A stretch of DNA of 64,000 nt from an uncultured delta proteobacterium (lineage in GTDB: Bacteria; Desulfobacterota; Binatia; UBA9968). The notes below the pieces were generated by a model. That model searched no databases and was not told the DNA's origin. It saw only the letters and a program-made list of their open reading frames with translations. This document shows, piece by piece, positions 1 to 64,000 of the stretch. The position numbers and the translations under genes are program-made. Positions within the stretch are counted from its first letter, which is position 1. The number at the start of each line of letters is the position of its first letter. The stretch is taken from contig CAWFJP010000003.1 in assembly GCA_963816145.1 (NCBI GenBank), positions 96,001-160,000 of the forward strand, given 5' to 3'.

Positions 1-704
1 CCGCTTAACATCTGCTCCGTACGCTCGGGGCGATAAGCTTTGTCGCCGACGCCGGTAACGCCAATCGCCGCGTGGGTGCATATGCCCGCGCTATCGACCG
101 CCATGCGCACGGCGACGCCGGTAACGGCGAAGCCCGAGGAGCGCGGCGCGGCTTTCTGATACGCGGTCTTGTCGTTGCCGGTCACCGGCACTTTGATGCC
201 GGTGACGATCTCGTCGGCTTCCAACACGCTCATCAGCAGCCCAAGAAAAAAATCATCGCACTTGACCCAGCGCTCGCCGTTTGGCCCGAAAACGCGAATC
301 TCGGCGTCGAGGGCGATCACCGCTGCTGGCCAATCGCCGGCCGGATCGGCGTGGGCGACGCTGCCGCCGATGGTGCCGCGGTTGCGCACTTGGACGTCGG
401 CAATGGTGGTCGCAGTTTGCGGCAGGAGGGGACATTTGACCTTGAGCAAGTCGGAATATTCGATCTGTTCGTGGGTGACCAGCGCGCCGATCACCAAGTT
501 GTTGCCCTCTTCGCTGATCGTAGCCAAACCGGGGATGCGGCCGATGTCGACGACGTACCCTGGTTTCGACAGGCGCATCTTCATCAATGGCAGCAGACTC
601 TGGCCGCCGGAAAGTATTTTGACGTCGTCTTTATGGTCCGAGAGGAACTTGACGGCGTCGGTCAAAGAACGGGGCGCGTAGTATTCGAATGCACCGGGAA
701 TCAT
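1..704 (-). CDS. Xanthine dehydrogenase family FAD-binding (CoxM/CutM-like) subunit, 3' end outside the window
   Basis: Not in the ORF track because it is truncated. Manual translation from ATG at 704 gives MIPGAFEYYAPRSLTDAVKFLSDHKDDVKILSGGQSLLPLMKMRLSKP..., later ADVQVRNRGTIGGS, typical CoxM motifs. It lies directly downstream of the large subunit. Confidence 0.9.
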   Translation of the reverse strand, partial: MIPGAFEYYAPRSLTDAVKFLSDHKDDVKILSGGQSLLPLMKMRLSKPGYVVDIGRIPGLATISEEGNNLVIGALVTHEQIEYSDLLKVKCPLLPQTATTIADVQVRNRGTIGGSVAHADPAGDWPAAVIALDAEIRVFGPNGERWVKCDDFFLGLLMSVLEADEIVTGIKVPVTGNDKTAYQKAAPRSSGFAVTGVAVRMAVDSAGICTHAAIGVTGVGDKAYRPERTEQMLS

Positions 705-706
705 GA

Positions 707-3133
707 CTAGAAAGTCCTCCGCTCTTTTTCCGGATTGTGATTGATCAGGCGCCACACTGCCTCCGGCGTGATCGGCAGTTCGCAAACCTTGGCGCCATAC
801 TGTTGCAGTGCATCCTCCACGGCGCTGGCGATTGCGGCCGGCGACGGTATGGCTGCGCCTTCACCAGCGGCTTTCTGGCCGAGCGACGTAAACGGCGACG
901 GCGAGGGTTGATGGATGACCTCGACACGCGGTGTTTCGGCCGCCGAGCATTTGCCGTAATCAAGATAGGTGATCGTCAGCGGTTGGCCCTCGGGGCTGTA
1001 CATGAAACCCTCGCCCAAGGCAACGGCGATGCCATGGGCCGCCGAGCCGTAGACCTGGCCGTTGACGACATCGGGATTGATCACCGTGCCGTTGTCACCG
1101 ACGATCAAATAGCGCAGCACGTGCACCGAACCGGTGTTCTTGTCGACTTCAACGATGGCGGCATGGGCGCCGGCGGAAAAGGTGAACTGCGCACGCACCT
1201 TGCGGTCGGCGCCGGGAACGATGTTCGGTTTGGCGTGGGGGAAGGTATAGTAGAAAGTCGCTTCCAATCCGGCTTCCATGCCGTCGGGGATCAGATGCTG
1301 GTTGTTGTAGGCGATGCGGCCCAACTCGGCGAAGGTGATTTGCTTCGCCGCCGCGCCGGGAACTTTGACCACGCTGTCTTCAATGATCAGTTCGGACGGT
1401 TGGGCTTTGAGATTGAAGGCGGCCAACTGCAAGATCTTCTCGCGCAGCTTGGTCGCCGCGCCATGGATCGCGCCGATGTCGTATAAGTGAAAGTTATTGC
1501 CGCTGTTGGCTGCTGCCACGCCCCATGCCGACAGGTCGCTATCGAAGGGGATGCTGGTGGAAATTTTGTCCGGCGACGCGCCGAGAACATCGGCGGCAAC
1601 CTGGGCCGTCGTTGTTTCGTGGGCCTGGCCGCAATTGGGCGAACCCAAATTGAGAGTCAATGTGCCGTTCTTTTCCAGTTTAATTTTCGCGCCGTTGACG
1701 CCGCCCGATCCGGGCGGTTCCTTCATCTCGGGAAAGATCGCCATGTCGCGGGCGGCGTTTCTTCCGCCGGGTTCGACGCCGACGACTACACCGACGCCCA
1801 GGAGCCGGCCTTGCTCGCGGGCTTCTTTCTGCTCGACCAGAAGATTGTCGTAGTCGATCTTTTCCAGCAGGGTTTTCAGCAGTCCGGGGTAGTCGCCGCT
1901 GTCGTAGACGTTGCCGCTGATGGTGCTGTATGGCATTTCATTGGCCTGGATCAGATTTTTTCGGCGCACTTCGATGGGGCTCAAATTGAGCGCTTGGGCC
2001 ACCCGATCCATCATCCGTTCCCAGATGAAACACATGCCCGGCTTGCCGATGCCGCGGTTTGGGATGACCGGGCACTTGTTGGTCACCACCGCGTTGCCTT
2101 CCATGTAAATGGCCGGGGTTTTGTAAGTATTCGACAGGTTATTGAGCTTGTTGGTGAAGTGAATCGTCAGCGTGCTGATGGTGCCACCGACGTCGTCATA
2201 TTCTTTGAACTTGAGACCGAGCACGGTGCCGTCGTTCTTCACCGCCGCCTCGGCTTCGACTTCCTGGTTGCAAGCGTGACCGCCGGCCATCATATGCTCG
2301 GTGCGGTCCTCGACCCACTTTACCGGCCGCCCGGTTTTCATCGCCAATAGCGAAACCAGCACGACGTACTTGCGGATCAAGTGAATTTTTTGACCAAAGC
2401 CGCCGCCGACATCGGGAATGATCACTCGGACGTCCTGCAGCCCTAGCGCTTCGCGCAGGCCGTCATAAATCACTTCCGGTACTTGCGCGGTTACCCAGAC
2501 CGTCAAGCGTTTGCTCGCCGCATCATAGGACGCGATGACGTTGAAAGGCTCCAATGGCGTCGAGCTGTAGCGATGGATTTTTAGTTTCTCGGTAACCACG
2601 CGATCGGCGGACTTGAATGCCGCGTCGATGTCGCCGTATTGCAGCGAACCGGTCCAGGCGAGATTGGTGCCGAGTTCGTCAAACAAAGCCGCCGCCGATG
2701 GTTTGATCGCCTCGTGAACGTCGACATTCGGACGCAGCGGTTCATAGTCGACTTGGATCAACTCCAGGGCATCTTCCGCCGTGCCGCGATCCCACGCGGC
2801 GACCGCCCCGATCGGTTCGCCGACATAGCGGACTTTGTCCACGGCGCCGGCGTACTCATCGATCGGGCGCTTCAAACCGGCGGCATAGCGGCCCGGCTTG
2901 AACGGCTTGGTCATTTTTTTAACATCGTCGGGGGTCACCACGGCAAACACGTTGGGTTGTTTGAGCGCTTCGGAGGCGTCGACCGACAGGATCTTGGCGT
3001 GGGCGTGGGGACTGCGCAGGATCATCGCCTGAAGCATGCCCGGCAATTTGAAATCATCGGTGTAGAGACCGCGGCCGGTGACATGGCGCGGCCCCTCTTT
3101 GCTGCGTGAACGGTTGCCTACGAACTTAGCCAT
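707..3133 (-). CDS. Xanthine dehydrogenase family molybdopterin-binding large subunit (CoxL-like, not form I CODH)
   Basis: 808 aa; LRSPHAHAKI, VRYVGEPIGAV, DVGGGFGQK, GQAHETT, INPDVVNGQVYG and KAAGEG motifs; active-site loop PNRGIGKP rather than AYxCSFR. Confidence 0.9.
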   Translation of the reverse strand: MAKFVGNRSRSKEGPRHVTGRGLYTDDFKLPGMLQAMILRSPHAHAKILSVDASEALKQPNVFAVVTPDDVKKMTKPFKPGRYAAGLKRPIDEYAGAVDKVRYVGEPIGAVAAWDRGTAEDALELIQVDYEPLRPNVDVHEAIKPSAAALFDELGTNLAWTGSLQYGDIDAAFKSADRVVTEKLKIHRYSSTPLEPFNVIASYDAASKRLTVWVTAQVPEVIYDGLREALGLQDVRVIIPDVGGGFGQKIHLIRKYVVLVSLLAMKTGRPVKWVEDRTEHMMAGGHACNQEVEAEAAVKNDGTVLGLKFKEYDDVGGTISTLTIHFTNKLNNLSNTYKTPAIYMEGNAVVTNKCPVIPNRGIGKPGMCFIWERMMDRVAQALNLSPIEVRRKNLIQANEMPYSTISGNVYDSGDYPGLLKTLLEKIDYDNLLVEQKEAREQGRLLGVGVVVGVEPGGRNAARDMAIFPEMKEPPGSGGVNGAKIKLEKNGTLTLNLGSPNCGQAHETTTAQVAADVLGASPDKISTSIPFDSDLSAWGVAAANSGNNFHLYDIGAIHGAATKLREKILQLAAFNLKAQPSELIIEDSVVKVPGAAAKQITFAELGRIAYNNQHLIPDGMEAGLEATFYYTFPHAKPNIVPGADRKVRAQFTFSAGAHAAIVEVDKNTGSVHVLRYLIVGDNGTVINPDVVNGQVYGSAAHGIAVALGEGFMYSPEGQPLTITYLDYGKCSAAETPRVEVIHQPSPSPFTSLGQKAAGEGAAIPSPAAIASAVEDALQQYGAKVCELPITPEAVWRLINHNPEKERRTF

Positions 3134-3599
3134 TTTTCATTCCCTTTGCCGCCTCTTTCACGGCGTCGACGATCTGCACATAGCCGGTGCACATGCAAAG
3201 ATTGCCGGCCAACGCTTTACGGATTTCGTCTTCCGATGGATTGGGGTTTTTCTGCAACAGCGCGTAGCTGGTCATCACCATGCCCGGCGTGCAGTAGCCG
3301 CACTGAAAAGCGTAGTTTTTGACGAACGCTTCCTGCACCGGATTGAGCTCGCCGTCTTTGGCCAGTCCTTCGATAGTCGTGATCTCGCGCCCATCGGCCT
3401 GCACCGCGAAATGCAGACATGACTTGACGACTTTGCCATCGAGCAGCACCGAGCAGGCGCCGCACTCGCCGATGACGCAGCCGACATGGGTGCCGGTCAG
3501 ACCTATGGTCTCGCGCAAGAAATGCGCGAGCAAAATACGCGGTTCGACCTCTTCTTCGTAGAGCCGACCGTTAATGGTCACACGAATGGTTTGCTTCAT
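3126..3599 (-). CDS. (2Fe-2S)-binding small subunit of a molybdenum hydroxylase (CoxS-like)
   Basis: GCVIGECGAC...SC and FQCGYCTPG...NLCMCTGY cysteine motifs. Confidence 0.93.
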   Translation of the reverse strand: MKQTIRVTINGRLYEEEVEPRILLAHFLRETIGLTGTHVGCVIGECGACSVLLDGKVVKSCLHFAVQADGREITTIEGLAKDGELNPVQEAFVKNYAFQCGYCTPGMVMTSYALLQKNPNPSEDEIRKALAGNLCMCTGYVQIVDAVKEAAKGMKNG

Positions 3600-3633
3600 A
3601 AGGAATCTAACCTAACTTTTGATACTGCAAGCG

Positions 3634-4494
3634 TCAACTAATCCGTTGGCAGGCTTCTTGAGCGGCACGGGGCACCAAGACTTTTACCAGCTCACGTTTG
3701 TAGTCCGCCGAGCCGCGGTTGTCGTCGGTGGGGTCGCATTCGCTGGCGGCGACTTCGCCCATTTCGCGGAGTAGGTCGTCGTTGATCGTTTTGCCGCGAA
3801 TGACGGCTTCTGCATTCTTGGCGTGGACGATGGTGGCGGAGACGGAATTTAAACCCAAGCGCACGTCTTCGCAGACCCCATTTGTCACTCGCAGCGTGAT
3901 CGCGACGCCCACGGTGGCGAAATCTTCGACGCTGCGCGGCGTGAACTTGATATGCGCCCAGCCGGTCCGACTCGGTGGAGGGACATGGATCTCAGTCAGC
4001 AGCTCGCTGGGCTCCATGGCGGTTTGATAGTAGTCGATAAAGAATTCGTCCAGCGGCAAAGTCCGCTGGCCTTTGCTACTGGTGAGCGTCACTTCGGCGT
4101 CTAACGCAATCAAGCTCGCGCCGGGATCGGTGAGCGGGTCGCCGCCGGCGAGGTTGCCGCCGATAGTACCCATGTTGCGGATGCGCGGTTGGGCGACTTT
4201 GCGGAAGGTTTCATGGAGCAGGGGATAGTGCTGCTTCACCGCTTTCGACAGCTCGATGTCGCGATGGCGCGCACCGGCGCCGATGCGCAGGCCTTCTTTG
4301 GCGTTATAAGTAATCTTGTCGAACTTCGGCAGCCGCGCCAAGCTGATCACGACTTTGGGGGTGAGCAGTCGTTGGCGCATCATGATGATCATCGATGTGC
4401 CGCCGGCCATGACCCTGCCGTCGTCGCCGTGTTTTTCCATCAAGGCGAAGACTTTTTTCAGCGTCGTCGGTTCTTGGTAGTCGAATCTAATCAT
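3634..4494 (-). CDS. Xanthine dehydrogenase family FAD-binding subunit (CoxM-like)
   Basis: Start moved to ATG 4494 (MIRFDYQEPTTL...AGGTS...IRNMGTIGGNL). The ORF-track extension to 4632 runs through an intergenic palindrome. Confidence 0.9.
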   Translation of the reverse strand: MIRFDYQEPTTLKKVFALMEKHGDDGRVMAGGTSMIIMMRQRLLTPKVVISLARLPKFDKITYNAKEGLRIGAGARHRDIELSKAVKQHYPLLHETFRKVAQPRIRNMGTIGGNLAGGDPLTDPGASLIALDAEVTLTSSKGQRTLPLDEFFIDYYQTAMEPSELLTEIHVPPPSRTGWAHIKFTPRSVEDFATVGVAITLRVTNGVCEDVRLGLNSVSATIVHAKNAEAVIRGKTINDDLLREMGEVAASECDPTDDNRGSADYKRELVKVLVPRAAQEACQRIS

Positions 4495-4526
4495 GCGTCT
4501 GCTTGCCCGTGGGCCAAAAGAGGTTC

Positions 4527-4613
4527 TCACCACGAAGGACACGAAGAGCACGAAGTTCGGAACAATCATTAGTTTCTCTAAACCCTTCGTGCCCTTCGTG
4601 AGCTTCGTGGTGA
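4527..4613. repeat. Intergenic REP-like palindrome, CACGAAG family (copy 1)
   Basis: TCAC-CACGAAG-GA-CACGAAG-AG-CACGAAG-TTCGG ... CTTCGTG-CC-CTTCGTG-AG-CTTCGTG-GTGA; a related copy is at 63527-63597. Confidence 0.85.
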
Positions 4614-4646
4614 AAGATTTTTTCGCTTTCATGTCTCGTGTGCGGC

Positions 4647-6929
4647 TTATTTACTACTCTGTTTTTCCTTTAGGGCGCGAAGTATCTTTTCCGGTGTGAT
4701 CGGCAAGGTCTTCACGCGCACGCCGACGGCGTCGAAGATGGCGTTATTGATCACCGCTGCGGTCGGATCCATGTTGAGTTCGCCCAATCCCTTGGCGCCG
4801 AAGGGGCCGGTGGGCTCGTAAGAATCGGCGAAGGCATGTTGCAGCGGCGGCATGTCGCGCATGGAGGGAATACGATAATCGGAAAAATTGGGGTTGATCG
4901 GCCGCCCTTCCTCGATCTGCAAACCTTCGGTGAGCGCGTAGCCGAGGCCTTGGGCCAAACCGCCTTCGACCTGGCCTTCGGCGCCGATCGGATAGATCAC
5001 TGTGCCGCAGTCGGAGGCGACGACCATTTGCAGGACTTTCACCTGTCCAGTCTGAGGGTCGACGTGAATCTGCGCTGCTTGCACGCCGTAGTTGTACGCG
5101 CCCGATTCGTTGCCGAAGCGGGTGCTATCAGGGAGCACGGAGTCGGCGTCGAAACTGCCGGAGCCGACGATGGGCGCGCCGTTATGGCGGAACAGTCTGG
5201 CGCGGGCGACATCGGCGACGGTCACGGCTTTACCTTCGGCGCCCTTCACGAAAATCCTGCCATCCCGCGACATCATGTCGGCGGCGTTGGCTTCTAACAT
5301 CTCGGCGGCCTGCTCAAAGAGTTGTTGTTTAACGTTGGTGGCGGCGTTCTTGACCGCGTTGCCGCTGACATAGGTTAAACGGCTGGCGAAAGCGCCCAGG
5401 CAAAAGGTCGTCAGATCGGTGTCGGCGCGGGAGATTTCCACATCTTCCACCGGCACGCCGAGCTCTTCGGCGGCGATCTGGCACATCGCCGTGTGCACGC
5501 CCTGGCCGCATTCGCCTTCGCCGCTCAGGATCAGCGCCTTGCCGTCTTCGTTGATTTTGATTGTCGCCGAGCTGCCGTCGTAGTCGCCGAAGTGGCGTTT
5601 GCCGCTGACGTGAACGGTGCAGGCCAAGCCCAACCCCGTGTTCGGCGCTTTGTTGGCGCGCTTGGCTTGCCAGTCGATCATCTTCTCGGTCATGTCGAGG
5701 CACTGCTTGAGCTCGCAACTGGTGACGCGATTGCCGTGCGGCGAGACGTAGCCGACTTCGGCGGCGTTGATACGGGCGATTTCCAATGGATCGATGCCGA
5801 GGGCGTGTGCGCCCAGGTCGATGGCCTGCTCGACCGCCCATTCCGCCGAAGGATTGCCGAAGCCGCGGAACGCTCCGGTGGGAATCTTGTTAGTGTAGAC
5901 AAGCTTGGCTTCGAGCTTGACGTCGGAATACTTGTAGCAAGTGTCATGGCGCATCGCCGCGACGCCGGTGATCGCCGGCGCCTTGGCCGAATAGGCGCCG
6001 TTGTCGGCGATGACTTTCAGTTCTTTGGCACGGATGCGGCCGTCCTTTTTAAATCCCATCTTGACGTTGATCTTCATGAACACACGCGGTCGGCAGCCGG
6101 CCAAAAACTCTTCTTCGCGGCTGTTGATCACCCGCACCGGTTTGCCGGCTTTGCGCGCCAGCACGGCGCAGACCAGCGCATTGTTATCGTCGCAGGACTT
6201 GCCACCGAAGCCGCCGCCGACCGCGCTCTGAATAATCCGCACGTCGGTCTCGGGCACGCCCAAGGCCGTGGCGATGCGGTAGCGCGCATTGAACAGCGTC
6301 TGGGTGTTCATGTAGATCGTATATTTACCGTTGGGCGCATACTCGACCACGCTGCCGATGGTCTCGATGGCACAGTGCCACTGCGGCATGCTGGTGAAGG
6401 TGTCCTCGACGATGATGTCTGAATCGGCGAAGGCTTGGGCGATGTTGCCGCGTTCGAGATCCAAGTGCATGGCGATGTTATTCGGCTTGTCGTCGTGCAC
6501 CAACGGCGCGCCGTCTTGCATCGCTTCATCGGCATCGAACACACCCGGCAACGGCTCCCAGTCCACTTCGATCAAATCGAGCGCTTCTTCGGCGATATCG
6601 GGATCGATGGCCGCCACCGCCGCAACTTCTTCGCCGACGTAGCGGGTTTTACCGACCGAGAGAATATATTGGTCGGCAAAAAATGCGCCCCAGGGGCGCT
6701 TGATCGTGTCTTCGGCGGTGACCATGGCGCGGACGCCGCGCAGCTTCTCGGCCTTGCTGGTGTCGATGCTGCGGATGCGCGCGTGGGGATAGGGGCTGCG
6801 CAAGATCCTGCCGGTGAGCATGCCGGGCAAATGAATGTCGGCGATGAATTTGGAGTCGCCGGTGACTTTGTCGAAGCCCTCGACGCGCTGGACGCGCTTG
6901 CCGACGACGGAGAATTGAGATTTAGCCAT
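4647..6929 (-). CDS. Xanthine dehydrogenase family molybdopterin-binding large subunit (4-hydroxybenzoyl-CoA reductase alpha / nicotinate dehydrogenase-like)
   Basis: 760 aa; LRSPYPHARI, VGGGFGGK, AFRGFGNP, GQG, ASR, EGQVEGG and GPFGAKGLGE motifs. Confidence 0.9.
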   Translation of the reverse strand: MAKSQFSVVGKRVQRVEGFDKVTGDSKFIADIHLPGMLTGRILRSPYPHARIRSIDTSKAEKLRGVRAMVTAEDTIKRPWGAFFADQYILSVGKTRYVGEEVAAVAAIDPDIAEEALDLIEVDWEPLPGVFDADEAMQDGAPLVHDDKPNNIAMHLDLERGNIAQAFADSDIIVEDTFTSMPQWHCAIETIGSVVEYAPNGKYTIYMNTQTLFNARYRIATALGVPETDVRIIQSAVGGGFGGKSCDDNNALVCAVLARKAGKPVRVINSREEEFLAGCRPRVFMKINVKMGFKKDGRIRAKELKVIADNGAYSAKAPAITGVAAMRHDTCYKYSDVKLEAKLVYTNKIPTGAFRGFGNPSAEWAVEQAIDLGAHALGIDPLEIARINAAEVGYVSPHGNRVTSCELKQCLDMTEKMIDWQAKRANKAPNTGLGLACTVHVSGKRHFGDYDGSSATIKINEDGKALILSGEGECGQGVHTAMCQIAAEELGVPVEDVEISRADTDLTTFCLGAFASRLTYVSGNAVKNAATNVKQQLFEQAAEMLEANAADMMSRDGRIFVKGAEGKAVTVADVARARLFRHNGAPIVGSGSFDADSVLPDSTRFGNESGAYNYGVQAAQIHVDPQTGQVKVLQMVVASDCGTVIYPIGAEGQVEGGLAQGLGYALTEGLQIEEGRPINPNFSDYRIPSMRDMPPLQHAFADSYEPTGPFGAKGLGELNMDPTAAVINNAIFDAVGVRVKTLPITPEKILRALKEKQSSK

Positions 6930-6961
6930 ATTGGTTATCGTTGAGCGTATTCTTTCGGATT

Positions 6962-7047
6962 ATCTCTCGCAAAGACGCTAAGCTCGCAAAGGGAAGAACA
7001 ACTTCTTGGGTCTTAATACTTGGCGTCTTTGCGCCTTTGCGAGAGAT
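6962..7047. repeat. Intergenic REP-like palindrome, CGCAAAG family
   Basis: ATCTCT-CGCAAAG-A-CGCTAAG-CT-CGCAAAG ... CTTGGCG-T-CTTTGCG-C-CTTTGCG-AGAGAT. Confidence 0.8.
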
Positions 7048-7057
7048 TGTCTTAATC

Positions 7058-7609
7058 TTAGCTCGTTTTTGCCACCGGTTTATAAACGTCGAGGCTCTGA
7101 ATCTTTGCTGTGGTCTCGCGTTTACGAAACTGATAATCCGGATCGGTTTTGCCATTGATCACGGCCATCACCGATTCGAGAATCTTGTAATATCCCGTGC
7201 AGCGGCACAGATTGCCCGACATCCACTCCTTCACCTCTTCTTCACTCGGCTGGGGATTTTCATCGAGCAGAGCTTTGGCAGCCATGATCTGGCCTGGAGT
7301 GCAGATGCCGCACTGAAAGCCGCCATATTCAATAAACGCCTGCTGCAGCGGATGGAGCTTGCCGTTTTTAGCCAGTCCCTCAATGGTTTCGATATTTTTG
7401 CCTTCACAGCCAGCAGCTAGGGTCAGACAGGAACTTACCAGGCGGCCATCGACAATCACGCTACACGCGCCGCAGACGCCGATGCTACAACCCTCTTTGG
7501 TGCCGGTGAGGTCGAGGCTGTCGCGCAGCACTTGCAACAGCAAGCGGTTGGCTTCGACTTCGACCTCGTAATCTTGTCCGTTGACGGTGAGAGTCAACTG
7601 CTTTTTCAT
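7058..7609 (-). CDS. (2Fe-2S)-binding small subunit (CoxS-like)
   Basis: Start moved to ATG 7609 ([11 protein letters not shown]); [14 protein letters not shown] and QCGICTPG...NLCRCTGY. Confidence 0.92.
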
Positions 7610-8019
7610 GTCGCCGACCATAGCGTTTGTCGCCAATAGATTCAACGTTTCGGGCGCATAAAGGCTGGCGTGAATCGCCCGGGCTCCGAGACATTTTCCC
7701 AGGAGAATTGAATCCAAGATTCGTACTCGCCTTGCCTAGTGATTGGGCAAGCTGCCCGGATATTCGGCATTGGATGAATCACGATCTGTCCAATCCAGTT
7801 GTGAACCGGGTATATCCTGAGGGTTTCGAGATCGTACTAAATGATTTTGCCAATACGACGGTGGCGTGAAATCTTGCTCCGAAATTTCCCTGAGAGTTTT
7901 AATTGGACTGATGATTCAGTTGTGATATGGCGTCAATGTGGGTCGGGTTGCCTTACCATAATCCTGGTCGTCAGGGTTTCATTCGAAATAATTTACCGGT
8001 CGTGGATAAGGAGAACAGC

Positions 8020-9093
8020 GTGACACATAGAAGCATTAGATTCTTATTCCTGGCGCTGGTCGCGCTCATAACCCTTAGCGTCGAATCGAAGCGGGCCGAC
8101 GCGCAAAGCGGCGGCGCTACTGATCCGCGCTTCGAAAAGCTCGCCAAAGACCTATATCCGAAAGCGAAAAAAGAAGGATCGTTGGTCATCTATACGATCT
8201 GGGACGTCGAGCATATCCGCTCAATCCTGGCGGTTTTCAACAAGCGCTTTCCGGACATCAACACGAGCTATTGGCAGGGCACGCGCTCCGAGATCATTGC
8301 CCGCACCTTGACCGAATTTCAGGGTGATCAGAAAAGCACCGACGTGATTCTCAGCGAGGGCGCGCCGGTGGTGCTGCGCGCCGCCGGCGCGATCGAGCCC
8401 TATAACACTGTGCAAGCTAGTGCGCTGCTGCTGCACGATCCGACACTGCCGACGGTGAGCCTGCAGATCATGGCGCTTTCGTATAACACCAAAAAACTTA
8501 AATCCGAAGATCTGCCCAAGAGCTGGGAGGATGTGATCAATCCCAAATATAAAGGCATGGTGGCGCTCGACGATCCACTGCGGGCTGGACCGTTGAGTGG
8601 CTTGCTCGCCGGAACAAAAGAGTACTGGAAAGACGATGCCCGCTGGACCAAATACGTCAAGGGATTGAAGGCGCTCAACGTCACCTTGCACAAAAGCACC
8701 AGTGCGATGTTTCGCTTGCTGATTGCCGGCGAGTATTCCATCGCCATGCCTTCGCTGCTGCACGACGTGGTCGAAGAGAAAGAAAAGAGCAGTCCGGTGG
8801 ACTACGTGAGAAGCGCCGCGCCGATTATTTCGGCGCAGCAGTTGGGTATTTACGGCAAGGCGCCGCATATCAACGGCGCCAAGTTATTCGCCGAGTGGAT
8901 GATTGCGCCGGAGGGACAGCTGGCGGTGGCCGCAGTGGGCCGTGAGGTGTCGCGCAAAGGAGTGAAATCCAAAGCGTCGATCGAGAGCGCCTGGGATAGC
9001 AAGGTCAAACCGATCCCGCTAATCAATAGCGCTTATTCCGAAGACCCGCGCAAGTGGCTCGACGCCAACGTCAAGCCATTGTGGGAAAACTAG
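8020..9093 (+). CDS. ABC transporter substrate-binding protein (iron/thiamine/polyamine-like SBP family)
   Basis: GTG at 8020 after AAGGAG; signal peptide; AKKEGSLVIY, YNTK..LPKSWEDVINPKYKG and APHINGAKLFAEW motifs. Confidence 0.85.
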   Translation: MTHRSIRFLFLALVALITLSVESKRADAQSGGATDPRFEKLAKDLYPKAKKEGSLVIYTIWDVEHIRSILAVFNKRFPDINTSYWQGTRSEIIARTLTEFQGDQKSTDVILSEGAPVVLRAAGAIEPYNTVQASALLLHDPTLPTVSLQIMALSYNTKKLKSEDLPKSWEDVINPKYKGMVALDDPLRAGPLSGLLAGTKEYWKDDARWTKYVKGLKALNVTLHKSTSAMFRLLIAGEYSIAMPSLLHDVVEEKEKSSPVDYVRSAAPIISAQQLGIYGKAPHINGAKLFAEWMIAPEGQLAVAAVGREVSRKGVKSKASIESAWDSKVKPIPLINSAYSEDPRKWLDANVKPLWEN

Positions 9094-9185
9094 CCGGGTT
9101 AGCCTGCCTCGCGCGCTGGCAACTTAACAAAGATCAAGAGTCGTGCTGGCGCGTGACACTGCAAAAGGTGTAGAGCATAAGACCG

Positions 9186-10472
9186 ATGATAAGCAAACGG
9201 GAACAAGCCGAAGTCATCAAGCGCATTGATCGTGACGAGCTAGCCGCGCTCACCAAAGATCTCGTCGATATTCCAAGTCCGACCGGTTCGGAAAAAACCC
9301 TCGGTGATTTTATTCTTGGCTGGTTCGCGCGCCATGGCATCAAGACCGTGCGCCAAGAGATTAACCCCGAGCGACTTAATGCCGTTGGCATTGTCGAAGG
9401 TGGTGCCAACGGGGTTTCGTTGATGATCAACGGTCATATGGACACGAGCTACACGGGCACCGCGGAAGACGCGATGTTTTGCCGTACCCTCGAGCCCGAT
9501 GACGATCTCAAAGGCGCGGTGCGCGACGGCAAGGTGTTCGGCCTCGGCGCATCCAACATGAAGTCGGGTCTGGCCGCGTTCATGGTCGCGGGAAAGGCGA
9601 TCCGTGAAAGCGGCCTCAGACTGAAGGGCGATCTTATTTTAGCGGCGGTCGCCGGCGAAATCTCGAGAACTCCCATCGGTCCCTATCAGTCAGAAGCGTA
9701 TCGCGGCGAAGGCACCGGTACGATTCATTTGTTAACCCACGGTATTCAGTCGGACTATGCCATCGTTGCCGACCGCTCGGGCCACTCGATTGTCTGGGCG
9801 CAAAATGGCGTGGCTCAGTTTAAAATCAGCACCTTCGGCGATCCCCATGCGGCATGGGGCGTGACTCGCGAAGAGAAATCACCGGAAGCCTCCAGCGCTA
9901 TTTTGAAAATGATCAAAGTTTTGCAAGCAGTTGACGGCTGGGCTGGCGAATTCGAACGAGCTCACGTTTATGCCTCGCCACATGGCCCGCTGGTGCCAAA
10001 GGTCAACATCGGTTCGATTCAGGGTGGCGCGCCGTTCCGGCCCAACTATTATCCCGGGGTTTGCTCGATCTATGTCGACGTGCGCACGCCACCGGAATTG
10101 CGGCCTGTGCAAGCGCAGCGCGAACTGAAGGCGGTACTCGGCAAGCTCGGCATCGAATTCGAGTTGGAAATGTACGCGTCCAAGATGGGCTATGAGGCAA
10201 AAAAGGTTGATTCGGTCATTAAGGTTCTCGAAGAGAGTTATCAGGCGCTGCTCGGCAAGAAGACGCCGACACCGACCGGCGTGCACGCGAGTATTTGGAC
10301 AGACACCAATATTTACAACGAAATGGGCATTCCGGCGTGCAAATTTGGCTTGGGCGGGGGACGCTGGAAGTTTCGTTCCGAGCAGATCGACGTTGAGGAT
10401 ATCTACCAGGCGGCTCAGGTTTATGCCTGTGCTGCACTGGAAATTTGCAACTGGGACAAGCCGCGGGATTGA
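9186..10472 (+). CDS. M20/ArgE/DapE-family metallohydrolase, non-canonical metal ligands
   Basis: LVDIPSPTGSE, MINGHMDT, GKVFGLGASNMKSG and a dimerisation domain. Confidence 0.8.
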   Translation: MISKREQAEVIKRIDRDELAALTKDLVDIPSPTGSEKTLGDFILGWFARHGIKTVRQEINPERLNAVGIVEGGANGVSLMINGHMDTSYTGTAEDAMFCRTLEPDDDLKGAVRDGKVFGLGASNMKSGLAAFMVAGKAIRESGLRLKGDLILAAVAGEISRTPIGPYQSEAYRGEGTGTIHLLTHGIQSDYAIVADRSGHSIVWAQNGVAQFKISTFGDPHAAWGVTREEKSPEASSAILKMIKVLQAVDGWAGEFERAHVYASPHGPLVPKVNIGSIQGGAPFRPNYYPGVCSIYVDVRTPPELRPVQAQRELKAVLGKLGIEFELEMYASKMGYEAKKVDSVIKVLEESYQALLGKKTPTPTGVHASIWTDTNIYNEMGIPACKFGLGGGRWKFRSEQIDVEDIYQAAQVYACAALEICNWDKPRD

Positions 10473-10481
10473 TTTCGTTCC

Positions 10482-10664
10482 ATGGGCTTTCCGATGGAAG
10501 AGCAGCTGCGAAAAATCAATCGGGATTATGGATTCAATCTAAGCGAAGCGGAAATTCAAACCATCGCGTGCCGAGCCGAGGAGTTCGAGCGCTTGTTTCG
10601 TTGTTTATATGAAGTCGATCTGAGCGAAACGGCGCCGCTGCTGAAACTAGATAAAAGGCCGTAG
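10482..10664 (+). CDS. Small GatC/AtzG-like amidase partner protein
   Basis: 60-aa acidic helical protein (GFNLSEAEIQTIA...LYEVDLSETAP) ending 2 nt before the amidase start. Confidence 0.55.
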   Translation: MGFPMEEQLRKINRDYGFNLSEAEIQTIACRAEEFERLFRCLYEVDLSETAPLLKLDKRP

Positions 10665-10666
10665 CC

Positions 10667-12109
10667 ATGGCCGAAGACGGCGAAATAGCGACCATCAGTG
10701 ATTTCGCGCCGCGCATTCGACGCAAAGAAATTTCCCCGGTGGAGCTGACACGGCTCTATCTCGAAAACGTGGCCCGGCTCAATCCGGTTCTCAATGCCTA
10801 TGTTACGGTAATCGAGGATCAAGCCGTCGAAGAAGCGCGTCAGGCGGAGCGGGAAGTTCTCCGCGGCCAATATCGCGGTCCGCTGCACGGTATTCCGTTC
10901 TCGATCAAAGACAATCTGGCAACGCGCGGAGTCAGAACCACCGCGGGATCTAAAATCCTCGCCGAGTGGATTCCCGATTTCGATGCCACGGCGGTGCAAA
11001 GATTGAAAGTTGCCGGCGCGATCCTGCTGGGCAAAACCAACATGCACGAGTGGGCGCTTGGCGGCACGACCATCAATCCGTTCTATGGCACGACGCACAA
11101 TCCCTGGAATGTCGACCATATCGCTGGCGGGTCAAGCGGCGGGTCCGCCGCCGCGGTGGCGGCCGACTTGTGCCTGGCTTCGATCGGTACCGATAGCGCA
11201 CAATCCGTGCGCAACCCCGCTTCAATGTGCGGCATTGTCGGACTAAAGCCGACCTACGGGCGGGTGAGCCAGTACGGCACGGTTGCCGGCACCGGCGCCT
11301 ATTCGACCAATCACACGGGCGTATTGACACGGACGGTGGCGGATTGCGCGCTGGTGCTGCAATGCATCGCGGGCTACGATCCCAGAGATCCGCTCAGCGC
11401 CAACGCGCCGGTAACGAACTTTTCGGCCAGGATCGGCATGGAAGTCAAAGGCATCAAGGTTGGCATTCTGCATGGCTACTTCGATGAATACATCGCCGGT
11501 GAAGTGAGTGAGCGTTTCTCCCAGGCCGTGGCGGCGTTGACTTGGCTGGGCGCGCAATGCGAGGAAGTGACGACGCCGCACCTCGATCTGGTTCCGGCGA
11601 TCAAAGTTTGCACCAGCCGAGTCGAGAATGCCGCCGCCCACGATGCATATTTGCGTACCAAGGCTCAGGAGTATAGCAAGGCGACGTTGCACAGTTATAT
11701 CGCCGCACTGCTGACGCCGGCCTCAACCTATGTGATGGCGCAACGGGCGCGGCGGATCGTCTGCGACGAATTCGATGATTTGTTGAAGCGGGTGCAGTTG
11801 CTGATCTTGCCGACAATCGGCTTTCCGGTACCGACGATCGAACAGTGCAACGAGGGGTATGTCGAATTCGACGGCAAGAAGCTGCCGCGGCAAGATTGCC
11901 GTGGCGGCCTCGAAAGCCTTTGCTGCATTCCGTTCAACGTCACGGGATTGCCGGCGATCAGTGTGTGTTGCGGTTTTTCCCAGTCGGGATTGCCGTTGGG
12001 TCTACAGATCGTCGCCGGCTCGTTTCAAGAGCCATTGCTGTTTCAGCTCGCGCACGCTTACGAGCGGTTAACTGAATGGCACACGCGGCGACCGGCTTTA
12101 CCCAGTTAA
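10667..12109 (+). CDS. Amidase signature family protein (GatA/AtzE-like)
   Basis: GPLHGIPFSIKDN, LGKTNMHE, GGSSGGSAAAVAA, GTDSAQSVRNPA, GLKPTYGRVS and GLPLGLQI. Confidence 0.92.
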   Translation: MAEDGEIATISDFAPRIRRKEISPVELTRLYLENVARLNPVLNAYVTVIEDQAVEEARQAEREVLRGQYRGPLHGIPFSIKDNLATRGVRTTAGSKILAEWIPDFDATAVQRLKVAGAILLGKTNMHEWALGGTTINPFYGTTHNPWNVDHIAGGSSGGSAAAVAADLCLASIGTDSAQSVRNPASMCGIVGLKPTYGRVSQYGTVAGTGAYSTNHTGVLTRTVADCALVLQCIAGYDPRDPLSANAPVTNFSARIGMEVKGIKVGILHGYFDEYIAGEVSERFSQAVAALTWLGAQCEEVTTPHLDLVPAIKVCTSRVENAAAHDAYLRTKAQEYSKATLHSYIAALLTPASTYVMAQRARRIVCDEFDDLLKRVQLLILPTIGFPVPTIEQCNEGYVEFDGKKLPRQDCRGGLESLCCIPFNVTGLPAISVCCGFSQSGLPLGLQIVAGSFQEPLLFQLAHAYERLTEWHTRRPALPS

Positions 12110-12121
12110 ACTCCGGCGTCT

Positions 12122-13780
12122 TTACACCGATCGTCCCGAATGGGTTTTGCCCCAGCGCGCGCGCATGGTTTTCATGGTGTCGCCTTCGCCGACTTCGACG
12201 CGAGTCTGTTTGAGCCGCTCCCAAACCTTCTCATGTTCACTTTTAGCTGCTAGATCCGCTTCTTGCGACAGGTCGTCCGGCCAGTAGCCCATCAGATAGC
12301 CATGCCAGGGCTCTTGCGGTTCCAGTGCTGGTAAACCCAACTCTTCCCAAAGCTGTTTCGCCCGCACCATGAATTCTTTCTTGGGCAGCGACAGGGGCGG
12401 AAAGTCGGCCTTGCGCGTGGCGTCGATCAACACCGACGACTCGCAATTATCATAGCGGCTCGACGGATGGCTGCAGACCATGCCGATGGGCGTGGCGCCG
12501 AAGGGCCGATCGGGAATGATTTTGAAATCCTTGTGCGGCTGCGAACGATGCGTGATCGCCCAAGTGACCGCCACGGGATCTTTGATGTTGATGTCTTCGT
12601 CGCAGGCCACCACCATCTTGCCGACCCGGTCACCGTAATCCAAGATCGCCTGCATCACTTTTCCAGGTTCTTCGTCGTTGCGTTTTTTGAGACTGACGGC
12701 GACGTAGGGGCGCAGATTCACCAGCGGTTCGATCAGATGGACATCGTGCACGCTGTCGAAACCCTTCTTGATCAAGTAGCGCTTGATCAAGGTCGACATA
12801 CCCATTGCCTTGATCTTCGAGCTTTCGCTCGGCGTCACCTGGCTGATGATCGACACCCAGATGGGATTTTTTCTGTGCGTGACGCACTTCAACTCGAAAA
12901 TAAAACTCAACGTGCGCGGATCGATATAGCCCATCGACTCGCCGTAGGGGCCTTCTTCTTCCATGTACTTAGTGGGAATAATTCCTTCCAGGACGATTTC
13001 CGCGGTCGCTGGCACTTCCAAGTCGACGGTCTTGCACTTGATCAGTTGCACCGGCGCGCCCTGCAGGCCGCCCGCCAAGGCCAGTTCATCGACATCGGGC
13101 GGCACTTTCTGAGTCGCCGCATAGGACACCACCGGGATGGTGCCGACGACGATGGCGACCTCCAAAGGCTTGCCCATACGCCGGCATTTCTCCCATTGAT
13201 TGGACAGGTCTTGCGGCGTGCCGGTCATGAGCCCGGTGCGATCGGGTCCCTTAATCAATCCGCGATAGTTGCCGACATTGCGCTGGCCGGTTTCAGGATC
13301 CTTGGTGATCCAGTGGCCGGCGGTGATGTAAGGGCCGTTGTCGAAGCCGGGCGTGGAGATCGGCACGGCGAATTCGTTGATCCCGCCATGGGCGAGCAGA
13401 TCCGCGCCCATATGGACTTCTTCCTGGGCCGGTCCGCTGTCGACCATCACCGGCGCGATCAGATTATCGAGGGCGTGGATCCAACGATCGGGCACTTCCT
13501 CCGGCTGGCACTTGAGTCCCAGCGAATAAATCGCTTCCGAACCGGACAAGCCGCCGACCAAGACCGAGCAGTCGTACTTATGGCCTTTGCCGTCGACGAC
13601 GTTGTCGAACAAGAAACCACGGCGCTGCGATTCGGCGATGCCGCCGCGATACTGCCAGCGCACCAGCGGTTGCAATTCGCTGTCCTTGTTGATCTCGCGG
13701 CGGATGCGATAAAGCTTTTCATGCTTTTCCAGTTCGCCGATAAATTCGCGCAAATCATGATAGGGCTGAGCAAAATTCAT
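12122..13780 (-). CDS. UbiD-family (prFMN-dependent) decarboxylase
   Basis: DLREFIGELEK, DNGPYITAG, RNVGNYR, VPATAEIVLEG, EEGPYGESMGY and VACDEDINI..VTWAITHR. Confidence 0.9.
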   Translation of the reverse strand: MNFAQPYHDLREFIGELEKHEKLYRIRREINKDSELQPLVRWQYRGGIAESQRRGFLFDNVVDGKGHKYDCSVLVGGLSGSEAIYSLGLKCQPEEVPDRWIHALDNLIAPVMVDSGPAQEEVHMGADLLAHGGINEFAVPISTPGFDNGPYITAGHWITKDPETGQRNVGNYRGLIKGPDRTGLMTGTPQDLSNQWEKCRRMGKPLEVAIVVGTIPVVSYAATQKVPPDVDELALAGGLQGAPVQLIKCKTVDLEVPATAEIVLEGIIPTKYMEEEGPYGESMGYIDPRTLSFIFELKCVTHRKNPIWVSIISQVTPSESSKIKAMGMSTLIKRYLIKKGFDSVHDVHLIEPLVNLRPYVAVSLKKRNDEEPGKVMQAILDYGDRVGKMVVACDEDINIKDPVAVTWAITHRSQPHKDFKIIPDRPFGATPIGMVCSHPSSRYDNCESSVLIDATRKADFPPLSLPKKEFMVRAKQLWEELGLPALEPQEPWHGYLMGYWPDDLSQEADLAAKSEHEKVWERLKQTRVEVGEGDTMKTMRARWGKTHSGRSV

Positions 13781-13880
13781 AGAGTTTTGGTCTATGTTTT
13801 TTTTTCTGGTTTATCAAGGCCAGTTGGGCCATTTTGCTTGCAAATTTACCGGCGCATCGTAAGATTGGGCGTCCCCGCTC

Positions 13881-15284
13881 ATGGCACTCAAACTCTTTAA
13901 TACTTTGACCAACGGGAAGGAATCGTTCACGCCTCTTACACCTGGGAAAGTGCGCATGTACGTCTGCGGCGTGACGGTATACGACTCGGCGCATGTCGGC
14001 CACGCGCGCTCGTTTTTCACTTTCGACGTCATCTATCGCTATTTGAAGTTTGCCGGCTTCGACGTTGAGTACGTGCGCAACTATACCGATGTCGACGACA
14101 AAATTATCAAGAAAGCCAACGATGAAGGAGTGAGCTGCGATACGATCACCGGACGTTACATCGCAGAGTTCGCTCAGGACGGCGAGAGCTTGGGCTGGCT
14201 GCGGCCGTCGCACGAGCCGCGCGCCACCGACCATATCGCCGAGATCATCGCGATCATCGAGAAACTCGAGGCCAAGGGTCTCGCCTACCGGGTCGACGGC
14301 GATATGTATTACGCCGTGTCGGGCTTTGCCGACTACGGCAAGCTGTCACGCAAGAAAATCGACGAGCTGGAGTCCGGCGCGCGCGTCGAAGTCGACGAGC
14401 GCAAGCGCTCGCCGCTGGATTTCGCTTTGTGGAAGGCGAGCAAACCTAACGAACCGACCTGGGAGAGCCCGTGGGGACCAGGGCGGCCAGGTTGGCATAT
14501 CGAATGCTCGGCCATGAGCACCAAATATTTGGGCCAGCCCTTCGATATTCACGGCGGCGGTCGGGATTTGATCTTTCCCCATCACGAGAACGAGATCGCC
14601 CAGTCCGAGGGCGCATTCGGCCTGCCGCTGGCGCGCTATTGGATTCACGCCGGCTTTCTCAACATCAATCACGAAAAAATGTCCAAGTCGCTGGGCAATT
14701 TTTTTACTATTCGCGATATTCTCGGCGACTTCGATGCCGTGGCGCTGCGCCATTTTTTTCTCGCCAGCCACTACCGTAATCCGCTGGATTTCTCTAAAGA
14801 TGGTTTGGAAGAGGCGGGCAAAGCGGCCGACCGGATCTTTGACACCTTCGAGCGGCTCGCCAAGGTGGTCAAGCTTGACACACTGGCGACCCCCGACGGC
14901 ACTCTGATGGACGCGTTCCGCCAGGAAATGGACGACGATTTCAATACGCCGCGGGCGCTGGCACTGATCTTCGATGAGGTGCGCGCGCTCAACAAACTAC
15001 TCGATGAAAAAACTACTAAAGGGATCGGGGCGCGCTATGCGGCGCTGCGGGCGATGTGCGATGGCCTGGGATTGCTCCAGGAAGGTTATCTTGAACGCAA
15101 GAAACAGCGTTGGCTGAAAAAAGGCACCTTAGCGGAAAGCCAGATCGAAACCGCGATCGCTCAGCGCAATGATGCGCGGCGGGCCAAGAATTGGCCCGAA
15201 GCCGATCGTCTTCGCGACGAACTCAATCGCCATGGCGTTTCGATCGAGGACACGCCGGAGGGGACGATATGGAAAGTAAGATGA
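13881..15284 (+). CDS. cysS: Cysteine--tRNA ligase
   Basis: MYVCGVTVYD, HVGH, GRPGWHIECSAM, DIHGGGRDLIFPHHENE and KMSKSLGN. Confidence 0.98.
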   Translation: MALKLFNTLTNGKESFTPLTPGKVRMYVCGVTVYDSAHVGHARSFFTFDVIYRYLKFAGFDVEYVRNYTDVDDKIIKKANDEGVSCDTITGRYIAEFAQDGESLGWLRPSHEPRATDHIAEIIAIIEKLEAKGLAYRVDGDMYYAVSGFADYGKLSRKKIDELESGARVEVDERKRSPLDFALWKASKPNEPTWESPWGPGRPGWHIECSAMSTKYLGQPFDIHGGGRDLIFPHHENEIAQSEGAFGLPLARYWIHAGFLNINHEKMSKSLGNFFTIRDILGDFDAVALRHFFLASHYRNPLDFSKDGLEEAGKAADRIFDTFERLAKVVKLDTLATPDGTLMDAFRQEMDDDFNTPRALALIFDEVRALNKLLDEKTTKGIGARYAALRAMCDGLGLLQEGYLERKKQRWLKKGTLAESQIETAIAQRNDARRAKNWPEADRLRDELNRHGVSIEDTPEGTIWKVR

Positions 15285-17170
15285 TGGGAGCGGCAGGCGG
15301 CGGTTTCCTGATTGCCTTCGGACTATGCGCTGCGCTCGCCTGGATCTCTTCAGCGTCGGCGCAGGAGTCGCCTGCCGGCGGGCAGGCTGAGATCAACATG
15401 CGTCGATCGGCGCAGAGCCGGCCGTACCAAGGGCGTGAAGTTGAGGGCGAAGAGCGTCAAATCGGACCCGGCGACAGCCTCTGGCGCATTTTGGTGCGCG
15501 ACAAAGGATTGCCTGGGGAAAAGTTTCACAGTTATTTGGTAGTGATTCGCGGACTCAATCCGCAGATCAAAGATCCGCAGATCCTCCGGGTCGGCGACAA
15601 GATTTTTATTCCGTTGCGGCCCGATCAGGTAGCCAGTTCGCGCCCAGCGTCGGACAAACGTGAAGACTCCTCGAGCATCAACCGGGGCGGCACGACCAAT
15701 TATCGGGTCAAGGCCGGCGAGCATCTCTATCAAATCCTCCGTGAGCAACTTAAACTCACCGACGATCGCAAGGTGGCGCAGTATTATGCGCTGGTGAAGG
15801 ATCTAAATTCCGAGCGCAAAACTTGGGATACCCTAAACGAAGGCGAAATCATTCGCTTGCCGGCGATTGGCCAGAGTACGCAAATTACGACAGCACCGGC
15901 AGCAAAGCCGCTGCGCCCCACGGAAACCTTGCCAGCCGAAAAACCTCTGGCGACAGAATCTCGCCCGGGCGCCAGAGTTAGCGGCGACGGAGATGGCAGC
16001 CAAGCTCAGACGACAGCGGCAGGAAAGTCCCAACGACCGGCAGAATCTCGGCGAACAGTCGAAACTAAACCGGCGGCGCCGGCTCTCGATCGCCGTCAGG
16101 CGATGCAGGCGCCGGCGAAAGAACAGATGGGGCTTTTTGCCAGAGTTGCCGAGGCGCTTGGCGGCGAGGTTCAGAACTCCGGCGAAGAAGTATTCTCGAT
16201 CGAAGACGGCAGCATTCGCTTGGATAAGAGCAGTTACCCTGTCGTCTATAGTCCAGTGCTGCGACAAAAAGTAGTCATCGATCCGGACGGCAAGATTCCC
16301 GCTTCTCTGCGCAGCAAGTTGGCGGACCCGACGCTTGGCACGCCGATCGTGCCAATGGCCAATGGCGTATCCATCCGCGAAGCGGTGGGGCAACTTTTGG
16401 CCGGTTTGGGCTATCAGCCGCTGCCAACCGACCGGCCGGTGACCATTCAAGAAGAAGGCGTGTCCTACGAAGCCAAAGGCGGCTGGATGGCGCTGGCACC
16501 GGAGCAGAGCAACAAGACTCAGGAAATTTATGTGATCAGTTTGACCGAAGAGAGTGGAGAAATTCCCGATTACTTGAAAAGCCAGCTACAAAAAAATGGT
16601 CTACATCTAAAAGATATCCTCTTGCCTGGTTCACAAAGCCAGTTGTCACAAAAAGCCCAGGCCGAGGCCAAAGAAGTCCGCAGCCAGGTCAAATCTTGGC
16701 CGCGCGATAAGCGCGAGATGGTCGATGCGCTGTTGTTTTCCTTCGGTGTGCCGTTTGGCGTGGCGGAAAATATCTCCGTGAAATTAAGCGACGGCTTGCG
16801 CATCGATACTCGCACGGACCGGGTATTTGAACTCGCTGGTAAAAAGACTGCACTGTTCTTTCAGCACCCTGATCCTGAAATTGTTAAAGCATTGCAGGAG
16901 ACCCAGGGGGTGCGCGCCGTCGAGCTCGATCTCACGAACCTGTCCTCGCGGGATCTGATTGGCCGGGTGTTGTCCGTGCTCGGCGAGCAGAGCAGCTATC
17001 GCGAGCATCGATTTACCGCCGCCAATGGCGCGGCGAAAGAACGATTGACCGTAACCGCTTGGGGGTTTCATTTGCAGCGGCGCTCGATGTTTGTCACAGA
17101 CCGCCAGATACCTACGGGACTACATCGTTTCTTTTTTGAAAAAGGGCTTGAGATCGTCTATTTTCAATGA
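15281..17170 (+). CDS. Secreted protein with two LysM-like repeats
   Basis: ATG overlaps the cysS stop (ATGA); signal peptide; GPGDSLWRIL..LNPQIKDPQILRVGDKIFIP and VKAGEHLYQIL..LN..LNEGEIIRLP; Pro/Ala-rich linker. Confidence 0.7.
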   Translation: MMGAAGGGFLIAFGLCAALAWISSASAQESPAGGQAEINMRRSAQSRPYQGREVEGEERQIGPGDSLWRILVRDKGLPGEKFHSYLVVIRGLNPQIKDPQILRVGDKIFIPLRPDQVASSRPASDKREDSSSINRGGTTNYRVKAGEHLYQILREQLKLTDDRKVAQYYALVKDLNSERKTWDTLNEGEIIRLPAIGQSTQITTAPAAKPLRPTETLPAEKPLATESRPGARVSGDGDGSQAQTTAAGKSQRPAESRRTVETKPAAPALDRRQAMQAPAKEQMGLFARVAEALGGEVQNSGEEVFSIEDGSIRLDKSSYPVVYSPVLRQKVVIDPDGKIPASLRSKLADPTLGTPIVPMANGVSIREAVGQLLAGLGYQPLPTDRPVTIQEEGVSYEAKGGWMALAPEQSNKTQEIYVISLTEESGEIPDYLKSQLQKNGLHLKDILLPGSQSQLSQKAQAEAKEVRSQVKSWPRDKREMVDALLFSFGVPFGVAENISVKLSDGLRIDTRTDRVFELAGKKTALFFQHPDPEIVKALQETQGVRAVELDLTNLSSRDLIGRVLSVLGEQSSYREHRFTAANGAAKERLTVTAWGFHLQRRSMFVTDRQIPTGLHRFFFEKGLEIVYFQ

Positions 17171-17186
17171 TCGGTCCTACGCGGAC

Positions 17187-17263
17187 GCGCCTGTAGCTCA
17201 ACTGGACAGAGCATCAGACTTCGGATCTGAGGGTTGGGGGTTCGAATCCCTCCAGGCGCGCCA
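17187..17263 (+). tRNA. tRNA-Arg (anticodon TCG)
   Basis: GCGCCTG/CAGGCGC acceptor stem, TCAGA-CTTCGGA-TCTGA anticodon arm, GGTTCGAATCC, CCA end; 77 nt. Confidence 0.96.
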
Positions 17264-17483
17264 TTGTCCAGCAACTTGCCGTCTACACTTAAAGTCATTT
17301 CTAGCCGTTGTGTCCAGAATGTGTCGACAGAATCAGAGCGATCGTTTCACGGGAGGTTATACTTCGGACGCGGATCTCGATCGAGCGTCCGCTGCGCGCT
17401 TTCACATGATTATATCGGAACGCATGCTGCTCGGACGGTAGTGCGATGACATTCTCATCGAGTCGTTCATATCGGGTGCTCCG

Positions 17484-20400
17484 CTAATTTCGCCGGCTGG
17501 TTTCGTAAACTTTCTGTGCTTCGTTGTCCGTCATCGCTTCCAGCTCTCGAAGTAGCTGTGTCAGCTCCAGCTTGCTTGCGCCCTGGGCTTGCTGTTCCGT
17601 GATGCGCATCGCGAGGTCGGCCACGGTTGGAGATTCAAACATGCAGCGTAGCGGCAGTTCGATACCAAAAGCACCGTGGATTCGAGAGACAATTTGTGTG
17701 GCTAGCAGGGAGTGGCCGCCCAGGTGAAAGAAGTTGTCATGGATACCGACCTTGTCGTGTTTGAGAACCTCGGCCCAGATGTCAGCGAGAATCTCCTCGA
17801 CGGAAGTTCGTGGTGCGGCAAAGGAGTTTTCTAGCTCGGCTCTGTTGTGATCCGGAGCCGGCAGAGCCTTTCGGTCGAGTTTGCCGTTGGGCGTTAGCGG
17901 TAGGGAGTTCAAGAAAACATAAGCCGACGGCACCATGAACTCGGGGAGTTTCCGGTGTAGAAAGCTGCGCAGTTCGTGAGCCGATGGGACAGAGCCGGCA
18001 GCAGCAACGATATAGGCGACCAGGCGTCGGTCATCGGGACTATCTTCGCTGGCCAAGACGACAGACACTGTTACCGACGGATGCTGTGCGAGCACCGCTT
18101 CGATCTCTCCAAGCTCGATGCGGTAACCGCGGATCTTGACTTGAAAGTCCTTGCGGCCGCAGAACCCGATGCTCCCATCCGGCAACAGCCGGCCCATATC
18201 CCCCGTCCGGTATAAACGTCGGGTCCCTCCCTGCGGATCGGTCAGGAACGAAGCCGCGGTCAGCTTCGGTCTATCCCAATACCCCAAAGCCACATGCTCG
18301 CTTCGAATGCCGATCTCGCCATAGACCTCGGTAGCCATCCCGGTCTCATCCAGCAGCACCACCTCTGTATCCTCAACCGGATAGCCTACCGGAACCCGAT
18401 GTGCTGAGAGTTGGGTCTTATGGGTGATAAAGTGTTGGAGTGTCAGTGTCGATTCGGTGGGGCCCAACCCGTTGACCAGAATGCACTCTTGCGAGCCATG
18501 CTTTTTAAACAGATCGACATCTGTTTTCTGAACCTCTTCTCCGCCCAGAACGATCATTCGTATTGCTGAAAGATCTTCCTGACCACTCAGGCCGCTAAAA
18601 AGATAACGATAGACCGTCGGTGTAGAATGGTAGATGGTGGCGGTCTGCTTAACGATCTGCTCGACCAAAGCGGCGGGGGCTAGGGTTTTGACATCGAGCG
18701 GGCAAAGAGTCGCCCCGTTCAACAGGGCGCCGAAGATGTCCTGGACCGCGGCGTCAAACCCATAAGTCGAAAGAAGCGTCAACTTGTCATCGCAGCCGAT
18801 GTGCAGGTTATTGGTATAACAGCGTATATGGTGCAGCACATTGCGGTGGTTTTGCATCACCCCTTTGGGCTGTCCGGTAGAGCCGGAGGTGTAAAGGATG
18901 TAGGCCAGAGCATTCGGGGAGACCGCCAGAGCTGGATTGTCGATCGGGGTCGCACCGTCAATGTCATCGACATCGATCACCGGCACGGTTCTGTTGCCAA
19001 GAGCCAACGCCTGGGCCAGGTTATTTCTGTCGCTGACGAAAACTGCCGTGCGACAATTCCCTGAAATATAGGCAAGACGTTCTTGTGGATGGAAACGATC
19101 TAGCGGAACATAAGCATTGTTGCTTTTGAGCACTCCCAGGATCGCGGCGACCATCGGCGCACCATGATCGAACAGCAAGGCGATTCGCTCGCCTCCCTGG
19201 CCGCAGTGCTTGAGTAGCGTGTGGGCAATCCGATTGGCTTGGCGGTTTAACTCGGCGTAACTCCACTGATGCTCTTGAGTTGTGAGCGCCAGTTTTGTTG
19301 GAAACAACCTCGCCTGTTGCTCGAAACGGCTGCACAGAGATTGCTCGATATCTTGTTTCCTGAATTGAACAAACCGATGGTTCGGAGCAATGGGCTGGCT
19401 TTGGTTGGTAAAATCACGGCGTTGGTTTTGGGTTAAGAGTGAATAGCGCGATATCTGACGATCGGGATTCTCGACGATCCCCTCGAGCAGGTTGCAGTAA
19501 TGGCCGAGCAGATTGCTGATCGTATCGGACTCGAACAAATCGGCATTGTAGGCCAGAGTGAGTTTAAGCTTCTCGTCTTGTTCACTGACATACGTCGTCA
19601 GATCAAACTTTGAGTCCGCGTCGCCGGTTGCGATTCGCTCTGCACTTAATCCCTTAAGGCTAAATTCGCCGTCACCGGGCCCGAGCATGTTAAAGAAGAC
19701 TTGAAAGAACGGCGTGCGACTTAGATCTCGTTCCGGCTGCAGTTCTTCGACCAGCTTTTCAAACGGCAGATCCTGATGCGCATAAGCCTCCAGTGCAACT
19801 TCCCGCACCCGACCCAGCAACTCCCGAAACGTTGGGCTGCCGCTCAGATCGGTTCGTATCACCAGCGTATTGACGAAAAAGCCGATCAAGCTCTCGGTCG
19901 CATGGTGGTTGCGGTTGGCGATCGGCGAACCCACGGCGATGTCAACCTGCCCGGTATGACGACGGAGCAGGGCTTGGAACGCGGCCAATAGCGTCATGTA
20001 TAGCGTTACACCATGACTACCGCTGAGCACTTTGAGCCCTTGAGTCAGTGCCTCGGACAGCTCGGTCGATTGTTTTTCTCCCCGATAGCTCTGCACTGCC
20101 GGTCGTGGCCGGTCGGTCGGTAGTTGCAGCACTTCGAGTTCCGCTAACTGTTCTCTCCAATAGGATAGTTGGTGCTCTAACAGCTCTCCTTGCAACCACT
20201 GCCGCTGCCATACCGCGAAGTCGGCGTACTGGATCGGCAGCGGCACAAGCGGCGACGGCTTACCGTTTGAAAAAGCCTCGTAGAGAGCCGATAGTTCACG
20301 ATAAAGCACTGCCATCGACCAACCGTCCGATACGCTGTGATGCAGCGTTAAAAGTAAAATGTGATCCTGGCGAGAGAGACGAAGCAATGGTGCGCGAAAC

Positions 20401-23400
20401 AGCGGCCCTCGGCTGAGGTCAAAAGCTCGCCGGCTTTCTTCTCCCACAAACTCAAGCGCCTCCTGCTCAGGCTCAGCCCTCGCGCTAAGATCCACTATGG
20501 GCAGTTTTAGGGGCAGTGAGGGCGCGATGACTTGAACCGCTTTGTCGCCCACGGTTGGGAAGCTTGTTCGCAAGGCTTCGTGGCGATCGACAATTTCTTG
20601 CAAACTTTGCTCCAGAGCTCTAACGTTCAATTCTCCCCTGAGCCGAATCGCGCTGGGAATCGTGTAAAGCGATTTCCCAGGATCCAGCTGATCTAAAAAC
20701 CATAATCGCTGCTGGGCAAAGGACAGTGGAAGGTCCTTGTCCCTTGAAACCGCAAGGAGGGGGGGGATTTGCGGCCCTTGTTCCTTGTGACGTATTTTCT
20801 CAATGCGCTCCGCCAGACCTGCCACAGTGGACGATTCGAACAGCGATCTCAAGGGTAGATCAAGTTTGAAGGCATCACGAATGCGCGAGACGACCTGAGT
20901 AGCGAGCAGGGAATGGCCGCCCAGACCGAAAAAGTTGTCGTGGATGCCGATCTTGTCGAGCTTGAGCACCACAGCCCAGATATTAGCGAGGTTCTCCTCC
21001 ACCGGGGTCCTTGGAGCGGCAAAGGCATCCTCCAGCTCGGGTCTGCTGTGATCTGGAGCTGGCAGAGCGTTTCGGTCGAGCTTGCCGTTGGGCGTTAGCG
21101 GCAATGAATCGAGGAACACGAAGGCGGACGGCACCATAAAGTCGGGGAGCTTGTGTTGGAGAAAGCTGCGCAGGTTTTGAGCCGAAGGGTTGGAGCCCGC
21201 AGCAGCGACGGTATAGGCCACCAACCGTTTGTCGCCCGGACTGTCTTCTCGGGCCAATACGATGGACTCTTCTATCGATGGATGCTGTCCGAGCGTCGCT
21301 TCGATTTCGCCCAACTCGATGCGGTAGCCGCGGAGCTTAACCTGATTGTCGATGCGGCCCAGAAAGTCGATAGCGCCGTCACGCAGGTAGCGAGCCGAAT
21401 CTCCCGTCTTGTATAGTCGTGCTCCCGGTTCATTGCTAAAGGGATCGGGGATGAATTTCTCAGCTGTTAATTCCGGGCGCATCAAGTAGCCACGCGCCAA
21501 GCCGGCGCCGCCAATGTGGATCTCTCCAGCCACACCTACAGGCACGGCCTGCAGGTTCCGATCGAGGAGGTATATCTGCCGGTCGGCCATGGGACGACCG
21601 ATCGGTATTAAGTTGCCTTCGGACCCGGTCGATGTAATTGGATTGATTGCCGCCCAAACCGTCGCTTCCGTGGGCCCGTAAAAATTCCATACGGGAACGC
21701 CGAATTCCAGTGACTTAGAGGCTAGGTCCATCGGAAAGGCCTCACCCCCACAAATGATCAGCCTAATGTCCAACTCACCGGCGCTCTTTAGAGTTTCCGG
21801 CAATTCTCCGATTAGCTGCCGCATAGCCGAAGGAGTTTGGTTGAGCACCGTCACACGCTCGCGGTGCAGCAAATCGCGGAAAGCCGCAGGCGATTGGGCC
21901 ACCTGCAACGGAACAACTACCAGCCGACCACCCTGAAGAAGTGCTCCCCAAATCTCCCAAACTGAGAAATCGAAAGCGTAGGAATGAAAAACGGTCCAAA
22001 CGTCGTGTTCGTCAAAGCCGAACAGCGGTCGAGTCGCTTCAAGCAGTCGGGCAACGCTACGGTGGAGGATTTGAACCCCCTTCGGCCGGCCGGTCGAGCC
22101 TGAAGTATAGATGACATAGGCGAGGTTCTCGGATGTCATCTGAACAGCAAGGTTTTCCTGGCTTTCTTCGGCAATCATTTTCCAGTCGGCGTCGAGAGAT
22201 ATTACCGCAGCGTGTGCCTCAGGAAGCCTCTCTTTGAGATGCTGTTGAGTTATCACAACCGGTGCCTGGATGTCGTCCAAAACGTAGGCTAACCGCTCCG
22301 TAGGGTAATTCGGGTCGAGCGGCACATATGCCCCGCCCGCCTTTAGGATTGCGAGCAGTCCGACTACCATATGGACGGACCGTTCAACGCATATTCCGAC
22401 CGGTACTTCCGGTTGTACCCCGAGCTTCCTTAGATGATTCGCCAACTGGTTTGCCCGCCGATTCAGCTCTCGGTAGGTGAGTCGCTTTCCTTCGCAGACC
22501 ACCGCGACTGCGTCTGGCGCACGCTCGACCTGCGATTCGAACAATTCATGGAGGCATTTGTCGCGCTTCTGCTGGATCGCCTTTCCGTTCCATGCGTCCA
22601 ACACTTGTTGCCATTCTGTTTCCGTCAAAATCGATAGGGTCGAGAGACGCTGGTCGGGGTCAGCCGTAACGCATTCCAGTAACGTTTGAAAATGTCCTAG
22701 CATTCGGGTGATAGTCGCTGCATCGAAGAGGTCGGTGTTGTACTCAAGGGAGCCAATCAAACCTTGCGGCTGCTCGCGTAAGTCGAGTGCTAGGTCGAAC
22801 CGGGCCGTCCCGTATTCTACATCCAAGGGATCGACAACGAGGCCAGGTAATTTTAACAAGGTCGGGGGAGTATTATGAAGAGCGAACAAAACCTGGAACA
22901 GCGGATTATAACTCAGGTCTCGCTCCGGCTGCACAAGTTCGACCACTTTCTCAAAAGGTAGCTCTTGGTGATTGTAAGCTTCCAAAGAGACCTCTCTGAC
23001 TCGCTTCAGCAGCACTCTAAACGTCGGGTCGCCGGACAAATCGGTGCGTAACACTAGCGTGTTGGCAAAAAAGCCGATCAGTTCCTCGGTCTTGGCGTCA
23101 GTGCGTCCGGCGATGGGAGTGCCCAAGACAATGTCGCACCGATCTATGTAGCGTGAGAGCAAAACCTTGAATGCCGCCAGCAGCGTCATGAACAATGTAA
23201 CGCCTTCCCGCCGGCTTAAGGCATTGAGTAATTCGGAGAGGGACTTTGGAAGAGTCACAGGCTCCCTTGCCCCGCGAAACGACTGGACCGGTGTCCGTGG
23301 CCGGTCCGTTGGCAATTCTAGCATGGCGGGCGCCCCCGCCAGCTGTTGTTTCCAGTAGGCTAGATCTCGTTCGAGAGCCCCGCCTTGTAGCCACTCGCGT

Positions 23401-26400
23401 TGCCAAACAGCGAAGTCCACATATTGAATCGGCAACTCGGCCAGAGGCGAGGGCTGCCCACGGGAGAAGGCTTCGTAGATGACCGACAATTCCCGGAAGA
23501 GTATGCCCATAGACCAACCGTCACTGGCGATGTGGTGGATTGTAATCAGAAGGACATGCTCATCTTGGTCCAGTCGCAGCAAACATGCACGCAGGAGCGG
23601 ACCGCGAACTAAGTCGAAAGAACGCCGCGCCTCCTCAGCCGCGAGCCGCAAGGCCAGAGCTTCCCGTTCGTTCTCATCTTGCTCCTGAAGATTCAGCAAT
23701 GTCAGCTTGATAGGCTCGAACGGGAGGATGACCTGAACAGGTTGCCCGTTGACTTGCGGAAAGGTCGTTCGCAGGGCGTCATGGCGACGGAGGATTTCGC
23801 TGAGGCTCCGCTCGAATGCGGTTACGTCCAGTGGCCCGGTGAGCCGGAGGGCAACGGGAATGTTGTATGCAGAATATCCCGGTTCGAGCTGATCGAGAAA
23901 CCAGAGTCGCTGCTGTGCAAAAGACAAAGGGACTTCACTACGCCGAGGCGTCGACACTATCGGTGGTATTCTTTGTAAGTCCTCTTCTGTCCCAAGGCTG
24001 GCACCAATCGAGGCTGCGAGGGTGGCAATCGTTGGAGTCTCGAACAACCTACGCAACTGAATTTTGACCTGGAAAGAATGATTTACTCTTGATAAGACCT
24101 GCGTGGCTAAGAGCGAGTGCCCGCCGAGTTCAAAGAAGTTGTCATGGATGCCGACTTTGTCGAGTTTCAGGACGTCGGCCCAGATGCTTGCGAGAATTTT
24201 TTCGACCGGAGTCCGAGCGGCGACAAAAGTTTCGTCCAGTTCAGGTCTGCATTGATCAGGAGCTGGAAGCGCGTTACGGTCGAGCTTGCCGTTGGGAGTC
24301 AGTGGTAACGATTCCAAGAACATGATCGCGGAAGGCACCATGTATTCGGGGAGCTTCTGTTGCAGAAACCTGCGCAGGTCCTGAGCCGAAGGGTTGGAGC
24401 CTGCAGTAGCGACGATATAGGCCACCAACCGCTTGTCGCCGGGACTGTCTTCTCGCGCGAGCACCACCGTGTGTTGGATCGCGGGATGTTGACCGAGCAC
24501 TGTCTCGATCTCTGCCAACTCAATCCGATATCCGCGAAGTTTCACCTGATCGTCGATTCGACCGAGAAACTCGATGTTGCCATCAGGCAAATAGCGGGCG
24601 ATATCTCCGGTCTTAAAAAGCCGCGATCCTGGCGTGTCGCTGAAGGGGTTGCTTATGAACTTCTCCGTCGTCAGTTCAGGCCGATTCCAATATCCCCGTG
24701 CCAACCCCTCACCGCCTATGTGAATCTCTCCGGCCACTGCTATCGGCACAGGATTCAGATGTGGGTCCAAAATATAGACCTGCGTGTTACCAATTGGGCG
24801 GCCGATGATGATCGGACTATCGGGATGTAGCCTTGCGACAGTCGCGTTGACGGTGGCTTCGGTCGGACCGTAGAGATTCCACACATCGAGGCCGGGATAA
24901 GTAGCAAAGGTTTTCTCCAACAGTTGTCTGCTGGGGTTTTCGCCACCAAGCAAGAGCGAGGATAGAGCCTCTGGTGGTACAAGATCCGGATCAGAATCAA
25001 TTGCGTCAGTGACTGCGTTCCACAAAGAGGGCACACAGTTCAGGCTGAATCTATCGCGGCAACGGATCGCTTCAAGTAGATTGGCGGGCTGATTGATCGC
25101 CGCATCTGAGACTAAGAAGACCTGGTTTCCATGCAGCAGCGGCGGGAACAATTGCTTCAGCGATGCATCGAAGGTCAGCCTAGTGGTTACGGGTAGATTG
25201 AGAGCTTTCTCGGCCAAAGGAGATTCGCTGAACCAGCAGAGATAATTGACCAGGCTTCGATGCTCAACCATGACGCCTTTCGGGTTTCCCGTGGAGCCTG
25301 ATGTATAAATCACATAGGCTAGGTTTTCATTTTTAGCGCCGTTGGTCGGATTCTCCGCGCTCTCCTGAGCCACGGTCTTCCAGTCTGTGTCCAGACAAAT
25401 GGTTCGATTTTGGATCGATCGCGTAGGCAACTGTTCAAGGAGCTTGCTCTGAGTTAAGACCACCGGAGCCTGGGAATCGCCAATCATGAAAGCTAAACGC
25501 TCTTTTGGATACGTTGGGTCGAGCGGCACGTAGGCGCCGCCCGCTTTGAGAATAGCCAAGAGACCGACGATCATCTCGATGGAGCGTTCCAGGCAGATGC
25601 CGACGAGCACCTCGGGACCAACGCCAAGTTTCTGCAGGTAGTGAGCCAGTTGGTTGGCTCGGTTACTGAGTTCTCGGTAGGTCAACTGTTGCTCTTCGAA
25701 GACCAGAGCTATGGCATCGGGTGTTTTCTCCACCTGAATTTCAAACAGTTCATGGACGCACCGCTCCTTCGGATATTCCGCATCGGTGTCGTTGAACTCC
25801 ACCAGGAGTTGATGGGACTCCGCCTCGCTCAGCAGATGAAAGTCGGCGATGCGCCGGCCGGAGTCTGTGGCTATGTCCCGCAGAAATCTATCGAGCTGAC
25901 CCGATATCCTCCTGACGCTGTCCTCTTCCAATACCCTCGCGTCATAGACCAAACGACATTCTGCCCGATTCTTTGGGAGAAGCAGGGTTAACTCACTGCC
26001 GGTCGCTGGTTCGTAGCCGTCCGGCCTTTCTGTCTGATCTACGATGACCGACAACGTGTGTGCTCCCGGCAACCTCGCCGACGAACGAAGGACAGGGTAG
26101 CGCGCCACGACATCCCGGGCGTAAGTCTCGTGCTGCCTGACCAACTTCACCTGCTCCCGCAGGCCATGGAAAAACTCCGCGAAACTCCGCGTGCAGTCCG
26201 CGTTTACCCTCAGAGGGAGATGGGATGCAAAAAATCCCTCCAAACCAACCAGGTTGCGTCGCAGTTCGATGTCGCTGAACCCGATATCGAAAGGGCGATC
26301 TCCACCGATGCGGGAGAGATAGGCGGCGAATACACCGAGTAGAAAGTCCTCCGTGCTCCAGTCTGCACGGCGATGTTCGAGAAAGGCAACAACCTCTTCG

Positions 26401-27593
26401 GCTAGGGGGATTCGTACAGTTGCGTATTGCGCCGGTTTCACATCCGATGTATTTCGGCCCGCGTAGGGGAGTCTCATAGGCTGTAATTCGTCCAGCCTCT
26501 TCACCCAGAATCCTTCATGCTTACACGCCGACGCGTAACAATCCGTGATTCGCCTCGCGATCTCCGGATCAAGGTCCGTGAACCGATCCCCTTGACGCAG
26601 CTCAAACCGTGCCACAAGGTCGGAAATCGGTAGCGGTTGACCGTCGATGGTCAGCGCCATGCGCAGCGCGATATCGCGGTCCGCTGTAGATACCTTGAGA
26701 GAGCCGCGCTCTATGGCTGTAATGGTCCCTGGGGGGGTGTCGGATGTAGAGTCGAGAACGGCAATCTTCGTAACGATGAAGAACGCTCTTCCCTTGGCGA
26801 GCTTCGGGAGACCCAGTGGGTTGGGATAACGTCCGAAGTCCAAAGCGCGAACGAAGGCATCGATATCATGGGCTCGGCCGTTCCAGCTAAGAACGCATCC
26901 CGCAGCGGGTCTCTTGTACCGCGGGAAGAAAGAGCGTTTGTCAGGGTCTTGCTTCCGCACCGACGCGCGGTCGGATGACAGGTCTTCGACCAGCTCAGCG
27001 AATGAACGAATGGCAGCGTCGTAGCATTTTGCATTGAGGGTGAAGGCGGTTTCGTCATCGGCGATGTCCACGCTACACTGTTGCAGTATATTGCCCGCGT
27101 CGATCAAATCTGTCATCTCGTGCCAGGTGACCCCATGGGTCGTCTCCCGCTGCATGATGGCCCAGCTGGTAGCGTGACTCCCCGCGTACTTAGGTAAGAG
27201 GGCATCGTGGTAGTTGATGGCATACCTGCCCGGCAGCTCCAATAAGTTTTTGGGCAAGATCCGGCTGTTGACGATACTGAAAAGATAATCGAAAGAGCAC
27301 CGGCTCATGAACAGGATAAGGTCATCCGTTGGCTCCATGTGAGCAACGGCCTTACCCTCCGCCCAGCGAAGAATCGATGCATCCCGGGAGATAATGCCGC
27401 AGATCTCGTGTCCACGATCTAAAACTATTTCCCCACATTGTATCGGTAGGGTTCCCTCTCCGACAATAAAACAACGGAATTGATCGCGTTTATAGATGCT
27501 CTTCGCCGCAGCGATTTCACACTGCTTTTTCTCCGGAGATTGCTGCGTCGGCACTGAGGGTCCGTTTCTGATATGATCGGTCATAATTCTCAC
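17484..27593 (-). CDS. NRPS: formyltransferase-(partial C)-A-T-C-A-T-C-A-T, no TE
   Basis: 3369 aa; AINYHDALLPKYAG...GVTWHEMTDLIDAG formyltransferase; three YTSGSTG.PKG A domains; three GGHSLL T domains; C domains HHIASDGWS and HHSVSDGWS. Confidence 0.95.
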   Translation of the reverse strand: MRIMTDHIRNGPSVPTQQSPEKKQCEIAAAKSIYKRDQFRCFIVGEGTLPIQCGEIVLDRGHEICGIISRDASILRWAEGKAVAHMEPTDDLILFMSRCSFDYLFSIVNSRILPKNLLELPGRYAINYHDALLPKYAGSHATSWAIMQRETTHGVTWHEMTDLIDAGNILQQCSVDIADDETAFTLNAKCYDAAIRSFAELVEDLSSDRASVRKQDPDKRSFFPRYKRPAAGCVLSWNGRAHDIDAFVRALDFGRYPNPLGLPKLAKGRAFFIVTKIAVLDSTSDTPPGTITAIERGSLKVSTADRDIALRMALTIDGQPLPISDLVARFELRQGDRFTDLDPEIARRITDCYASACKHEGFWVKRLDELQPMRLPYAGRNTSDVKPAQYATVRIPLAEEVVAFLEHRRADWSTEDFLLGVFAAYLSRIGGDRPFDIGFSDIELRRNLVGLEGFFASHLPLRVNADCTRSFAEFFHGLREQVKLVRQHETYARDVVARYPVLRSSARLPGAHTLSVIVDQTERPDGYEPATGSELTLLLPKNRAECRLVYDARVLEEDSVRRISGQLDRFLRDIATDSGRRIADFHLLSEAESHQLLVEFNDTDAEYPKERCVHELFEIQVEKTPDAIALVFEEQQLTYRELSNRANQLAHYLQKLGVGPEVLVGICLERSIEMIVGLLAILKAGGAYVPLDPTYPKERLAFMIGDSQAPVVLTQSKLLEQLPTRSIQNRTICLDTDWKTVAQESAENPTNGAKNENLAYVIYTSGSTGNPKGVMVEHRSLVNYLCWFSESPLAEKALNLPVTTRLTFDASLKQLFPPLLHGNQVFLVSDAAINQPANLLEAIRCRDRFSLNCVPSLWNAVTDAIDSDPDLVPPEALSSLLLGGENPSRQLLEKTFATYPGLDVWNLYGPTEATVNATVARLHPDSPIIIGRPIGNTQVYILDPHLNPVPIAVAGEIHIGGEGLARGYWNRPELTTEKFISNPFSDTPGSRLFKTGDIARYLPDGNIEFLGRIDDQVKLRGYRIELAEIETVLGQHPAIQHTVVLAREDSPGDKRLVAYIVATAGSNPSAQDLRRFLQQKLPEYMVPSAIMFLESLPLTPNGKLDRNALPAPDQCRPELDETFVAARTPVEKILASIWADVLKLDKVGIHDNFFELGGHSLLATQVLSRVNHSFQVKIQLRRLFETPTIATLAASIGASLGTEEDLQRIPPIVSTPRRSEVPLSFAQQRLWFLDQLEPGYSAYNIPVALRLTGPLDVTAFERSLSEILRRHDALRTTFPQVNGQPVQVILPFEPIKLTLLNLQEQDENEREALALRLAAEEARRSFDLVRGPLLRACLLRLDQDEHVLLITIHHIASDGWSMGILFRELSVIYEAFSRGQPSPLAELPIQYVDFAVWQREWLQGGALERDLAYWKQQLAGAPAMLELPTDRPRTPVQSFRGAREPVTLPKSLSELLNALSRREGVTLFMTLLAAFKVLLSRYIDRCDIVLGTPIAGRTDAKTEELIGFFANTLVLRTDLSGDPTFRVLLKRVREVSLEAYNHQELPFEKVVELVQPERDLSYNPLFQVLFALHNTPPTLLKLPGLVVDPLDVEYGTARFDLALDLREQPQGLIGSLEYNTDLFDAATITRMLGHFQTLLECVTADPDQRLSTLSILTETEWQQVLDAWNGKAIQQKRDKCLHELFESQVERAPDAVAVVCEGKRLTYRELNRRANQLANHLRKLGVQPEVPVGICVERSVHMVVGLLAILKAGGAYVPLDPNYPTERLAYVLDDIQAPVVITQQHLKERLPEAHAAVISLDADWKMIAEESQENLAVQMTSENLAYVIYTSGSTGRPKGVQILHRSVARLLEATRPLFGFDEHDVWTVFHSYAFDFSVWEIWGALLQGGRLVVVPLQVAQSPAAFRDLLHRERVTVLNQTPSAMRQLIGELPETLKSAGELDIRLIICGGEAFPMDLASKSLEFGVPVWNFYGPTEATVWAAINPITSTGSEGNLIPIGRPMADRQIYLLDRNLQAVPVGVAGEIHIGGAGLARGYLMRPELTAEKFIPDPFSNEPGARLYKTGDSARYLRDGAIDFLGRIDNQVKLRGYRIELGEIEATLGQHPSIEESIVLAREDSPGDKRLVAYTVAAAGSNPSAQNLRSFLQHKLPDFMVPSAFVFLDSLPLTPNGKLDRNALPAPDHSRPELEDAFAAPRTPVEENLANIWAVVLKLDKIGIHDNFFGLGGHSLLATQVVSRIRDAFKLDLPLRSLFESSTVAGLAERIEKIRHKEQGPQIPPLLAVSRDKDLPLSFAQQRLWFLDQLDPGKSLYTIPSAIRLRGELNVRALEQSLQEIVDRHEALRTSFPTVGDKAVQVIAPSLPLKLPIVDLSARAEPEQEALEFVGEESRRAFDLSRGPLFRAPLLRLSRQDHILLLTLHHSVSDGWSMAVLYRELSALYEAFSNGKPSPLVPLPIQYADFAVWQRQWLQGELLEHQLSYWREQLAELEVLQLPTDRPRPAVQSYRGEKQSTELSEALTQGLKVLSGSHGVTLYMTLLAAFQALLRRHTGQVDIAVGSPIANRNHHATESLIGFFVNTLVIRTDLSGSPTFRELLGRVREVALEAYAHQDLPFEKLVEELQPERDLSRTPFFQVFFNMLGPGDGEFSLKGLSAERIATGDADSKFDLTTYVSEQDEKLKLTLAYNADLFESDTISNLLGHYCNLLEGIVENPDRQISRYSLLTQNQRRDFTNQSQPIAPNHRFVQFRKQDIEQSLCSRFEQQARLFPTKLALTTQEHQWSYAELNRQANRIAHTLLKHCGQGGERIALLFDHGAPMVAAILGVLKSNNAYVPLDRFHPQERLAYISGNCRTAVFVSDRNNLAQALALGNRTVPVIDVDDIDGATPIDNPALAVSPNALAYILYTSGSTGQPKGVMQNHRNVLHHIRCYTNNLHIGCDDKLTLLSTYGFDAAVQDIFGALLNGATLCPLDVKTLAPAALVEQIVKQTATIYHSTPTVYRYLFSGLSGQEDLSAIRMIVLGGEEVQKTDVDLFKKHGSQECILVNGLGPTESTLTLQHFITHKTQLSAHRVPVGYPVEDTEVVLLDETGMATEVYGEIGIRSEHVALGYWDRPKLTAASFLTDPQGGTRRLYRTGDMGRLLPDGSIGFCGRKDFQVKIRGYRIELGEIEAVLAQHPSVTVSVVLASEDSPDDRRLVAYIVAAAGSVPSAHELRSFLHRKLPEFMVPSAYVFLNSLPLTPNGKLDRKALPAPDHNRAELENSFAAPRTSVEEILADIWAEVLKHDKVGIHDNFFHLGGHSLLATQIVSRIHGAFGIELPLRCMFESPTVADLAMRITEQQAQGASKLELTQLLRELEAMTDNEAQKVYETSRRN

Positions 27594-27644
27594 ACCCGCC
27601 GGCGCTGCAAGGATTGAATAGAAACTCCGGTCGCCGTCATAACT

Positions 27645-27857
27645 TTATTGCTTCTTCCGTTCTGACTCAGCGCGCGGTCCCGCTGGCGTTTTTGCCCAGC
27701 CCACAAAAGTGTCTCGATGCGCTCGGAAATCGTTTGTTAGTTTAAATGCGTCGATTTCGAGATGCTGCAAAGTTTGACCGATGCACCGAAGAGCTCGGGC
27801 GAAATTGTGACGCTGGCATAATGTTATCACGTCGACCTCTCGGTTTGGTTCTTTCAT
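27645..27857 (-). CDS. Small hypothetical protein upstream of the NRPS
   Basis: 70-aa ORF co-oriented with the NRPS; no recognised motif. Confidence 0.3.
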   Translation of the reverse strand: MKEPNREVDVITLCQRHNFARALRCIGQTLQHLEIDAFKLTNDFRAHRDTFVGWAKTPAGPRAESERKKQ

Positions 27858-28473
27858 AATTAAGTTTCGGAAAATTCATTAATCATAGCATATTTCGTGC
27901 CGTTTTTATTATTTCGGACATTGCAGCAAATTTTTCACATGATTTATAATCTGTCTTAAAATCTCTGACACAACTGGAGGTATTATCCGTACTTTTCCCC
28001 CTCCAGGGCGTTGTTAGTCTTTTTCTAGACGGTCTAAGAAAAATCGAAGCTAGAAACTTCGTGTTCACGACGGTCTGTTTGTAATTTTCAACTCCTCCGG
28101 TCCAAGGTCTTAACCGACTGCCGGCCGCACTCCATGCGGTTACCGTGGGTCGAAGCGCGCCCACGTAGACTTAAACTCCGGAAGCGGCGGCGGCGCGCTG
28201 GGGTCCATTTCTCCAAAGGCGCTATGTGAAATTGCCAGTGGTAAAGCGAGCGACTTGAATCCGTATGCTAAGGCGTAGCTCGTAACGCGGCAACGTGAAC
28301 CGTATGGTGCGGACGATTGAGGAGTGTTGACATTCGATTGAAGCGTCGTTCGATTTTTGTTTCCATCGGTGTTTCCACAAGGGTTGGAATCACAACGCAC
28401 CAGCACGGAAGCGAGAATGCCTAAGCGTTGAATTTTGCTTGTTGCTGATACATGCTGATCAGCGTTCGAGACA

Positions 28474-28521
28474 ACTTCGGATCTGAGGGTTGGGGGTTCA
28501 AATCCCTCCTGGCGCGCCATT
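28474..28521 (+). repeat. attR-like duplicate of the tRNA-Arg 3' half
   Basis: ACTTCGGATCTGAGGGTTGGGGGTTCAAATCCCTCCTGGCGCGCCATT, matching 17218-17265. Confidence 0.92.
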
Positions 28522-28554
28522 TGATAATCATCATCAACATCGCCCGCACCATGA

Positions 28555-28995
28555 ATGGAAAATCCGCTGCGCAAGCAAATTGAAGTCGTCGCCGGGTTAA
28601 TCTTCGATCGGCACAAATTGTTGGTATGCCAGCGCCATCACAGCGCCGCGTTTCCACTCAAGTGGGAGTTCCCCGGCGGCAAGATTGAAGCAGGGGAGTC
28701 GGACACGGCGGCGCTGGCACGGGAGCTAAAAGAAGAGCTTGATATCCGTGCCGGTAGGATGAAACAGCTTCATCGACATCTCCATACTTATCCAGACGGC
28801 CCTGTTGTTTCTCTGAGCTTTTTTCACGTCCTCGATTACCAAGGTGAGATCAAAAATCTGGTTTTTGAACAGATTGCCTGGTCCGAGTTGGCGAGATTAT
28901 TGAATTTTGACTTCCTCGACGGCGATTTGCCCTTGGTGCAACAGCTTGTGCAAGGGAAATTCTCGGCAGATCTCTTTGGCGGCGGGGGATATTAG
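28555..28995 (+). CDS. NUDIX hydrolase, MutT-like (d)NTP pyrophosphohydrolase
   Basis: WEFPGGKIEAGESDTAALARELKEELDI Nudix box. Confidence 0.92.
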   Translation: MENPLRKQIEVVAGLIFDRHKLLVCQRHHSAAFPLKWEFPGGKIEAGESDTAALARELKEELDIRAGRMKQLHRHLHTYPDGPVVSLSFFHVLDYQGEIKNLVFEQIAWSELARLLNFDFLDGDLPLVQQLVQGKFSADLFGGGGY

Positions 28996-29027
28996 CATTG
29001 AGGCGGATTTACCGAGCCATATTGGAT

Positions 29028-29056
29028 TTGACAGCCCGGCGCGGTGAAGCTATCCT
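29028..29056 (+). promoter_or_regulatory. Sigma70-type promoter of the lytic transglycosylase gene
   Basis: TTGACA-17 bp-TATCCT, about 30 nt before ATG 29086. Confidence 0.6.
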
Positions 29057-29085
29057 GTGGTCACTTCAAAGCTCCTCAACATCTC

Positions 29086-29694
29086 ATGACCCGAACACTC
29101 GTCGCTCTTAGCGTGTTGTCAATTTTCGCTGCCTTGGTTCAGCCTGTCCAGGCGGATGTCTACATGTACAAGGACAAGCAGGGGGTTTTGACCTTCACTA
29201 ATGTGCCGAACCATACCGGTTACAAGCGCATTCTCAAAGAAGGTCCCGCCCGGTCGGGTAGCGGCAATGCAACCAGCGCATCCTTTGACGACCTGATTCT
29301 CTCCGCCTCGGGCCGCTACAATGTCGACCCGGATTTGATTCGGGCGGTCATCAAGACCGAGTCCGATTTTAATACCAATGCGCGGTCGAATAAGGGCGCC
29401 ATGGGTTTGATGCAGCTCATGCCCGACACCGCGCGCTTGAACAATGTCAGCGATGCCTACGACCCCAATGCCAACGTCGAAGGCGGCGTGCGCCATCTAA
29501 GAATGCTGCTGGAACGCTATCAAGGCGATCTTGAGCTCTCCTTGGCCGCCTACAATGCCGGCGCCGGCGCGGTCGAAAAGCATGGCGGCATTCCACCCTA
29601 CAACGAGACCCGCGAATATGTCCGCAAGGTACTGCGCTTCTACGACGCCTTTCGCGGCACTGGTCTCAACTCTCTACAACAAGCGCGCCAATAG
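29086..29694 (+). CDS. Lytic transglycosylase (SLT domain) with N-terminal DUF4124-like region
   Basis: Signal peptide; DVYMYKDKQGVLTFTNVP; AVIKTESDFN..SNKGAMGLMQLMP..LAAYNAG..ETREYV. Confidence 0.92.
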   Translation: MTRTLVALSVLSIFAALVQPVQADVYMYKDKQGVLTFTNVPNHTGYKRILKEGPARSGSGNATSASFDDLILSASGRYNVDPDLIRAVIKTESDFNTNARSNKGAMGLMQLMPDTARLNNVSDAYDPNANVEGGVRHLRMLLERYQGDLELSLAAYNAGAGAVEKHGGIPPYNETREYVRKVLRFYDAFRGTGLNSLQQARQ

Positions 29695-29730
29695 CGCTTC
29701 GCATTTCACTATCGTTTCTTTGAGGCACCG

Positions 29731-30300
29731 ATGGTTTGGACACTGCCGAACCTGCTCAGTCTATTTCGCATTCTGATCATTCCGCTGCTGGTTTATTTGC
29801 TCAGCTTTCCGGACCGGCGCTCCGCGTTATGGTCGGCGGCGCTCTTTGTGGTGGCCGCGATCACCGATTACTTCGACGGCTACTTCGCACGCCGCAACAA
29901 AAGTGTTTCCGAGCTTGGCAAGATACTCGATCCGTTGGCGGACAAACTTATGGTCGCATCGGCTTTGATCATGCTCGCGGCATTGGACCGCCCGGGCGAG
30001 CCCAGCGTGCCCGCCTGGCTGGTGGTGGTGATTTTGGCGCGTGAAAGCGCCGTCACGATCATTCGCGGCATCGCGCTTAGCGACGGCATCGTCATGCACG
30101 CCGAGACTTTGGGCAAGTATAAATTCATCCTGCAATCCTACGCGATCGTCGGCTTGCTGGTGCATTATCGCTATTGGGGCTTCGACTTCTTCGTCGCCGG
30201 GATGTACTTCCTAGTGCTATCCGCCGTCATCGCGGTCTGGTCCGGGGTCAACTACCACGTGCAGTTCTTTCGCCTGCGCTTGGCGCGCAGTGCCAGCTAA
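29731..30300 (+). CDS. pgsA: CDP-diacylglycerol--glycerol-3-phosphate 3-phosphatidyltransferase
   Basis: LPNLLSLFRI and TDYFDGYFARR..LGKILDPLADKL; followed by tRNA-Gly, a common pgsA context. Confidence 0.93.
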   Translation: MVWTLPNLLSLFRILIIPLLVYLLSFPDRRSALWSAALFVVAAITDYFDGYFARRNKSVSELGKILDPLADKLMVASALIMLAALDRPGEPSVPAWLVVVILARESAVTIIRGIALSDGIVMHAETLGKYKFILQSYAIVGLLVHYRYWGFDFFVAGMYFLVLSAVIAVWSGVNYHVQFFRLRLARSAS

Positions 30301-30313
30301 TCCGCCGGCGAAA

Positions 30314-30342
30314 TTGACAAAGCGGCTGCCTTCATGTAGAAA
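30314..30342 (+). promoter_or_regulatory. Sigma70 promoter of tRNA-Gly
   Basis: TTGACA-17 bp-TAGAAA just upstream of the tRNA. Confidence 0.6.
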
Positions 30343-30352
30343 TTTATTCACT

Positions 30353-30429
30353 GCGGGTGTAGCTCAGTTGGCTAGAGCGTATGCTTGCCAAGCATAAGGT
30401 CGTCGGTTCGACCCCGATCACCCGCTCCA
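30353..30429 (+). tRNA. tRNA-Gly (anticodon GCC)
   Basis: GCGGGTG/CACCCGC acceptor stem, TATGC-TTGCCAA-GCATA anticodon arm, GGTTCGACCCC, CCA end. Confidence 0.96.
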
Positions 30430-30434
30430 CTTTC

Positions 30435-30468
30435 AAGCCCCTGGGAAACCAGGGGCTTTTTCTTTTTT
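30435..30468 (+). terminator. Rho-independent terminator after tRNA-Gly
   Basis: AAGCCCCTGG-GAAA-CCAGGGGCTT followed by a T-tract. Confidence 0.85.
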
Positions 30469-30719
30469 GAGGGAGTGGGGGGAGGAACCTGGCTAGCAAG
30501 ACGGTTTCACCTGGGTTGAACTTTTTCCGGGAAAATCTGCTTGCAAATCGAGGGGGGCTTGACCGAGTTTTCGCGGCTCTGATTTTCGATGAAATCGCGC
30601 CGCGTACCGCCGTCCTCGATGTATTTGGCGTAGTCGGCCTCAAGCGTTTTGGTGCTGTCGCCGCTCTGCTTCGAGATAAAACTGGAGCTGGCGCCGATCG
30701 ACTGGTTGCGGCGAGAGAT

Positions 30720-30983
30720 GGTGGCGACGCATGATCGGCCTACCTTAACAAAGTCGAGTAATTTATCATGCGCGAGTGGAAGCTAACACCTAATAGTAAT
30801 CGCCTAAAGGTGACGTTGCTTAACATTCTCGCCCGGAACGGCTGCTTTTTGTTTGTGAGAGTCGAGAAGAGTTCGGGAAACCCGACGTTCGACGATTCGG
30901 CAGTCCAAGCAGTACGGCGTGCCAGTCCATTTCTCCCGCCGCCAAAATCATTTCCTATTGGTGACCTCCGCATAATCCCTTGA
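30720..30983 (+). pseudogene. TolA/TonB C-terminal domain remnant
   Basis: GGDA*SAYLNKVE*FIMREWK...VRVEKSSGNPTFDDSAVQAVRRASPFLPPP, with two in-frame stops. Confidence 0.65.
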
Positions 30984-31219
30984 ACCGACGCGGCCCGTAT
31001 CAGCGAATCCGCTGCCCAACAAGCTTCCAAGGCAAGAGATTTCAGCTATTCAGGTCGGAGGACCAATCTTTTGCTGCGAAACGTGCTCGAATGATCGCCG
31101 AGAAACTGGCGAGTCATATATCTGAGTGTGTCGAAGCCTCGTACAGCTCAATCCTGTAGCGAAGTTGAGCATTCGCACATCACGACCCGTGAAGGAAATC
31201 TTCGATAGTTGTCCAACCG

Positions 31220-31354
31220 CTAGTATACCAACCTTGGTCTTGATCACCTTATCTGCTGTTGTCATCTCGCCTCGCTTCCTTCCTGCAGCTCTCAGCTGCC
31301 TTTTGGACTACGAGGACTCTATCATGACTGGCAGATTTAGTCTTAGCACTTACA
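31220..31354 (-). mobile_element. IS481-family left end plus transposase N-terminal fragment
   Basis: TGT-starting end TGTAAGTGCTAAGACTAAATCTGCCA at 31354-31329; ORF start MTTADKVIKTKVGIL resembles IS481 transposase N-termini, then similarity stops. Confidence 0.55.
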
Positions 31355-31774
31355 AATCAAGCGCTATTCGTTGTCGTCACTTGCGAACTCTAAGGCAGCT
31401 TCGTCTTTATGGCACAGGCTCCCTGCCTACAAGCGACGCTCTGACTAAACTGACAACCATTTTATCGCTGCATTCTAATCGACAAACTCTCGAACACGAT
31501 ACGAACCCACGCCCAAGTTGCAGCAGCGTCAAATCTTGGTAGTTGCTTTCACTCCATAGAAGGATACGCTCGAGTTGGGACGCAAAGCCAAGCAGCCGAA
31601 CGAGAATAGTTGTCGCGTTTATTCCCTAAACGGCAATGATTGTCTCAAGAGTCGTAAGCCGTACATCGCTCCTCTTGATTTTTTTGCTCAAGATTGCAAA
31701 AAGCTAGGACCGTATCCGCTAGTACGCGGCTGCAACTTGTCGAATAGATGCGCTATGAAATGAAGCGAATTGCA

Positions 31775-31990
31775 ATGGAACAAACAAAAGCAACACGAGG
31801 TGTGAACGAGTGCTAAATCACGAACAACAATATTCGATTTGGCCAGTGAAAAAATCGATTCCTCTCGGTTGGGAAAATGCGGGGAAGGAGGGGCCCGAGG
31901 GCGGATTGTCTGGCTTATATCAAGGAAGTGTGGACCGATATAAGATCGCTACGCTTGAAAAACATCGTGAGAAACAACTCCAAGGAATAG
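31775..31990 (+). pseudogene. MbtH-like protein, frameshifted
   Basis: [24 protein letters not shown] in one frame and [19 protein letters not shown] in another; the ATG at 31775 is also out of frame. Confidence 0.85.
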
Positions 31991-32068
31991 CAACGCGGCT
32001 GGGTTTAATGAAATCCATATTTATTTGTTAGTGGCGTACACTTATCGAAGCCGGAAAGTTTTTGTCTT

Positions 32069-35000
32069 ATGCAGATTGAAGACTCGTACCCTCTGACGCC
32101 AATACAACACGGCATGCTCGTCCATAGCTTGTCGGCGCCGCAATCGGGTGTTTATATCCAGCAGCTCGTTTCCGTGCTTCGCGAGAAATTGAACCTCAGC
32201 GCTTTTCAGCGTGCCTGGGAGCAAGTCTTGCGCCGCCATCCGGCTCTGCGGACAAGCTTTTTCTGGGAAAACACGGAGCAACCCGTCCAACGAGTCCATC
32301 GAGATGTCGTCCTTCCCTTGCAAAATTTAGATTGGCGAGATCGCGATCTTGATGATCAAGAAAACCAGTTAGAAAGGTTTCTGCAATCGGACCGGCAGCT
32401 CGGCTTTCACCTGGATCAAGCCCCGCTGATGCGATTGACGCTGATTCGCTGCGCTCAAACCGAATACCGATTAATTTGGACTTCTCATCACGGTCTATTC
32501 GACGGCCGCTCGCGCGTCTTGCTCCTTAACGAAGTCTTCGCGTTCTACGAAGCCATTTGTCGTGGCGACAACTTAAACTTAAGCAATCCGCCGCCCTATC
32601 GGTCGTACATCGACTGGCTTCAGAAACAAAACATTTCCAAAGCGGAGACTTTCTGGCGCACGAGGTTGAAAGACCTCAACGCGGGGCAAAGTCTGGCGGA
32701 AAATCATCGCCAAGCAACGCCGCAGCCGGCGCAGAGTTATGGGAAGAAGACCGTCCGGCTTTCCAAAACCGATACACGCGCCCTGCGCTCCATGGTCGGA
32801 CGGTACCAGTTGACCCCTAACACCTTGTTACAAGGAGCCTGGTCATTGCTCCTAAGCCGCTACAGCGGCGAGGAAGTCGTCGTCTTCGGCGCAACCCGGG
32901 CCGGCCGTCACGCGGCGTTCGAAGGGGCCGATTCCGTCGTTGGACTTCTGATCAACACGGTTCCGGTGCCGGTTCATGTGTCACCGAACAGCAGGCTGCT
33001 GCCATTTTTGCAGTCGCTGCGTTCGCAATGGATTGCCATGCGGGATTATGAGCATACGCCACTGGTCAAAATCCATGAATGGAGCCCGCTTTCCCCGGGT
33101 CAACCATTATTCGACAATCTGCTGGTTTTTGAAAATTACCAGCTCAATGCCTTGATGCGCGAGCAAGGCGAGCAGTGGAAAGCCCGCGATTTTCACCTGC
33201 GCGGAACGACCCATTATCCGTTGACGGTTGCCGGCTATCTAGGACCACATTTATCCCTGGAAATCACCTACGATCACCAGCTTTTTGATGATGAAACCAT
33301 CGAGCGGATGCTGGATCACCTGCGCACTCTGCTTGTGGAAATGATCCACCAACCGAACCGCCAGTTAGTGGACATACCGCTTTTAAGTCCGACCGAGAGA
33401 CATCAGCTGTTATGCGAGTGGAACGAGACCAAGACCGACTATCCGAAAGACGAGTGCATCCATGAGCTGTTTGAAATACAGACCGAGAAAACTCCGGACG
33501 CCATCGCGCTTATCTGCGACAACGAGCAGCTCACTTACCGGGAACTCAATAGTCGCGCCAACCGGCTTGCTCACTTCTTGGACAAACTCGGCGTCGGTCC
33601 CGACATGCTGGTCGGCATCTGCATGGAACGCTCCATAGAAATGATCGTCGGGTTACTGGGCATCCTTAAAGCCGGAGGCGCCTATGTTCCGTTTGATCCT
33701 TGCTATCCCGAAGAGCGGCTGGAGTTCATGCTGGGGGACACGCATGTCCACATTGTTCTGACCGATGTCATTGGGCTAGCGAGCCTGCCCGCCACAAGCG
33801 CCCGCGTCGTCTGTCTGGACCGGGACTGGGAAGCGATAGCGAAGGAGCCGGAAGTCAATTCGAGCAGTAGAAGCACTGCCGACAGTTTGGCCTACGTCAT
33901 TTACACCTCCGGCTCGACAGGTTTACCCAAAGGAGTGGAAGTGCGCCATCGAGGCGTTGTGCGTCTGTTGTTCGGCGTTGATTACGTGCAACTTGACAGA
34001 GCGCAGACTATTGTCCAATTGGCGCCGCTCTCCTTCGACGCGGCGACATTCGAAGTTTGGGGCGCATTACTGCATGGCGGCAAGTGTGTTTTGTTCCCAG
34101 AAAAAGTGCCGAGTCCCGGAGAACTCGAAGAATTACTGAAAAAATATCAGGTCACCACGCTCTGGTTGACGGCGGCACTGTTTAACCTGGTGATCAACGA
34201 AGAGCCACAGGCGTTATCCGGTGTGAAGCAGCTACTGGTCGGCGGCGAAGCGCTCTCCGTGCCACATGTTAGAAAGGGACTCGCCGAGTTACCGGGCACG
34301 GAAATCATCAACGGCTACGGGCCGACGGAAAGCACGACGTTTACCTGCTGCTATAGAATCCCGCGTGAACTTGACGAAGGTTTATCTTCTATTCCGATCG
34401 GCCGGCCGATCGGCAACACGCAGGTTTACATTCTCGATCCCTATCTAAACCCCGTGCCCATCGGTGTAGCTGGAGAGCTTCATGTTGGCGGAGACGGTTT
34501 GGCGCGGGGGTATTTGAACCTTTCTGAACTAACGGCTGAGAAGTTTGTTAAGCATCCGTTCAGCAACGATCCGCACGCACGTTTGTATAAGACGGGAGAT
34601 CGGGCGCGGTATCTGCCCGACGGCAACATCGAGTTTTTAGGCCGCATCGACAATCAAGTCAAACTGCGCGGTTATCGCATTGAGCTGGGCGAGATCGAGA
34701 CGGTGCTCAATCAAAACCCAGCGATTCGCGACGCGGTTGTCACTCTCCGGGAAGACAGTCCCGGAGACAAACGCTTGATCGCTCATGTTGTAACACACCA
34801 ACAGTCGAGTCCGACCAACAACGAGCTGAAGAACTATCTTAGAGAGAAGCTACCCGAATACATGGTGCCGTCGGCTTTTTTATTCTTGGAATCACTACCG
34901 CTAACACCGAATGGCAAAGTAGACAGAAAGGCTCTGCCGGGTCCGGATCACAGCCGGCCCGAGCTCGACGTTGCCTTTGCCATCCCTGCCACTCCGGTGG

Positions 35001-38000
35001 AGGAGATACTCGCTAACATCTGGGCCGAGATTCTCAAGCTCGACACGGTCGGCATCCATGACAACTTTTTTCACCTGGGTGGTCATTCCCTTATCGCCAC
35101 TCAGATCGTCTCACGCATAAATCAATCGTTCCAGATCGATTTCCCGTTGCGCAAATTGTTCGAGTCGCCAACCATTGCAGGCTTGGCCGAGCGCATCGAT
35201 CAATCCCTTGGCCAACAACAGGTACCGACTCTTCTCATCCCTGCCGTCCCACGAGCGAAAGATCCGCCGCTCTCCTTTGCGCAGCAGCGGTTGTGGTTCT
35301 TGGACCAGTACGAGCCGAACAGTTCGGTTTACAACATCCCCAGCGCACTGCGTCTCAAAGGATCATTAGACATCGCGGCCCTGGAGCAAAGTCTTAACGA
35401 GATCGTGCGGCGCCATGAATCGCTGCGGACGACCTTTGCGGCGGTTGACGGCGAACCGCTTCAGCTGATCGCGCCGGCACTGAGGATGTCGGTGCCGATA
35501 ACCGATCTGACCCATCATTCCGCAAGCGACCGTGAGCACGAAGCGCAAAGACTGGCGACCGAGCAGGCGCGCGAGCCGTTCGATCTTTCCCAAGGCCCGC
35601 TGCTCAGAGTCCTGCTGCTTTGTCTCGGCCAAGACGATCACGTTTTGGTTTTATCGATGCATCATATCGTATCGGACGGCTGGTCGAGGGGGGTGTTTTA
35701 CCACGAGTTGTCCATGCTCTACCAAGCCTACACCCAGGGCAACCCCTCGCCGCTTTCCGAGTTGCCGATTCAATACGCTGATTTTGCCGTCTGGCAGCGC
35801 CAGTGGCTGCAAGGAGAGGTGTTAGAGGACCAGCTATCCTACTGGAAAAAACAACTTGCCGGGGCCCCGGCTTTGCTCCAACTTCCCACCGATCGGCCGC
35901 GACCGGCAGTGCAGAGTTATCGCGGCGCGGTCCAATCGATAGAACTGTCCCAAGAGCTGGCCCAGGGACTCCAAGCGCTCAGCGCTCGACAAGGGGTGAC
36001 CTTGTTCATGACTCTGTTAGCGGTCTTCCAAACCCTGCTTTACCGCTACACAGGACAAAACGATATCGTTGTCGGCTCGCCGATCGCCAACCGCAACCGG
36101 GCTGAGATCGAGGGGCTGATCGGGTTTTTTGTCAACACCCTGGTCATGCGCACCGATCTCAGCGGTAATCCGACATTCAAAGAGTTGTTGACCCGAGTTC
36201 GCGAGACCGCTCTCGGCGCCTACACGCATCAAGACCTGCCCTTTGAAAAGCTCGTCGAAGAACTCCACCCCCAACGCAGCCTCAGCCAATCGCCGCTGGT
36301 TCAGGTGCTGTTTGTTATGCAAAATACGCCCGACATAGCCGCTACACTTGACGGACTCCGGGTCGTTGCGATGCCGATCGACGCAGAGACCGCAAAGTTT
36401 GATTTGACCTTCAGTTTGGCTGAATCCTCGGAGGGACTCAAAGGTTTTTGGAAATACAGTACGGAGCTGTTTGATAAGACGACGATCGACACAATGATCG
36501 GTCATTTTCACGTCCTGCTCCAGGCGATTGCAGCGGATCCGGATCGACGCATCGGCGAATTGCTCCTGCTGAGCGAGGAAGAGCGGCGGCGTCTCTTGGT
36601 GGAATGGAACGACACCGCGCGAGACTATCCTAAAGATAAGTGTATTCATAAACTCTTCGAGGAGCAGGCCGAACGATCACCGGATGCCATCGCCGTTGTC
36701 TTTGAAGATCAACGGCTGACGTACGAGCAGCTTAACCGCCAAGCCAACCAGTTGGCGCGGCACCTGATGGATTTGGGGGTGGGACCGGAAGTTTTAGTGG
36801 GCATCTACCTGGAGCGATCCCAAGAGATGGCGATCGCGCTCCTGGGCGTACTCAAAGCGGGCGGCGCCTACGTGCCGCTTGATCCGAGCTACCCCAATGA
36901 TCGCCTGGCCGTCATGTTGGAAGATTCTCACTTGGCCGTGGTGCTGACTGACAAGAAGTATTCGGGCCGATTCGGCCACGCCGCGATGGTGTGTTTGGAG
37001 CGGGACCGGGCAAAAATTGCCAGAAGGAATGATACCAATTTCGAAGCCAAAGTCTCGGCAAAAAATCTTGCTTACGTGGTCTACACTTCGGGTTCTACGG
37101 GGAAGCCCAAAGGCGTGGCCGTGGAACACCAGTCGCTGGTGAACTACACCTGGGAGATCGTGCGGCGATTGAAGCCGGCTTCCAACAACAGTTTCGCGAT
37201 GGTTCAACCTCTTACGGTGGACTCTTGCATCACCATGATATTTCCCTCGCTCATAAGTGGCAGCGTGCTCCATGTAGTGTCCAGGGAAAGAGCTCTAAGC
37301 GCTGACGAACTGGGCGACTACTTACAACGCGAATCTATCGACTTTCTCAAGATAGCTCCCTCGCACCTAGGCGCTTTGCAACAGGCCGGTTCCCCACCGC
37401 AGCTGATGCCGCGCCGCTGTCTCATCATCGGCGGCGAGGGTTCGCGATGGGAGTGGGCGCGATCGTTGCAGACACTAGCTCCGAACTGCACCGTTCTCAA
37501 CCATTACGGCCCGACGGAGACGACGGTGGGGGTGCTGATATATCCGATGCGCCCGGCAGATTCGAACCAAGAACATCCGCTCGGCACGCCGCTGGGGCGC
37601 CCGATCGCCAACACGCAGGCTTACGTATTGGATGGCAGTTTGCGGCCGGTTCCCGTTGGGGTGACCGGCGAGTTGTACATCGGTGGCGACAGTTTGGCGC
37701 GCGGCTATCTCAATCAGCCAAAGCTGACTCGGGAAAGATTTATTGCTGATCCATTCAGTGAAGATCCGGCCGCGCGGCTGTATAAGACCGGTGATGTTGT
37801 GCGCTACCTTTCGGACGGCAATATCGAATTTCTCGGACGCATCGACGATCAGATTAAGATTCGCGGCTTTCGCGTCGAGCCGGCCGAGGTCGAGGCCGTG
37901 TTGCTAAAGCATCCGCAAGTCGCACAGGCGGTGGTCGCGCCAGGGGATACGACCGAGGCTCAAACCTTGATCGCTTACGTGGTTCCCGCGGCGGATCGAC

Positions 38001-41000
38001 AACCGAGTCTTTCCGACTTACGCGACTTTGTGAAAACCAAGTTGCCAGAGTATATGGTTCCGTCGAACTTTCTGTTGTTGGATGCTTTGCCACGCACCGC
38101 GCATGGCAAGGTCGATCGAAAGTCGCTGCCGCCCCTGGATCGGAGCCGGAGGGCGCCGGAAGCAAGCGATGTAGTCCGCCGGAAAGCCACAGAAGAGTTG
38201 CTGGCAAGCATCTGGACCGAGCTGCTCAACCTAGACGAGGTCGGCATCCAGGATAACTTCTTTGACTTGGGAGGCCATTCGCTTTTGGCCATGCAGCTTA
38301 TTTCTCGGATTCGCGATGTTTTTCGGATCGAACTTTCTCTACGCAGTTTGTTCGAGGCCCCAACGGTCGTCGGACTAGCCAGGCGCATCGAATTGGCAAA
38401 ACAACAAAGCTCGATGTTTAAAGCTTTGCCGATAACGCCCGAGGCTATCGATAATCATTGTCCTCTATCCTTTTCTCAGGAACGGTTTTGGTTCTTCGAA
38501 CAATTGGCGCCCAACAACTCAGCCAACCATTTGACCCATGGATTTCGCCTCACCGGTCCTTTGAATATCGAGGCTCTGGAGCGATCTTTCGCAGAAATCG
38601 TGCGCAGGCATGAGACCCTACGCACGACGTTTCAGCTGAGAAACGGCAAGCCGGTACAGACAATCGCGGGGCATTGGTCCTTCCGGATATCGATTGCAGA
38701 TTTATCAAAGGAACCGCCCGACGATTTGGACAGGGAAATTCAACGACTTTTTGAAGCTGAGCAGAGGCAAGGTTTCGATCTAACGGCGGATCTCATGCTG
38801 CGGGCCACACTGCTGCGACTGAGCCTCAATGATCATGTGCTGTTTTTTAGCAGACATCACATTGCCTGGGATCACTGGTGCCTTGAGCTGTTTTACCGGG
38901 AACTTTCCAATCTGTATCGCGCTTTCTCTAACGGCAAACCATCTCCGCTTCCGCAGCTGCCAATTCAATACAGACACCATGCGCTATGGCAACGAAAGGC
39001 CTTTGAGGAAGGCGAGTTCGAGCGTCATCTGGTTTATTGGAGGCGGCAATTGAGCGGGACGCCGCCCGGTTTGAATTTGCCGCACGACTATCCACGAAAG
39101 CCGCTGGGAAAACGCCGCGGCAGCCGGAAACGCCTGGTTCTGCCTAAATCCCTATCTGGAGGGCTGAGGGCACTTAGCCGCGAGCGCGGTGTGACGTTGT
39201 TTATGACCTTCCTGGCAGCTTTTCAGACACTACTTCACAGATTGACAGGTGAGAATGACATCGTGGTCGGAACTCCGGTTGCGGGAAGAGACCGCTCCGA
39301 GATCGAAGGCCTTATCGGTTTGTTTTTAAATACCCTCGCCCTTCGCACCGATTTTTCAGACGATCCAAACTTCCTCGAGCTTTTGCGGAGGGTTCGCGAG
39401 GTTGCGCTTGGAGCCTATGATCACCAAGAACTCCCGTTTGAGAAATTAATAGAAGAACTGCAACCGCAACGAGATCTGACCCAAACGCCGATTTTCCAGC
39501 TGTTCATCAACATGTACAACTTCAATGAAGCCGGCGTCGAGCTTGACCGGTTGACTGTAACGCCGATGAGACCGGTTGAACAAGGGCCACAGTTCGATAT
39601 CGAGTTTTTCGTTAGGGAACATGACGATGGCACGCATTGCATCTTTCTCTACGACCTAGATCTGTTCGACGCCGCCACGATCGATCGGATGCTGGGGCAT
39701 TTTCAGATTCTGCTCGAGGGGATTGTGAGGGATCCCGATCGGCGCGTTAGCGAATTGCCTTTGCTCACAGACGCCGAGAAGCAGCAACTGTTGATTGAGT
39801 GGAACGACCCCAGGGTCAACTACCCAAAGAACCAGTGCATCCACCAGTTGTTTGAACAACAGGTCGAGAAGACTCCAGACACCGTCGCGATAGTCTTTGA
39901 CGACCAGCAAGTCACTTACGGGGAAGTTAACAACCGTGCCAACCAGCTGGCGCACTACTTACATAATCTCGGCGTCGGCCCTGAAGTGCTGGTTGGCATC
40001 TGTGTGGAACGTTCTTTTGAGATGATCGTCGGGATTTTAGCGATCCTCAAAGCCGGGGGCGCCTATGTGCCACTGGATCCGTCTTATCCTAAGGAGCGAC
40101 TGGCCTTTATCCTCGAGGATAGCCGGGCAGCGGTGCTGATCAGCCAAAGCTCGCTGATCGCGGGACTGCCGGTTCACAACGCAACGGTTCTTTGTTTGGA
40201 TCAAGACTGGGGAGAAATTTCGACCCAGAGCCAAGACAATCCGCCGCCTTTAACCACCCCCGACAATCTCGCCTATGTCATTTACACTTCCGGATCGACC
40301 GGAACACCTAAAGGGGCGCTGATCCCCCATCATAATGTCGTGCGACTCTTTCGCGCCACCGACTCCTGGTTTCACTTTGGCCCGGATGATGTCTGGACGC
40401 TGTTTCATTCCTATGCCTTTGACTTCTCCGTCTGGGAGCTTTGGGGTGCCCTTGTTCATGGTGGACGGCTGGTCATCGTGCCCTTTGACGTGAGTCGATC
40501 GCCGCGGGAGTTCTACGAGCTGTTATGCCGGGAGCAAGTCACGGTTCTCAACCAGACCCCCTCGGCGTTCCGACAGCTCGTGCAAGCGGAAGAGTCCATT
40601 ACCGACACTAGCCGGCTCGGACTTCGTCTGGTGATTTTCGGCGGTGAAGCGCTGGACTTTCAGAGTCTCAGGCCATGGTTCGAGCGCCATGGCGATCAAA
40701 GGCCCCGGCTCATCAACATGTACGGGATCACGGAGACCACCGTCCATGTGACCTACCGGGAGATCAAGGAAGCGGACCTGAGTGTCGGCGGGTCTAGCCT
40801 GATCGGTGCGCCGATCCCGGACCTGGAACTTTACGTTCTCGATTCCCATCGCAACCTGGTACCGATCGGCTTACCCGGAGAGCTTTATGTCGGCGGGGCC
40901 GGTCTAGCCAGGGGGTATCTGAATCGGAGCGGGCTCACCGCGGAGCGATTTGTCGGTCATCCTTTCGATGATGGTGAAGGGCGAAGGCTGTATCGGTCCG

Positions 41001-44000
41001 GGGATCTTGTTCGGCGGCGCGCCGACGGGGACATCGAGTACTTGGGCCGCATCGACAACCAGGTCAAGATCCGCGGCCATCGCATCGAATTGGGTGAAAT
41101 CGAAACTGTGATCGCCCAACATCCTGAGGTGCGCGAGAGCGTGGTCTTGGCCCGCGAGGATGTAGCAGGGGATAAGCGATTAGTGGCTTACCTCGTAGCG
41201 CGGCAGGACCTCAGTCCCGGCAACGCGGAGCTTCGCAAATTTATCAAGCAGCGACTGCCTGAATACATGATCCCCTCCGCTTTGGTGCTGCTGGATGAAT
41301 TGCCATTGACAGCAAATGGCAAAGTCGACCGCAAGGCCCTGCCGGCACCGGAGCAAGTCAGATCGAACTCAGGAGCGATCTATAGCGCGCCTCGGACTCC
41401 AGCGGAAGAATTGCTCGCCGGTATCTGGGCCGAGATTCTCAAGCTCGACAAGGTCGGCATCCATGACAACTTTTTCCACCTGGGTGGCCATTCCCTGATA
41501 GCCACTCAGGTCGTCTCGCGCATCAATAAAGCGTTCCAGATCGATTTCCCTTTGCGCCGATTGTTCGAATCGCCAACCATTGCCAGCCTCGCCGACTCGG
41601 TCCAGGCTAGTATGGAAATCGAGAAAGACTCACGCACAGTTCGATCCATCGTGCCGGTTCCGCGCAGCAACCACACCCCGCTCTCTTTCGCTCAAGAGCG
41701 TTTATGGTTCTTGGACCGTCTCGATTCCGGTCGCCCAACCTATAACATCCCGGCAGCGTTCCGCTTGGCCGGCGATCTCAACCTCAACGCTCTGGAACAA
41801 AGCCTCAATGAACTCGTGCGCCGCCACGAAGCTCTGCGCACGGTCTTTGCCACCGTCAATGGCAATCCAGTGCAAAAGATCTTGCGGTCGTTGGTTTTTT
41901 CGCTGACTCCCATCGACCTGAGCGAGCTTCCAGAACACGAACGCGAACCGGCTCTACAATCCTTGCTCAAAGAAGAAGCCGAGCGGCCCTTCGATCTTAG
42001 CCGTGGGCCGCTGATACGGTCTCGGCTTTGGCGTTTCGCCCCGCACGACCACGTGCTCGCCTTGAACATGCACCAAATCGTTTCCGACGGTTGGTCCATG
42101 GGCGTGCTCTACCGCGAGCTCTCGGCACTTTATCGAGCCTGCTGCGCGGGAGTGCGTAATCCCCTGCCCGAGCTCCCGATCCAATACGCGGATTATGCCC
42201 TCTGGCAGCGCGATTGTTTCCAAGGCGAAAAACTCGACGAGCAAGTTTGCTACTGGAGAAAGCAACTCGACGGTCTTTCGACCCTACAGCTCCGCACCGA
42301 TCATGCCCGTCCGGCCATGCAAACTTACCGGGGATCGAGCCAATCCATAGAGCTTTCGCCGCAACTTTCCCAGGCGCTTAAGGGCCTGAGCCAGCGCGAC
42401 GGCGTAACCCTGTTCATGACCCTGCTGGCGGCCTTTCAAACCTTGCTCTGCCGCCACTGCGGCCAGCAAGATATTGCCGTGGGCACTCCCATCGCTGGCC
42501 GTGCCCGTCAGGAGAGCGAGGGACTGATCGGTTTTTTCGTCAACACCCTGGTCCTGCGCGCCGATCTTTCCAACAACCCGACCTTCAAGGAACTACTGGG
42601 GCAAGTCCGCGAAACGACTCTGGAAGCCCATACTCATCAAGACCTGCCGTTTGAGAAGCTCGTCGAGGAACTCCATCCTGAGCGCAACCCCAGCATCTCG
42701 CCATTGTTCCAGGTCTTTTTCGAACTCCAGAACGCCGGCGATCCCTCCTTGGACCTTGGAGGACTCAGCGCGATTCCGATTCACACCTCTAGCAGCACCG
42801 CAAAGTTTGACCTCTCGCTTACCCTAACCGATCGGCAGGGTGATCTACGAGCCTCGCTCAACTACAATACCGATCTATTCGATGCCTCCACGATTGCGCG
42901 TATGCTCGCTCATTTTCAGACGTTGCTCGAAGGCATCGTCGCTAACCCGGACCAACGGGTCAGCGAACTGCCGATTTTGACCGAAGCCGAAAAGCACCAA
43001 CTGTTAGTCGAGTGGAACAACACCCAGTCCGATTACCCCAAAGACATATGCATTCACCAGATGTTTGAGGAGCAGGTGGAGAAATCTCCTGATGCAATCG
43101 CTGTGGTCTTCAAAGACCAGCAGCTCACCTACCGGGAACTCAATTGCCGCACGAACCAACTCGCGCGTTACTTACAAAAGCTCGGCGTCGGACCCGATGT
43201 GCTCGTCGGCATCTACGTTGAACGGTCCATAGAAATGATCGTCGGGGTGCTAGGGATTCTCAAAGCAGGCGGCGCCTACCTGCCAATCGACCCCGACTAT
43301 CCACGCGAACGGATTGAATTCATGCTTGAAGATAGCCGTGCTGCTTTTTTGTTGACTCAAGCGCAGATCGATGTACTCGAGCCAACCTTTGCCGGCGTTC
43401 GCATTGCTATTGACCAGGACTGGCAAGAGATCGCGCGTGAGAGCATAACCAATGTCGGCCAACAACTTGACCCTAAAAACCTCGCCTATGTGATCTACAC
43501 CTCGGGTTCAACCGGAAAACCCAAGGGAGTCATGATTCAACATAGCAGTGTGGTTAATTTGCTGGCTTCGATGGCGCGCCAACCCGGCTTGAGCGAAACG
43601 GACATCCTACTTGCGGTCACTACGTTCTCCTTCGATATCGCCGGACTGGAAATGTACTTGCCGCTAACCGTAGGCGCGCGCATAGTAGTGGCGCGCCGAG
43701 ATGTCGCCACCGATGCTTTGAGACTGGCACAGCTATTGTCAGACTGTGGCGCGACGGCAATGCAGGCAACCCCCGCAACTTGGCGCATGCTTTTGGCAGG
43801 TGGTTGGCAAGGCAGTCGAGAATTGAAAATCCTCTGCGGCGGTGAAGCGCTTGCTGACGACTTGGCCATGCAGCTCGTGCAACGCTGCGCTTCGCTCTGG
43901 AATATGTATGGTCCCACGGAAACTACCATCTATTCGGCCATCCAGAGAGTGGCGACGAATGTCAGCAGAGTTACTTTGGGGCGGCCCATCGCCAATACCC

Positions 44001-44998
44001 AGCTTTATATTCTTGACGGCAACCTTCAGCCCGTACCCATTGGAGTGTCAGGAGAGATCTATATTGGTGGAGACGGCTTAGCCCGGGGTTATTTAGGCCG
44101 TCCTGAACTGACCAGAGAAAAATTCATAGCCAATCCATTCAGTGTCGATACTACAAGCCGCCTCTATAAGACCGGCGATCTAGCTCGCTACTTGCCTGAC
44201 GGTAACATCGAATTTTTGGGACGAATGGACCATCAGGTGAAACTCCGCGGTTATCGCATCGAACTCGGTGAGATCGAGGCGGTGCTTGGACAACATCCCG
44301 CGATCCGGCAGGCGGCTGTGCTCGCACGGGAAGTTGATCCTGAAGATCGTGCGGTTTCGCCCGGAACCGACACGCGGCTGGTGGCGTACGTGGTCGCTCG
44401 ACCAGAAATTTCGACGAATGAACTAAGAAGCTTTGTGAAACGGAAATTACCGGAATTCATGGTGCCATCGGCGTTCGTAATGCTCGAAAGTCTACCGCTC
44501 ACCCCCAACGGCAAGCTAGACAGAAAAGCCCTGCCGGCAGCGGATCAGGGTAGACCGGATCTAGAAGTAGGCTACATCGCCCCTCGTACAGCTACGGAGG
44601 CGTTGTTGGCCGGGGTTGCGGCCGGGGTTCTGAAGCTGGACCGGGTCGGCATCCATGACAACTTCTTTGACTTGGGCGGTCATTCGCTGCTCGCCACCCA
44701 GCTTATCTCCCGCATATGGGAAACCTGCCAGGCCGAGATCCCCTTGCGCTTCCTGTTCGAGAGCCCAACCATCGCAGGCTTGGCCGAGCGCATCGATCAA
44801 GTTCGTGGTCATGGAGAGAGAAGACATGCCCGCCTAAAGTTTTCTACCGACCCGCGAGGAGAGAGTTCCGCTCTCCTTTGCGCAGCAGCGGTTGTGGTTC
44901 TTGGACCAGTACGAGCCGAACAGTTCGGTTTACAACATCCCCAGCGCACTGCGTCTCAAAGGATCATTAGACATCGCGGCCCTGGAGCAAAGTCTTAA
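32069..44998 (+). CDS. NRPS modules 1-4: (C-A-T)x4, continuing by frameshift into the next ORF
   Basis: 4309 aa. Manually read specificity codes: DAFWLGGTFK (Val-like), DSTKIGHVGK (Asp-like), DFWNIGMVHK (Thr), DILQLGMIYK (Gly-like). Four GGHSL T domains; the last ~50 aa are out-of-frame C-domain sequence. Confidence 0.93.
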   Translation: MQIEDSYPLTPIQHGMLVHSLSAPQSGVYIQQLVSVLREKLNLSAFQRAWEQVLRRHPALRTSFFWENTEQPVQRVHRDVVLPLQNLDWRDRDLDDQENQLERFLQSDRQLGFHLDQAPLMRLTLIRCAQTEYRLIWTSHHGLFDGRSRVLLLNEVFAFYEAICRGDNLNLSNPPPYRSYIDWLQKQNISKAETFWRTRLKDLNAGQSLAENHRQATPQPAQSYGKKTVRLSKTDTRALRSMVGRYQLTPNTLLQGAWSLLLSRYSGEEVVVFGATRAGRHAAFEGADSVVGLLINTVPVPVHVSPNSRLLPFLQSLRSQWIAMRDYEHTPLVKIHEWSPLSPGQPLFDNLLVFENYQLNALMREQGEQWKARDFHLRGTTHYPLTVAGYLGPHLSLEITYDHQLFDDETIERMLDHLRTLLVEMIHQPNRQLVDIPLLSPTERHQLLCEWNETKTDYPKDECIHELFEIQTEKTPDAIALICDNEQLTYRELNSRANRLAHFLDKLGVGPDMLVGICMERSIEMIVGLLGILKAGGAYVPFDPCYPEERLEFMLGDTHVHIVLTDVIGLASLPATSARVVCLDRDWEAIAKEPEVNSSSRSTADSLAYVIYTSGSTGLPKGVEVRHRGVVRLLFGVDYVQLDRAQTIVQLAPLSFDAATFEVWGALLHGGKCVLFPEKVPSPGELEELLKKYQVTTLWLTAALFNLVINEEPQALSGVKQLLVGGEALSVPHVRKGLAELPGTEIINGYGPTESTTFTCCYRIPRELDEGLSSIPIGRPIGNTQVYILDPYLNPVPIGVAGELHVGGDGLARGYLNLSELTAEKFVKHPFSNDPHARLYKTGDRARYLPDGNIEFLGRIDNQVKLRGYRIELGEIETVLNQNPAIRDAVVTLREDSPGDKRLIAHVVTHQQSSPTNNELKNYLREKLPEYMVPSAFLFLESLPLTPNGKVDRKALPGPDHSRPELDVAFAIPATPVEEILANIWAEILKLDTVGIHDNFFHLGGHSLIATQIVSRINQSFQIDFPLRKLFESPTIAGLAERIDQSLGQQQVPTLLIPAVPRAKDPPLSFAQQRLWFLDQYEPNSSVYNIPSALRLKGSLDIAALEQSLNEIVRRHESLRTTFAAVDGEPLQLIAPALRMSVPITDLTHHSASDREHEAQRLATEQAREPFDLSQGPLLRVLLLCLGQDDHVLVLSMHHIVSDGWSRGVFYHELSMLYQAYTQGNPSPLSELPIQYADFAVWQRQWLQGEVLEDQLSYWKKQLAGAPALLQLPTDRPRPAVQSYRGAVQSIELSQELAQGLQALSARQGVTLFMTLLAVFQTLLYRYTGQNDIVVGSPIANRNRAEIEGLIGFFVNTLVMRTDLSGNPTFKELLTRVRETALGAYTHQDLPFEKLVEELHPQRSLSQSPLVQVLFVMQNTPDIAATLDGLRVVAMPIDAETAKFDLTFSLAESSEGLKGFWKYSTELFDKTTIDTMIGHFHVLLQAIAADPDRRIGELLLLSEEERRRLLVEWNDTARDYPKDKCIHKLFEEQAERSPDAIAVVFEDQRLTYEQLNRQANQLARHLMDLGVGPEVLVGIYLERSQEMAIALLGVLKAGGAYVPLDPSYPNDRLAVMLEDSHLAVVLTDKKYSGRFGHAAMVCLERDRAKIARRNDTNFEAKVSAKNLAYVVYTSGSTGKPKGVAVEHQSLVNYTWEIVRRLKPASNNSFAMVQPLTVDSCITMIFPSLISGSVLHVVSRERALSADELGDYLQRESIDFLKIAPSHLGALQQAGSPPQLMPRRCLIIGGEGSRWEWARSLQTLAPNCTVLNHYGPTETTVGVLIYPMRPADSNQEHPLGTPLGRPIANTQAYVLDGSLRPVPVGVTGELYIGGDSLARGYLNQPKLTRERFIADPFSEDPAARLYKTGDVVRYLSDGNIEFLGRIDDQIKIRGFRVEPAEVEAVLLKHPQVAQAVVAPGDTTEAQTLIAYVVPAADRQPSLSDLRDFVKTKLPEYMVPSNFLLLDALPRTAHGKVDRKSLPPLDRSRRAPEASDVVRRKATEELLASIWTELLNLDEVGIQDNFFDLGGHSLLAMQLISRIRDVFRIELSLRSLFEAPTVVGLARRIELAKQQSSMFKALPITPEAIDNHCPLSFSQERFWFFEQLAPNNSANHLTHGFRLTGPLNIEALERSFAEIVRRHETLRTTFQLRNGKPVQTIAGHWSFRISIADLSKEPPDDLDREIQRLFEAEQRQGFDLTADLMLRATLLRLSLNDHVLFFSRHHIAWDHWCLELFYRELSNLYRAFSNGKPSPLPQLPIQYRHHALWQRKAFEEGEFERHLVYWRRQLSGTPPGLNLPHDYPRKPLGKRRGSRKRLVLPKSLSGGLRALSRERGVTLFMTFLAAFQTLLHRLTGENDIVVGTPVAGRDRSEIEGLIGLFLNTLALRTDFSDDPNFLELLRRVREVALGAYDHQELPFEKLIEELQPQRDLTQTPIFQLFINMYNFNEAGVELDRLTVTPMRPVEQGPQFDIEFFVREHDDGTHCIFLYDLDLFDAATIDRMLGHFQILLEGIVRDPDRRVSELPLLTDAEKQQLLIEWNDPRVNYPKNQCIHQLFEQQVEKTPDTVAIVFDDQQVTYGEVNNRANQLAHYLHNLGVGPEVLVGICVERSFEMIVGILAILKAGGAYVPLDPSYPKERLAFILEDSRAAVLISQSSLIAGLPVHNATVLCLDQDWGEISTQSQDNPPPLTTPDNLAYVIYTSGSTGTPKGALIPHHNVVRLFRATDSWFHFGPDDVWTLFHSYAFDFSVWELWGALVHGGRLVIVPFDVSRSPREFYELLCREQVTVLNQTPSAFRQLVQAEESITDTSRLGLRLVIFGGEALDFQSLRPWFERHGDQRPRLINMYGITETTVHVTYREIKEADLSVGGSSLIGAPIPDLELYVLDSHRNLVPIGLPGELYVGGAGLARGYLNRSGLTAERFVGHPFDDGEGRRLYRSGDLVRRRADGDIEYLGRIDNQVKIRGHRIELGEIETVIAQHPEVRESVVLAREDVAGDKRLVAYLVARQDLSPGNAELRKFIKQRLPEYMIPSALVLLDELPLTANGKVDRKALPAPEQVRSNSGAIYSAPRTPAEELLAGIWAEILKLDKVGIHDNFFHLGGHSLIATQVVSRINKAFQIDFPLRRLFESPTIASLADSVQASMEIEKDSRTVRSIVPVPRSNHTPLSFAQERLWFLDRLDSGRPTYNIPAAFRLAGDLNLNALEQSLNELVRRHEALRTVFATVNGNPVQKILRSLVFSLTPIDLSELPEHEREPALQSLLKEEAERPFDLSRGPLIRSRLWRFAPHDHVLALNMHQIVSDGWSMGVLYRELSALYRACCAGVRNPLPELPIQYADYALWQRDCFQGEKLDEQVCYWRKQLDGLSTLQLRTDHARPAMQTYRGSSQSIELSPQLSQALKGLSQRDGVTLFMTLLAAFQTLLCRHCGQQDIAVGTPIAGRARQESEGLIGFFVNTLVLRADLSNNPTFKELLGQVRETTLEAHTHQDLPFEKLVEELHPERNPSISPLFQVFFELQNAGDPSLDLGGLSAIPIHTSSSTAKFDLSLTLTDRQGDLRASLNYNTDLFDASTIARMLAHFQTLLEGIVANPDQRVSELPILTEAEKHQLLVEWNNTQSDYPKDICIHQMFEEQVEKSPDAIAVVFKDQQLTYRELNCRTNQLARYLQKLGVGPDVLVGIYVERSIEMIVGVLGILKAGGAYLPIDPDYPRERIEFMLEDSRAAFLLTQAQIDVLEPTFAGVRIAIDQDWQEIARESITNVGQQLDPKNLAYVIYTSGSTGKPKGVMIQHSSVVNLLASMARQPGLSETDILLAVTTFSFDIAGLEMYLPLTVGARIVVARRDVATDALRLAQLLSDCGATAMQATPATWRMLLAGGWQGSRELKILCGGEALADDLAMQLVQRCASLWNMYGPTETTIYSAIQRVATNVSRVTLGRPIANTQLYILDGNLQPVPIGVSGEIYIGGDGLARGYLGRPELTREKFIANPFSVDTTSRLYKTGDLARYLPDGNIEFLGRMDHQVKLRGYRIELGEIEAVLGQHPAIRQAAVLAREVDPEDRAVSPGTDTRLVAYVVARPEISTNELRSFVKRKLPEFMVPSAFVMLESLPLTPNGKLDRKALPAADQGRPDLEVGYIAPRTATEALLAGVAAGVLKLDRVGIHDNFFDLGGHSLLATQLISRIWETCQAEIPLRFLFESPTIAGLAERIDQVRGHGERRHARLKFSTDPRGESSALLCAAAVVVLGPVRAEQFGLQHPQRTASQRIIRHRGPGAKS
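35267..36312 (+). repeat. About 1.05-kb near-identical C-domain duplication (copy 1)
   Basis: Matches 44868-45913 at a constant offset of 9601; shadow ORFs of both copies are nearly identical. Confidence 0.92.
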
Positions 44999-45913
44999 CG
45001 AGATCGTGCGGCGCCATGAATCGCTGCGGACGACCTTTGCAGCGGTTGACGGCGAACCGCTTCAGCTGATCGCGCCGGCACTGAGGATGTCGGTGCCGAT
45101 AACCGATCTGACCCATCATTCCGCAAGCGACCGTGAGCACGAAGCGCAAAGACTGGCGACCGAGCAGGCGCGCGAGCCGTTCGATCTTTCCCAAGGCCCG
45201 CTGCTCAGAGTCCTGCTGCTTTGTCTCGGCCAAGACGATCACGTTTTGGTTTTATCGATGCATCATATCGTATCGGACGGCTGGTCGAGGGGGGTGTTTT
45301 ACCACGAGTTGTCCATGCTCTACCAAGCCTACACCCAGGGCAACCCCTCGCCGCTTTCCGAGTTGCCGATTCAATACGCTGATTTTGCCGTCTGGCAGCG
45401 CCAGTGGCTGCAAGGAGAGGTGTTAGAGGACCAGCTATCCTACTGGAAAAAACAACTTGCCGGGGCCCCGGCTTTGCTCCAACTTCCCACCGATCGGCCG
45501 CGACCGGCAGTGCAGAGTTATCGCGGCGCGGTCCAATCGATAGAACTGTCCCAAGAGCTGGCCCAGGGACTCCAAGCGCTCAGCGCTCGACAAGGGGTGA
45601 CCTTGTTCATGACTCTGTTAGCGGTCTTCCAAACCCTGCTTTACCGCTACACAGGACAAAACGACATCGTTGTCGGCTCGCCGATCGCCAACCGCAACCG
45701 GGCTGAGATAGAGGGGCTGATCGGGTTTTTTGTCAACACCCTGGTACTGCGCACCGATCTCAGCGGTAATCCGACATTCAAAGAGTTGTTAACCCGAGTG
45801 AGAGAGACGGCTCTCGGCGCCTACACGCATCAGGACCTGCCCTTTGAAAAGCTCGTCGAAGAACTCCACCCCCAACGCAGCCTCGGGCGGTCGCCGCTGG
45901 TTCAGGTGCTGTT
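44868..45913 (+). repeat. About 1.05-kb near-identical C-domain duplication (copy 2)
   Basis: Matches 35267-36312 with only scattered substitutions. Confidence 0.92.
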
Positions 45914-48900
45914 CAACTTTCTTGAAACACAAAACGACCGGCTGTCCCTTCCCGGTTTAGATGCATCGCCGTTCGGAGCCATTGCCATACCCTCTAAATT
46001 CGACTTAACGCTGTACGCCGTCCCGAAGTCGGAGCGGCTCACTTTGACAGTCAGTTACAATGTTGATCTGTTTGACGACACAACCATTAGCCGCATGCTC
46101 GGGCACCTTTGCTCGCTTCTGGCGGCTGTCACAGCGGACTCCGATCGTCGTTTGTCGGAACTGCCACTTTTGACCGACGACGAAAGGCGCCAATTGCTGG
46201 TGGAGTGGAGCGGCTCGGAACCTCACACACCCGAACATCGCTGTATCCAGCACCTCTTTGAAGCTCAGGTTCAGCGAACCCCGGATGCCATCGCGCTCAC
46301 CGACGAGCACCTTAGCTTGACCTACTCCGAGCTCGATGGACGGGCTAATCAGTTTGCCCGTTACCTCAGAACGCGCGGCGTGGCATCGGAAGACTTGATC
46401 CCGATCTTTATGGAGCGCGGCTGCGATATGGTGATCGCGGTGCTAGGGATTCTCAAAGCCGGCGCCGCCTACGTGCCGCTGGATTTTGACTATCCCAGGA
46501 TGCGCCTTGCCTACATGCTGGGAGACACGCGGGCGACTCTGCTGGTAACCAGTGCGCCGTGTCTCAACCGACTACCGGAGTACAAGGGAGAAATCATTTG
46601 CTTTGATCGGGATCGGCACCTCTTTGAGAAAGAATCTGCTGGCAATCCTAGTTGGGCGACGAGTGCCGCCGATCTTTGCTATGTGTATTACACGTCGGGC
46701 TCCACGGGAACGCCTAAAGGAGTCCTCACATCGCACAGAGGACTCGCGCGCTACTGTGATTTTCTCGCCGACGCTTACAATCTCAATAGTACAGATAGCG
46801 TCCTGCAGCTGGCGTCCTTTTCTTTCGACGCTTCGGTCCGCGACATGATCGCTCCGTTGACGGTCGGGGCGCGGGTCGTGCTGGTGAACCAACAGGGAGC
46901 CAAAGACCCGACGGTGCTGATCTCCAAGATCAAGCAAGAACGGATAACTTGTCTGCTCAGCACGGTGCCGCCGATGCTCAACGAGCTGGCCGAAACCATG
47001 CTAGCTGAGGTCAGCCCGAGACACGACAGCCTCCGTCTCATCCTGGTGGGAGGCGAGGCTCTGCGCGGGTCTTTATGCCGCAAGGTTCATGAGGTTTTTG
47101 GAGAAAATACTTTGTTGGTTAATCAGTACGGTCCGACCGAATGCACAATGACCTCGAGCTATCATCCGATCTCGTTGGCCGACCACCAGCACCCGACCGC
47201 GCCGATCGGTCGACCGATTCCGCATACGCAGCTTTATGTATTGGATGACGACTTCAACCCAACGCCCGTGGGAATAGAAGGCGAGCTATACATAGGCGGC
47301 GAAGGGTTAACCCTAGGGTATCTCAATCGTCCCGATCTAACTGCTGAAGGATTTATTCCCCATCCCTATAGCAACAAGCCGGGGGAGCGGCTGTACAGAA
47401 CCGGAGACGTTGTTCGGTATCGCTCCGACGGCATTTTCGATTTCGTCGGTCGCCGTGATGGGCAGGTCAAAATCCGCAGCATCCGCATCGAGCTGGGAGA
47501 GATCGAGTCGGTGCTCGGCCAACATCCGAAAGTACGTGAAGCCGTCGTTCTAGCACCAGAGGATAGCACCGGAGAGAAGCAGTTGGTCGCTTACGTTGTA
47601 GCGCAACAGGAAGCCGCACCCACCGATTCGAAGTTACGCGACTTTCTCAAACAGCGGTTGCCCGAACACATGGTACCCGCGTTTTTCGTGTTCCGTCCTG
47701 CTCTACCGCGTAGCCCCAACGGCAAGGTGGACCGTAAGGCGCTTCCTGCCCCGGACTTTAAACGCCGTGAAACCAATGCCACCTTCGCGGCGCCGCGTAG
47801 TGTCTTTGAAATCAAACTCGTAAAACTCGCCGCCGAGATCTTGAAAATAGATAAGGTCGGCATTCACGACAACTTGTTCGACCTGGGCCTACACTCCTTG
47901 TCCGCCACACAGCTAGTATCCCGCGTGCGCACCAAGCTGGGCAGAAAACTGCCACTGCGGCATATTTTTGAGGCGCCGACGATCGCCGGGCTCGCTAGGT
48001 TGATCGAGACACTCGCCGATGAGAACAACCCTGAGCCGATCGCGAGCGGCCAGAAAGCCGAAACGGAATTGATCCCTAAACGTATCCCGAACAAGACCCT
48101 GTCTTCTCAACGGGTCAATGGCGACGCCAGGCCGCTATCGATCGAACGACGATCGCTGCTGTCGCTTCTGTCCGCCGGAAAGATCCAGCCCGTCGATGCC
48201 GCCGCGTTGAGTTATTTGTCGGAGGACTTTTTCCAGCACATGGGGTTGTCGCCCGATGCGGCTCTTTATGACTGGTTCGACGAACTACCCTGCGTGTTCG
48301 GCATCAATGAAACCCACCTGGGCCGGATAGCCAATATCGGGTTGCCTCGGCTGCGCTCCCGCCTATACGACGATCAATCGGATCTCGTCAGCTTGATTCT
48401 CGACGCCTTGGAAATATCCCATCGCATCGGGGCACGTGTTGTTTCCTTGACCGGCTTGCTGCCCTCGGCAACCAACTACGGGCAGGCTGTCGCGGAGGTC
48501 ATTTCCGCAAACGATCGCTATCCTCTCGTCACCACCGGTCATGCGACGACTGTGTCCACCGTCGTCATGACCATCGAAAGGATTTTGCGCGAAGCGGGCA
48601 AAATCCTGGCGGAGGAAAAGGTCGCATTCCTCGGGCTGGGATCCATTGGTTACACCACGCTTCGCCTCATGCTTCACAGCCTGCCCCATCCAAAGTCGAT
48701 TACGCTTTGTGATATTTATAGCAAGCTCGATCACCTAAAAAGCATTCGCGACGACCTGATTCATGACTTGCAATTCGCCGGCTCCATTCGGATAGTCGAG
48801 TCCAAAGGAGAAGTGCCTCGGGAAGTTTACGCCGCCGGCCTCATTGTCGGAGCCACCAATGTGCCCGATGTGCTGAATATCGAACAGATCAGACCAGGAA

Positions 48901-49316
48901 CCGTGATCGTCGACGACTCGGGTCCGCATTGCTTCAATCCCGATGAGGCTGTGCAGCGCTTTAAAGCCGACGAGGATATTCTATTCACTGCCGGCGGCGT
49001 TCTTCGGCTCCCGGAACCTTTCCAGCGCACTCTGTATTTGCCTCAACGGGTGCAGGAACAGATGCCGCCAGCTGTCCTCGATGCCATATCCAGATACAAT
49101 CCGGTCAATCTCGGCGGCTGCGTGCTTTCAGGGCTGCTCACGGCGCGTTATGAACATTTGACGCCGACGATCGGCGTGGTCGATGACGCGTCTTCAAAGT
49201 CGCACTATCAAGTGCTCCAGGGATTAGGCTATCAGGCGGCTGCCCTGCAGTGCCGCGGCTATACTCTGCCCGAAGAGTCCGTGCGAAAATTTCGAAAACG
49301 ATTCGGTTATGTATGA
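44892..49316 (+). CDS. NRPS module 5: C-A-T plus C-terminal NAD(P)-binding acyl-ACP-reductase-like domain
   Basis: The frame is open upstream as FLPTREERVPLSFAQQRLWFLD, so there is no genuine start; HHIVSDGWS; YTSGSTGTPKG; LGLHSLS; terminal VSLTGLLPS, VTTGH, AFLGLGSIG, IVDDSGP and LGGCVLSGLL. Confidence 0.88.
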   Translation: MWFLDQYEPNSSVYNIPSALRLKGSLDIAALEQSLNEIVRRHESLRTTFAAVDGEPLQLIAPALRMSVPITDLTHHSASDREHEAQRLATEQAREPFDLSQGPLLRVLLLCLGQDDHVLVLSMHHIVSDGWSRGVFYHELSMLYQAYTQGNPSPLSELPIQYADFAVWQRQWLQGEVLEDQLSYWKKQLAGAPALLQLPTDRPRPAVQSYRGAVQSIELSQELAQGLQALSARQGVTLFMTLLAVFQTLLYRYTGQNDIVVGSPIANRNRAEIEGLIGFFVNTLVLRTDLSGNPTFKELLTRVRETALGAYTHQDLPFEKLVEELHPQRSLGRSPLVQVLFNFLETQNDRLSLPGLDASPFGAIAIPSKFDLTLYAVPKSERLTLTVSYNVDLFDDTTISRMLGHLCSLLAAVTADSDRRLSELPLLTDDERRQLLVEWSGSEPHTPEHRCIQHLFEAQVQRTPDAIALTDEHLSLTYSELDGRANQFARYLRTRGVASEDLIPIFMERGCDMVIAVLGILKAGAAYVPLDFDYPRMRLAYMLGDTRATLLVTSAPCLNRLPEYKGEIICFDRDRHLFEKESAGNPSWATSAADLCYVYYTSGSTGTPKGVLTSHRGLARYCDFLADAYNLNSTDSVLQLASFSFDASVRDMIAPLTVGARVVLVNQQGAKDPTVLISKIKQERITCLLSTVPPMLNELAETMLAEVSPRHDSLRLILVGGEALRGSLCRKVHEVFGENTLLVNQYGPTECTMTSSYHPISLADHQHPTAPIGRPIPHTQLYVLDDDFNPTPVGIEGELYIGGEGLTLGYLNRPDLTAEGFIPHPYSNKPGERLYRTGDVVRYRSDGIFDFVGRRDGQVKIRSIRIELGEIESVLGQHPKVREAVVLAPEDSTGEKQLVAYVVAQQEAAPTDSKLRDFLKQRLPEHMVPAFFVFRPALPRSPNGKVDRKALPAPDFKRRETNATFAAPRSVFEIKLVKLAAEILKIDKVGIHDNLFDLGLHSLSATQLVSRVRTKLGRKLPLRHIFEAPTIAGLARLIETLADENNPEPIASGQKAETELIPKRIPNKTLSSQRVNGDARPLSIERRSLLSLLSAGKIQPVDAAALSYLSEDFFQHMGLSPDAALYDWFDELPCVFGINETHLGRIANIGLPRLRSRLYDDQSDLVSLILDALEISHRIGARVVSLTGLLPSATNYGQAVAEVISANDRYPLVTTGHATTVSTVVMTIERILREAGKILAEEKVAFLGLGSIGYTTLRLMLHSLPHPKSITLCDIYSKLDHLKSIRDDLIHDLQFAGSIRIVESKGEVPREVYAAGLIVGATNVPDVLNIEQIRPGTVIVDDSGPHCFNPDEAVQRFKADEDILFTAGGVLRLPEPFQRTLYLPQRVQEQMPPAVLDAISRYNPVNLGGCVLSGLLTARYEHLTPTIGVVDDASSKSHYQVLQGLGYQAAALQCRGYTLPEESVRKFRKRFGYV

Positions 49317-49345
49317 ACTCCGCCGCTATCCGTGGATGAATCCAA

Positions 49346-51217
49346 GTGATGTTTACGCACCAACTTTTTGAAGCCCAGGCCAGAGAGACGCCGGACAATG
49401 TCGCGCTGGTTTATGGCGAGGATTCACTTACCTATCGCGAACTCGATTGCCGTGCCAATCAACTGGCGCGCCGCCTGCGCTCACTCGGGGTGGTTCCAGA
49501 GGTGCCAGTGGGCATCTGCATGGAGCGTTCCGTGGAATTGGTGATTGCGGTCCTGGCGCTGCTCAAAGCCGGCGGCGCCTATGTCCCGCTGGACCCGTCG
49601 AATCCCCAAGAGCGTCTATCTTTTATCGTTAATGAAACTCGGCCCAAAGTGCTGCTCGCTCAAGAACGGCTGTTGCAATGTCTTCCCGAAGTTGACGCAA
49701 AATCAATCTGCTTGGATACCGATTGGAGCACAGTATCCGCCGAAAGCGTCGATCCTGTTGAAAATTTAACTAACAGCGAAAACCTGGGCTTTCTGATCTA
49801 CACTTCGGGTTCCACCGGAGAACCCAAAGCGGTAATGCTGCCCCATCGCCCGCGTGATCCGCGCACTTCCCATGAGCAAAAGCTTTACCAAATGACCGCC
49901 AAGGACCGCCATATCCTAAAAAGTTCGATTAGTTTTACGCTGATACTTCGCGAACTTTTCTGGCCGCTTTTGACTGGCGCTCGTTTAATCATCAGTCCAC
50001 CGGGCACGGAAACCGATATGGACTATCTGCTTCAACTCATCGCGAAACACCAGATTAGTATTATCACGCTGACTCCTTCCACGCTTCGAGCCGTCCTATC
50101 CCAGAATGGGCTTGAGCGCTGCGATAGCCTGCGACACATCGTCTGTTTCGGCGAGCCTTTGACCGCGGATCTGCAATCGCTCTATTTTGCCAAACTGTCG
50201 GCGGAATTGAGTCTCTACTACGGCACCACAGAGGCTCCGAGCGCTACCTACCGCAAATGCCAACCGTTCGAATCGCAAACGATTACGGAAATGGGGCAAA
50301 CACTACCGGGCGTGCAATTGCGCTTGCTCAACGAATCTCTGGAGAGTGTTCCGGACGGAACCTGCGGTGAAATCTATCTGGGAGGGAAACTGGCCCGCGG
50401 CTATTTCAAACGTCCAGACCTGACGGCAGAAAAATTCATTCCTCATCCTTTCAGTCAGGAGCCAGGTGCACGCCTTTATAAAACCGGCGATCTCGGTCGC
50501 CTTTTGCCCGGCAATAGCATCGAATTCGTCGGTCGCGTGGATGATCTGGTCAAGGTCCGAGGTTTCCGCGTCGAGTTGGGGGAAATCGCCAAAACCATTC
50601 GTCAACATCCCGAGATTAATGATGCTGTGGTCGTCGCCCTTGATGCCGATTCCGATCGCAGCCGGATCGTGGCCTATGCCGTGCTCAAACCGAGATCGAC
50701 CATCGGCGCCACCGATCTTCGCTCGTTTATGCGATTAAAGTTGCCCGACTACATGGTCCCTGCGAGATTTATTTTCTTAGACGGTTTGCCGGTATCGCGT
50801 AATGGTAAGATTGACCGTAAAGCACTTCCTATTCCTGGACGGTCGAGGCCGGAGCTGAATACGCCGCTCATCAGCCATAGAACGCCTCTTGAAAAAGATC
50901 TGGCGCGAATTTGGTGCGACGTTCTTGAGCTGGATCAGATCGGCATACATGACAATTTTATTGATTTGGGAGGGGATTCGTTGGCGGCCACACGAATCAT
51001 ATCCCGGGTAATTGCCAACTTTCAGATAGAAATTCCTCTTCGGGCCTTGTTCCAATCACCAACCGTCGCTGAAATGGCGTGCGTCATTTCTCAACACGAA
51101 GTTAATAAACTGGAGCAACACGATCTGACAAAAATCCTTGACGAACTGGAGTGTCTCGGAGAAGAAGAGGCGCGTCGCTTGGCAAATAAAGTAACTTTAA
51201 AGCCGGCGAAAAAATGA
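49346..51217 (+). CDS. Stand-alone A-T NRPS protein with atypical A-domain pocket
   Basis: YTSGSTGEPK, YKTGD, VKVRGFRVE, NGKIDRK and LGGDSL; FTLI replaces FDxS. Confidence 0.88.
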   Translation: MMFTHQLFEAQARETPDNVALVYGEDSLTYRELDCRANQLARRLRSLGVVPEVPVGICMERSVELVIAVLALLKAGGAYVPLDPSNPQERLSFIVNETRPKVLLAQERLLQCLPEVDAKSICLDTDWSTVSAESVDPVENLTNSENLGFLIYTSGSTGEPKAVMLPHRPRDPRTSHEQKLYQMTAKDRHILKSSISFTLILRELFWPLLTGARLIISPPGTETDMDYLLQLIAKHQISIITLTPSTLRAVLSQNGLERCDSLRHIVCFGEPLTADLQSLYFAKLSAELSLYYGTTEAPSATYRKCQPFESQTITEMGQTLPGVQLRLLNESLESVPDGTCGEIYLGGKLARGYFKRPDLTAEKFIPHPFSQEPGARLYKTGDLGRLLPGNSIEFVGRVDDLVKVRGFRVELGEIAKTIRQHPEINDAVVVALDADSDRSRIVAYAVLKPRSTIGATDLRSFMRLKLPDYMVPARFIFLDGLPVSRNGKIDRKALPIPGRSRPELNTPLISHRTPLEKDLARIWCDVLELDQIGIHDNFIDLGGDSLAATRIISRVIANFQIEIPLRALFQSPTVAEMACVISQHEVNKLEQHDLTKILDELECLGEEEARRLANKVTLKPAKK

Positions 51218-51389
51218 ACAACTGCAGGGGATTCCAACTGGACACCCCTCCGCAAATGTTTATGCCCATCATCCCATCACAGCCCAAACCGCACGGTTTT
51301 TTGTCAGTTGGTCATGACTCGTGTCAAGCCCGGAATTAGCTTCAGCGAGCATGGGTTTTAGGGAAACAAAAGTTAACCGTTATTTCCAC

Positions 51390-51615
51390 TTGTAGAGGTG
51401 ATTGCGACGGTTTACTTAGAACTAGTTCGGCAGGCGGTACCCGCCGAGCTTCGAGAGATCGCAAAATTAATACGCGATGAAAATCGGCTTTTGACATTAG
51501 ATTAAGTGGCGCAGCGATTATCGGTCTCTAAGGATCGGGTCTAGCGGTAGGGGAAACAGATCAACTTTCACGAGAAAATTGGCTCCGAAACTGGTTCGCT
51601 TTTCTGAAGGCGCTG
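51390..51615 (+). pseudogene. Excisionase-like helix-turn-helix DNA-binding protein remnant
   Basis: ENRLLTLD*VAQRLSVSKDRV*R*GKQ then, after a frameshift, FTRKLAPKLVRFSE. Confidence 0.55.
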
Positions 51616-51889
51616 ATGTTCGTTGACAGTGCACCGACAGTTCCTTAGTGGAACTGGCGCGGTTCACGCTATTCGGCATCGAACTTGAGGCGGAGGCCGT
51701 CGCTGCGTTGTTATGGCGGGAACTAGCTAAGCTGGTGGTTATTGTGTCCCAGCGGGAACTCCATGGGCATGCAGCGGGATATTGAGCGGCGGGAAAACAA
51801 GCCGGCGTATCGCCGTTAGAAGGCTTACGCTCGGCCTTGCATCAGCGCGGGATTTAGCGATATGAGTGCGACAGGAGAAAGGAGGTCCT

Positions 51890-52156
51890 ATGCCCGCATA
51901 CGACATTACAGCGCGTTGCCAGGATTGCGGCCGCGATCACCCGGTTCTCTTGAGGTTGCACATCGAAGAGGGTCCTGACCGCAAGCAAAGCATTACTGAT
52001 TCTTTTCGCGGGCGTTCGGTTCCTCCACAAGTTAAGGCCATTCGATGGCACACTGCGCTCTGTCCCATAACGGGTAGAAAATTCCCGTTGGAAAATGATA
52101 GCGAAGTGTTTTTAGTGCCGCCAGAGGTATTCAGGCGCGAGTCCGCCGGTCACTGA
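51890..52156 (+). CDS. Small hypothetical protein with CxxC motif (possible zinc ribbon)
   Basis: Strong RBS AAGGAGG; MPAYDITARCQDCGRDH...LCPITG. Confidence 0.6.
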   Translation: MPAYDITARCQDCGRDHPVLLRLHIEEGPDRKQSITDSFRGRSVPPQVKAIRWHTALCPITGRKFPLENDSEVFLVPPEVFRRESAGH

Positions 52157-52549
52157 AATCGTGACTGAATCTCAACTTTGCTTCCTGTGCAGCCTTTCCC
52201 GCCCGGGCATCCACCCGCCAATCATGATGCTCCGCTAAGCCAGTGTAAATGCTTGTATCAAATTGAACATCCGGCCGCTGAATCACGATTCCAGTGGGCG
52301 CGAAAGTGAAGTCGCCAAATCGCAAACCGTGGGCAGTTCAAAGATCAGAGTGAGCGGCAGATCCACCCGATAACAACGAAGGGGACCAGCGGATTCGGAA
52401 CACAGGATCCTTCCACCCTGACTTATTCACGTTGCTGTTAGACCCTGTCAGATTCACATTGCTATGACACTCCGGTCCAATTCCTGTTGAAAGAAAACCC
52501 CGCTCTGTGCAATACATGGTGGCCCAATACATGTGCATGGGGCCACCAT

Positions 52550-53551
52550 ATGACTGTAAATGAGATCAAAAATAGGTCGAGAGAAATCGAATTCGGAGTC
52601 CTTCTCCATACACGGCATTTGATTCGCAACGACGGACTAGCGCCTTCGTTTAAGACCATGTGGGAAGAGGCCGCACTTGCTGAAAAGCTCGGCATGGATC
52701 ACGTGTGGATTGGCGATAGCGTGACCGTATTAGACAGGGCGAGGGGTGACTGTCTAACCCTGATGGCTTCCCTTGCGATGAAAACAACCCGCCTCAAAAT
52801 TGGCACTGTGCCTCTTCTTCCCGCCATGCGTCCCCCGGTATTGCTAGCTCACACTCTCGCGACGCTCGACGTGATCTCACAGGGCCGTGTTCTAATTGGC
52901 GCCAGTGTCGCTCCGTCACTCCCCTACATACAGCATCAGTTCGAAGCATGCGGCGTTCCGTATTCCGAAAAGGCCGGTCGACTTAGCGAATCGATCCAAA
53001 TCATGAAGCGGTTATGGACAGAAAAAACGGTAAGCTTCGAAGGCAAATATCACAAGCTCCAGGATGTCGGCATATTACCCCATCCCATTCAACAGCCGAG
53101 TATCCCAGTGTGGGTGACAGCGGACCGTAGCGAAAACGCTTTCAAGCGCGTCGCGCGCTTGGCCGACGGTTGGTTCACGTCGGGTTCTCGCCCAGTGGAG
53201 AAATTTGCGATAAACCGGAATAAAATTCAGGCTTACGCGGAAACCTATGGCAGACGAAATTGGGATTTGCCATCGGGTATTTATGCCACGTTCAATCTGG
53301 ATACAAACCGGGAAAAGGCCATAGAAGAGGGATGGAAGTGGGCGATGGATTTTTTTCTTCAACCGAAGGCGAATTTGGATCATCTCTTTACTATCTTTGG
53401 AACACCGGATGACTGTGTCCAACTTCTCCAGACGTATGTTGATGCGGGGCTTACGGTAATCGTTGCCCGTTTGGCTTCCTCTGATGTTGAAAGGCAAATG
53501 CGACTGTTGATTGAGGAGGTAAAGCCTCGGCTGAGACCCCGAGTTGTATAG
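52550..53551 (+). CDS. LLM-class flavin-dependent oxidoreductase
   Basis: AEKLGMDHVWIGD, TTRLKIGT, LATLDVISQGR, PIQQPSIPVWV and RVARLADGW. Confidence 0.9.
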   Translation: MTVNEIKNRSREIEFGVLLHTRHLIRNDGLAPSFKTMWEEAALAEKLGMDHVWIGDSVTVLDRARGDCLTLMASLAMKTTRLKIGTVPLLPAMRPPVLLAHTLATLDVISQGRVLIGASVAPSLPYIQHQFEACGVPYSEKAGRLSESIQIMKRLWTEKTVSFEGKYHKLQDVGILPHPIQQPSIPVWVTADRSENAFKRVARLADGWFTSGSRPVEKFAINRNKIQAYAETYGRRNWDLPSGIYATFNLDTNREKAIEEGWKWAMDFFLQPKANLDHLFTIFGTPDDCVQLLQTYVDAGLTVIVARLASSDVERQMRLLIEEVKPRLRPRVV

Positions 53552-53698
53552 TTCGGCGCTCGTCACGAAGGAACGCAGAGCGATCGTTGGAAGCTGTTCA
53601 TGGAAAGCGCGGTGGCTGGGTAGTCTACGCCCATCGACCGGCTCGAAAAATGAGATTGTCCTGAAATACAATTTCTCAGAATAAAAAAGGAGTGAGCT

Positions 53699-54553
53699 AT
53701 GAGTAAATCAACCCCTAGCGTTATCCGAATCGATCACGGCGTTATTCCGACCAACGATTTAGGAAAGTCGCTGTCTTTTTTTACCGATGTCCTGGGTGCT
53801 CGCTTTAATGCTCTCGTAAATGTCAACCTGCGTGGGCTTAATCGTGAAGTTCCGGAGATTGCGTTCTTTACGTTAGCAAACCACCGAGGATTCGGTCTTT
53901 CGCTCGAAGATCAACCCATTCCGCCACCGATTCGCCCCTTAGAAGGACCTGTATGGGGATTCGAGGTCGACGACCGCGGTTTGGCAGGTGTAATCGCGGC
54001 TTTAGACCATCGTAAAGTCGCTTACGAGGGACCCGTAGAATATGCCAAGCCCAGTCCGATTGCCGCGTCCCTCTTCATACGAGATGTCCATGATTTCAAC
54101 TACGAGTTTTCGGTGCGGCGTGACGGACAAAAGAGCACTGACCCCGGTCAGGGAGACTTGGGACTTCGTCGCATCAACCATGTCCGACTCGAGGTCACGG
54201 ATTTACCGCTTGCTGAGCGTTGGTACCTGGATACGCTGGGTTTGGGTCGAATCGACCCGGTACCAGGGGATCGCCAAGCATCACTGGTGGTAGCGGAGAC
54301 GGAGCAGATCTTTATCCTTCATGAAGTGTCGCAGATGACGCAACGAAGCCACTACTGCCGTGGCCCCCACGTAGATGTCAAGGTTCCTATTGGGTCATTC
54401 GAGCCGTTCGTCTCGAACTTAACCAACGTTGAGAAATACTGGAGTCCGTTCGGCAACCGCATCCCGTGGCATGAGCCAAATATGCAGACGGTCTATTTCT
54501 ACGATCCATTCGGCAATCGTCTGCAGGTGAGCGAAAATAGACCGCATCATTGA
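53699..54553 (+). CDS. Two-domain VOC (glyoxalase/extradiol dioxygenase superfamily) protein
   Basis: RIDHGVIPTNDL..FFTDVLG, RINHVRLEVTDL..WYLDTLG and YFYDPFGNRLQ; RBS AGGAG. Confidence 0.82.
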   Translation: MSKSTPSVIRIDHGVIPTNDLGKSLSFFTDVLGARFNALVNVNLRGLNREVPEIAFFTLANHRGFGLSLEDQPIPPPIRPLEGPVWGFEVDDRGLAGVIAALDHRKVAYEGPVEYAKPSPIAASLFIRDVHDFNYEFSVRRDGQKSTDPGQGDLGLRRINHVRLEVTDLPLAERWYLDTLGLGRIDPVPGDRQASLVVAETEQIFILHEVSQMTQRSHYCRGPHVDVKVPIGSFEPFVSNLTNVEKYWSPFGNRIPWHEPNMQTVYFYDPFGNRLQVSENRPHH

Positions 54554-54786
54554 AACGGCGCGAACATTGCCGCTATGCCGCCGGCTGTTGGCGAACGCTG
54601 ATCACGGTGATAATCGCTGAAGTCGTCGGTTTAACAATGGGGCTAGTTGTTCAAGTTTCCAGTTCAGCGCCAAGCACGATTAACTCCTCGCTCTCGTCGG
54701 TGCTGAAAAGATTTGCAGGTGGTTAGCTGTTGCCTATCGTGTGGCCCCATGGAGCCTTTGCGGGAAGACTAAAAAGGAGAAGAACT

Positions 54787-55899
54787 ATGATTAGCAGTCC
54801 GATCTCCGACATGATGCTCGGAGTCAAAAACATGATTGAGGCGGCGGATATCCGGACCGGAGACCAAGTGTTACTTTTGGCAGACCGTCGAAGCGACCCC
54901 ATGAGTATCGAAGCTCTCACTGCAGGGCTCAAAATGCACGGTGCCATCCCGATGTCGTTGATGACTGAGCCGATTTCCCGCTACGGGCATGTTCCCGACG
55001 CGGTGCTACAAGCCATGCATGCTTCGGACGTCGCTATTTGGGTTTGGCCAGTTTTCATCACCTTCACCCCAAATCATCGAGCGATGGGCCGCCAGCGCGA
55101 AGAAAGCGGCACCCAGCTCAAGGAGCGACGGCTAAAACCGTACTTCGTTTACTTCGAGGGCACTCCCGGTCTCTTGGCGCGCGATTATGCGAAATTTCCT
55201 AACAAGGTTATGTGGAAGTTGGCTGAGAAAGTACGTGAGGTCGTGGCCTCCGGACGGGTGGTTAGAGTCGAAGACGATCTGGGTTCTAAATTGACCGCTA
55301 CCTACGACGGCAAACGCCTTTATGGCATGCAGTTTCGCGCCGGCGATCCACCGGGCCGCTGCCATTTTCCGTGGGGTCGTTGCGGTGTTTTCAACGGCGA
55401 CGGAAACGCAGATGGAGAAATATATTTAAGTTGCGTCCAAGGTGTGGCCGGCATGCTGGCCGAGCCAATGCACTGGAAGGTCAAGGACAGCTGGGTGGTG
55501 GAAGTTGATGGTGGGGGAGAGGTCGGAGAGGAATGCCGCAGACTCTTTGAACAGGTTCCGGGTTCAAATCGTTTGATCGAAATTATGTTTGGCTATCACC
55601 CTAAGGCTTCGATCGCCCACGGGATCGATGATCCGATGCACTGGGAACTCATTAGCAAGATGCCTTGGGCTGGCCTAGGTACCGAACGGAAACACCCGAA
55701 CTTTCGACATGTGGACGGCTCGGTCATGAACGCTCGCCTTTACATCGATGATCGGCTCGTTGTTGACAAGTACGGGATGCTCGATCGGTCACTGCTGCAC
55801 CATCCTGAGGTGTTAGATGTGGCTAGCCAATTCGGCGACCCCTATCAGGTGCTTGCGCCGGTATCACACGAAGCCCACGGGTCGAACACATCATGGTAG
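54787..55899 (+). CDS. M29 aminopeptidase-fold protein (NicX/leucyl aminopeptidase-like), function unknown
   Basis: RBS AAGGAG; IRTGDQVLLLAD, GSKLTA, EIMFGYHPKA and HVDGSVMNARLYIDDRLVV match the M29-like pattern. Confidence 0.6.
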   Translation: MISSPISDMMLGVKNMIEAADIRTGDQVLLLADRRSDPMSIEALTAGLKMHGAIPMSLMTEPISRYGHVPDAVLQAMHASDVAIWVWPVFITFTPNHRAMGRQREESGTQLKERRLKPYFVYFEGTPGLLARDYAKFPNKVMWKLAEKVREVVASGRVVRVEDDLGSKLTATYDGKRLYGMQFRAGDPPGRCHFPWGRCGVFNGDGNADGEIYLSCVQGVAGMLAEPMHWKVKDSWVVEVDGGGEVGEECRRLFEQVPGSNRLIEIMFGYHPKASIAHGIDDPMHWELISKMPWAGLGTERKHPNFRHVDGSVMNARLYIDDRLVVDKYGMLDRSLLHHPEVLDVASQFGDPYQVLAPVSHEAHGSNTSW

Positions 55900-56216
55900 C
55901 GCAAAACTTTCATGCTAAGCGGTTTGAAAACTTTCTCTCGTGAACAACATAACACGCATTGCCTCAGCCCCCAGTTAGAAGTCGCCCAATAAAGATATCA
56001 CGCAACTGTCAAAGGGTATTTAAAATGATTCCAGAGTTCACAGAGAGATCTTACCGAACGGAGGCCACATTTCTTTGAAGCAACTGTGACTACTTGTAGT
56101 GGCCCTCGCTCGACGCTGATTTTAGGCGGTGCAGAACCGGTCGCGTGAACGGTGCTTCGACAAAAGGCGGAGCGTCGTACTAAACGAACTGCAAATCAAC
56201 AAACAAGGAATAACGC

Positions 56217-57203
56217 ATGCGTAAATTTCGATGGAGCGCCATTCTCAGAGTTGCTGCTGCATTGTTAATTATTACATGGATTAGCTCCGCCCGTGCCGAA
56301 GAAGTGAGCGTGTCTTACGCTACCTTCACTGCGTCCTACATGGACCATTTGGTTGCTTTCGAAAGAGGCTACTTCACCGAAGAGGGATTGACTCTGAATA
56401 GGATTACGGCGGGCGGCGGAATTGCAACCCAAACTCTTGTCGCCAACAAATTGGATTTCAGCTCCTCTGGCAGTTCGGCGATGAGTGCTGCCATCCGCGG
56501 CGGACCTGTCAAGGTTGTTTATACCAACCTTTCACGACCCGCGTATAAACTGGTGACGAACAAACCCGAAATTCGGACAATGCAGGACCTGATCGGTAGA
56601 AAGATTGCGATTAACACCCATGGAGACACCGGCCACCTCGCAACGCTTTTGCTGCTAAGAAAACACCACATTAATCCTAAATCCGTTTTGTTCATCGCAG
56701 TGCGCAGTAACGATGCAAAGCTTCCCGCGTTTCTCGCAGGTGCCGTCGATGCCGCGCCACTGACTGCCGGGGAAATCACCAAGATAGGCCCGGACAAAGG
56801 GCGAATTTTTGCTGATTTTCGCACGGAGATACAGATGGTGTACACCGGTGTGGCGGTTTCCAACCGGTTTCTCGCCGAAAGACCGATGACTGTGGAACGC
56901 TTTATGCGCGGGCTGGCCAAAGGGCGCGAATTTGCGAGACGTTTCAAAGAACCAACGGTTGCCATTATCGCTAAACGTAATCCGCTGCCGGTGGAAGCCT
57001 TGTCGCTCGATTATGACATCGCGCTGGGAAGCATGACCGAGGAGGGATGGATTAGTGATGAAACGCTTAACGAAGAAGTAAAGACCCGTGCTGAGTTGGT
57101 TAATGCTACCAAAGTTCCGGATGTGGGGACTATTTTCGACTATGCCCCGATCAAAAAGGCATATGCAGACTTGAAGAAAGAGGGGTGGAAGCCGACGCGG
57201 TGA
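56217..57203 (+). CDS. ABC transporter substrate-binding protein (NMT1/THI5/SsuA-like)
   Basis: Signal peptide; ERGYFTEEGL, DLIGRKIAI and FLAGAVDAA. Confidence 0.85.
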   Translation: MRKFRWSAILRVAAALLIITWISSARAEEVSVSYATFTASYMDHLVAFERGYFTEEGLTLNRITAGGGIATQTLVANKLDFSSSGSSAMSAAIRGGPVKVVYTNLSRPAYKLVTNKPEIRTMQDLIGRKIAINTHGDTGHLATLLLLRKHHINPKSVLFIAVRSNDAKLPAFLAGAVDAAPLTAGEITKIGPDKGRIFADFRTEIQMVYTGVAVSNRFLAERPMTVERFMRGLAKGREFARRFKEPTVAIIAKRNPLPVEALSLDYDIALGSMTEEGWISDETLNEEVKTRAELVNATKVPDVGTIFDYAPIKKAYADLKKEGWKPTR

Positions 57204-57285
57204 CCCCATCAGCAATTCCGTCCAATGCCGGCCGCGTCGCCAGCGGTCTTTTCGTAATCAATAGCTATTTGTTCACACGTCAATC

Positions 57286-57312
57286 TAGCGTCTTCGACGG
57301 GATTTGAAGCCG
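57286..57312 (-). repeat. Degenerate duplicate of the tRNA-Glu 3' end (att-like)
   Basis: TAGCGTCTTCGACGGGATTTGAAGCCG versus TGGCGTCCCCGACGGGATTTGAACCCG (58841-58867), 23/27 identical. Confidence 0.65.
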
Positions 57313-57464
57313 AATATGAGAACCGGGACGATGGTGACTAACTGGACAAAGTCGAATGGAAGGAGGGCCGATAGATCTGGAGGCTACAGGCTCAGACCAG
57401 GGCAAGAGTGAGGAAGTGACGTTAGGTCTCGCTGTAGAGCAAAAATCCTTAAGTTCAATGCTGT

Positions 57465-57536
57465 GGGCCGGCGCGTCCCTGGGCCTCAGCCGTCGGGCAC
57501 GGGCAATGAGGCCCACCAGATCTCACCACGTCTCAT
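57465..57536 (-). pseudogene. MazF/PemK toxin N-terminal remnant
   Basis: MRRGEIWWASLPVPDG*GPGTRRP overlapping the antitoxin 3' end; premature TGA, rest of the gene missing. Confidence 0.75.
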
Positions 57537-57759
57537 CAGAAAGCGTTTCCGCCTGAGCTTTCTCGATGGCGGGATCGACCGCGGACGAATGGCGGCTATA
57601 GACTTGATTGAGATATTTCGTGATCGACTTTGGATCGTGCGAGGTTACGTAAGAGGCTAGTGCCTCGGCATAAAGGCGGCTGCGGGGTTTCTTGAGCTTT
57701 CTGGCCAGACTCTCGGCGCTCTTAAAGATCGGATCAGGAATGGAGACGGCAACTTTCAT
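57523..57759 (-). CDS. ChpI/MazE-type ribbon-helix-helix antitoxin
   Basis: MKVAVSIPDPIFKSAESLARKLKKPRSRLYAEALASYV...ITKYLNQVY. Confidence 0.8.
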   Translation of the reverse strand: MKVAVSIPDPIFKSAESLARKLKKPRSRLYAEALASYVTSHDPKSITKYLNQVYSRHSSAVDPAIEKAQAETLSDETW

Positions 57760-57899
57760 GGGTTGATGGTATCACCACGAAATTAACCTGCCAAGGCGAA
57801 TGGTTCTGGGAATGGATGGATCGCGTGAAGGTGAAAAGGTAGTGGGTCACGGTCCCGGGGGACCGCCTTCGGTCACTGCGGGATCCCTTCACGGGACTG

Positions 57900-58175
57900 T
57901 TAGCGCCAGTCCTGTGCACCGTGGTAGAAGTGCAGGACTTCGACAGTTTCGCCTTTCACCCTGTAAACCACAATGTATGGAAGCGGTGATAATACCAGCT
58001 CTCTTGTGCCGCTACGGTGGCCGGGCCTGCCCCGATTGGGCATGGTTTGGAGCGAACGGACGTGTTCGTAGATGGCCCGGACCGTCGACTCAGCAAATTG
58101 AGGATAATGCTTTTGGAGGTAATGGTTGATGTTCGTTAAGTCATCCGCGGCGGGAACAGTCCAGCGAATACGCAT
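57900..58175 (-). CDS. RelE/ParE-family toxin
   Basis: IRWTVPAADDL..I..YL, PNRGRPG..GTRELV..PYIVVYRV..VEVLHFYHGAQ. Confidence 0.9.
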   Translation of the reverse strand: MRIRWTVPAADDLTNINHYLQKHYPQFAESTVRAIYEHVRSLQTMPNRGRPGHRSGTRELVLSPLPYIVVYRVKGETVEVLHFYHGAQDWR

Positions 58176-58399
58176 CAGATTTTGAACATCGCCTCAAGCC
58201 GGGCATCCATTTCCTCTTCTTCGATAAACTCGCCACGCTCTGCCGCGTCGATGCCTTTCTGTACCGCGGCAAGAAAACGGGATTCCTCCTCCAGATAACG
58301 GGCAACGACACGTGTCGCCAATTCATCGGGTATCGTCCCGGACTTTTGGGCCAGCTGCGTAAGCTGGGCTTGCTGCTCACGTGTAAGGTGCAGTTCCAT
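58175..58399 (-). CDS. Antitoxin (CopG/ParD-like) cognate to the RelE/ParE toxin
   Basis: 74 aa, acidic C-terminus FLAAVQKGIDAAERGEFIEEEEM; stop overlaps the toxin ATG. Confidence 0.85.
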   Translation of the reverse strand: MELHLTREQQAQLTQLAQKSGTIPDELATRVVARYLEEESRFLAAVQKGIDAAERGEFIEEEEMDARLEAMFKI

Positions 58400-58840
58400 G
58401 AGGTTAGCTTAAGCAAAAACCAGAAATCTTGCAACGTGAGCAAGTCCGAACCTTTTTGATCGGCGTCGAATTCAAATCGGCGCGTCTCTGCCATGAGAGA
58501 CCGGCACAAACCGGCGCCAATGACGAAACCGGACGAACGGCGGGCGTATGGCGGCGCGATGGTTCCTACTCACCGTTTCGATATTGGAGCGGCGTTCTAA
58601 AGTCACTGGACTTCCGGTTGATTTTCAAATCCAGCACCAGACTCATGCAAATGAGCAGCATAAAGGACCGCGCCATTGCATCGGCTTTCGGATAGCGAAG
58701 GAATCACCCACGCCTTTGTTCTCTTGTTGGGCGTGACAAATCCTCACGTGGGCCTACAATAGCACACCGGCCATTTTGGGTACTCGTAATTTACTAGTAA
58801 AGTTGCAGTCTAAGATGCTGTTCTTCGCAAGGAATTTATT

Positions 58841-58918
58841 TGGCGTCCCCGACGGGATTTGAACCCGTGTTATCGGCGTGAAAGGCCGGTGTCCTGGGCC
58901 GAGCTAGACGACGGGGAC
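58841..58918 (-). tRNA. tRNA-Glu (anticodon TTC)
   Basis: GTCCCCG/CGGGGAC acceptor stem, CCGGC-CTTTCAC-GCCGA anticodon arm, GGTTCAAATCC, CCA end. Confidence 0.94.
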
Positions 58919-59094
58919 GTAATGGTGAGCCGTGCTGGATTCGAACCAGCGACCCTCTGTTCAAAAGTGCGAGCAGTAGGGAAGTTAAGACCGACACCTT
59001 ACTAGACTACATAGGTTTTTCAACCCTTTCCGCAGTAAAAAACAACCCGCAGCGAAACCCTTTCGGCGACAGTTCACGGACAAAAGACGGACAA

Positions 59095-59376
59095 TTAGAT
59101 ATCCAGAAACTTCTTGTCAATTGCCCTACGAAGAATCTTTTCCGTATAACTTTTTCGAAAATGGAAGGTCGTTTGGCTTTCCCATCGCCACCGCTTCTCT
59201 TTCTTTTCCTTACGAAAATAACCGAAGCGTATCATAGGCTCTTTTGCACCTGGCCAAAGGACTCTTTCGATCACCATAAGGTAATTTCCGCCCTTGCCGG
59301 AACTTCCGGTTTTCGAGTCGAGGGCGCGCTGTCTAAGGCGGGCGATTTCCCATCCATGGTCATCAAGGCAGCGCAA
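59095..59376 (-). CDS. Hypothetical basic protein (start uncertain, possibly truncated)
   Basis: Protein-like C-terminal half YLMVIERVLWP..MIRFGYFRK..WRWESQTTFHF. Confidence 0.4.
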   Translation of the reverse strand: MRCLDDHGWEIARLRQRALDSKTGSSGKGGNYLMVIERVLWPGAKEPMIRFGYFRKEKKEKRWRWESQTTFHFRKSYTEKILRRAIDKKFLDI

Positions 59377-59666
59377 GAAGGTGGCGAGGTTCTTCCTCTG
59401 CGTTTCCCGCGCCGCTTGGCCAGGCGGGCGCGTGGTGTTTCCTCCGAAACGGACCTCCGTCTTTAGCTAGTGAAAATATTCGACGAGACCAAGAAGGCGA
59501 ATCGTGAGTACAAAATCTCAGCACGAGCAACGGGATGTTATCCGTAAGGCGAGGTGGCAGCGCAAAGAAGAAATACACGAGGCCAAAACTGCACGAGCGA
59601 TTTGAATGTGAACGCCAAAGGCAAGCCGTAGGCGCAATCCTTCGAACGAAGTAATTCGATGGGTTT

Positions 59667-59879
59667 TCATTCGAGCATCTCGACCGCCATCGCAATGACA
59701 GTGACAATGACCAGCCCTAAAATTATGCCCATGATCCAGTCCAACGTATAACTTTTTCCTGGAAGTAGACGTTGTGATGGGGATCCCTTGTTCGTAGACC
59801 TGCAGATTATGGCGACCAGTATTGGAATCCCGAGTATCGAAATAACGAGACCAATTACGTCGAGCATTCTGTCTTGCAT
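59667..59879 (-). CDS. Small two-helix membrane protein
   Basis: GAGG-type RBS upstream; two hydrophobic stretches. Confidence 0.5.
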   Translation of the reverse strand: MQDRMLDVIGLVISILGIPILVAIICRSTNKGSPSQRLLPGKSYTLDWIMGIILGLVIVTVIAMAVEMLE

Positions 59880-59958
59880 ACAACTTCCTCTTTCGCGCCT
59901 AGCCGACCCCCCGCTAGAAGATCACCAAGATCTGCTATAGGGTGGCGTTAATATCTAT

Positions 59959-60001
59959 TTCTACGTTATAAATAGCATTATAATATATTTATAACGTAGA
60001 A
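59959..60001. promoter_or_regulatory. Perfect 16-bp inverted repeat enclosing a TATAAT box (putative operator/promoter)
   Basis: TTCTACGTTATAAATA-GCATTATAATA-TATTTATAACGTAGAA, 17 nt before ATG 60019. Confidence 0.7.
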
Positions 60002-60018
60002 TAAGGGGCTGATACAAC

Positions 60019-60519
60019 ATGAAAAAGGGGCGTCCTCCGAAATTTAAAGAACCGCGCCGTCCAATCACAGTGACTCTTCCTGAAAAGACTCTCGCGCAGC
60101 TCGCGGCTATCGACCCTGATCGTGCCCAGGCAATCGTAAAGGCAACCAACGCGGCGGTGGCGCCTGACGCGAAGGAGCGCAAGCCGGTTGAACTCATCGA
60201 GATCATGCCAGGGCTTGCCATTATTGTCGTTGGACCTAGCCGATATCTTCCAAAGATTACATGGCTTCGCTTGGTCGAGTTGGCGCCGTTACGTTTTCTC
60301 CTAACCATTCCCTCAGGCACTGCAGTCGATTCCGTCGAGTTAGCGGTTATCGATCTGCTCCAAAACCTGAAACCGAACGAGGAGTGGGAAAAATCCATAC
60401 TGGAGGCGCTCAGAGACTTGATGCGTCACTTGCGGCTCAATGGTAAACTGTCTAAGGGAGAAATCCTGTTCGTCGACACGAACCCAATCAATAACATAAA
60501 ACAGAGAAGTCGAGCTTGA
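60019..60519 (+). CDS. Hypothetical protein with putative N-terminal RHH-like DNA-binding region
   Basis: 166 aa; AAGGGG RBS; KKGRPPKFKEPRRPITVTLPEKTLAQLAAIDPDRAQAIV. Confidence 0.65.
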   Translation: MKKGRPPKFKEPRRPITVTLPEKTLAQLAAIDPDRAQAIVKATNAAVAPDAKERKPVELIEIMPGLAIIVVGPSRYLPKITWLRLVELAPLRFLLTIPSGTAVDSVELAVIDLLQNLKPNEEWEKSILEALRDLMRHLRLNGKLSKGEILFVDTNPINNIKQRSRA

Positions 60520-61271
60520 GTTGTTGACTCCAACGTGGCGCACAAACGAAAAAGACGTCCATATTCTCGCGGACGCCTCTTTGCTCTCGTGCATTCCCGT
60601 GGAGACGGAAAACTGCAAGTAAGACTTCAACTTTGTCCTGCCCGTGAAGTCAAGGTTTTTTTTGGGTCGCGGCGCTCCGAATCGCCCGCTGATTTCGTCC
60701 GATAGCCTCGACTTAGGACTGCCCGAGCGCACGTTGGCCTTGAATCTGTCGAACTCCTCGACGCCCTTGTAGGTCTCGACGAGACGTTTCTGCTCCTGGG
60801 TGAACGGCACCTTACTTTTCGCGAGGGAAGCGCATCTTCTTGTAGACGGCGTTGCCTTACCCATCGGTGGCACGCGGAAAGTTGTTGTGGGGGGGGGGCG
60901 GCGACTATCCGTGCAGAAGTTGGCGCACATGCGGGCTGTTTCCTGAGCACAAATAGTCTGCGACACTGTTGCCACGCGCACCCGTTGAGGTCCATCAGGT
61001 GCCCCCCACTGCCGCCTCCGCCAAGGCCAGCATTGTCACACGGGATAATGTTCCAGGCCATTGTGTACGGATTTACCTCCTAGCCCGCCCGCTTTCCGGC
61101 GGGTCGAAACTTAAATTCAATCCTCCATCTTTTCGGCGGAAGATTCTCGTCGACTGTTCCTATAGGGTGTTCCCGCGATGGATATCCTAAATACTCGCGC
61201 GCGGAGCCGCCGGCCTTCGAGCGTTCATTCTTAAAGAGCCGGCGAAGGGCAAGAAAAAGCGCCAGCGGAAT

Positions 61272-61451
61272 AAATACGCCGGGCTCGTCACTCACGACTT
61301 ACCGCACTGCGCTGCGCGCAACTTGTCGCGCGCCGGCGTCTGCGAGCAAATCATCAAGTCAGTCACGGGGCACAAGACGCCGAGCATGTTCCGGCGCTAC
61401 CGCATGATCGACGAAAAGCAGATTCGCGAGGCGCTGGAGAAAACTCACTAA
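61272..61451 (+). pseudogene. Tyrosine recombinase (integrase) C-terminal remnant
   Basis: KYAGLVTHDLPHCAARNLSRAGV...VTGHKTPSMFRRY: HxxR box mutated to HDLP, GH and catalytic Tyr retained; N-terminal part absent. Confidence 0.8.
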
Positions 61452-61573
61452 CACTTAAGCGAAAAACTCGCGGCCAACACGGGGCGAATATGAGAACACG
61501 GACTAAACACGGACAATCGTCCGAATCGCTATCTGAGTCGGTGCGGCAACTGCTTGAAAAATTTGGGGTTGAA

Positions 61574-61649
61574 TGGTGAGCCGTGCTGGATTCGAACCAG
61601 CGACCCTCTGCTTAAAAGGCAGATGCTCTACCGCCTGAGCTAACGGCTC
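61574..61649 (-). tRNA. tRNA-Lys (anticodon TTT)
   Basis: GAGCCGT/ACGGCTC acceptor stem, TCTGC-CTTTTAA-GCAGA anticodon arm, GGTTCGAATCC, CCA end; 76 nt. Confidence 0.96.
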
Positions 61650-61675
61650 GTCGCTGGCGGAAAAATCGAACTTCT

Positions 61676-61704
61676 TTCTTAACGGGATTATTGCCCTAAG
61701 TCAA
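61676..61704 (-). promoter_or_regulatory. Sigma70 promoter of the tRNA-Lys(-Glu) unit
   Basis: TTGACT-17 bp-TAAGAA on the minus strand upstream of tRNA-Lys. Confidence 0.5.
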
Positions 61705-61751
61705 ACAACGACAGTAATTTCGTCGGCTTAAGCCGGGCAGACTTAGAAGTT

Positions 61752-62585
61752 TCATTTTTGTTTTGGGTCGAGGATATCGCGCAAACCGTTGCCCAACGTG
61801 TTGAAGCTCAAGATCGTAAAAAAAATCGCCGCGGCGGGGAAGGCGATCATGTGCGGATAGCTGCGCATGGCGCGGTAGCCGTCTTGGGACAGCGTGCCCC
61901 AACTTGTGCCCCAACTGCTGTAAGGATCGTTGATGCCGATGCCGATGAAGCTTAGCGTCGATTCCGCCAAGATCGCCGATGGGATACTAAAAGTCAGGGT
62001 GACGATGATCGGACCAACGATGTTTGGCATGATATGCCGAAGCAGAATTCGTCCTCTTGAAGCGCCTAATGCGCGCGCGCTTTCGACAAACAATAATTCT
62101 TTTGTCTGCAATACCTGGCCGCGGGCGATGCGCGCGAAGCGCACCCAGGACACCAGGCCGAGGGCGATCAGGAGGCCGCCGATGTTTCGGCCGAACAGTA
62201 ACGATAGCAAAATGAAGATCAACATGTCCGGCAGGCCGTAGAAAATGTCGACGATGCGCATCATCAGATGATCGCAATTGCCGCCTTTGAATCCGGCCAA
62301 GAGGCCATAGGTCGTGCCCAACAGCAGTGAGATGAACGCGGTACCGAGGCCCACGGCAAGTGAAACCCTTGCGCCATAGAGAACCCGGGTGAACAAGTCG
62401 CGCCCGAGACCGTCGGTGCCCATCCAATGGCTGGCGCTCGGGGTTTGCAGCATCTGCTTTTCTTCCAGACCGCCAAGGCCGTAGGGGGCGATCCACGGCG
62501 CCAGACAGGCGGCGACAAACACAAGGCCGACGAAGAGCGCGCTGAGGGAGATGATGAGATCGAACGGTTTTTGTTCGGCGTTCAT
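61752..62585 (-). CDS. oppC: Oligopeptide ABC transporter permease (OppC/DppC)
   Basis: Start moved to ATG 62585; HWMGTDGLGRDLFTRVLYGARVSL, FVESARALGAS and AESTLSFIGIG. Confidence 0.9.
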   Translation of the reverse strand: MNAEQKPFDLIISLSALFVGLVFVAACLAPWIAPYGLGGLEEKQMLQTPSASHWMGTDGLGRDLFTRVLYGARVSLAVGLGTAFISLLLGTTYGLLAGFKGGNCDHLMMRIVDIFYGLPDMLIFILLSLLFGRNIGGLLIALGLVSWVRFARIARGQVLQTKELLFVESARALGASRGRILLRHIMPNIVGPIIVTLTFSIPSAILAESTLSFIGIGINDPYSSWGTSWGTLSQDGYRAMRSYPHMIAFPAAAIFFTILSFNTLGNGLRDILDPKQK

Positions 62586-62590
62586 AGAAA

Positions 62591-63508
62591 CTATTCGACA
62601 CGGATGCGCGGGTCGACGAAGCTGTAAAGCAGATCGACGACCAGGTTGGCGCACACCAATAGCGTTGTGTAGACCAGCGTGACGCCCATGATGAGTGGAT
62701 AGTCGCGATCGGTGACGGCGGTGATAAAGAAACGACCCATGCCGGGAATGGCGAAGACGTATTCGACGACGAATGAACCGGTCAGTAGCGCCGCTACCAG
62801 GGGACCCATGACGGTCAAGACCGGAATCAGCGAATGCAGCAGCGCGTGCTTGGCGATCACCACGGACTCTTTCAAACCCTTGGCCCGCGCGGTTCGGACA
62901 AAATCTTCCCCCATGGTTTCAATCAAGGTCGAGCGCAACAGCGATGCCAGGAACGCCGTCGGCGCCGCCCCTAAGGTGATCATTGGCAGCACTATGCTCG
63001 ACCAGTCGTCCCAACGGCCGATCTGTAGCCAGCCCAGTTGCAGCGCCACCGCCCAGATCAAGAGCGCGCCCAAGACGAAGTTGGGCAGCGAAATGCCCAG
63101 CGCCGCGAGCGACATACACAAACGATCGATGATGGAGTTGCGATAATAAGCGGCGAGAAGGCCGGCGGGAAACGCGACGAACAAAGCGAACAAGATCGCC
63201 AAGCCGCCGAGGACGATGGAGGTCGGCAGCGTGTCGGCAATGATTTCCGTGACGCCGCGATCGAGATATTTATAAGACGGCCCCAAATCGCCCTGAGCGA
63301 TGGAGCCTAAGTAGCGCAGGTACTGCTGCCAAACCGGTTCGTCGAGATGATATTTGGCTTCGAGGTTGGCGATCACTTCCGGCGGCAGCTTCCGGTCGCT
63401 ATCGAAAGGGCCGCCGGGGGCGATGCGCAGCAAAAGAAACGTCAGCGTGGCGACAACCCAGAGGACCAGCAGACCATGCAGACATCGTTTCAACAACAAG
63501 CGTAGCAT
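62591..63508 (-). CDS. oppB: Oligopeptide ABC transporter permease (OppB/DppB)
   Basis: APGGPF, GDLGPSY, FVRTARAKGL, GSFVVEYVFAIPGMG and DRDYPLIMG. Confidence 0.92.
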   Translation of the reverse strand: MLRLLLKRCLHGLLVLWVVATLTFLLLRIAPGGPFDSDRKLPPEVIANLEAKYHLDEPVWQQYLRYLGSIAQGDLGPSYKYLDRGVTEIIADTLPTSIVLGGLAILFALFVAFPAGLLAAYYRNSIIDRLCMSLAALGISLPNFVLGALLIWAVALQLGWLQIGRWDDWSSIVLPMITLGAAPTAFLASLLRSTLIETMGEDFVRTARAKGLKESVVIAKHALLHSLIPVLTVMGPLVAALLTGSFVVEYVFAIPGMGRFFITAVTDRDYPLIMGVTLVYTTLLVCANLVVDLLYSFVDPRIRVE

Positions 63509-63526
63509 GGGAAAAAAGATTCTATC

Positions 63527-63597
63527 TCACCACGAAGGCACGAAGGTCACGAAGTTCGGAATATTAATTGTCCGAAACCTTCGTGTCTTCGTGGTGA
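63527..63597. repeat. Intergenic REP-like palindrome, CACGAAG family (copy 2)
   Basis: TCAC-CACGAAG-G-CACGAAG-GT-CACGAAG-TTCGGA...TCCGAAAC-CTTCGTG-T-CTTCGTG-GTGA. Confidence 0.85.
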
Positions 63598-63612
63598 AAG
63601 GGAATTTCGTCA

Positions 63613-64000
63613 TCACGCCGTAATTGTCGCGGAGTACTCCTCAAGCTTCTTTTCCAGCCAACGCGTGTTCACATTGCCGCTGCGGTAATCGTCGTCGGCG
63701 ATGACGACTTTCAGGAATGGAATCAACGTATCGATGCCTTCGACGTGAAAGTTATCCAAAGCGCGATTGGTTTCGTCGGCCGATTCCTCGCGGCTCTTGC
63801 CGTGAACGATGAGCTTCGCCAAGAGCGAGTCGTAATACGGCGGCACGAAGTAGCCCGAATAGCAGTGGGTGTCGAGTCGAATGCCCGGACCTGTTGGACC
63901 TTGCCAGCTCGATATCAAACCAGGGCAGGGGCGAAAGCCATGCTGCGGTGATTCGGCGGTGATGCGGCACTCGATGGCGTGGCCGTTGAAGCTAATATCG
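63613..64000 (-). CDS. accC: Biotin carboxylase (acetyl-CoA carboxylase subunit), 5' part outside the window
   Basis: GHAIECRITAE..FRPCPG..GPGIRLDTH..VPPYYDSLLAKLIV. Confidence 0.88.
   Translation of the reverse strand, partial: DISFNGHAIECRITAESPQHGFRPCPGLISSWQGPTGPGIRLDTHCYSGYFVPPYYDSLLAKLIVHGKSREESADETNRALDNFHVEGIDTLIPFLKVVIADDDYRSGNVNTRWLEKKLEEYSATITA

What the first reader, a model, noticed from the sequence alone, without database searches (positions are those of the whole stretch)
48129..49316. NRPS ends in an acyl-ACP-reductase-like domain instead of a TE or SDR-type R domain
Seen: about 395 aa after the last T domain with GARVVSLTGLLPS, VTTGHATT, KVAFLGLGSIG, IVGATN, IVDDSGP and LGGCVLSGLL. 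It lacks GxSxG (TE) and the N-terminal TGxTGFLG/YxxxK of canonical R domains. From recalled motifs, the order parallels cyanobacterial fatty acyl-ACP reductase/COG5322 (ITALGGFSS, TTGNT, VAVVGATGDIG, late catalytic Cys in FACFAE). Inference: release by transfer to Cys (TGC at 49119) and NAD(P)H reduction to a peptide aldehyde, a release chemistry I do not know to be characterised for NRPSs.
Basis: partly seen in the sequence, partly recalled or inferred. Interest (0 to 1): 0.8.

Follow-up and report, generated by a model that had tools for sequence, protein, structure and literature searches.

The report
Known AAR-like terminal amidation domain (TAD)
The last 395 residues of this peptide synthetase really do fold like cyanobacterial acyl-ACP reductase with the catalytic cysteine in place, but they belong to the "terminal amidation domain" family described and crystallised in 2024-25, which is linked to amide-ended rather than aldehyde-ended peptides and whose chemistry is still unproven.

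Summary
All six quoted motifs, the TGC codon at 49119 and the lack of TE and SDR-R motifs are as stated.

The domain is not new. It matches the CarI "terminal amidation domain" (TAD; PDB 9E4S/9E4X) at E 4e-120 without gaps. A predicted model (pLDDT 93.9) superposes on it at TM 0.94. Acyl-ACP reductase comes next at TM 0.63 and 16% identity. Cys331, TTGH, GxGxxG, Asp195 and DDSGP map exactly onto the published catalytic and NAD-binding residues.

The AAR-like fold and the cysteine are therefore right. Aldehyde release is not supported: the three family members with known products give terminal amides, and the conserved Asp points to NAD(H), not NADPH. No activity has been reconstituted in print.

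This scan reached the same verdict on other DNA.

Added here:
- The gene is split by one extra base near 44855, which near-identical contigs from two runs lack.
- This TAD belongs to a cross-phylum subclade whose NRPS gene is followed by an extra carrier module with an unusual adenylation domain (Asp235 to Thr).

Verdict: new member of a known kind.

The parts
48129..49316 (+). TAD-family domain (395 aa plus stop): a macrodomain-like N-lobe and a Rossmann C-lobe, fused after the last T domain
   Evidence: PDB sequence match to 9e4x/9e4s at E 4e-120, gapless over 5-393. AF2 model pLDDT 93.9. Foldseek TM 0.94 to CarI TAD and 0.63 to AAR.
49119..49121 (+). TGC codon for Cys331, equivalent to CarI Cys2238; putative acyl-enzyme nucleophile
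   Evidence: Invariant in 49 of 49 sequences. Cys in 359 of 366 rows, the rest gaps. There is a constant offset of 1907 to CarI numbering in the gapless alignment.
48531..48542 (+). T135-T136-G137-H138, the invariant TTG motif (CarI 2042-2044) that positions the Cys
48633..48650 (+). G169-L-G-S-I-G174, the GxGxxG dinucleotide-binding loop (CarI 2076-2081)
48711..48713 (+). Asp195 (CarI Asp2102), which selects NAD(H) over NADP(H)/CoA
   Evidence: Invariant in 49 of 49 and in 364 of 366 rows. Its role is taken from the paper.
48912..48926 (+). D262-D263-S-G-P266 loop (CarI 2169-2173); Asp263 stacks on the nicotinamide
44892..48128 (+). C-A-T of the last module (C 44892-46199, A 46257-47726, T 47814-48005) plus a ~45-aa linker
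   Evidence: Pfam.
32069..44998 (+). Upstream NRPS reading frame, (C-A-T)x4, most likely one gene with 44856-49316
   Evidence: Pfam finds 4 C, 4 A and 4 T. Relatives P0124/P0126 run unbroken across the junction.
44851..44856 (+). Site of a one-base frame break between the two NRPS frames
   Evidence: Three-frame translation. tblastn switches frame between 44806 and 44856. Contigs of runs X3 and X5 lack one base at 44855.
49346..51217 (+). Free-standing A*-T didomain (623 aa). Its A domain has Thr in place of Asp235 (SISFTLILRELF) and YGTTEAP in place of YGPTE
   Evidence: Pfam. Motif and alignment. The same module follows the TAD gene in relatives.
31810..32031 (+). MbtH-like protein gene just upstream of the NRPS
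   Evidence: Pfam PF03621 at E 2.6e-10.
17484..27593 (-). Divergent NRPS beginning with a formyltransferase domain (F-...A-T-C-A-T-C-A-T, 3369 aa); a possible initiation part of the same pathway
   Evidence: Pfam. A 67%-identical F domain lies in the TAD locus L052.
52487..53551 (+). Luciferase-like monooxygenase gene downstream. Its membership of the cluster is not shown.
   Evidence: Pfam PF00296. No counterpart was found downstream of the TAD in the loci scored (L001-L084; L200, L201).

Best explanation
Window 48129-49316 encodes a member of the terminal amidation domain (TAD) family, first described for CarI, VatR and HcaD. It is a two-lobed, NAD(H)-binding domain of acyl-ACP-reductase ancestry, fused after the last carrier domain of an NRPS.

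Most likely mechanism:
1. The finished peptide on the adjacent T domain is passed as a thioester to Cys331. The phosphopantetheine arm enters through the same tunnel that binds NAD(H).
2. The acyl-enzyme is then resolved with nitrogen to release a linear peptide ending in a primary carboxamide.

The synthetase is five C-A-T modules in one gene. The split in the window is a one-base difference. Three further modules on the opposite strand that start with a formyltransferase domain may also belong. The product would then be an uncharged linear peptide capped at both ends.

What is shown and what is inferred:
- Shown here: family membership, fold, conservation and exact register of every catalytic and cofactor residue, and C-terminal position.
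- Shown elsewhere for CarI: NAD(H) binding and Ppant access to the Cys.
- Inferred: acyl transfer, the nitrogen source, the role of NAD, and the amide outcome in this organism.
For: Sequence: E 4.2e-120, gapless, to PDB 9e4x/9e4s.

Structure: the AF2 model (pLDDT 93.9, pTM 0.93) matches ten TAD chains at TM 0.91-0.94 with 48-49% identity. AAR follows at TMq 0.62-0.63, and everything after that is at or below 0.38.

Residues: T135-T136-G137, G169-G174, D195, D262-P266 and C331 all correspond to CarI 2042-2044, 2076-2081, 2102, 2169-2173 and 2238 at a constant offset of 1907. They are invariant or nearly so in 49 sequences and in 366 rows.

Position: in 240 of 240 homologues, at most 61 residues follow the matched part.

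Product link: carmabin, vatiamide E/F and hectoramide B all carry terminal amides, and their last module ends in a TAD. VatR and Moorena JHB / SIO3A2 proteins are among the hits at about 50% identity.

No active-site divergence: no column separates the window's subclade from 69 other TADs.

Intact gene: contigs from two runs lack the extra base at 44855, and the relatives' proteins are continuous across the junction.
Against: - No TAD has been shown to make an amide. CarI and VatR TADs released nothing from loaded carriers with NAD(H), metals, ammonia or any of the 20 amino acids.
- The amide link rests on three closely related cyanobacterial pathways (85-95% identical TADs). The window's domain is only about 48-50% identical to them and lies in another part of the tree.
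- In this subclade an extra module follows the TAD gene. In L041 it carries a TE and sits last in a row of four overlapping one-module genes. The TAD may therefore not be the releasing domain here.
- The only curated family hit is a weak one to the PigE N-terminal region (E 7.8e-7). PigE and TamH domains of this superfamily are thioester reductases.
- Rare relatives fuse the TAD to a TE or to an SDR-type R domain.
Confidence: 0.55

Rival explanations
1. One reading: the domain works like AAR, PigE-N and TamH-TR. The peptidyl chain is moved to Cys331 and reduced by NADH to a free peptide aldehyde, which is the released product or is processed further.
For: - AAR is the nearest solved non-TAD structure.
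- The only curated family hit is the PigE N-terminal region.
- AAR-type domains in PtTamH (NADH-dependent, acts only on carrier-bound acyl) and PigE reduce thioesters to aldehydes.
- CarI TAD binds NADH slightly better than NAD+ (Kd 3.5 against 11.6 uM).
- The TAD authors themselves keep a reduce, aminate and re-oxidise route open.
- One relative (P0309) has an SDR-type R domain after the TAD.
Against: - The known products of TAD pathways are amides.
- No release was seen with NAD(H) in vitro.
- Asp263 next to the nicotinamide is invariant in the TADs sampled here, though Rankin et al. report Tyr there in their mostly verrucomicrobial cluster 3. It is Gly in AAR and is argued to favour NAD+.
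- The Pfam scans of the ORFs flanking the NRPS genes found no aminotransferase or aldehyde reductase.
Confidence: 0.2
2. In this subclade the TAD is not, or not alone, the releasing domain. It acts together with the extra A*-T module encoded next to it. That module might supply the nitrogen-bearing or acceptor substrate, or the TAD might modify what it carries. Final release is by another activity where one is present, such as the TE in L041.
For: - A T235-type A domain occurs 8 times among the 159 A-domain rows that could be scored in 80 TAD loci plus the window. All 8 lie just downstream of the TAD gene. A ninth (L040) has the same GFT motif two columns off.
- Two further close relatives from metagenomes have it 84-85 bp after the TAD.
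- In the TAD tree, 8 of the 9 rows in the window's group (SH-aLRT 95) have it. The ninth, L055, has only 1.4 kb downstream, and the same MAG holds an orphan A* contig, L199.
- The C domains in front of A* have lost the second His in 3 of 4 cases (HRIIADN, HRIISDD, HSIISDD). They are absent altogether from the window, L005 and L077 (Pfam), and the A* match in L200 and L201 likewise begins 84-85 bp after the TAD.
- L041 has C-A-T | C-A-T | C-A-T-TAD | C*-A*-T-TE as four overlapping genes.
Against: - Cyanobacterial TAD loci, including those with known amide products, have no such module within 10 kb.
- The association may only reflect shared descent of a whole gene cluster.
- An A-T didomain that lacks Asp235, has a C-terminal tail and stands beside an NRPS starting with a C domain is equally well an ordinary loading module for a non-amino-acid cap. 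Gene order need not equal assembly order: in L052 the F-domain gene lies after it.
- The reverse test, whether A* modules occur without TADs, gave too few loci.
- The TAD active site of this subclade shows no fixed differences.
Confidence: 0.15
3. The gene is broken and the domain is not made, because the reading frame is interrupted about 3.3 kb upstream of the TAD.
For: - The window shows two overlapping frames, 32069-44998 and 44892-49316. There is no ATG, GTG or TTG start before the C-domain core motif.
- The same-genus MAG locus L005 has its TAD gene in three frames.
Against: - Contigs that are 98.6% and 99% alike, from two runs of two studies, lack one base at 44855, which puts both parts in one frame.
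- The downstream 1474 codons are open and 79-81% identical to intact relatives.
- All catalytic residues are kept.
Confidence: 0.04

Closest known systems
Terminal amidation domain (TAD) of CarI (carmabin), VatR (vatiamide E/F) and HcaD (hectoramide B); PDB 9E4S, 9E4U, 9E4X, 9E50, 9E56; Rankin et al., bioRxiv 10.1101/2024.10.28.620694 (introduction, results and discussion read)
   Same: - Same length, fold (TM 0.94) and position after the last T domain.
- A gapless alignment.
- Every named functional residue is conserved: Cys, TTG, GxGxxG, the NAD-selecting Asp and the DDSGP loop.
   Different: - Only 48-50% identical, and from an uncultured soil/wetland 'delta proteobacterium' MAG lineage rather than a marine cyanobacterium.
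- It lies in a different, cross-phylum branch whose gene is followed by an unusual A*-T module.
- The T-TAD linker is about 45 residues rather than 26.
- The product is unknown.
Cyanobacterial acyl-ACP reductase (AAR; PDB 6JZQ, 6JZU, 6JZY)
   Same: - Two-lobed fold (TMq 0.63, E 1e-13).
- A Rossmann lobe binding the nicotinamide next to a cysteine that takes the acyl chain from a phosphopantetheine carrier.
   Different: - 15-16% identity, and no hit to any AAR family model in NCBIfam at E<=1.
- AAR is a free-standing monomer using NADPH, with Gly where TAD has Asp263.
- AAR hands a fatty aldehyde to ADO.
- The TAD N-lobe has extra elements and dimerises.
AAR-type thioester reductase domains fused to transaminases: PigE N-terminal domain (PMC8341465, passages read) and PtTamH C-terminal TR domain (PMC9594044, passages read)
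   Same: - Same superfamily. The PigE model is the only curated family that the window's domain touches (E 7.8e-7).
- They act on carrier-bound thioesters in secondary metabolism.
- TamH uses NADH.
- Nitrogen is introduced right after the thioester step.
   Different: - They are fused to a PLP transaminase and make an aldehyde that becomes an amine.
- Their substrates are fatty-acyl or polyketide-like chains, not peptides.
- They are not part of an NRPS module.
SDR-type NRPS terminal reductase (R) domains (Pfam PF07993 NAD_binding_4). The linear gramicidin example is recalled, not from a call.
   Same: A functional analogue: an NAD(P)H-dependent alternative to a TE at the end of an NRPS. Like linear gramicidin synthetase, this locus pairs a formyltransferase-led NRPS with a non-TE terminal domain.
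   Different: An unrelated fold and mechanism, with Tyr/Lys catalysis directly on the carrier thioester and no Cys acyl-enzyme. No PF07993 hit and no TGxTGxxG motif here.
Glycine-extension / monooxygenase amidation (MtaG of myxothiazol), as summarised in Rankin et al.
   Same: It gives a terminal primary amide on an assembly-line product. The window also has a luciferase-like monooxygenase gene (52487-53551) and an extra carrier module nearby.
   Different: That route needs a C-A(Gly)-MOx-T-TE module. Here the monooxygenase is a separate gene, is not conserved in related loci, and the extra A domain lacks the amino-binding Asp.

Membership tests
TAD (terminal amidation domain, CarI type) | About 400-aa two-lobed fold (macrodomain-like NTD plus Rossmann CTD) superposable on the CarI TAD structure | tested here: met
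   AF2 pLDDT 93.9. Foldseek TM 0.91-0.94 and rmsd 1.7-2.7 to ten TAD chains.
TAD (terminal amidation domain, CarI type) | Invariant cysteine equivalent to Cys2238 at the start of a helix in the cleft | tested here: met
   Cys331 (49119-49121). Conserved in 49 of 49, and in 359 of 366 rows with no substitutions. The model has a helix at 330-340.
TAD (terminal amidation domain, CarI type) | TTG motif, GxGxxG, the NAD-selecting Asp (2102) and the DDSG-cisPro loop (2169-2173) | tested here: met
   T135-T136-G137, G169-G174, D195 and D262-P266 are in exact register. The cis configuration of the Pro cannot be judged from sequence.
TAD (terminal amidation domain, CarI type) | Located at the C-terminus of a terminal NRPS (or PKS) module, after the carrier domain | tested here: met
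   C-A-T-TAD then a stop. Whether the module is last in the assembly line is open, because an A*-T gene follows it.
TAD (terminal amidation domain, CarI type) | The pathway product carries a C-terminal primary amide | not testable with these tools
   The product of this cluster is unknown. This needs isolation or heterologous expression.
Acyl-ACP reductase (AAR) family proper | Sequence membership of the curated AAR family | tested here: not met
   NCBIfam scan at E<=1 lists only PigE, SbnB-family and two FolD models, and no AAR model. Identity to AAR chains is 15-16%.
Acyl-ACP reductase (AAR) family proper | Free-standing NADPH-dependent enzyme | tested here: not met
   It is fused to an NRPS. 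Asp195 is conserved, and in CarI it blocks the 2'-phosphate of NADP(H). Cofactor use was not measured here.
Acyl-ACP reductase (AAR) family proper | Shared fold with the catalytic Cys in the equivalent place | tested here: met
   Foldseek E 1e-13, TMq 0.63 and TMt 0.72. The equivalence of Cys2238 and AAR Cys294 is taken from the paper and was not measured residue by residue here.
SDR-type NRPS R domain (PF07993) | N-terminal TGxTGxxG and a match to the NAD_binding_4 profile | tested here: not met
   No Pfam hit and no motif.
Type I thioesterase (PF00975) | GxSxG nucleophile elbow and an alpha/beta-hydrolase profile | tested here: not met
   No Pfam hit and no GxSxG.

The most novel reading that the evidence does not exclude
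In a cross-phylum TAD subclade that includes this window, the TAD does not finish the job alone. It works with a dedicated extra carrier module encoded next to it. That module is A*-T, with the amino-binding Asp235 replaced by Thr and its C domain degenerate or lost. It could be the component that was missing when CarI and VatR TADs failed to turn over in vitro, either as the carrier of the nitrogen-donating or acceptor substrate or as the TAD's real substrate. Defining its cargo would then make the unsolved TAD chemistry testable.
Probability: 0.15. Interest if true: 0.65.

Novelty: new member of a known kind. Interest (0 to 1): 0.3.

Why it matters
TADs are a widespread alternative to thioesterases at the end of peptide assembly lines. 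How they release their product is still unknown, so each well-placed member is a candidate for solving the chemistry and for engineering amide-ended peptides.

This member by itself adds little. It confirms that the family reaches into uncultured soil and wetland bacteria and into an NRPS locus that also holds a formyl-initiated synthetase.

The more useful by-products are two:
- A subclade of TADs travels with an unusual adenylation-carrier module.
- Rare TAD-TE, TE-TAD and TAD-R fusions exist.

Both bear on whether the domain really is the releasing step.

Tried and rejected
- Pfam and NCBIfam on the domain gave no family above threshold. There was only a sub-threshold FolD-type NAD-binding hit and a weak PigE hit.
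- A literature search by PDB codes returned only unrelated papers.
- Searches for later work on the TAD found nothing beyond the 2024 preprint. The journal version, if there is one, is not in the library.
- The reverse association test for the A* module failed twice. The search for related loci with the A* alignment was swamped by the generic P-loop pattern and did not even recover the known A* loci. An exact DNA pattern for YGxTEAPxxTY gave 43 stretches. Only 5 were A* modules, of which 3 were already known. The other 2 (L172, L199) lie on contigs too short to show a TAD.
- A metagenome scan for close relatives gave only 2 loci.
- I looked for columns that distinguish the A*-associated TAD subclade from 69 other TADs and found none.
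- The window's LLM, glyoxalase-like and 389-aa proteins have no counterparts downstream of the TAD in the loci scored (L001-L084; L200, L201), so I do not count them as part of the system.
- The careful tree search did not finish in 300 s, so the tree cited is the quick IQ-TREE run with SH-aLRT support only. L005 and L074 were dropped as short matches, and L001-L004 were left out as copies or pieces.
- No complex prediction was run. A carrier domain docking on the TAD would not tell the cis T from the A*-T carrier.


Full report
**1.

Window 48129-49316 (+) translates to 395 residues and a stop. It is the tail of ORF 44892-49316. Pfam finds in that ORF a condensation domain (1-436), an adenylation domain (456-945) and a carrier domain (975-1038). 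Nothing reaches threshold on the last ~395 residues.

A script confirmed the details:
- Codon 49119-49121 is TGC (Cys331).
- There is no GxSxG and no TGxTGxxG.
- There is a single GxGxxG, at residue 169.

**2. What the domain is.**

A sequence search of the Protein Data Bank gave a gapless match over residues 5-393 at E 4.2e-120. The match is to five entries (9E4S, 9E4U, 9E4X, 9E50, 9E56) deposited as "amino acid adenylation domain protein". Foldseek titles them "TAD from Carmabin Biosynthetic Pathway", released February 2025.

The paper behind them is Rankin et al., bioRxiv 10.1101/2024.10.28.620694. I read its introduction, results and discussion. It describes:
- a ~400-residue "terminal amidation domain" at the end of the last NRPS module of the carmabin, vatiamide E/F and hectoramide B pathways, whose products end in primary amides;
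- a macrodomain-like N-lobe and a Rossmann C-lobe;
- NAD(H) binding selected by Asp2102;
- an invariant Cys2238 next to the nicotinamide C4, reachable by the carrier's phosphopantetheine;
- invariant TTG and DDSG-cisPro motifs;
- a clear structural kinship to cyanobacterial acyl-ACP reductase.

In the gapless alignment, the window's T135-T136-G137, G169-G174, D195, D262-P266 and C331 sit at a constant offset of 1907 from those CarI residues.

I aligned the domain with 48 homologues of 41-83% identity. G137, H138, G169, G171, S172, G174, D195, D262, D263, P266 and C331 are invariant.

An AlphaFold2 model built on that alignment has mean pLDDT 93.9 and pTM 0.93. Foldseek against the PDB gives:
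- ten TAD chains first (E to 5e-54, TM 0.91-0.94, 48-49% identity);
- then AAR entries 6JZQ, 6JZY, 6JZU and 6JZZ (E about 1e-13, TMq 0.62-0.63, 15-16% identity);
- then generic NAD-dependent dehydrogenases at TMq 0.38 or below.

**3. Position and spread.**

Position:
- Among 240 homologues from two searches of the 5.8-billion-protein collection, the matched part ends within 61 residues of the C-terminus in all 240.
- Among the best 150 of 964 cluster representatives (698 at E<=1e-10, 486 at E<=1e-30), three have 300 or more residues after the domain.
- Two of these have a thioesterase (P0281, P0311) and one has an SDR-type reductase domain (P0309).
- P0010 has a thioesterase before the TAD. 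P0218 is a PKS module ending in the TAD.

Spread:
- The window's own genome (7.8 Mb, 31 contigs) has one copy.
- Of 41 genomes searched (the window's own plus 40 relatives), 3 had a match. The two besides the window's own are one same-genus genome and one weak match.
- In the reference-genome collection, 222 stretches encode a relative. They come from Cyanobacteriota, Chloroflexota, Planctomycetota, Acidobacteriota, Verrucomicrobiota, Binatota, Gemmatimonadota and others.
- The nearest is an "uncultured delta proteobacterium" MAG at 89%.
- Near-identical DNA is held by soil and wetland metagenome runs: 20 rows from 17 studies.

**4. How it most likely works.**

Membership of the TAD family is as firm as sequence and fold can make it. 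The chemistry is not.

For CarI, NAD(H) binding, the crosslink between the carrier's Ppant and Cys2238, its inhibition by NADH, and a dephospho-CoA disulfide at Cys2238 were shown. However, no release from loaded carriers was obtained with NAD(H), metals, ammonia or any amino acid. The authors propose transfer to the Cys followed by attack of ammonia from an unknown source. They keep open a reduce, aminate and re-oxidise route.

My searches found no later report of activity.

I take amide release via a Cys331 acyl-enzyme as the best-supported reading (0.55), because it is the only outcome tied to known products.

Domains of the same superfamily do reduce carrier-bound thioesters to aldehydes:
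- PtTamH does so with NADH and only on the carrier-bound acyl chain (PMC9594044, passages read).
- PigE's N-terminal domain is proposed to do so, with support from lysate experiments (PMC8341465, passages read).
- The PigE model is the only curated family the window's domain touches (E 7.8e-7).

These papers also mean that AAR-type reductive off-loading is not unprecedented in secondary metabolism, although not on peptidyl carriers.

**5. The gene and its surroundings.**

The ORF with the TAD starts, by the ORF finder, at a TTG inside the first core motif of its C domain. It overlaps the end of a 4309-codon NRPS frame, 32069-44998, which is (C-A-T)x4.
- Two 79-81% identical relatives (P0124, P0126) are continuous across this junction. 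The match changes frame between 44806 and 44856.
- I laid contigs of four metagenome runs on 44300-45400. One contig each from X3 (515 nt, 7 other letters) and X5 (124 nt, 1 other letter) lacks one base at 44855. That puts both parts in one frame.
- The gene is thus most likely a single five-module NRPS of about 5750 codons. The break is an assembly error or a strain difference.
- The same-genus MAG locus L005 has its TAD gene in three frames, which suggests indel-prone assemblies.

Other genes nearby:
- An MbtH-like gene precedes the NRPS.
- On the other strand, 17484-27593 encodes a 3369-residue NRPS that begins with a formyltransferase domain.
- A 67%-identical F domain lies in the TAD locus L052. 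The two synthetases may therefore belong together, giving a peptide blocked at both ends.

**6. An extra module that travels with this TAD subclade.**

Thirty bases after the TAD stop, 49346-51217 encodes a free-standing A-T didomain. Its A4 motif reads SISFTLILRELF, with Thr where all amino-acid-activating A domains have Asp235 (the role of Asp235 is recalled knowledge). Its A5 motif is YGTTEAP.

I scored every A domain found in the 80 genome loci and the window.
- 159 rows cover that column: 143 Asp, 8 Thr, 5 Gly, 2 Ala and 1 Ser.
- All 8 Thr domains lie just downstream of the TAD gene: the window, L005, L006, L041, L047, L052, L077 and L081.
- L040 shows the same GFT motif two columns off.
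- Two metagenome loci with 82-86% identical TADs have the same A*-T 84-85 bp after the TAD.

In a quick maximum-likelihood tree of 79 TADs, the window falls in a group of 9 rows (SH-aLRT 95) from five phyla.
- 8 of the 9 have the module.
- The ninth (L055) has only about 1.4 kb downstream, and its MAG holds an orphan A* contig, L199.

The module takes several forms:
- A*-T alone in the window, L005 and L077, and by tblastn position also in L200 and L201.
- C-A*-T in L006, L047 and L052.
- C-A*-T-TE in L041.
- A*-T-C in L081.
- Where a C domain is present, its HHxxxDG motif reads HRIIADN, HRIISDD, HSIISDD or HHIVSDS.

In L041 four one-module genes overlap head to tail: C-A-T, C-A-T, C-A-T-TAD, C*-A*-T-TE.

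Cyanobacterial TAD loci have no such module within 10 kb. The subclade's TADs show no fixed substitutions against the other 69.

Two readings fit:
- An ordinary loading module for a non-amino-acid cap. The big NRPS starts with a C domain, and the A*-T has a 45-residue C-terminal tail resembling that of the F-NRPS.
- A dedicated partner of the TAD.

I could not run the reverse test. I give the partnership 0.15.

**7. Verdict.**

The AAR-like fold and the cysteine are right. The claim of uncharacterised chemistry is overtaken by the 2024-25 TAD work. The aldehyde outcome is the less likely of two unproven alternatives.

Earlier follow-ups in this scan reached the same verdict on other genomes (e1-2080190, e1-2377808, e1-2570250). 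I checked it independently here.

This is a new member of a known kind, of modest interest. It carries one lead, the A*-T association, that may help those trying to reconstitute TAD activity.

Noticed in passing
window 44806-44856 (about 44855): A one-base frame break splits a five-module NRPS gene into 32069-44998 and 44892-49316. Near-identical contigs from two metagenome runs lack one base at 44855, and relatives are continuous there.
   Followed up: yes
window 49346-51217; also L005, L006, L040, L041, L047, L052, L077, L081, L200, L201: An unusual adenylation-carrier module (Asp235 to Thr, YGTTEAP in place of YGPTE) lies directly downstream of the TAD gene in one cross-phylum TAD subclade. 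Its C domain is absent or has lost the second His of HHxxxDG. Its substrate is unknown.
   Followed up: partly
window 32069-44998 (C domains at protein residues 2130-2579 and 3200-3651): Two of the four in-line C domains have non-canonical His motifs (HHIAWDH and HQIVSDG). The first C domain (HHGLFDG, with an N-terminus of the YPLTPIQ type) differs from the others and resembles the first C domain of L041.
   Followed up: no
window 17484-27593 (-): An NRPS led by a formyltransferase domain. A partial C-like stretch (residues 379-601) lies between the F domain and the first A domain. The protein ends in a T domain and has no release domain.
   Followed up: no
window 51080-51214 and 17484-17620 (-): The C-terminal tails after the last T domain of the A*-T protein and of the F-NRPS are alike: acidic, helical-looking, of the pattern ..LT..L.ELE....EA... 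They may be docking elements for the same acceptor.
   Followed up: no
proteins P0281, P0311, P0010, P0309, P0218: Rare architectures of the family: TAD followed by a thioesterase, a thioesterase followed by TAD, TAD followed by an SDR-type R domain, and a PKS module (KS-AT-KR-ACP) ending in TAD.
   Followed up: partly
many cyanobacterial hits (e.g. P0168, P0025): Precomputed Pfam lists show a PilZ domain (PF07238) in many Microcoleus, Laspinema and Nostoc NRPS proteins that end in a TAD. Its place and meaning were not examined.
   Followed up: no
L005 9106-11187: In the same-genus MAG, the orthologous TAD gene (88-89% identical) is spread over three overlapping frames. This suggests indel errors or decay in that assembly.
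   Followed up: no
window 52487-55899: A luciferase-like monooxygenase, a glyoxalase/dioxygenase-fold protein and a 389-aa protein without any Pfam family follow the A*-T gene after a 1.27-kb gap. None was found downstream of the TAD in the loci scored.
   Followed up: partly
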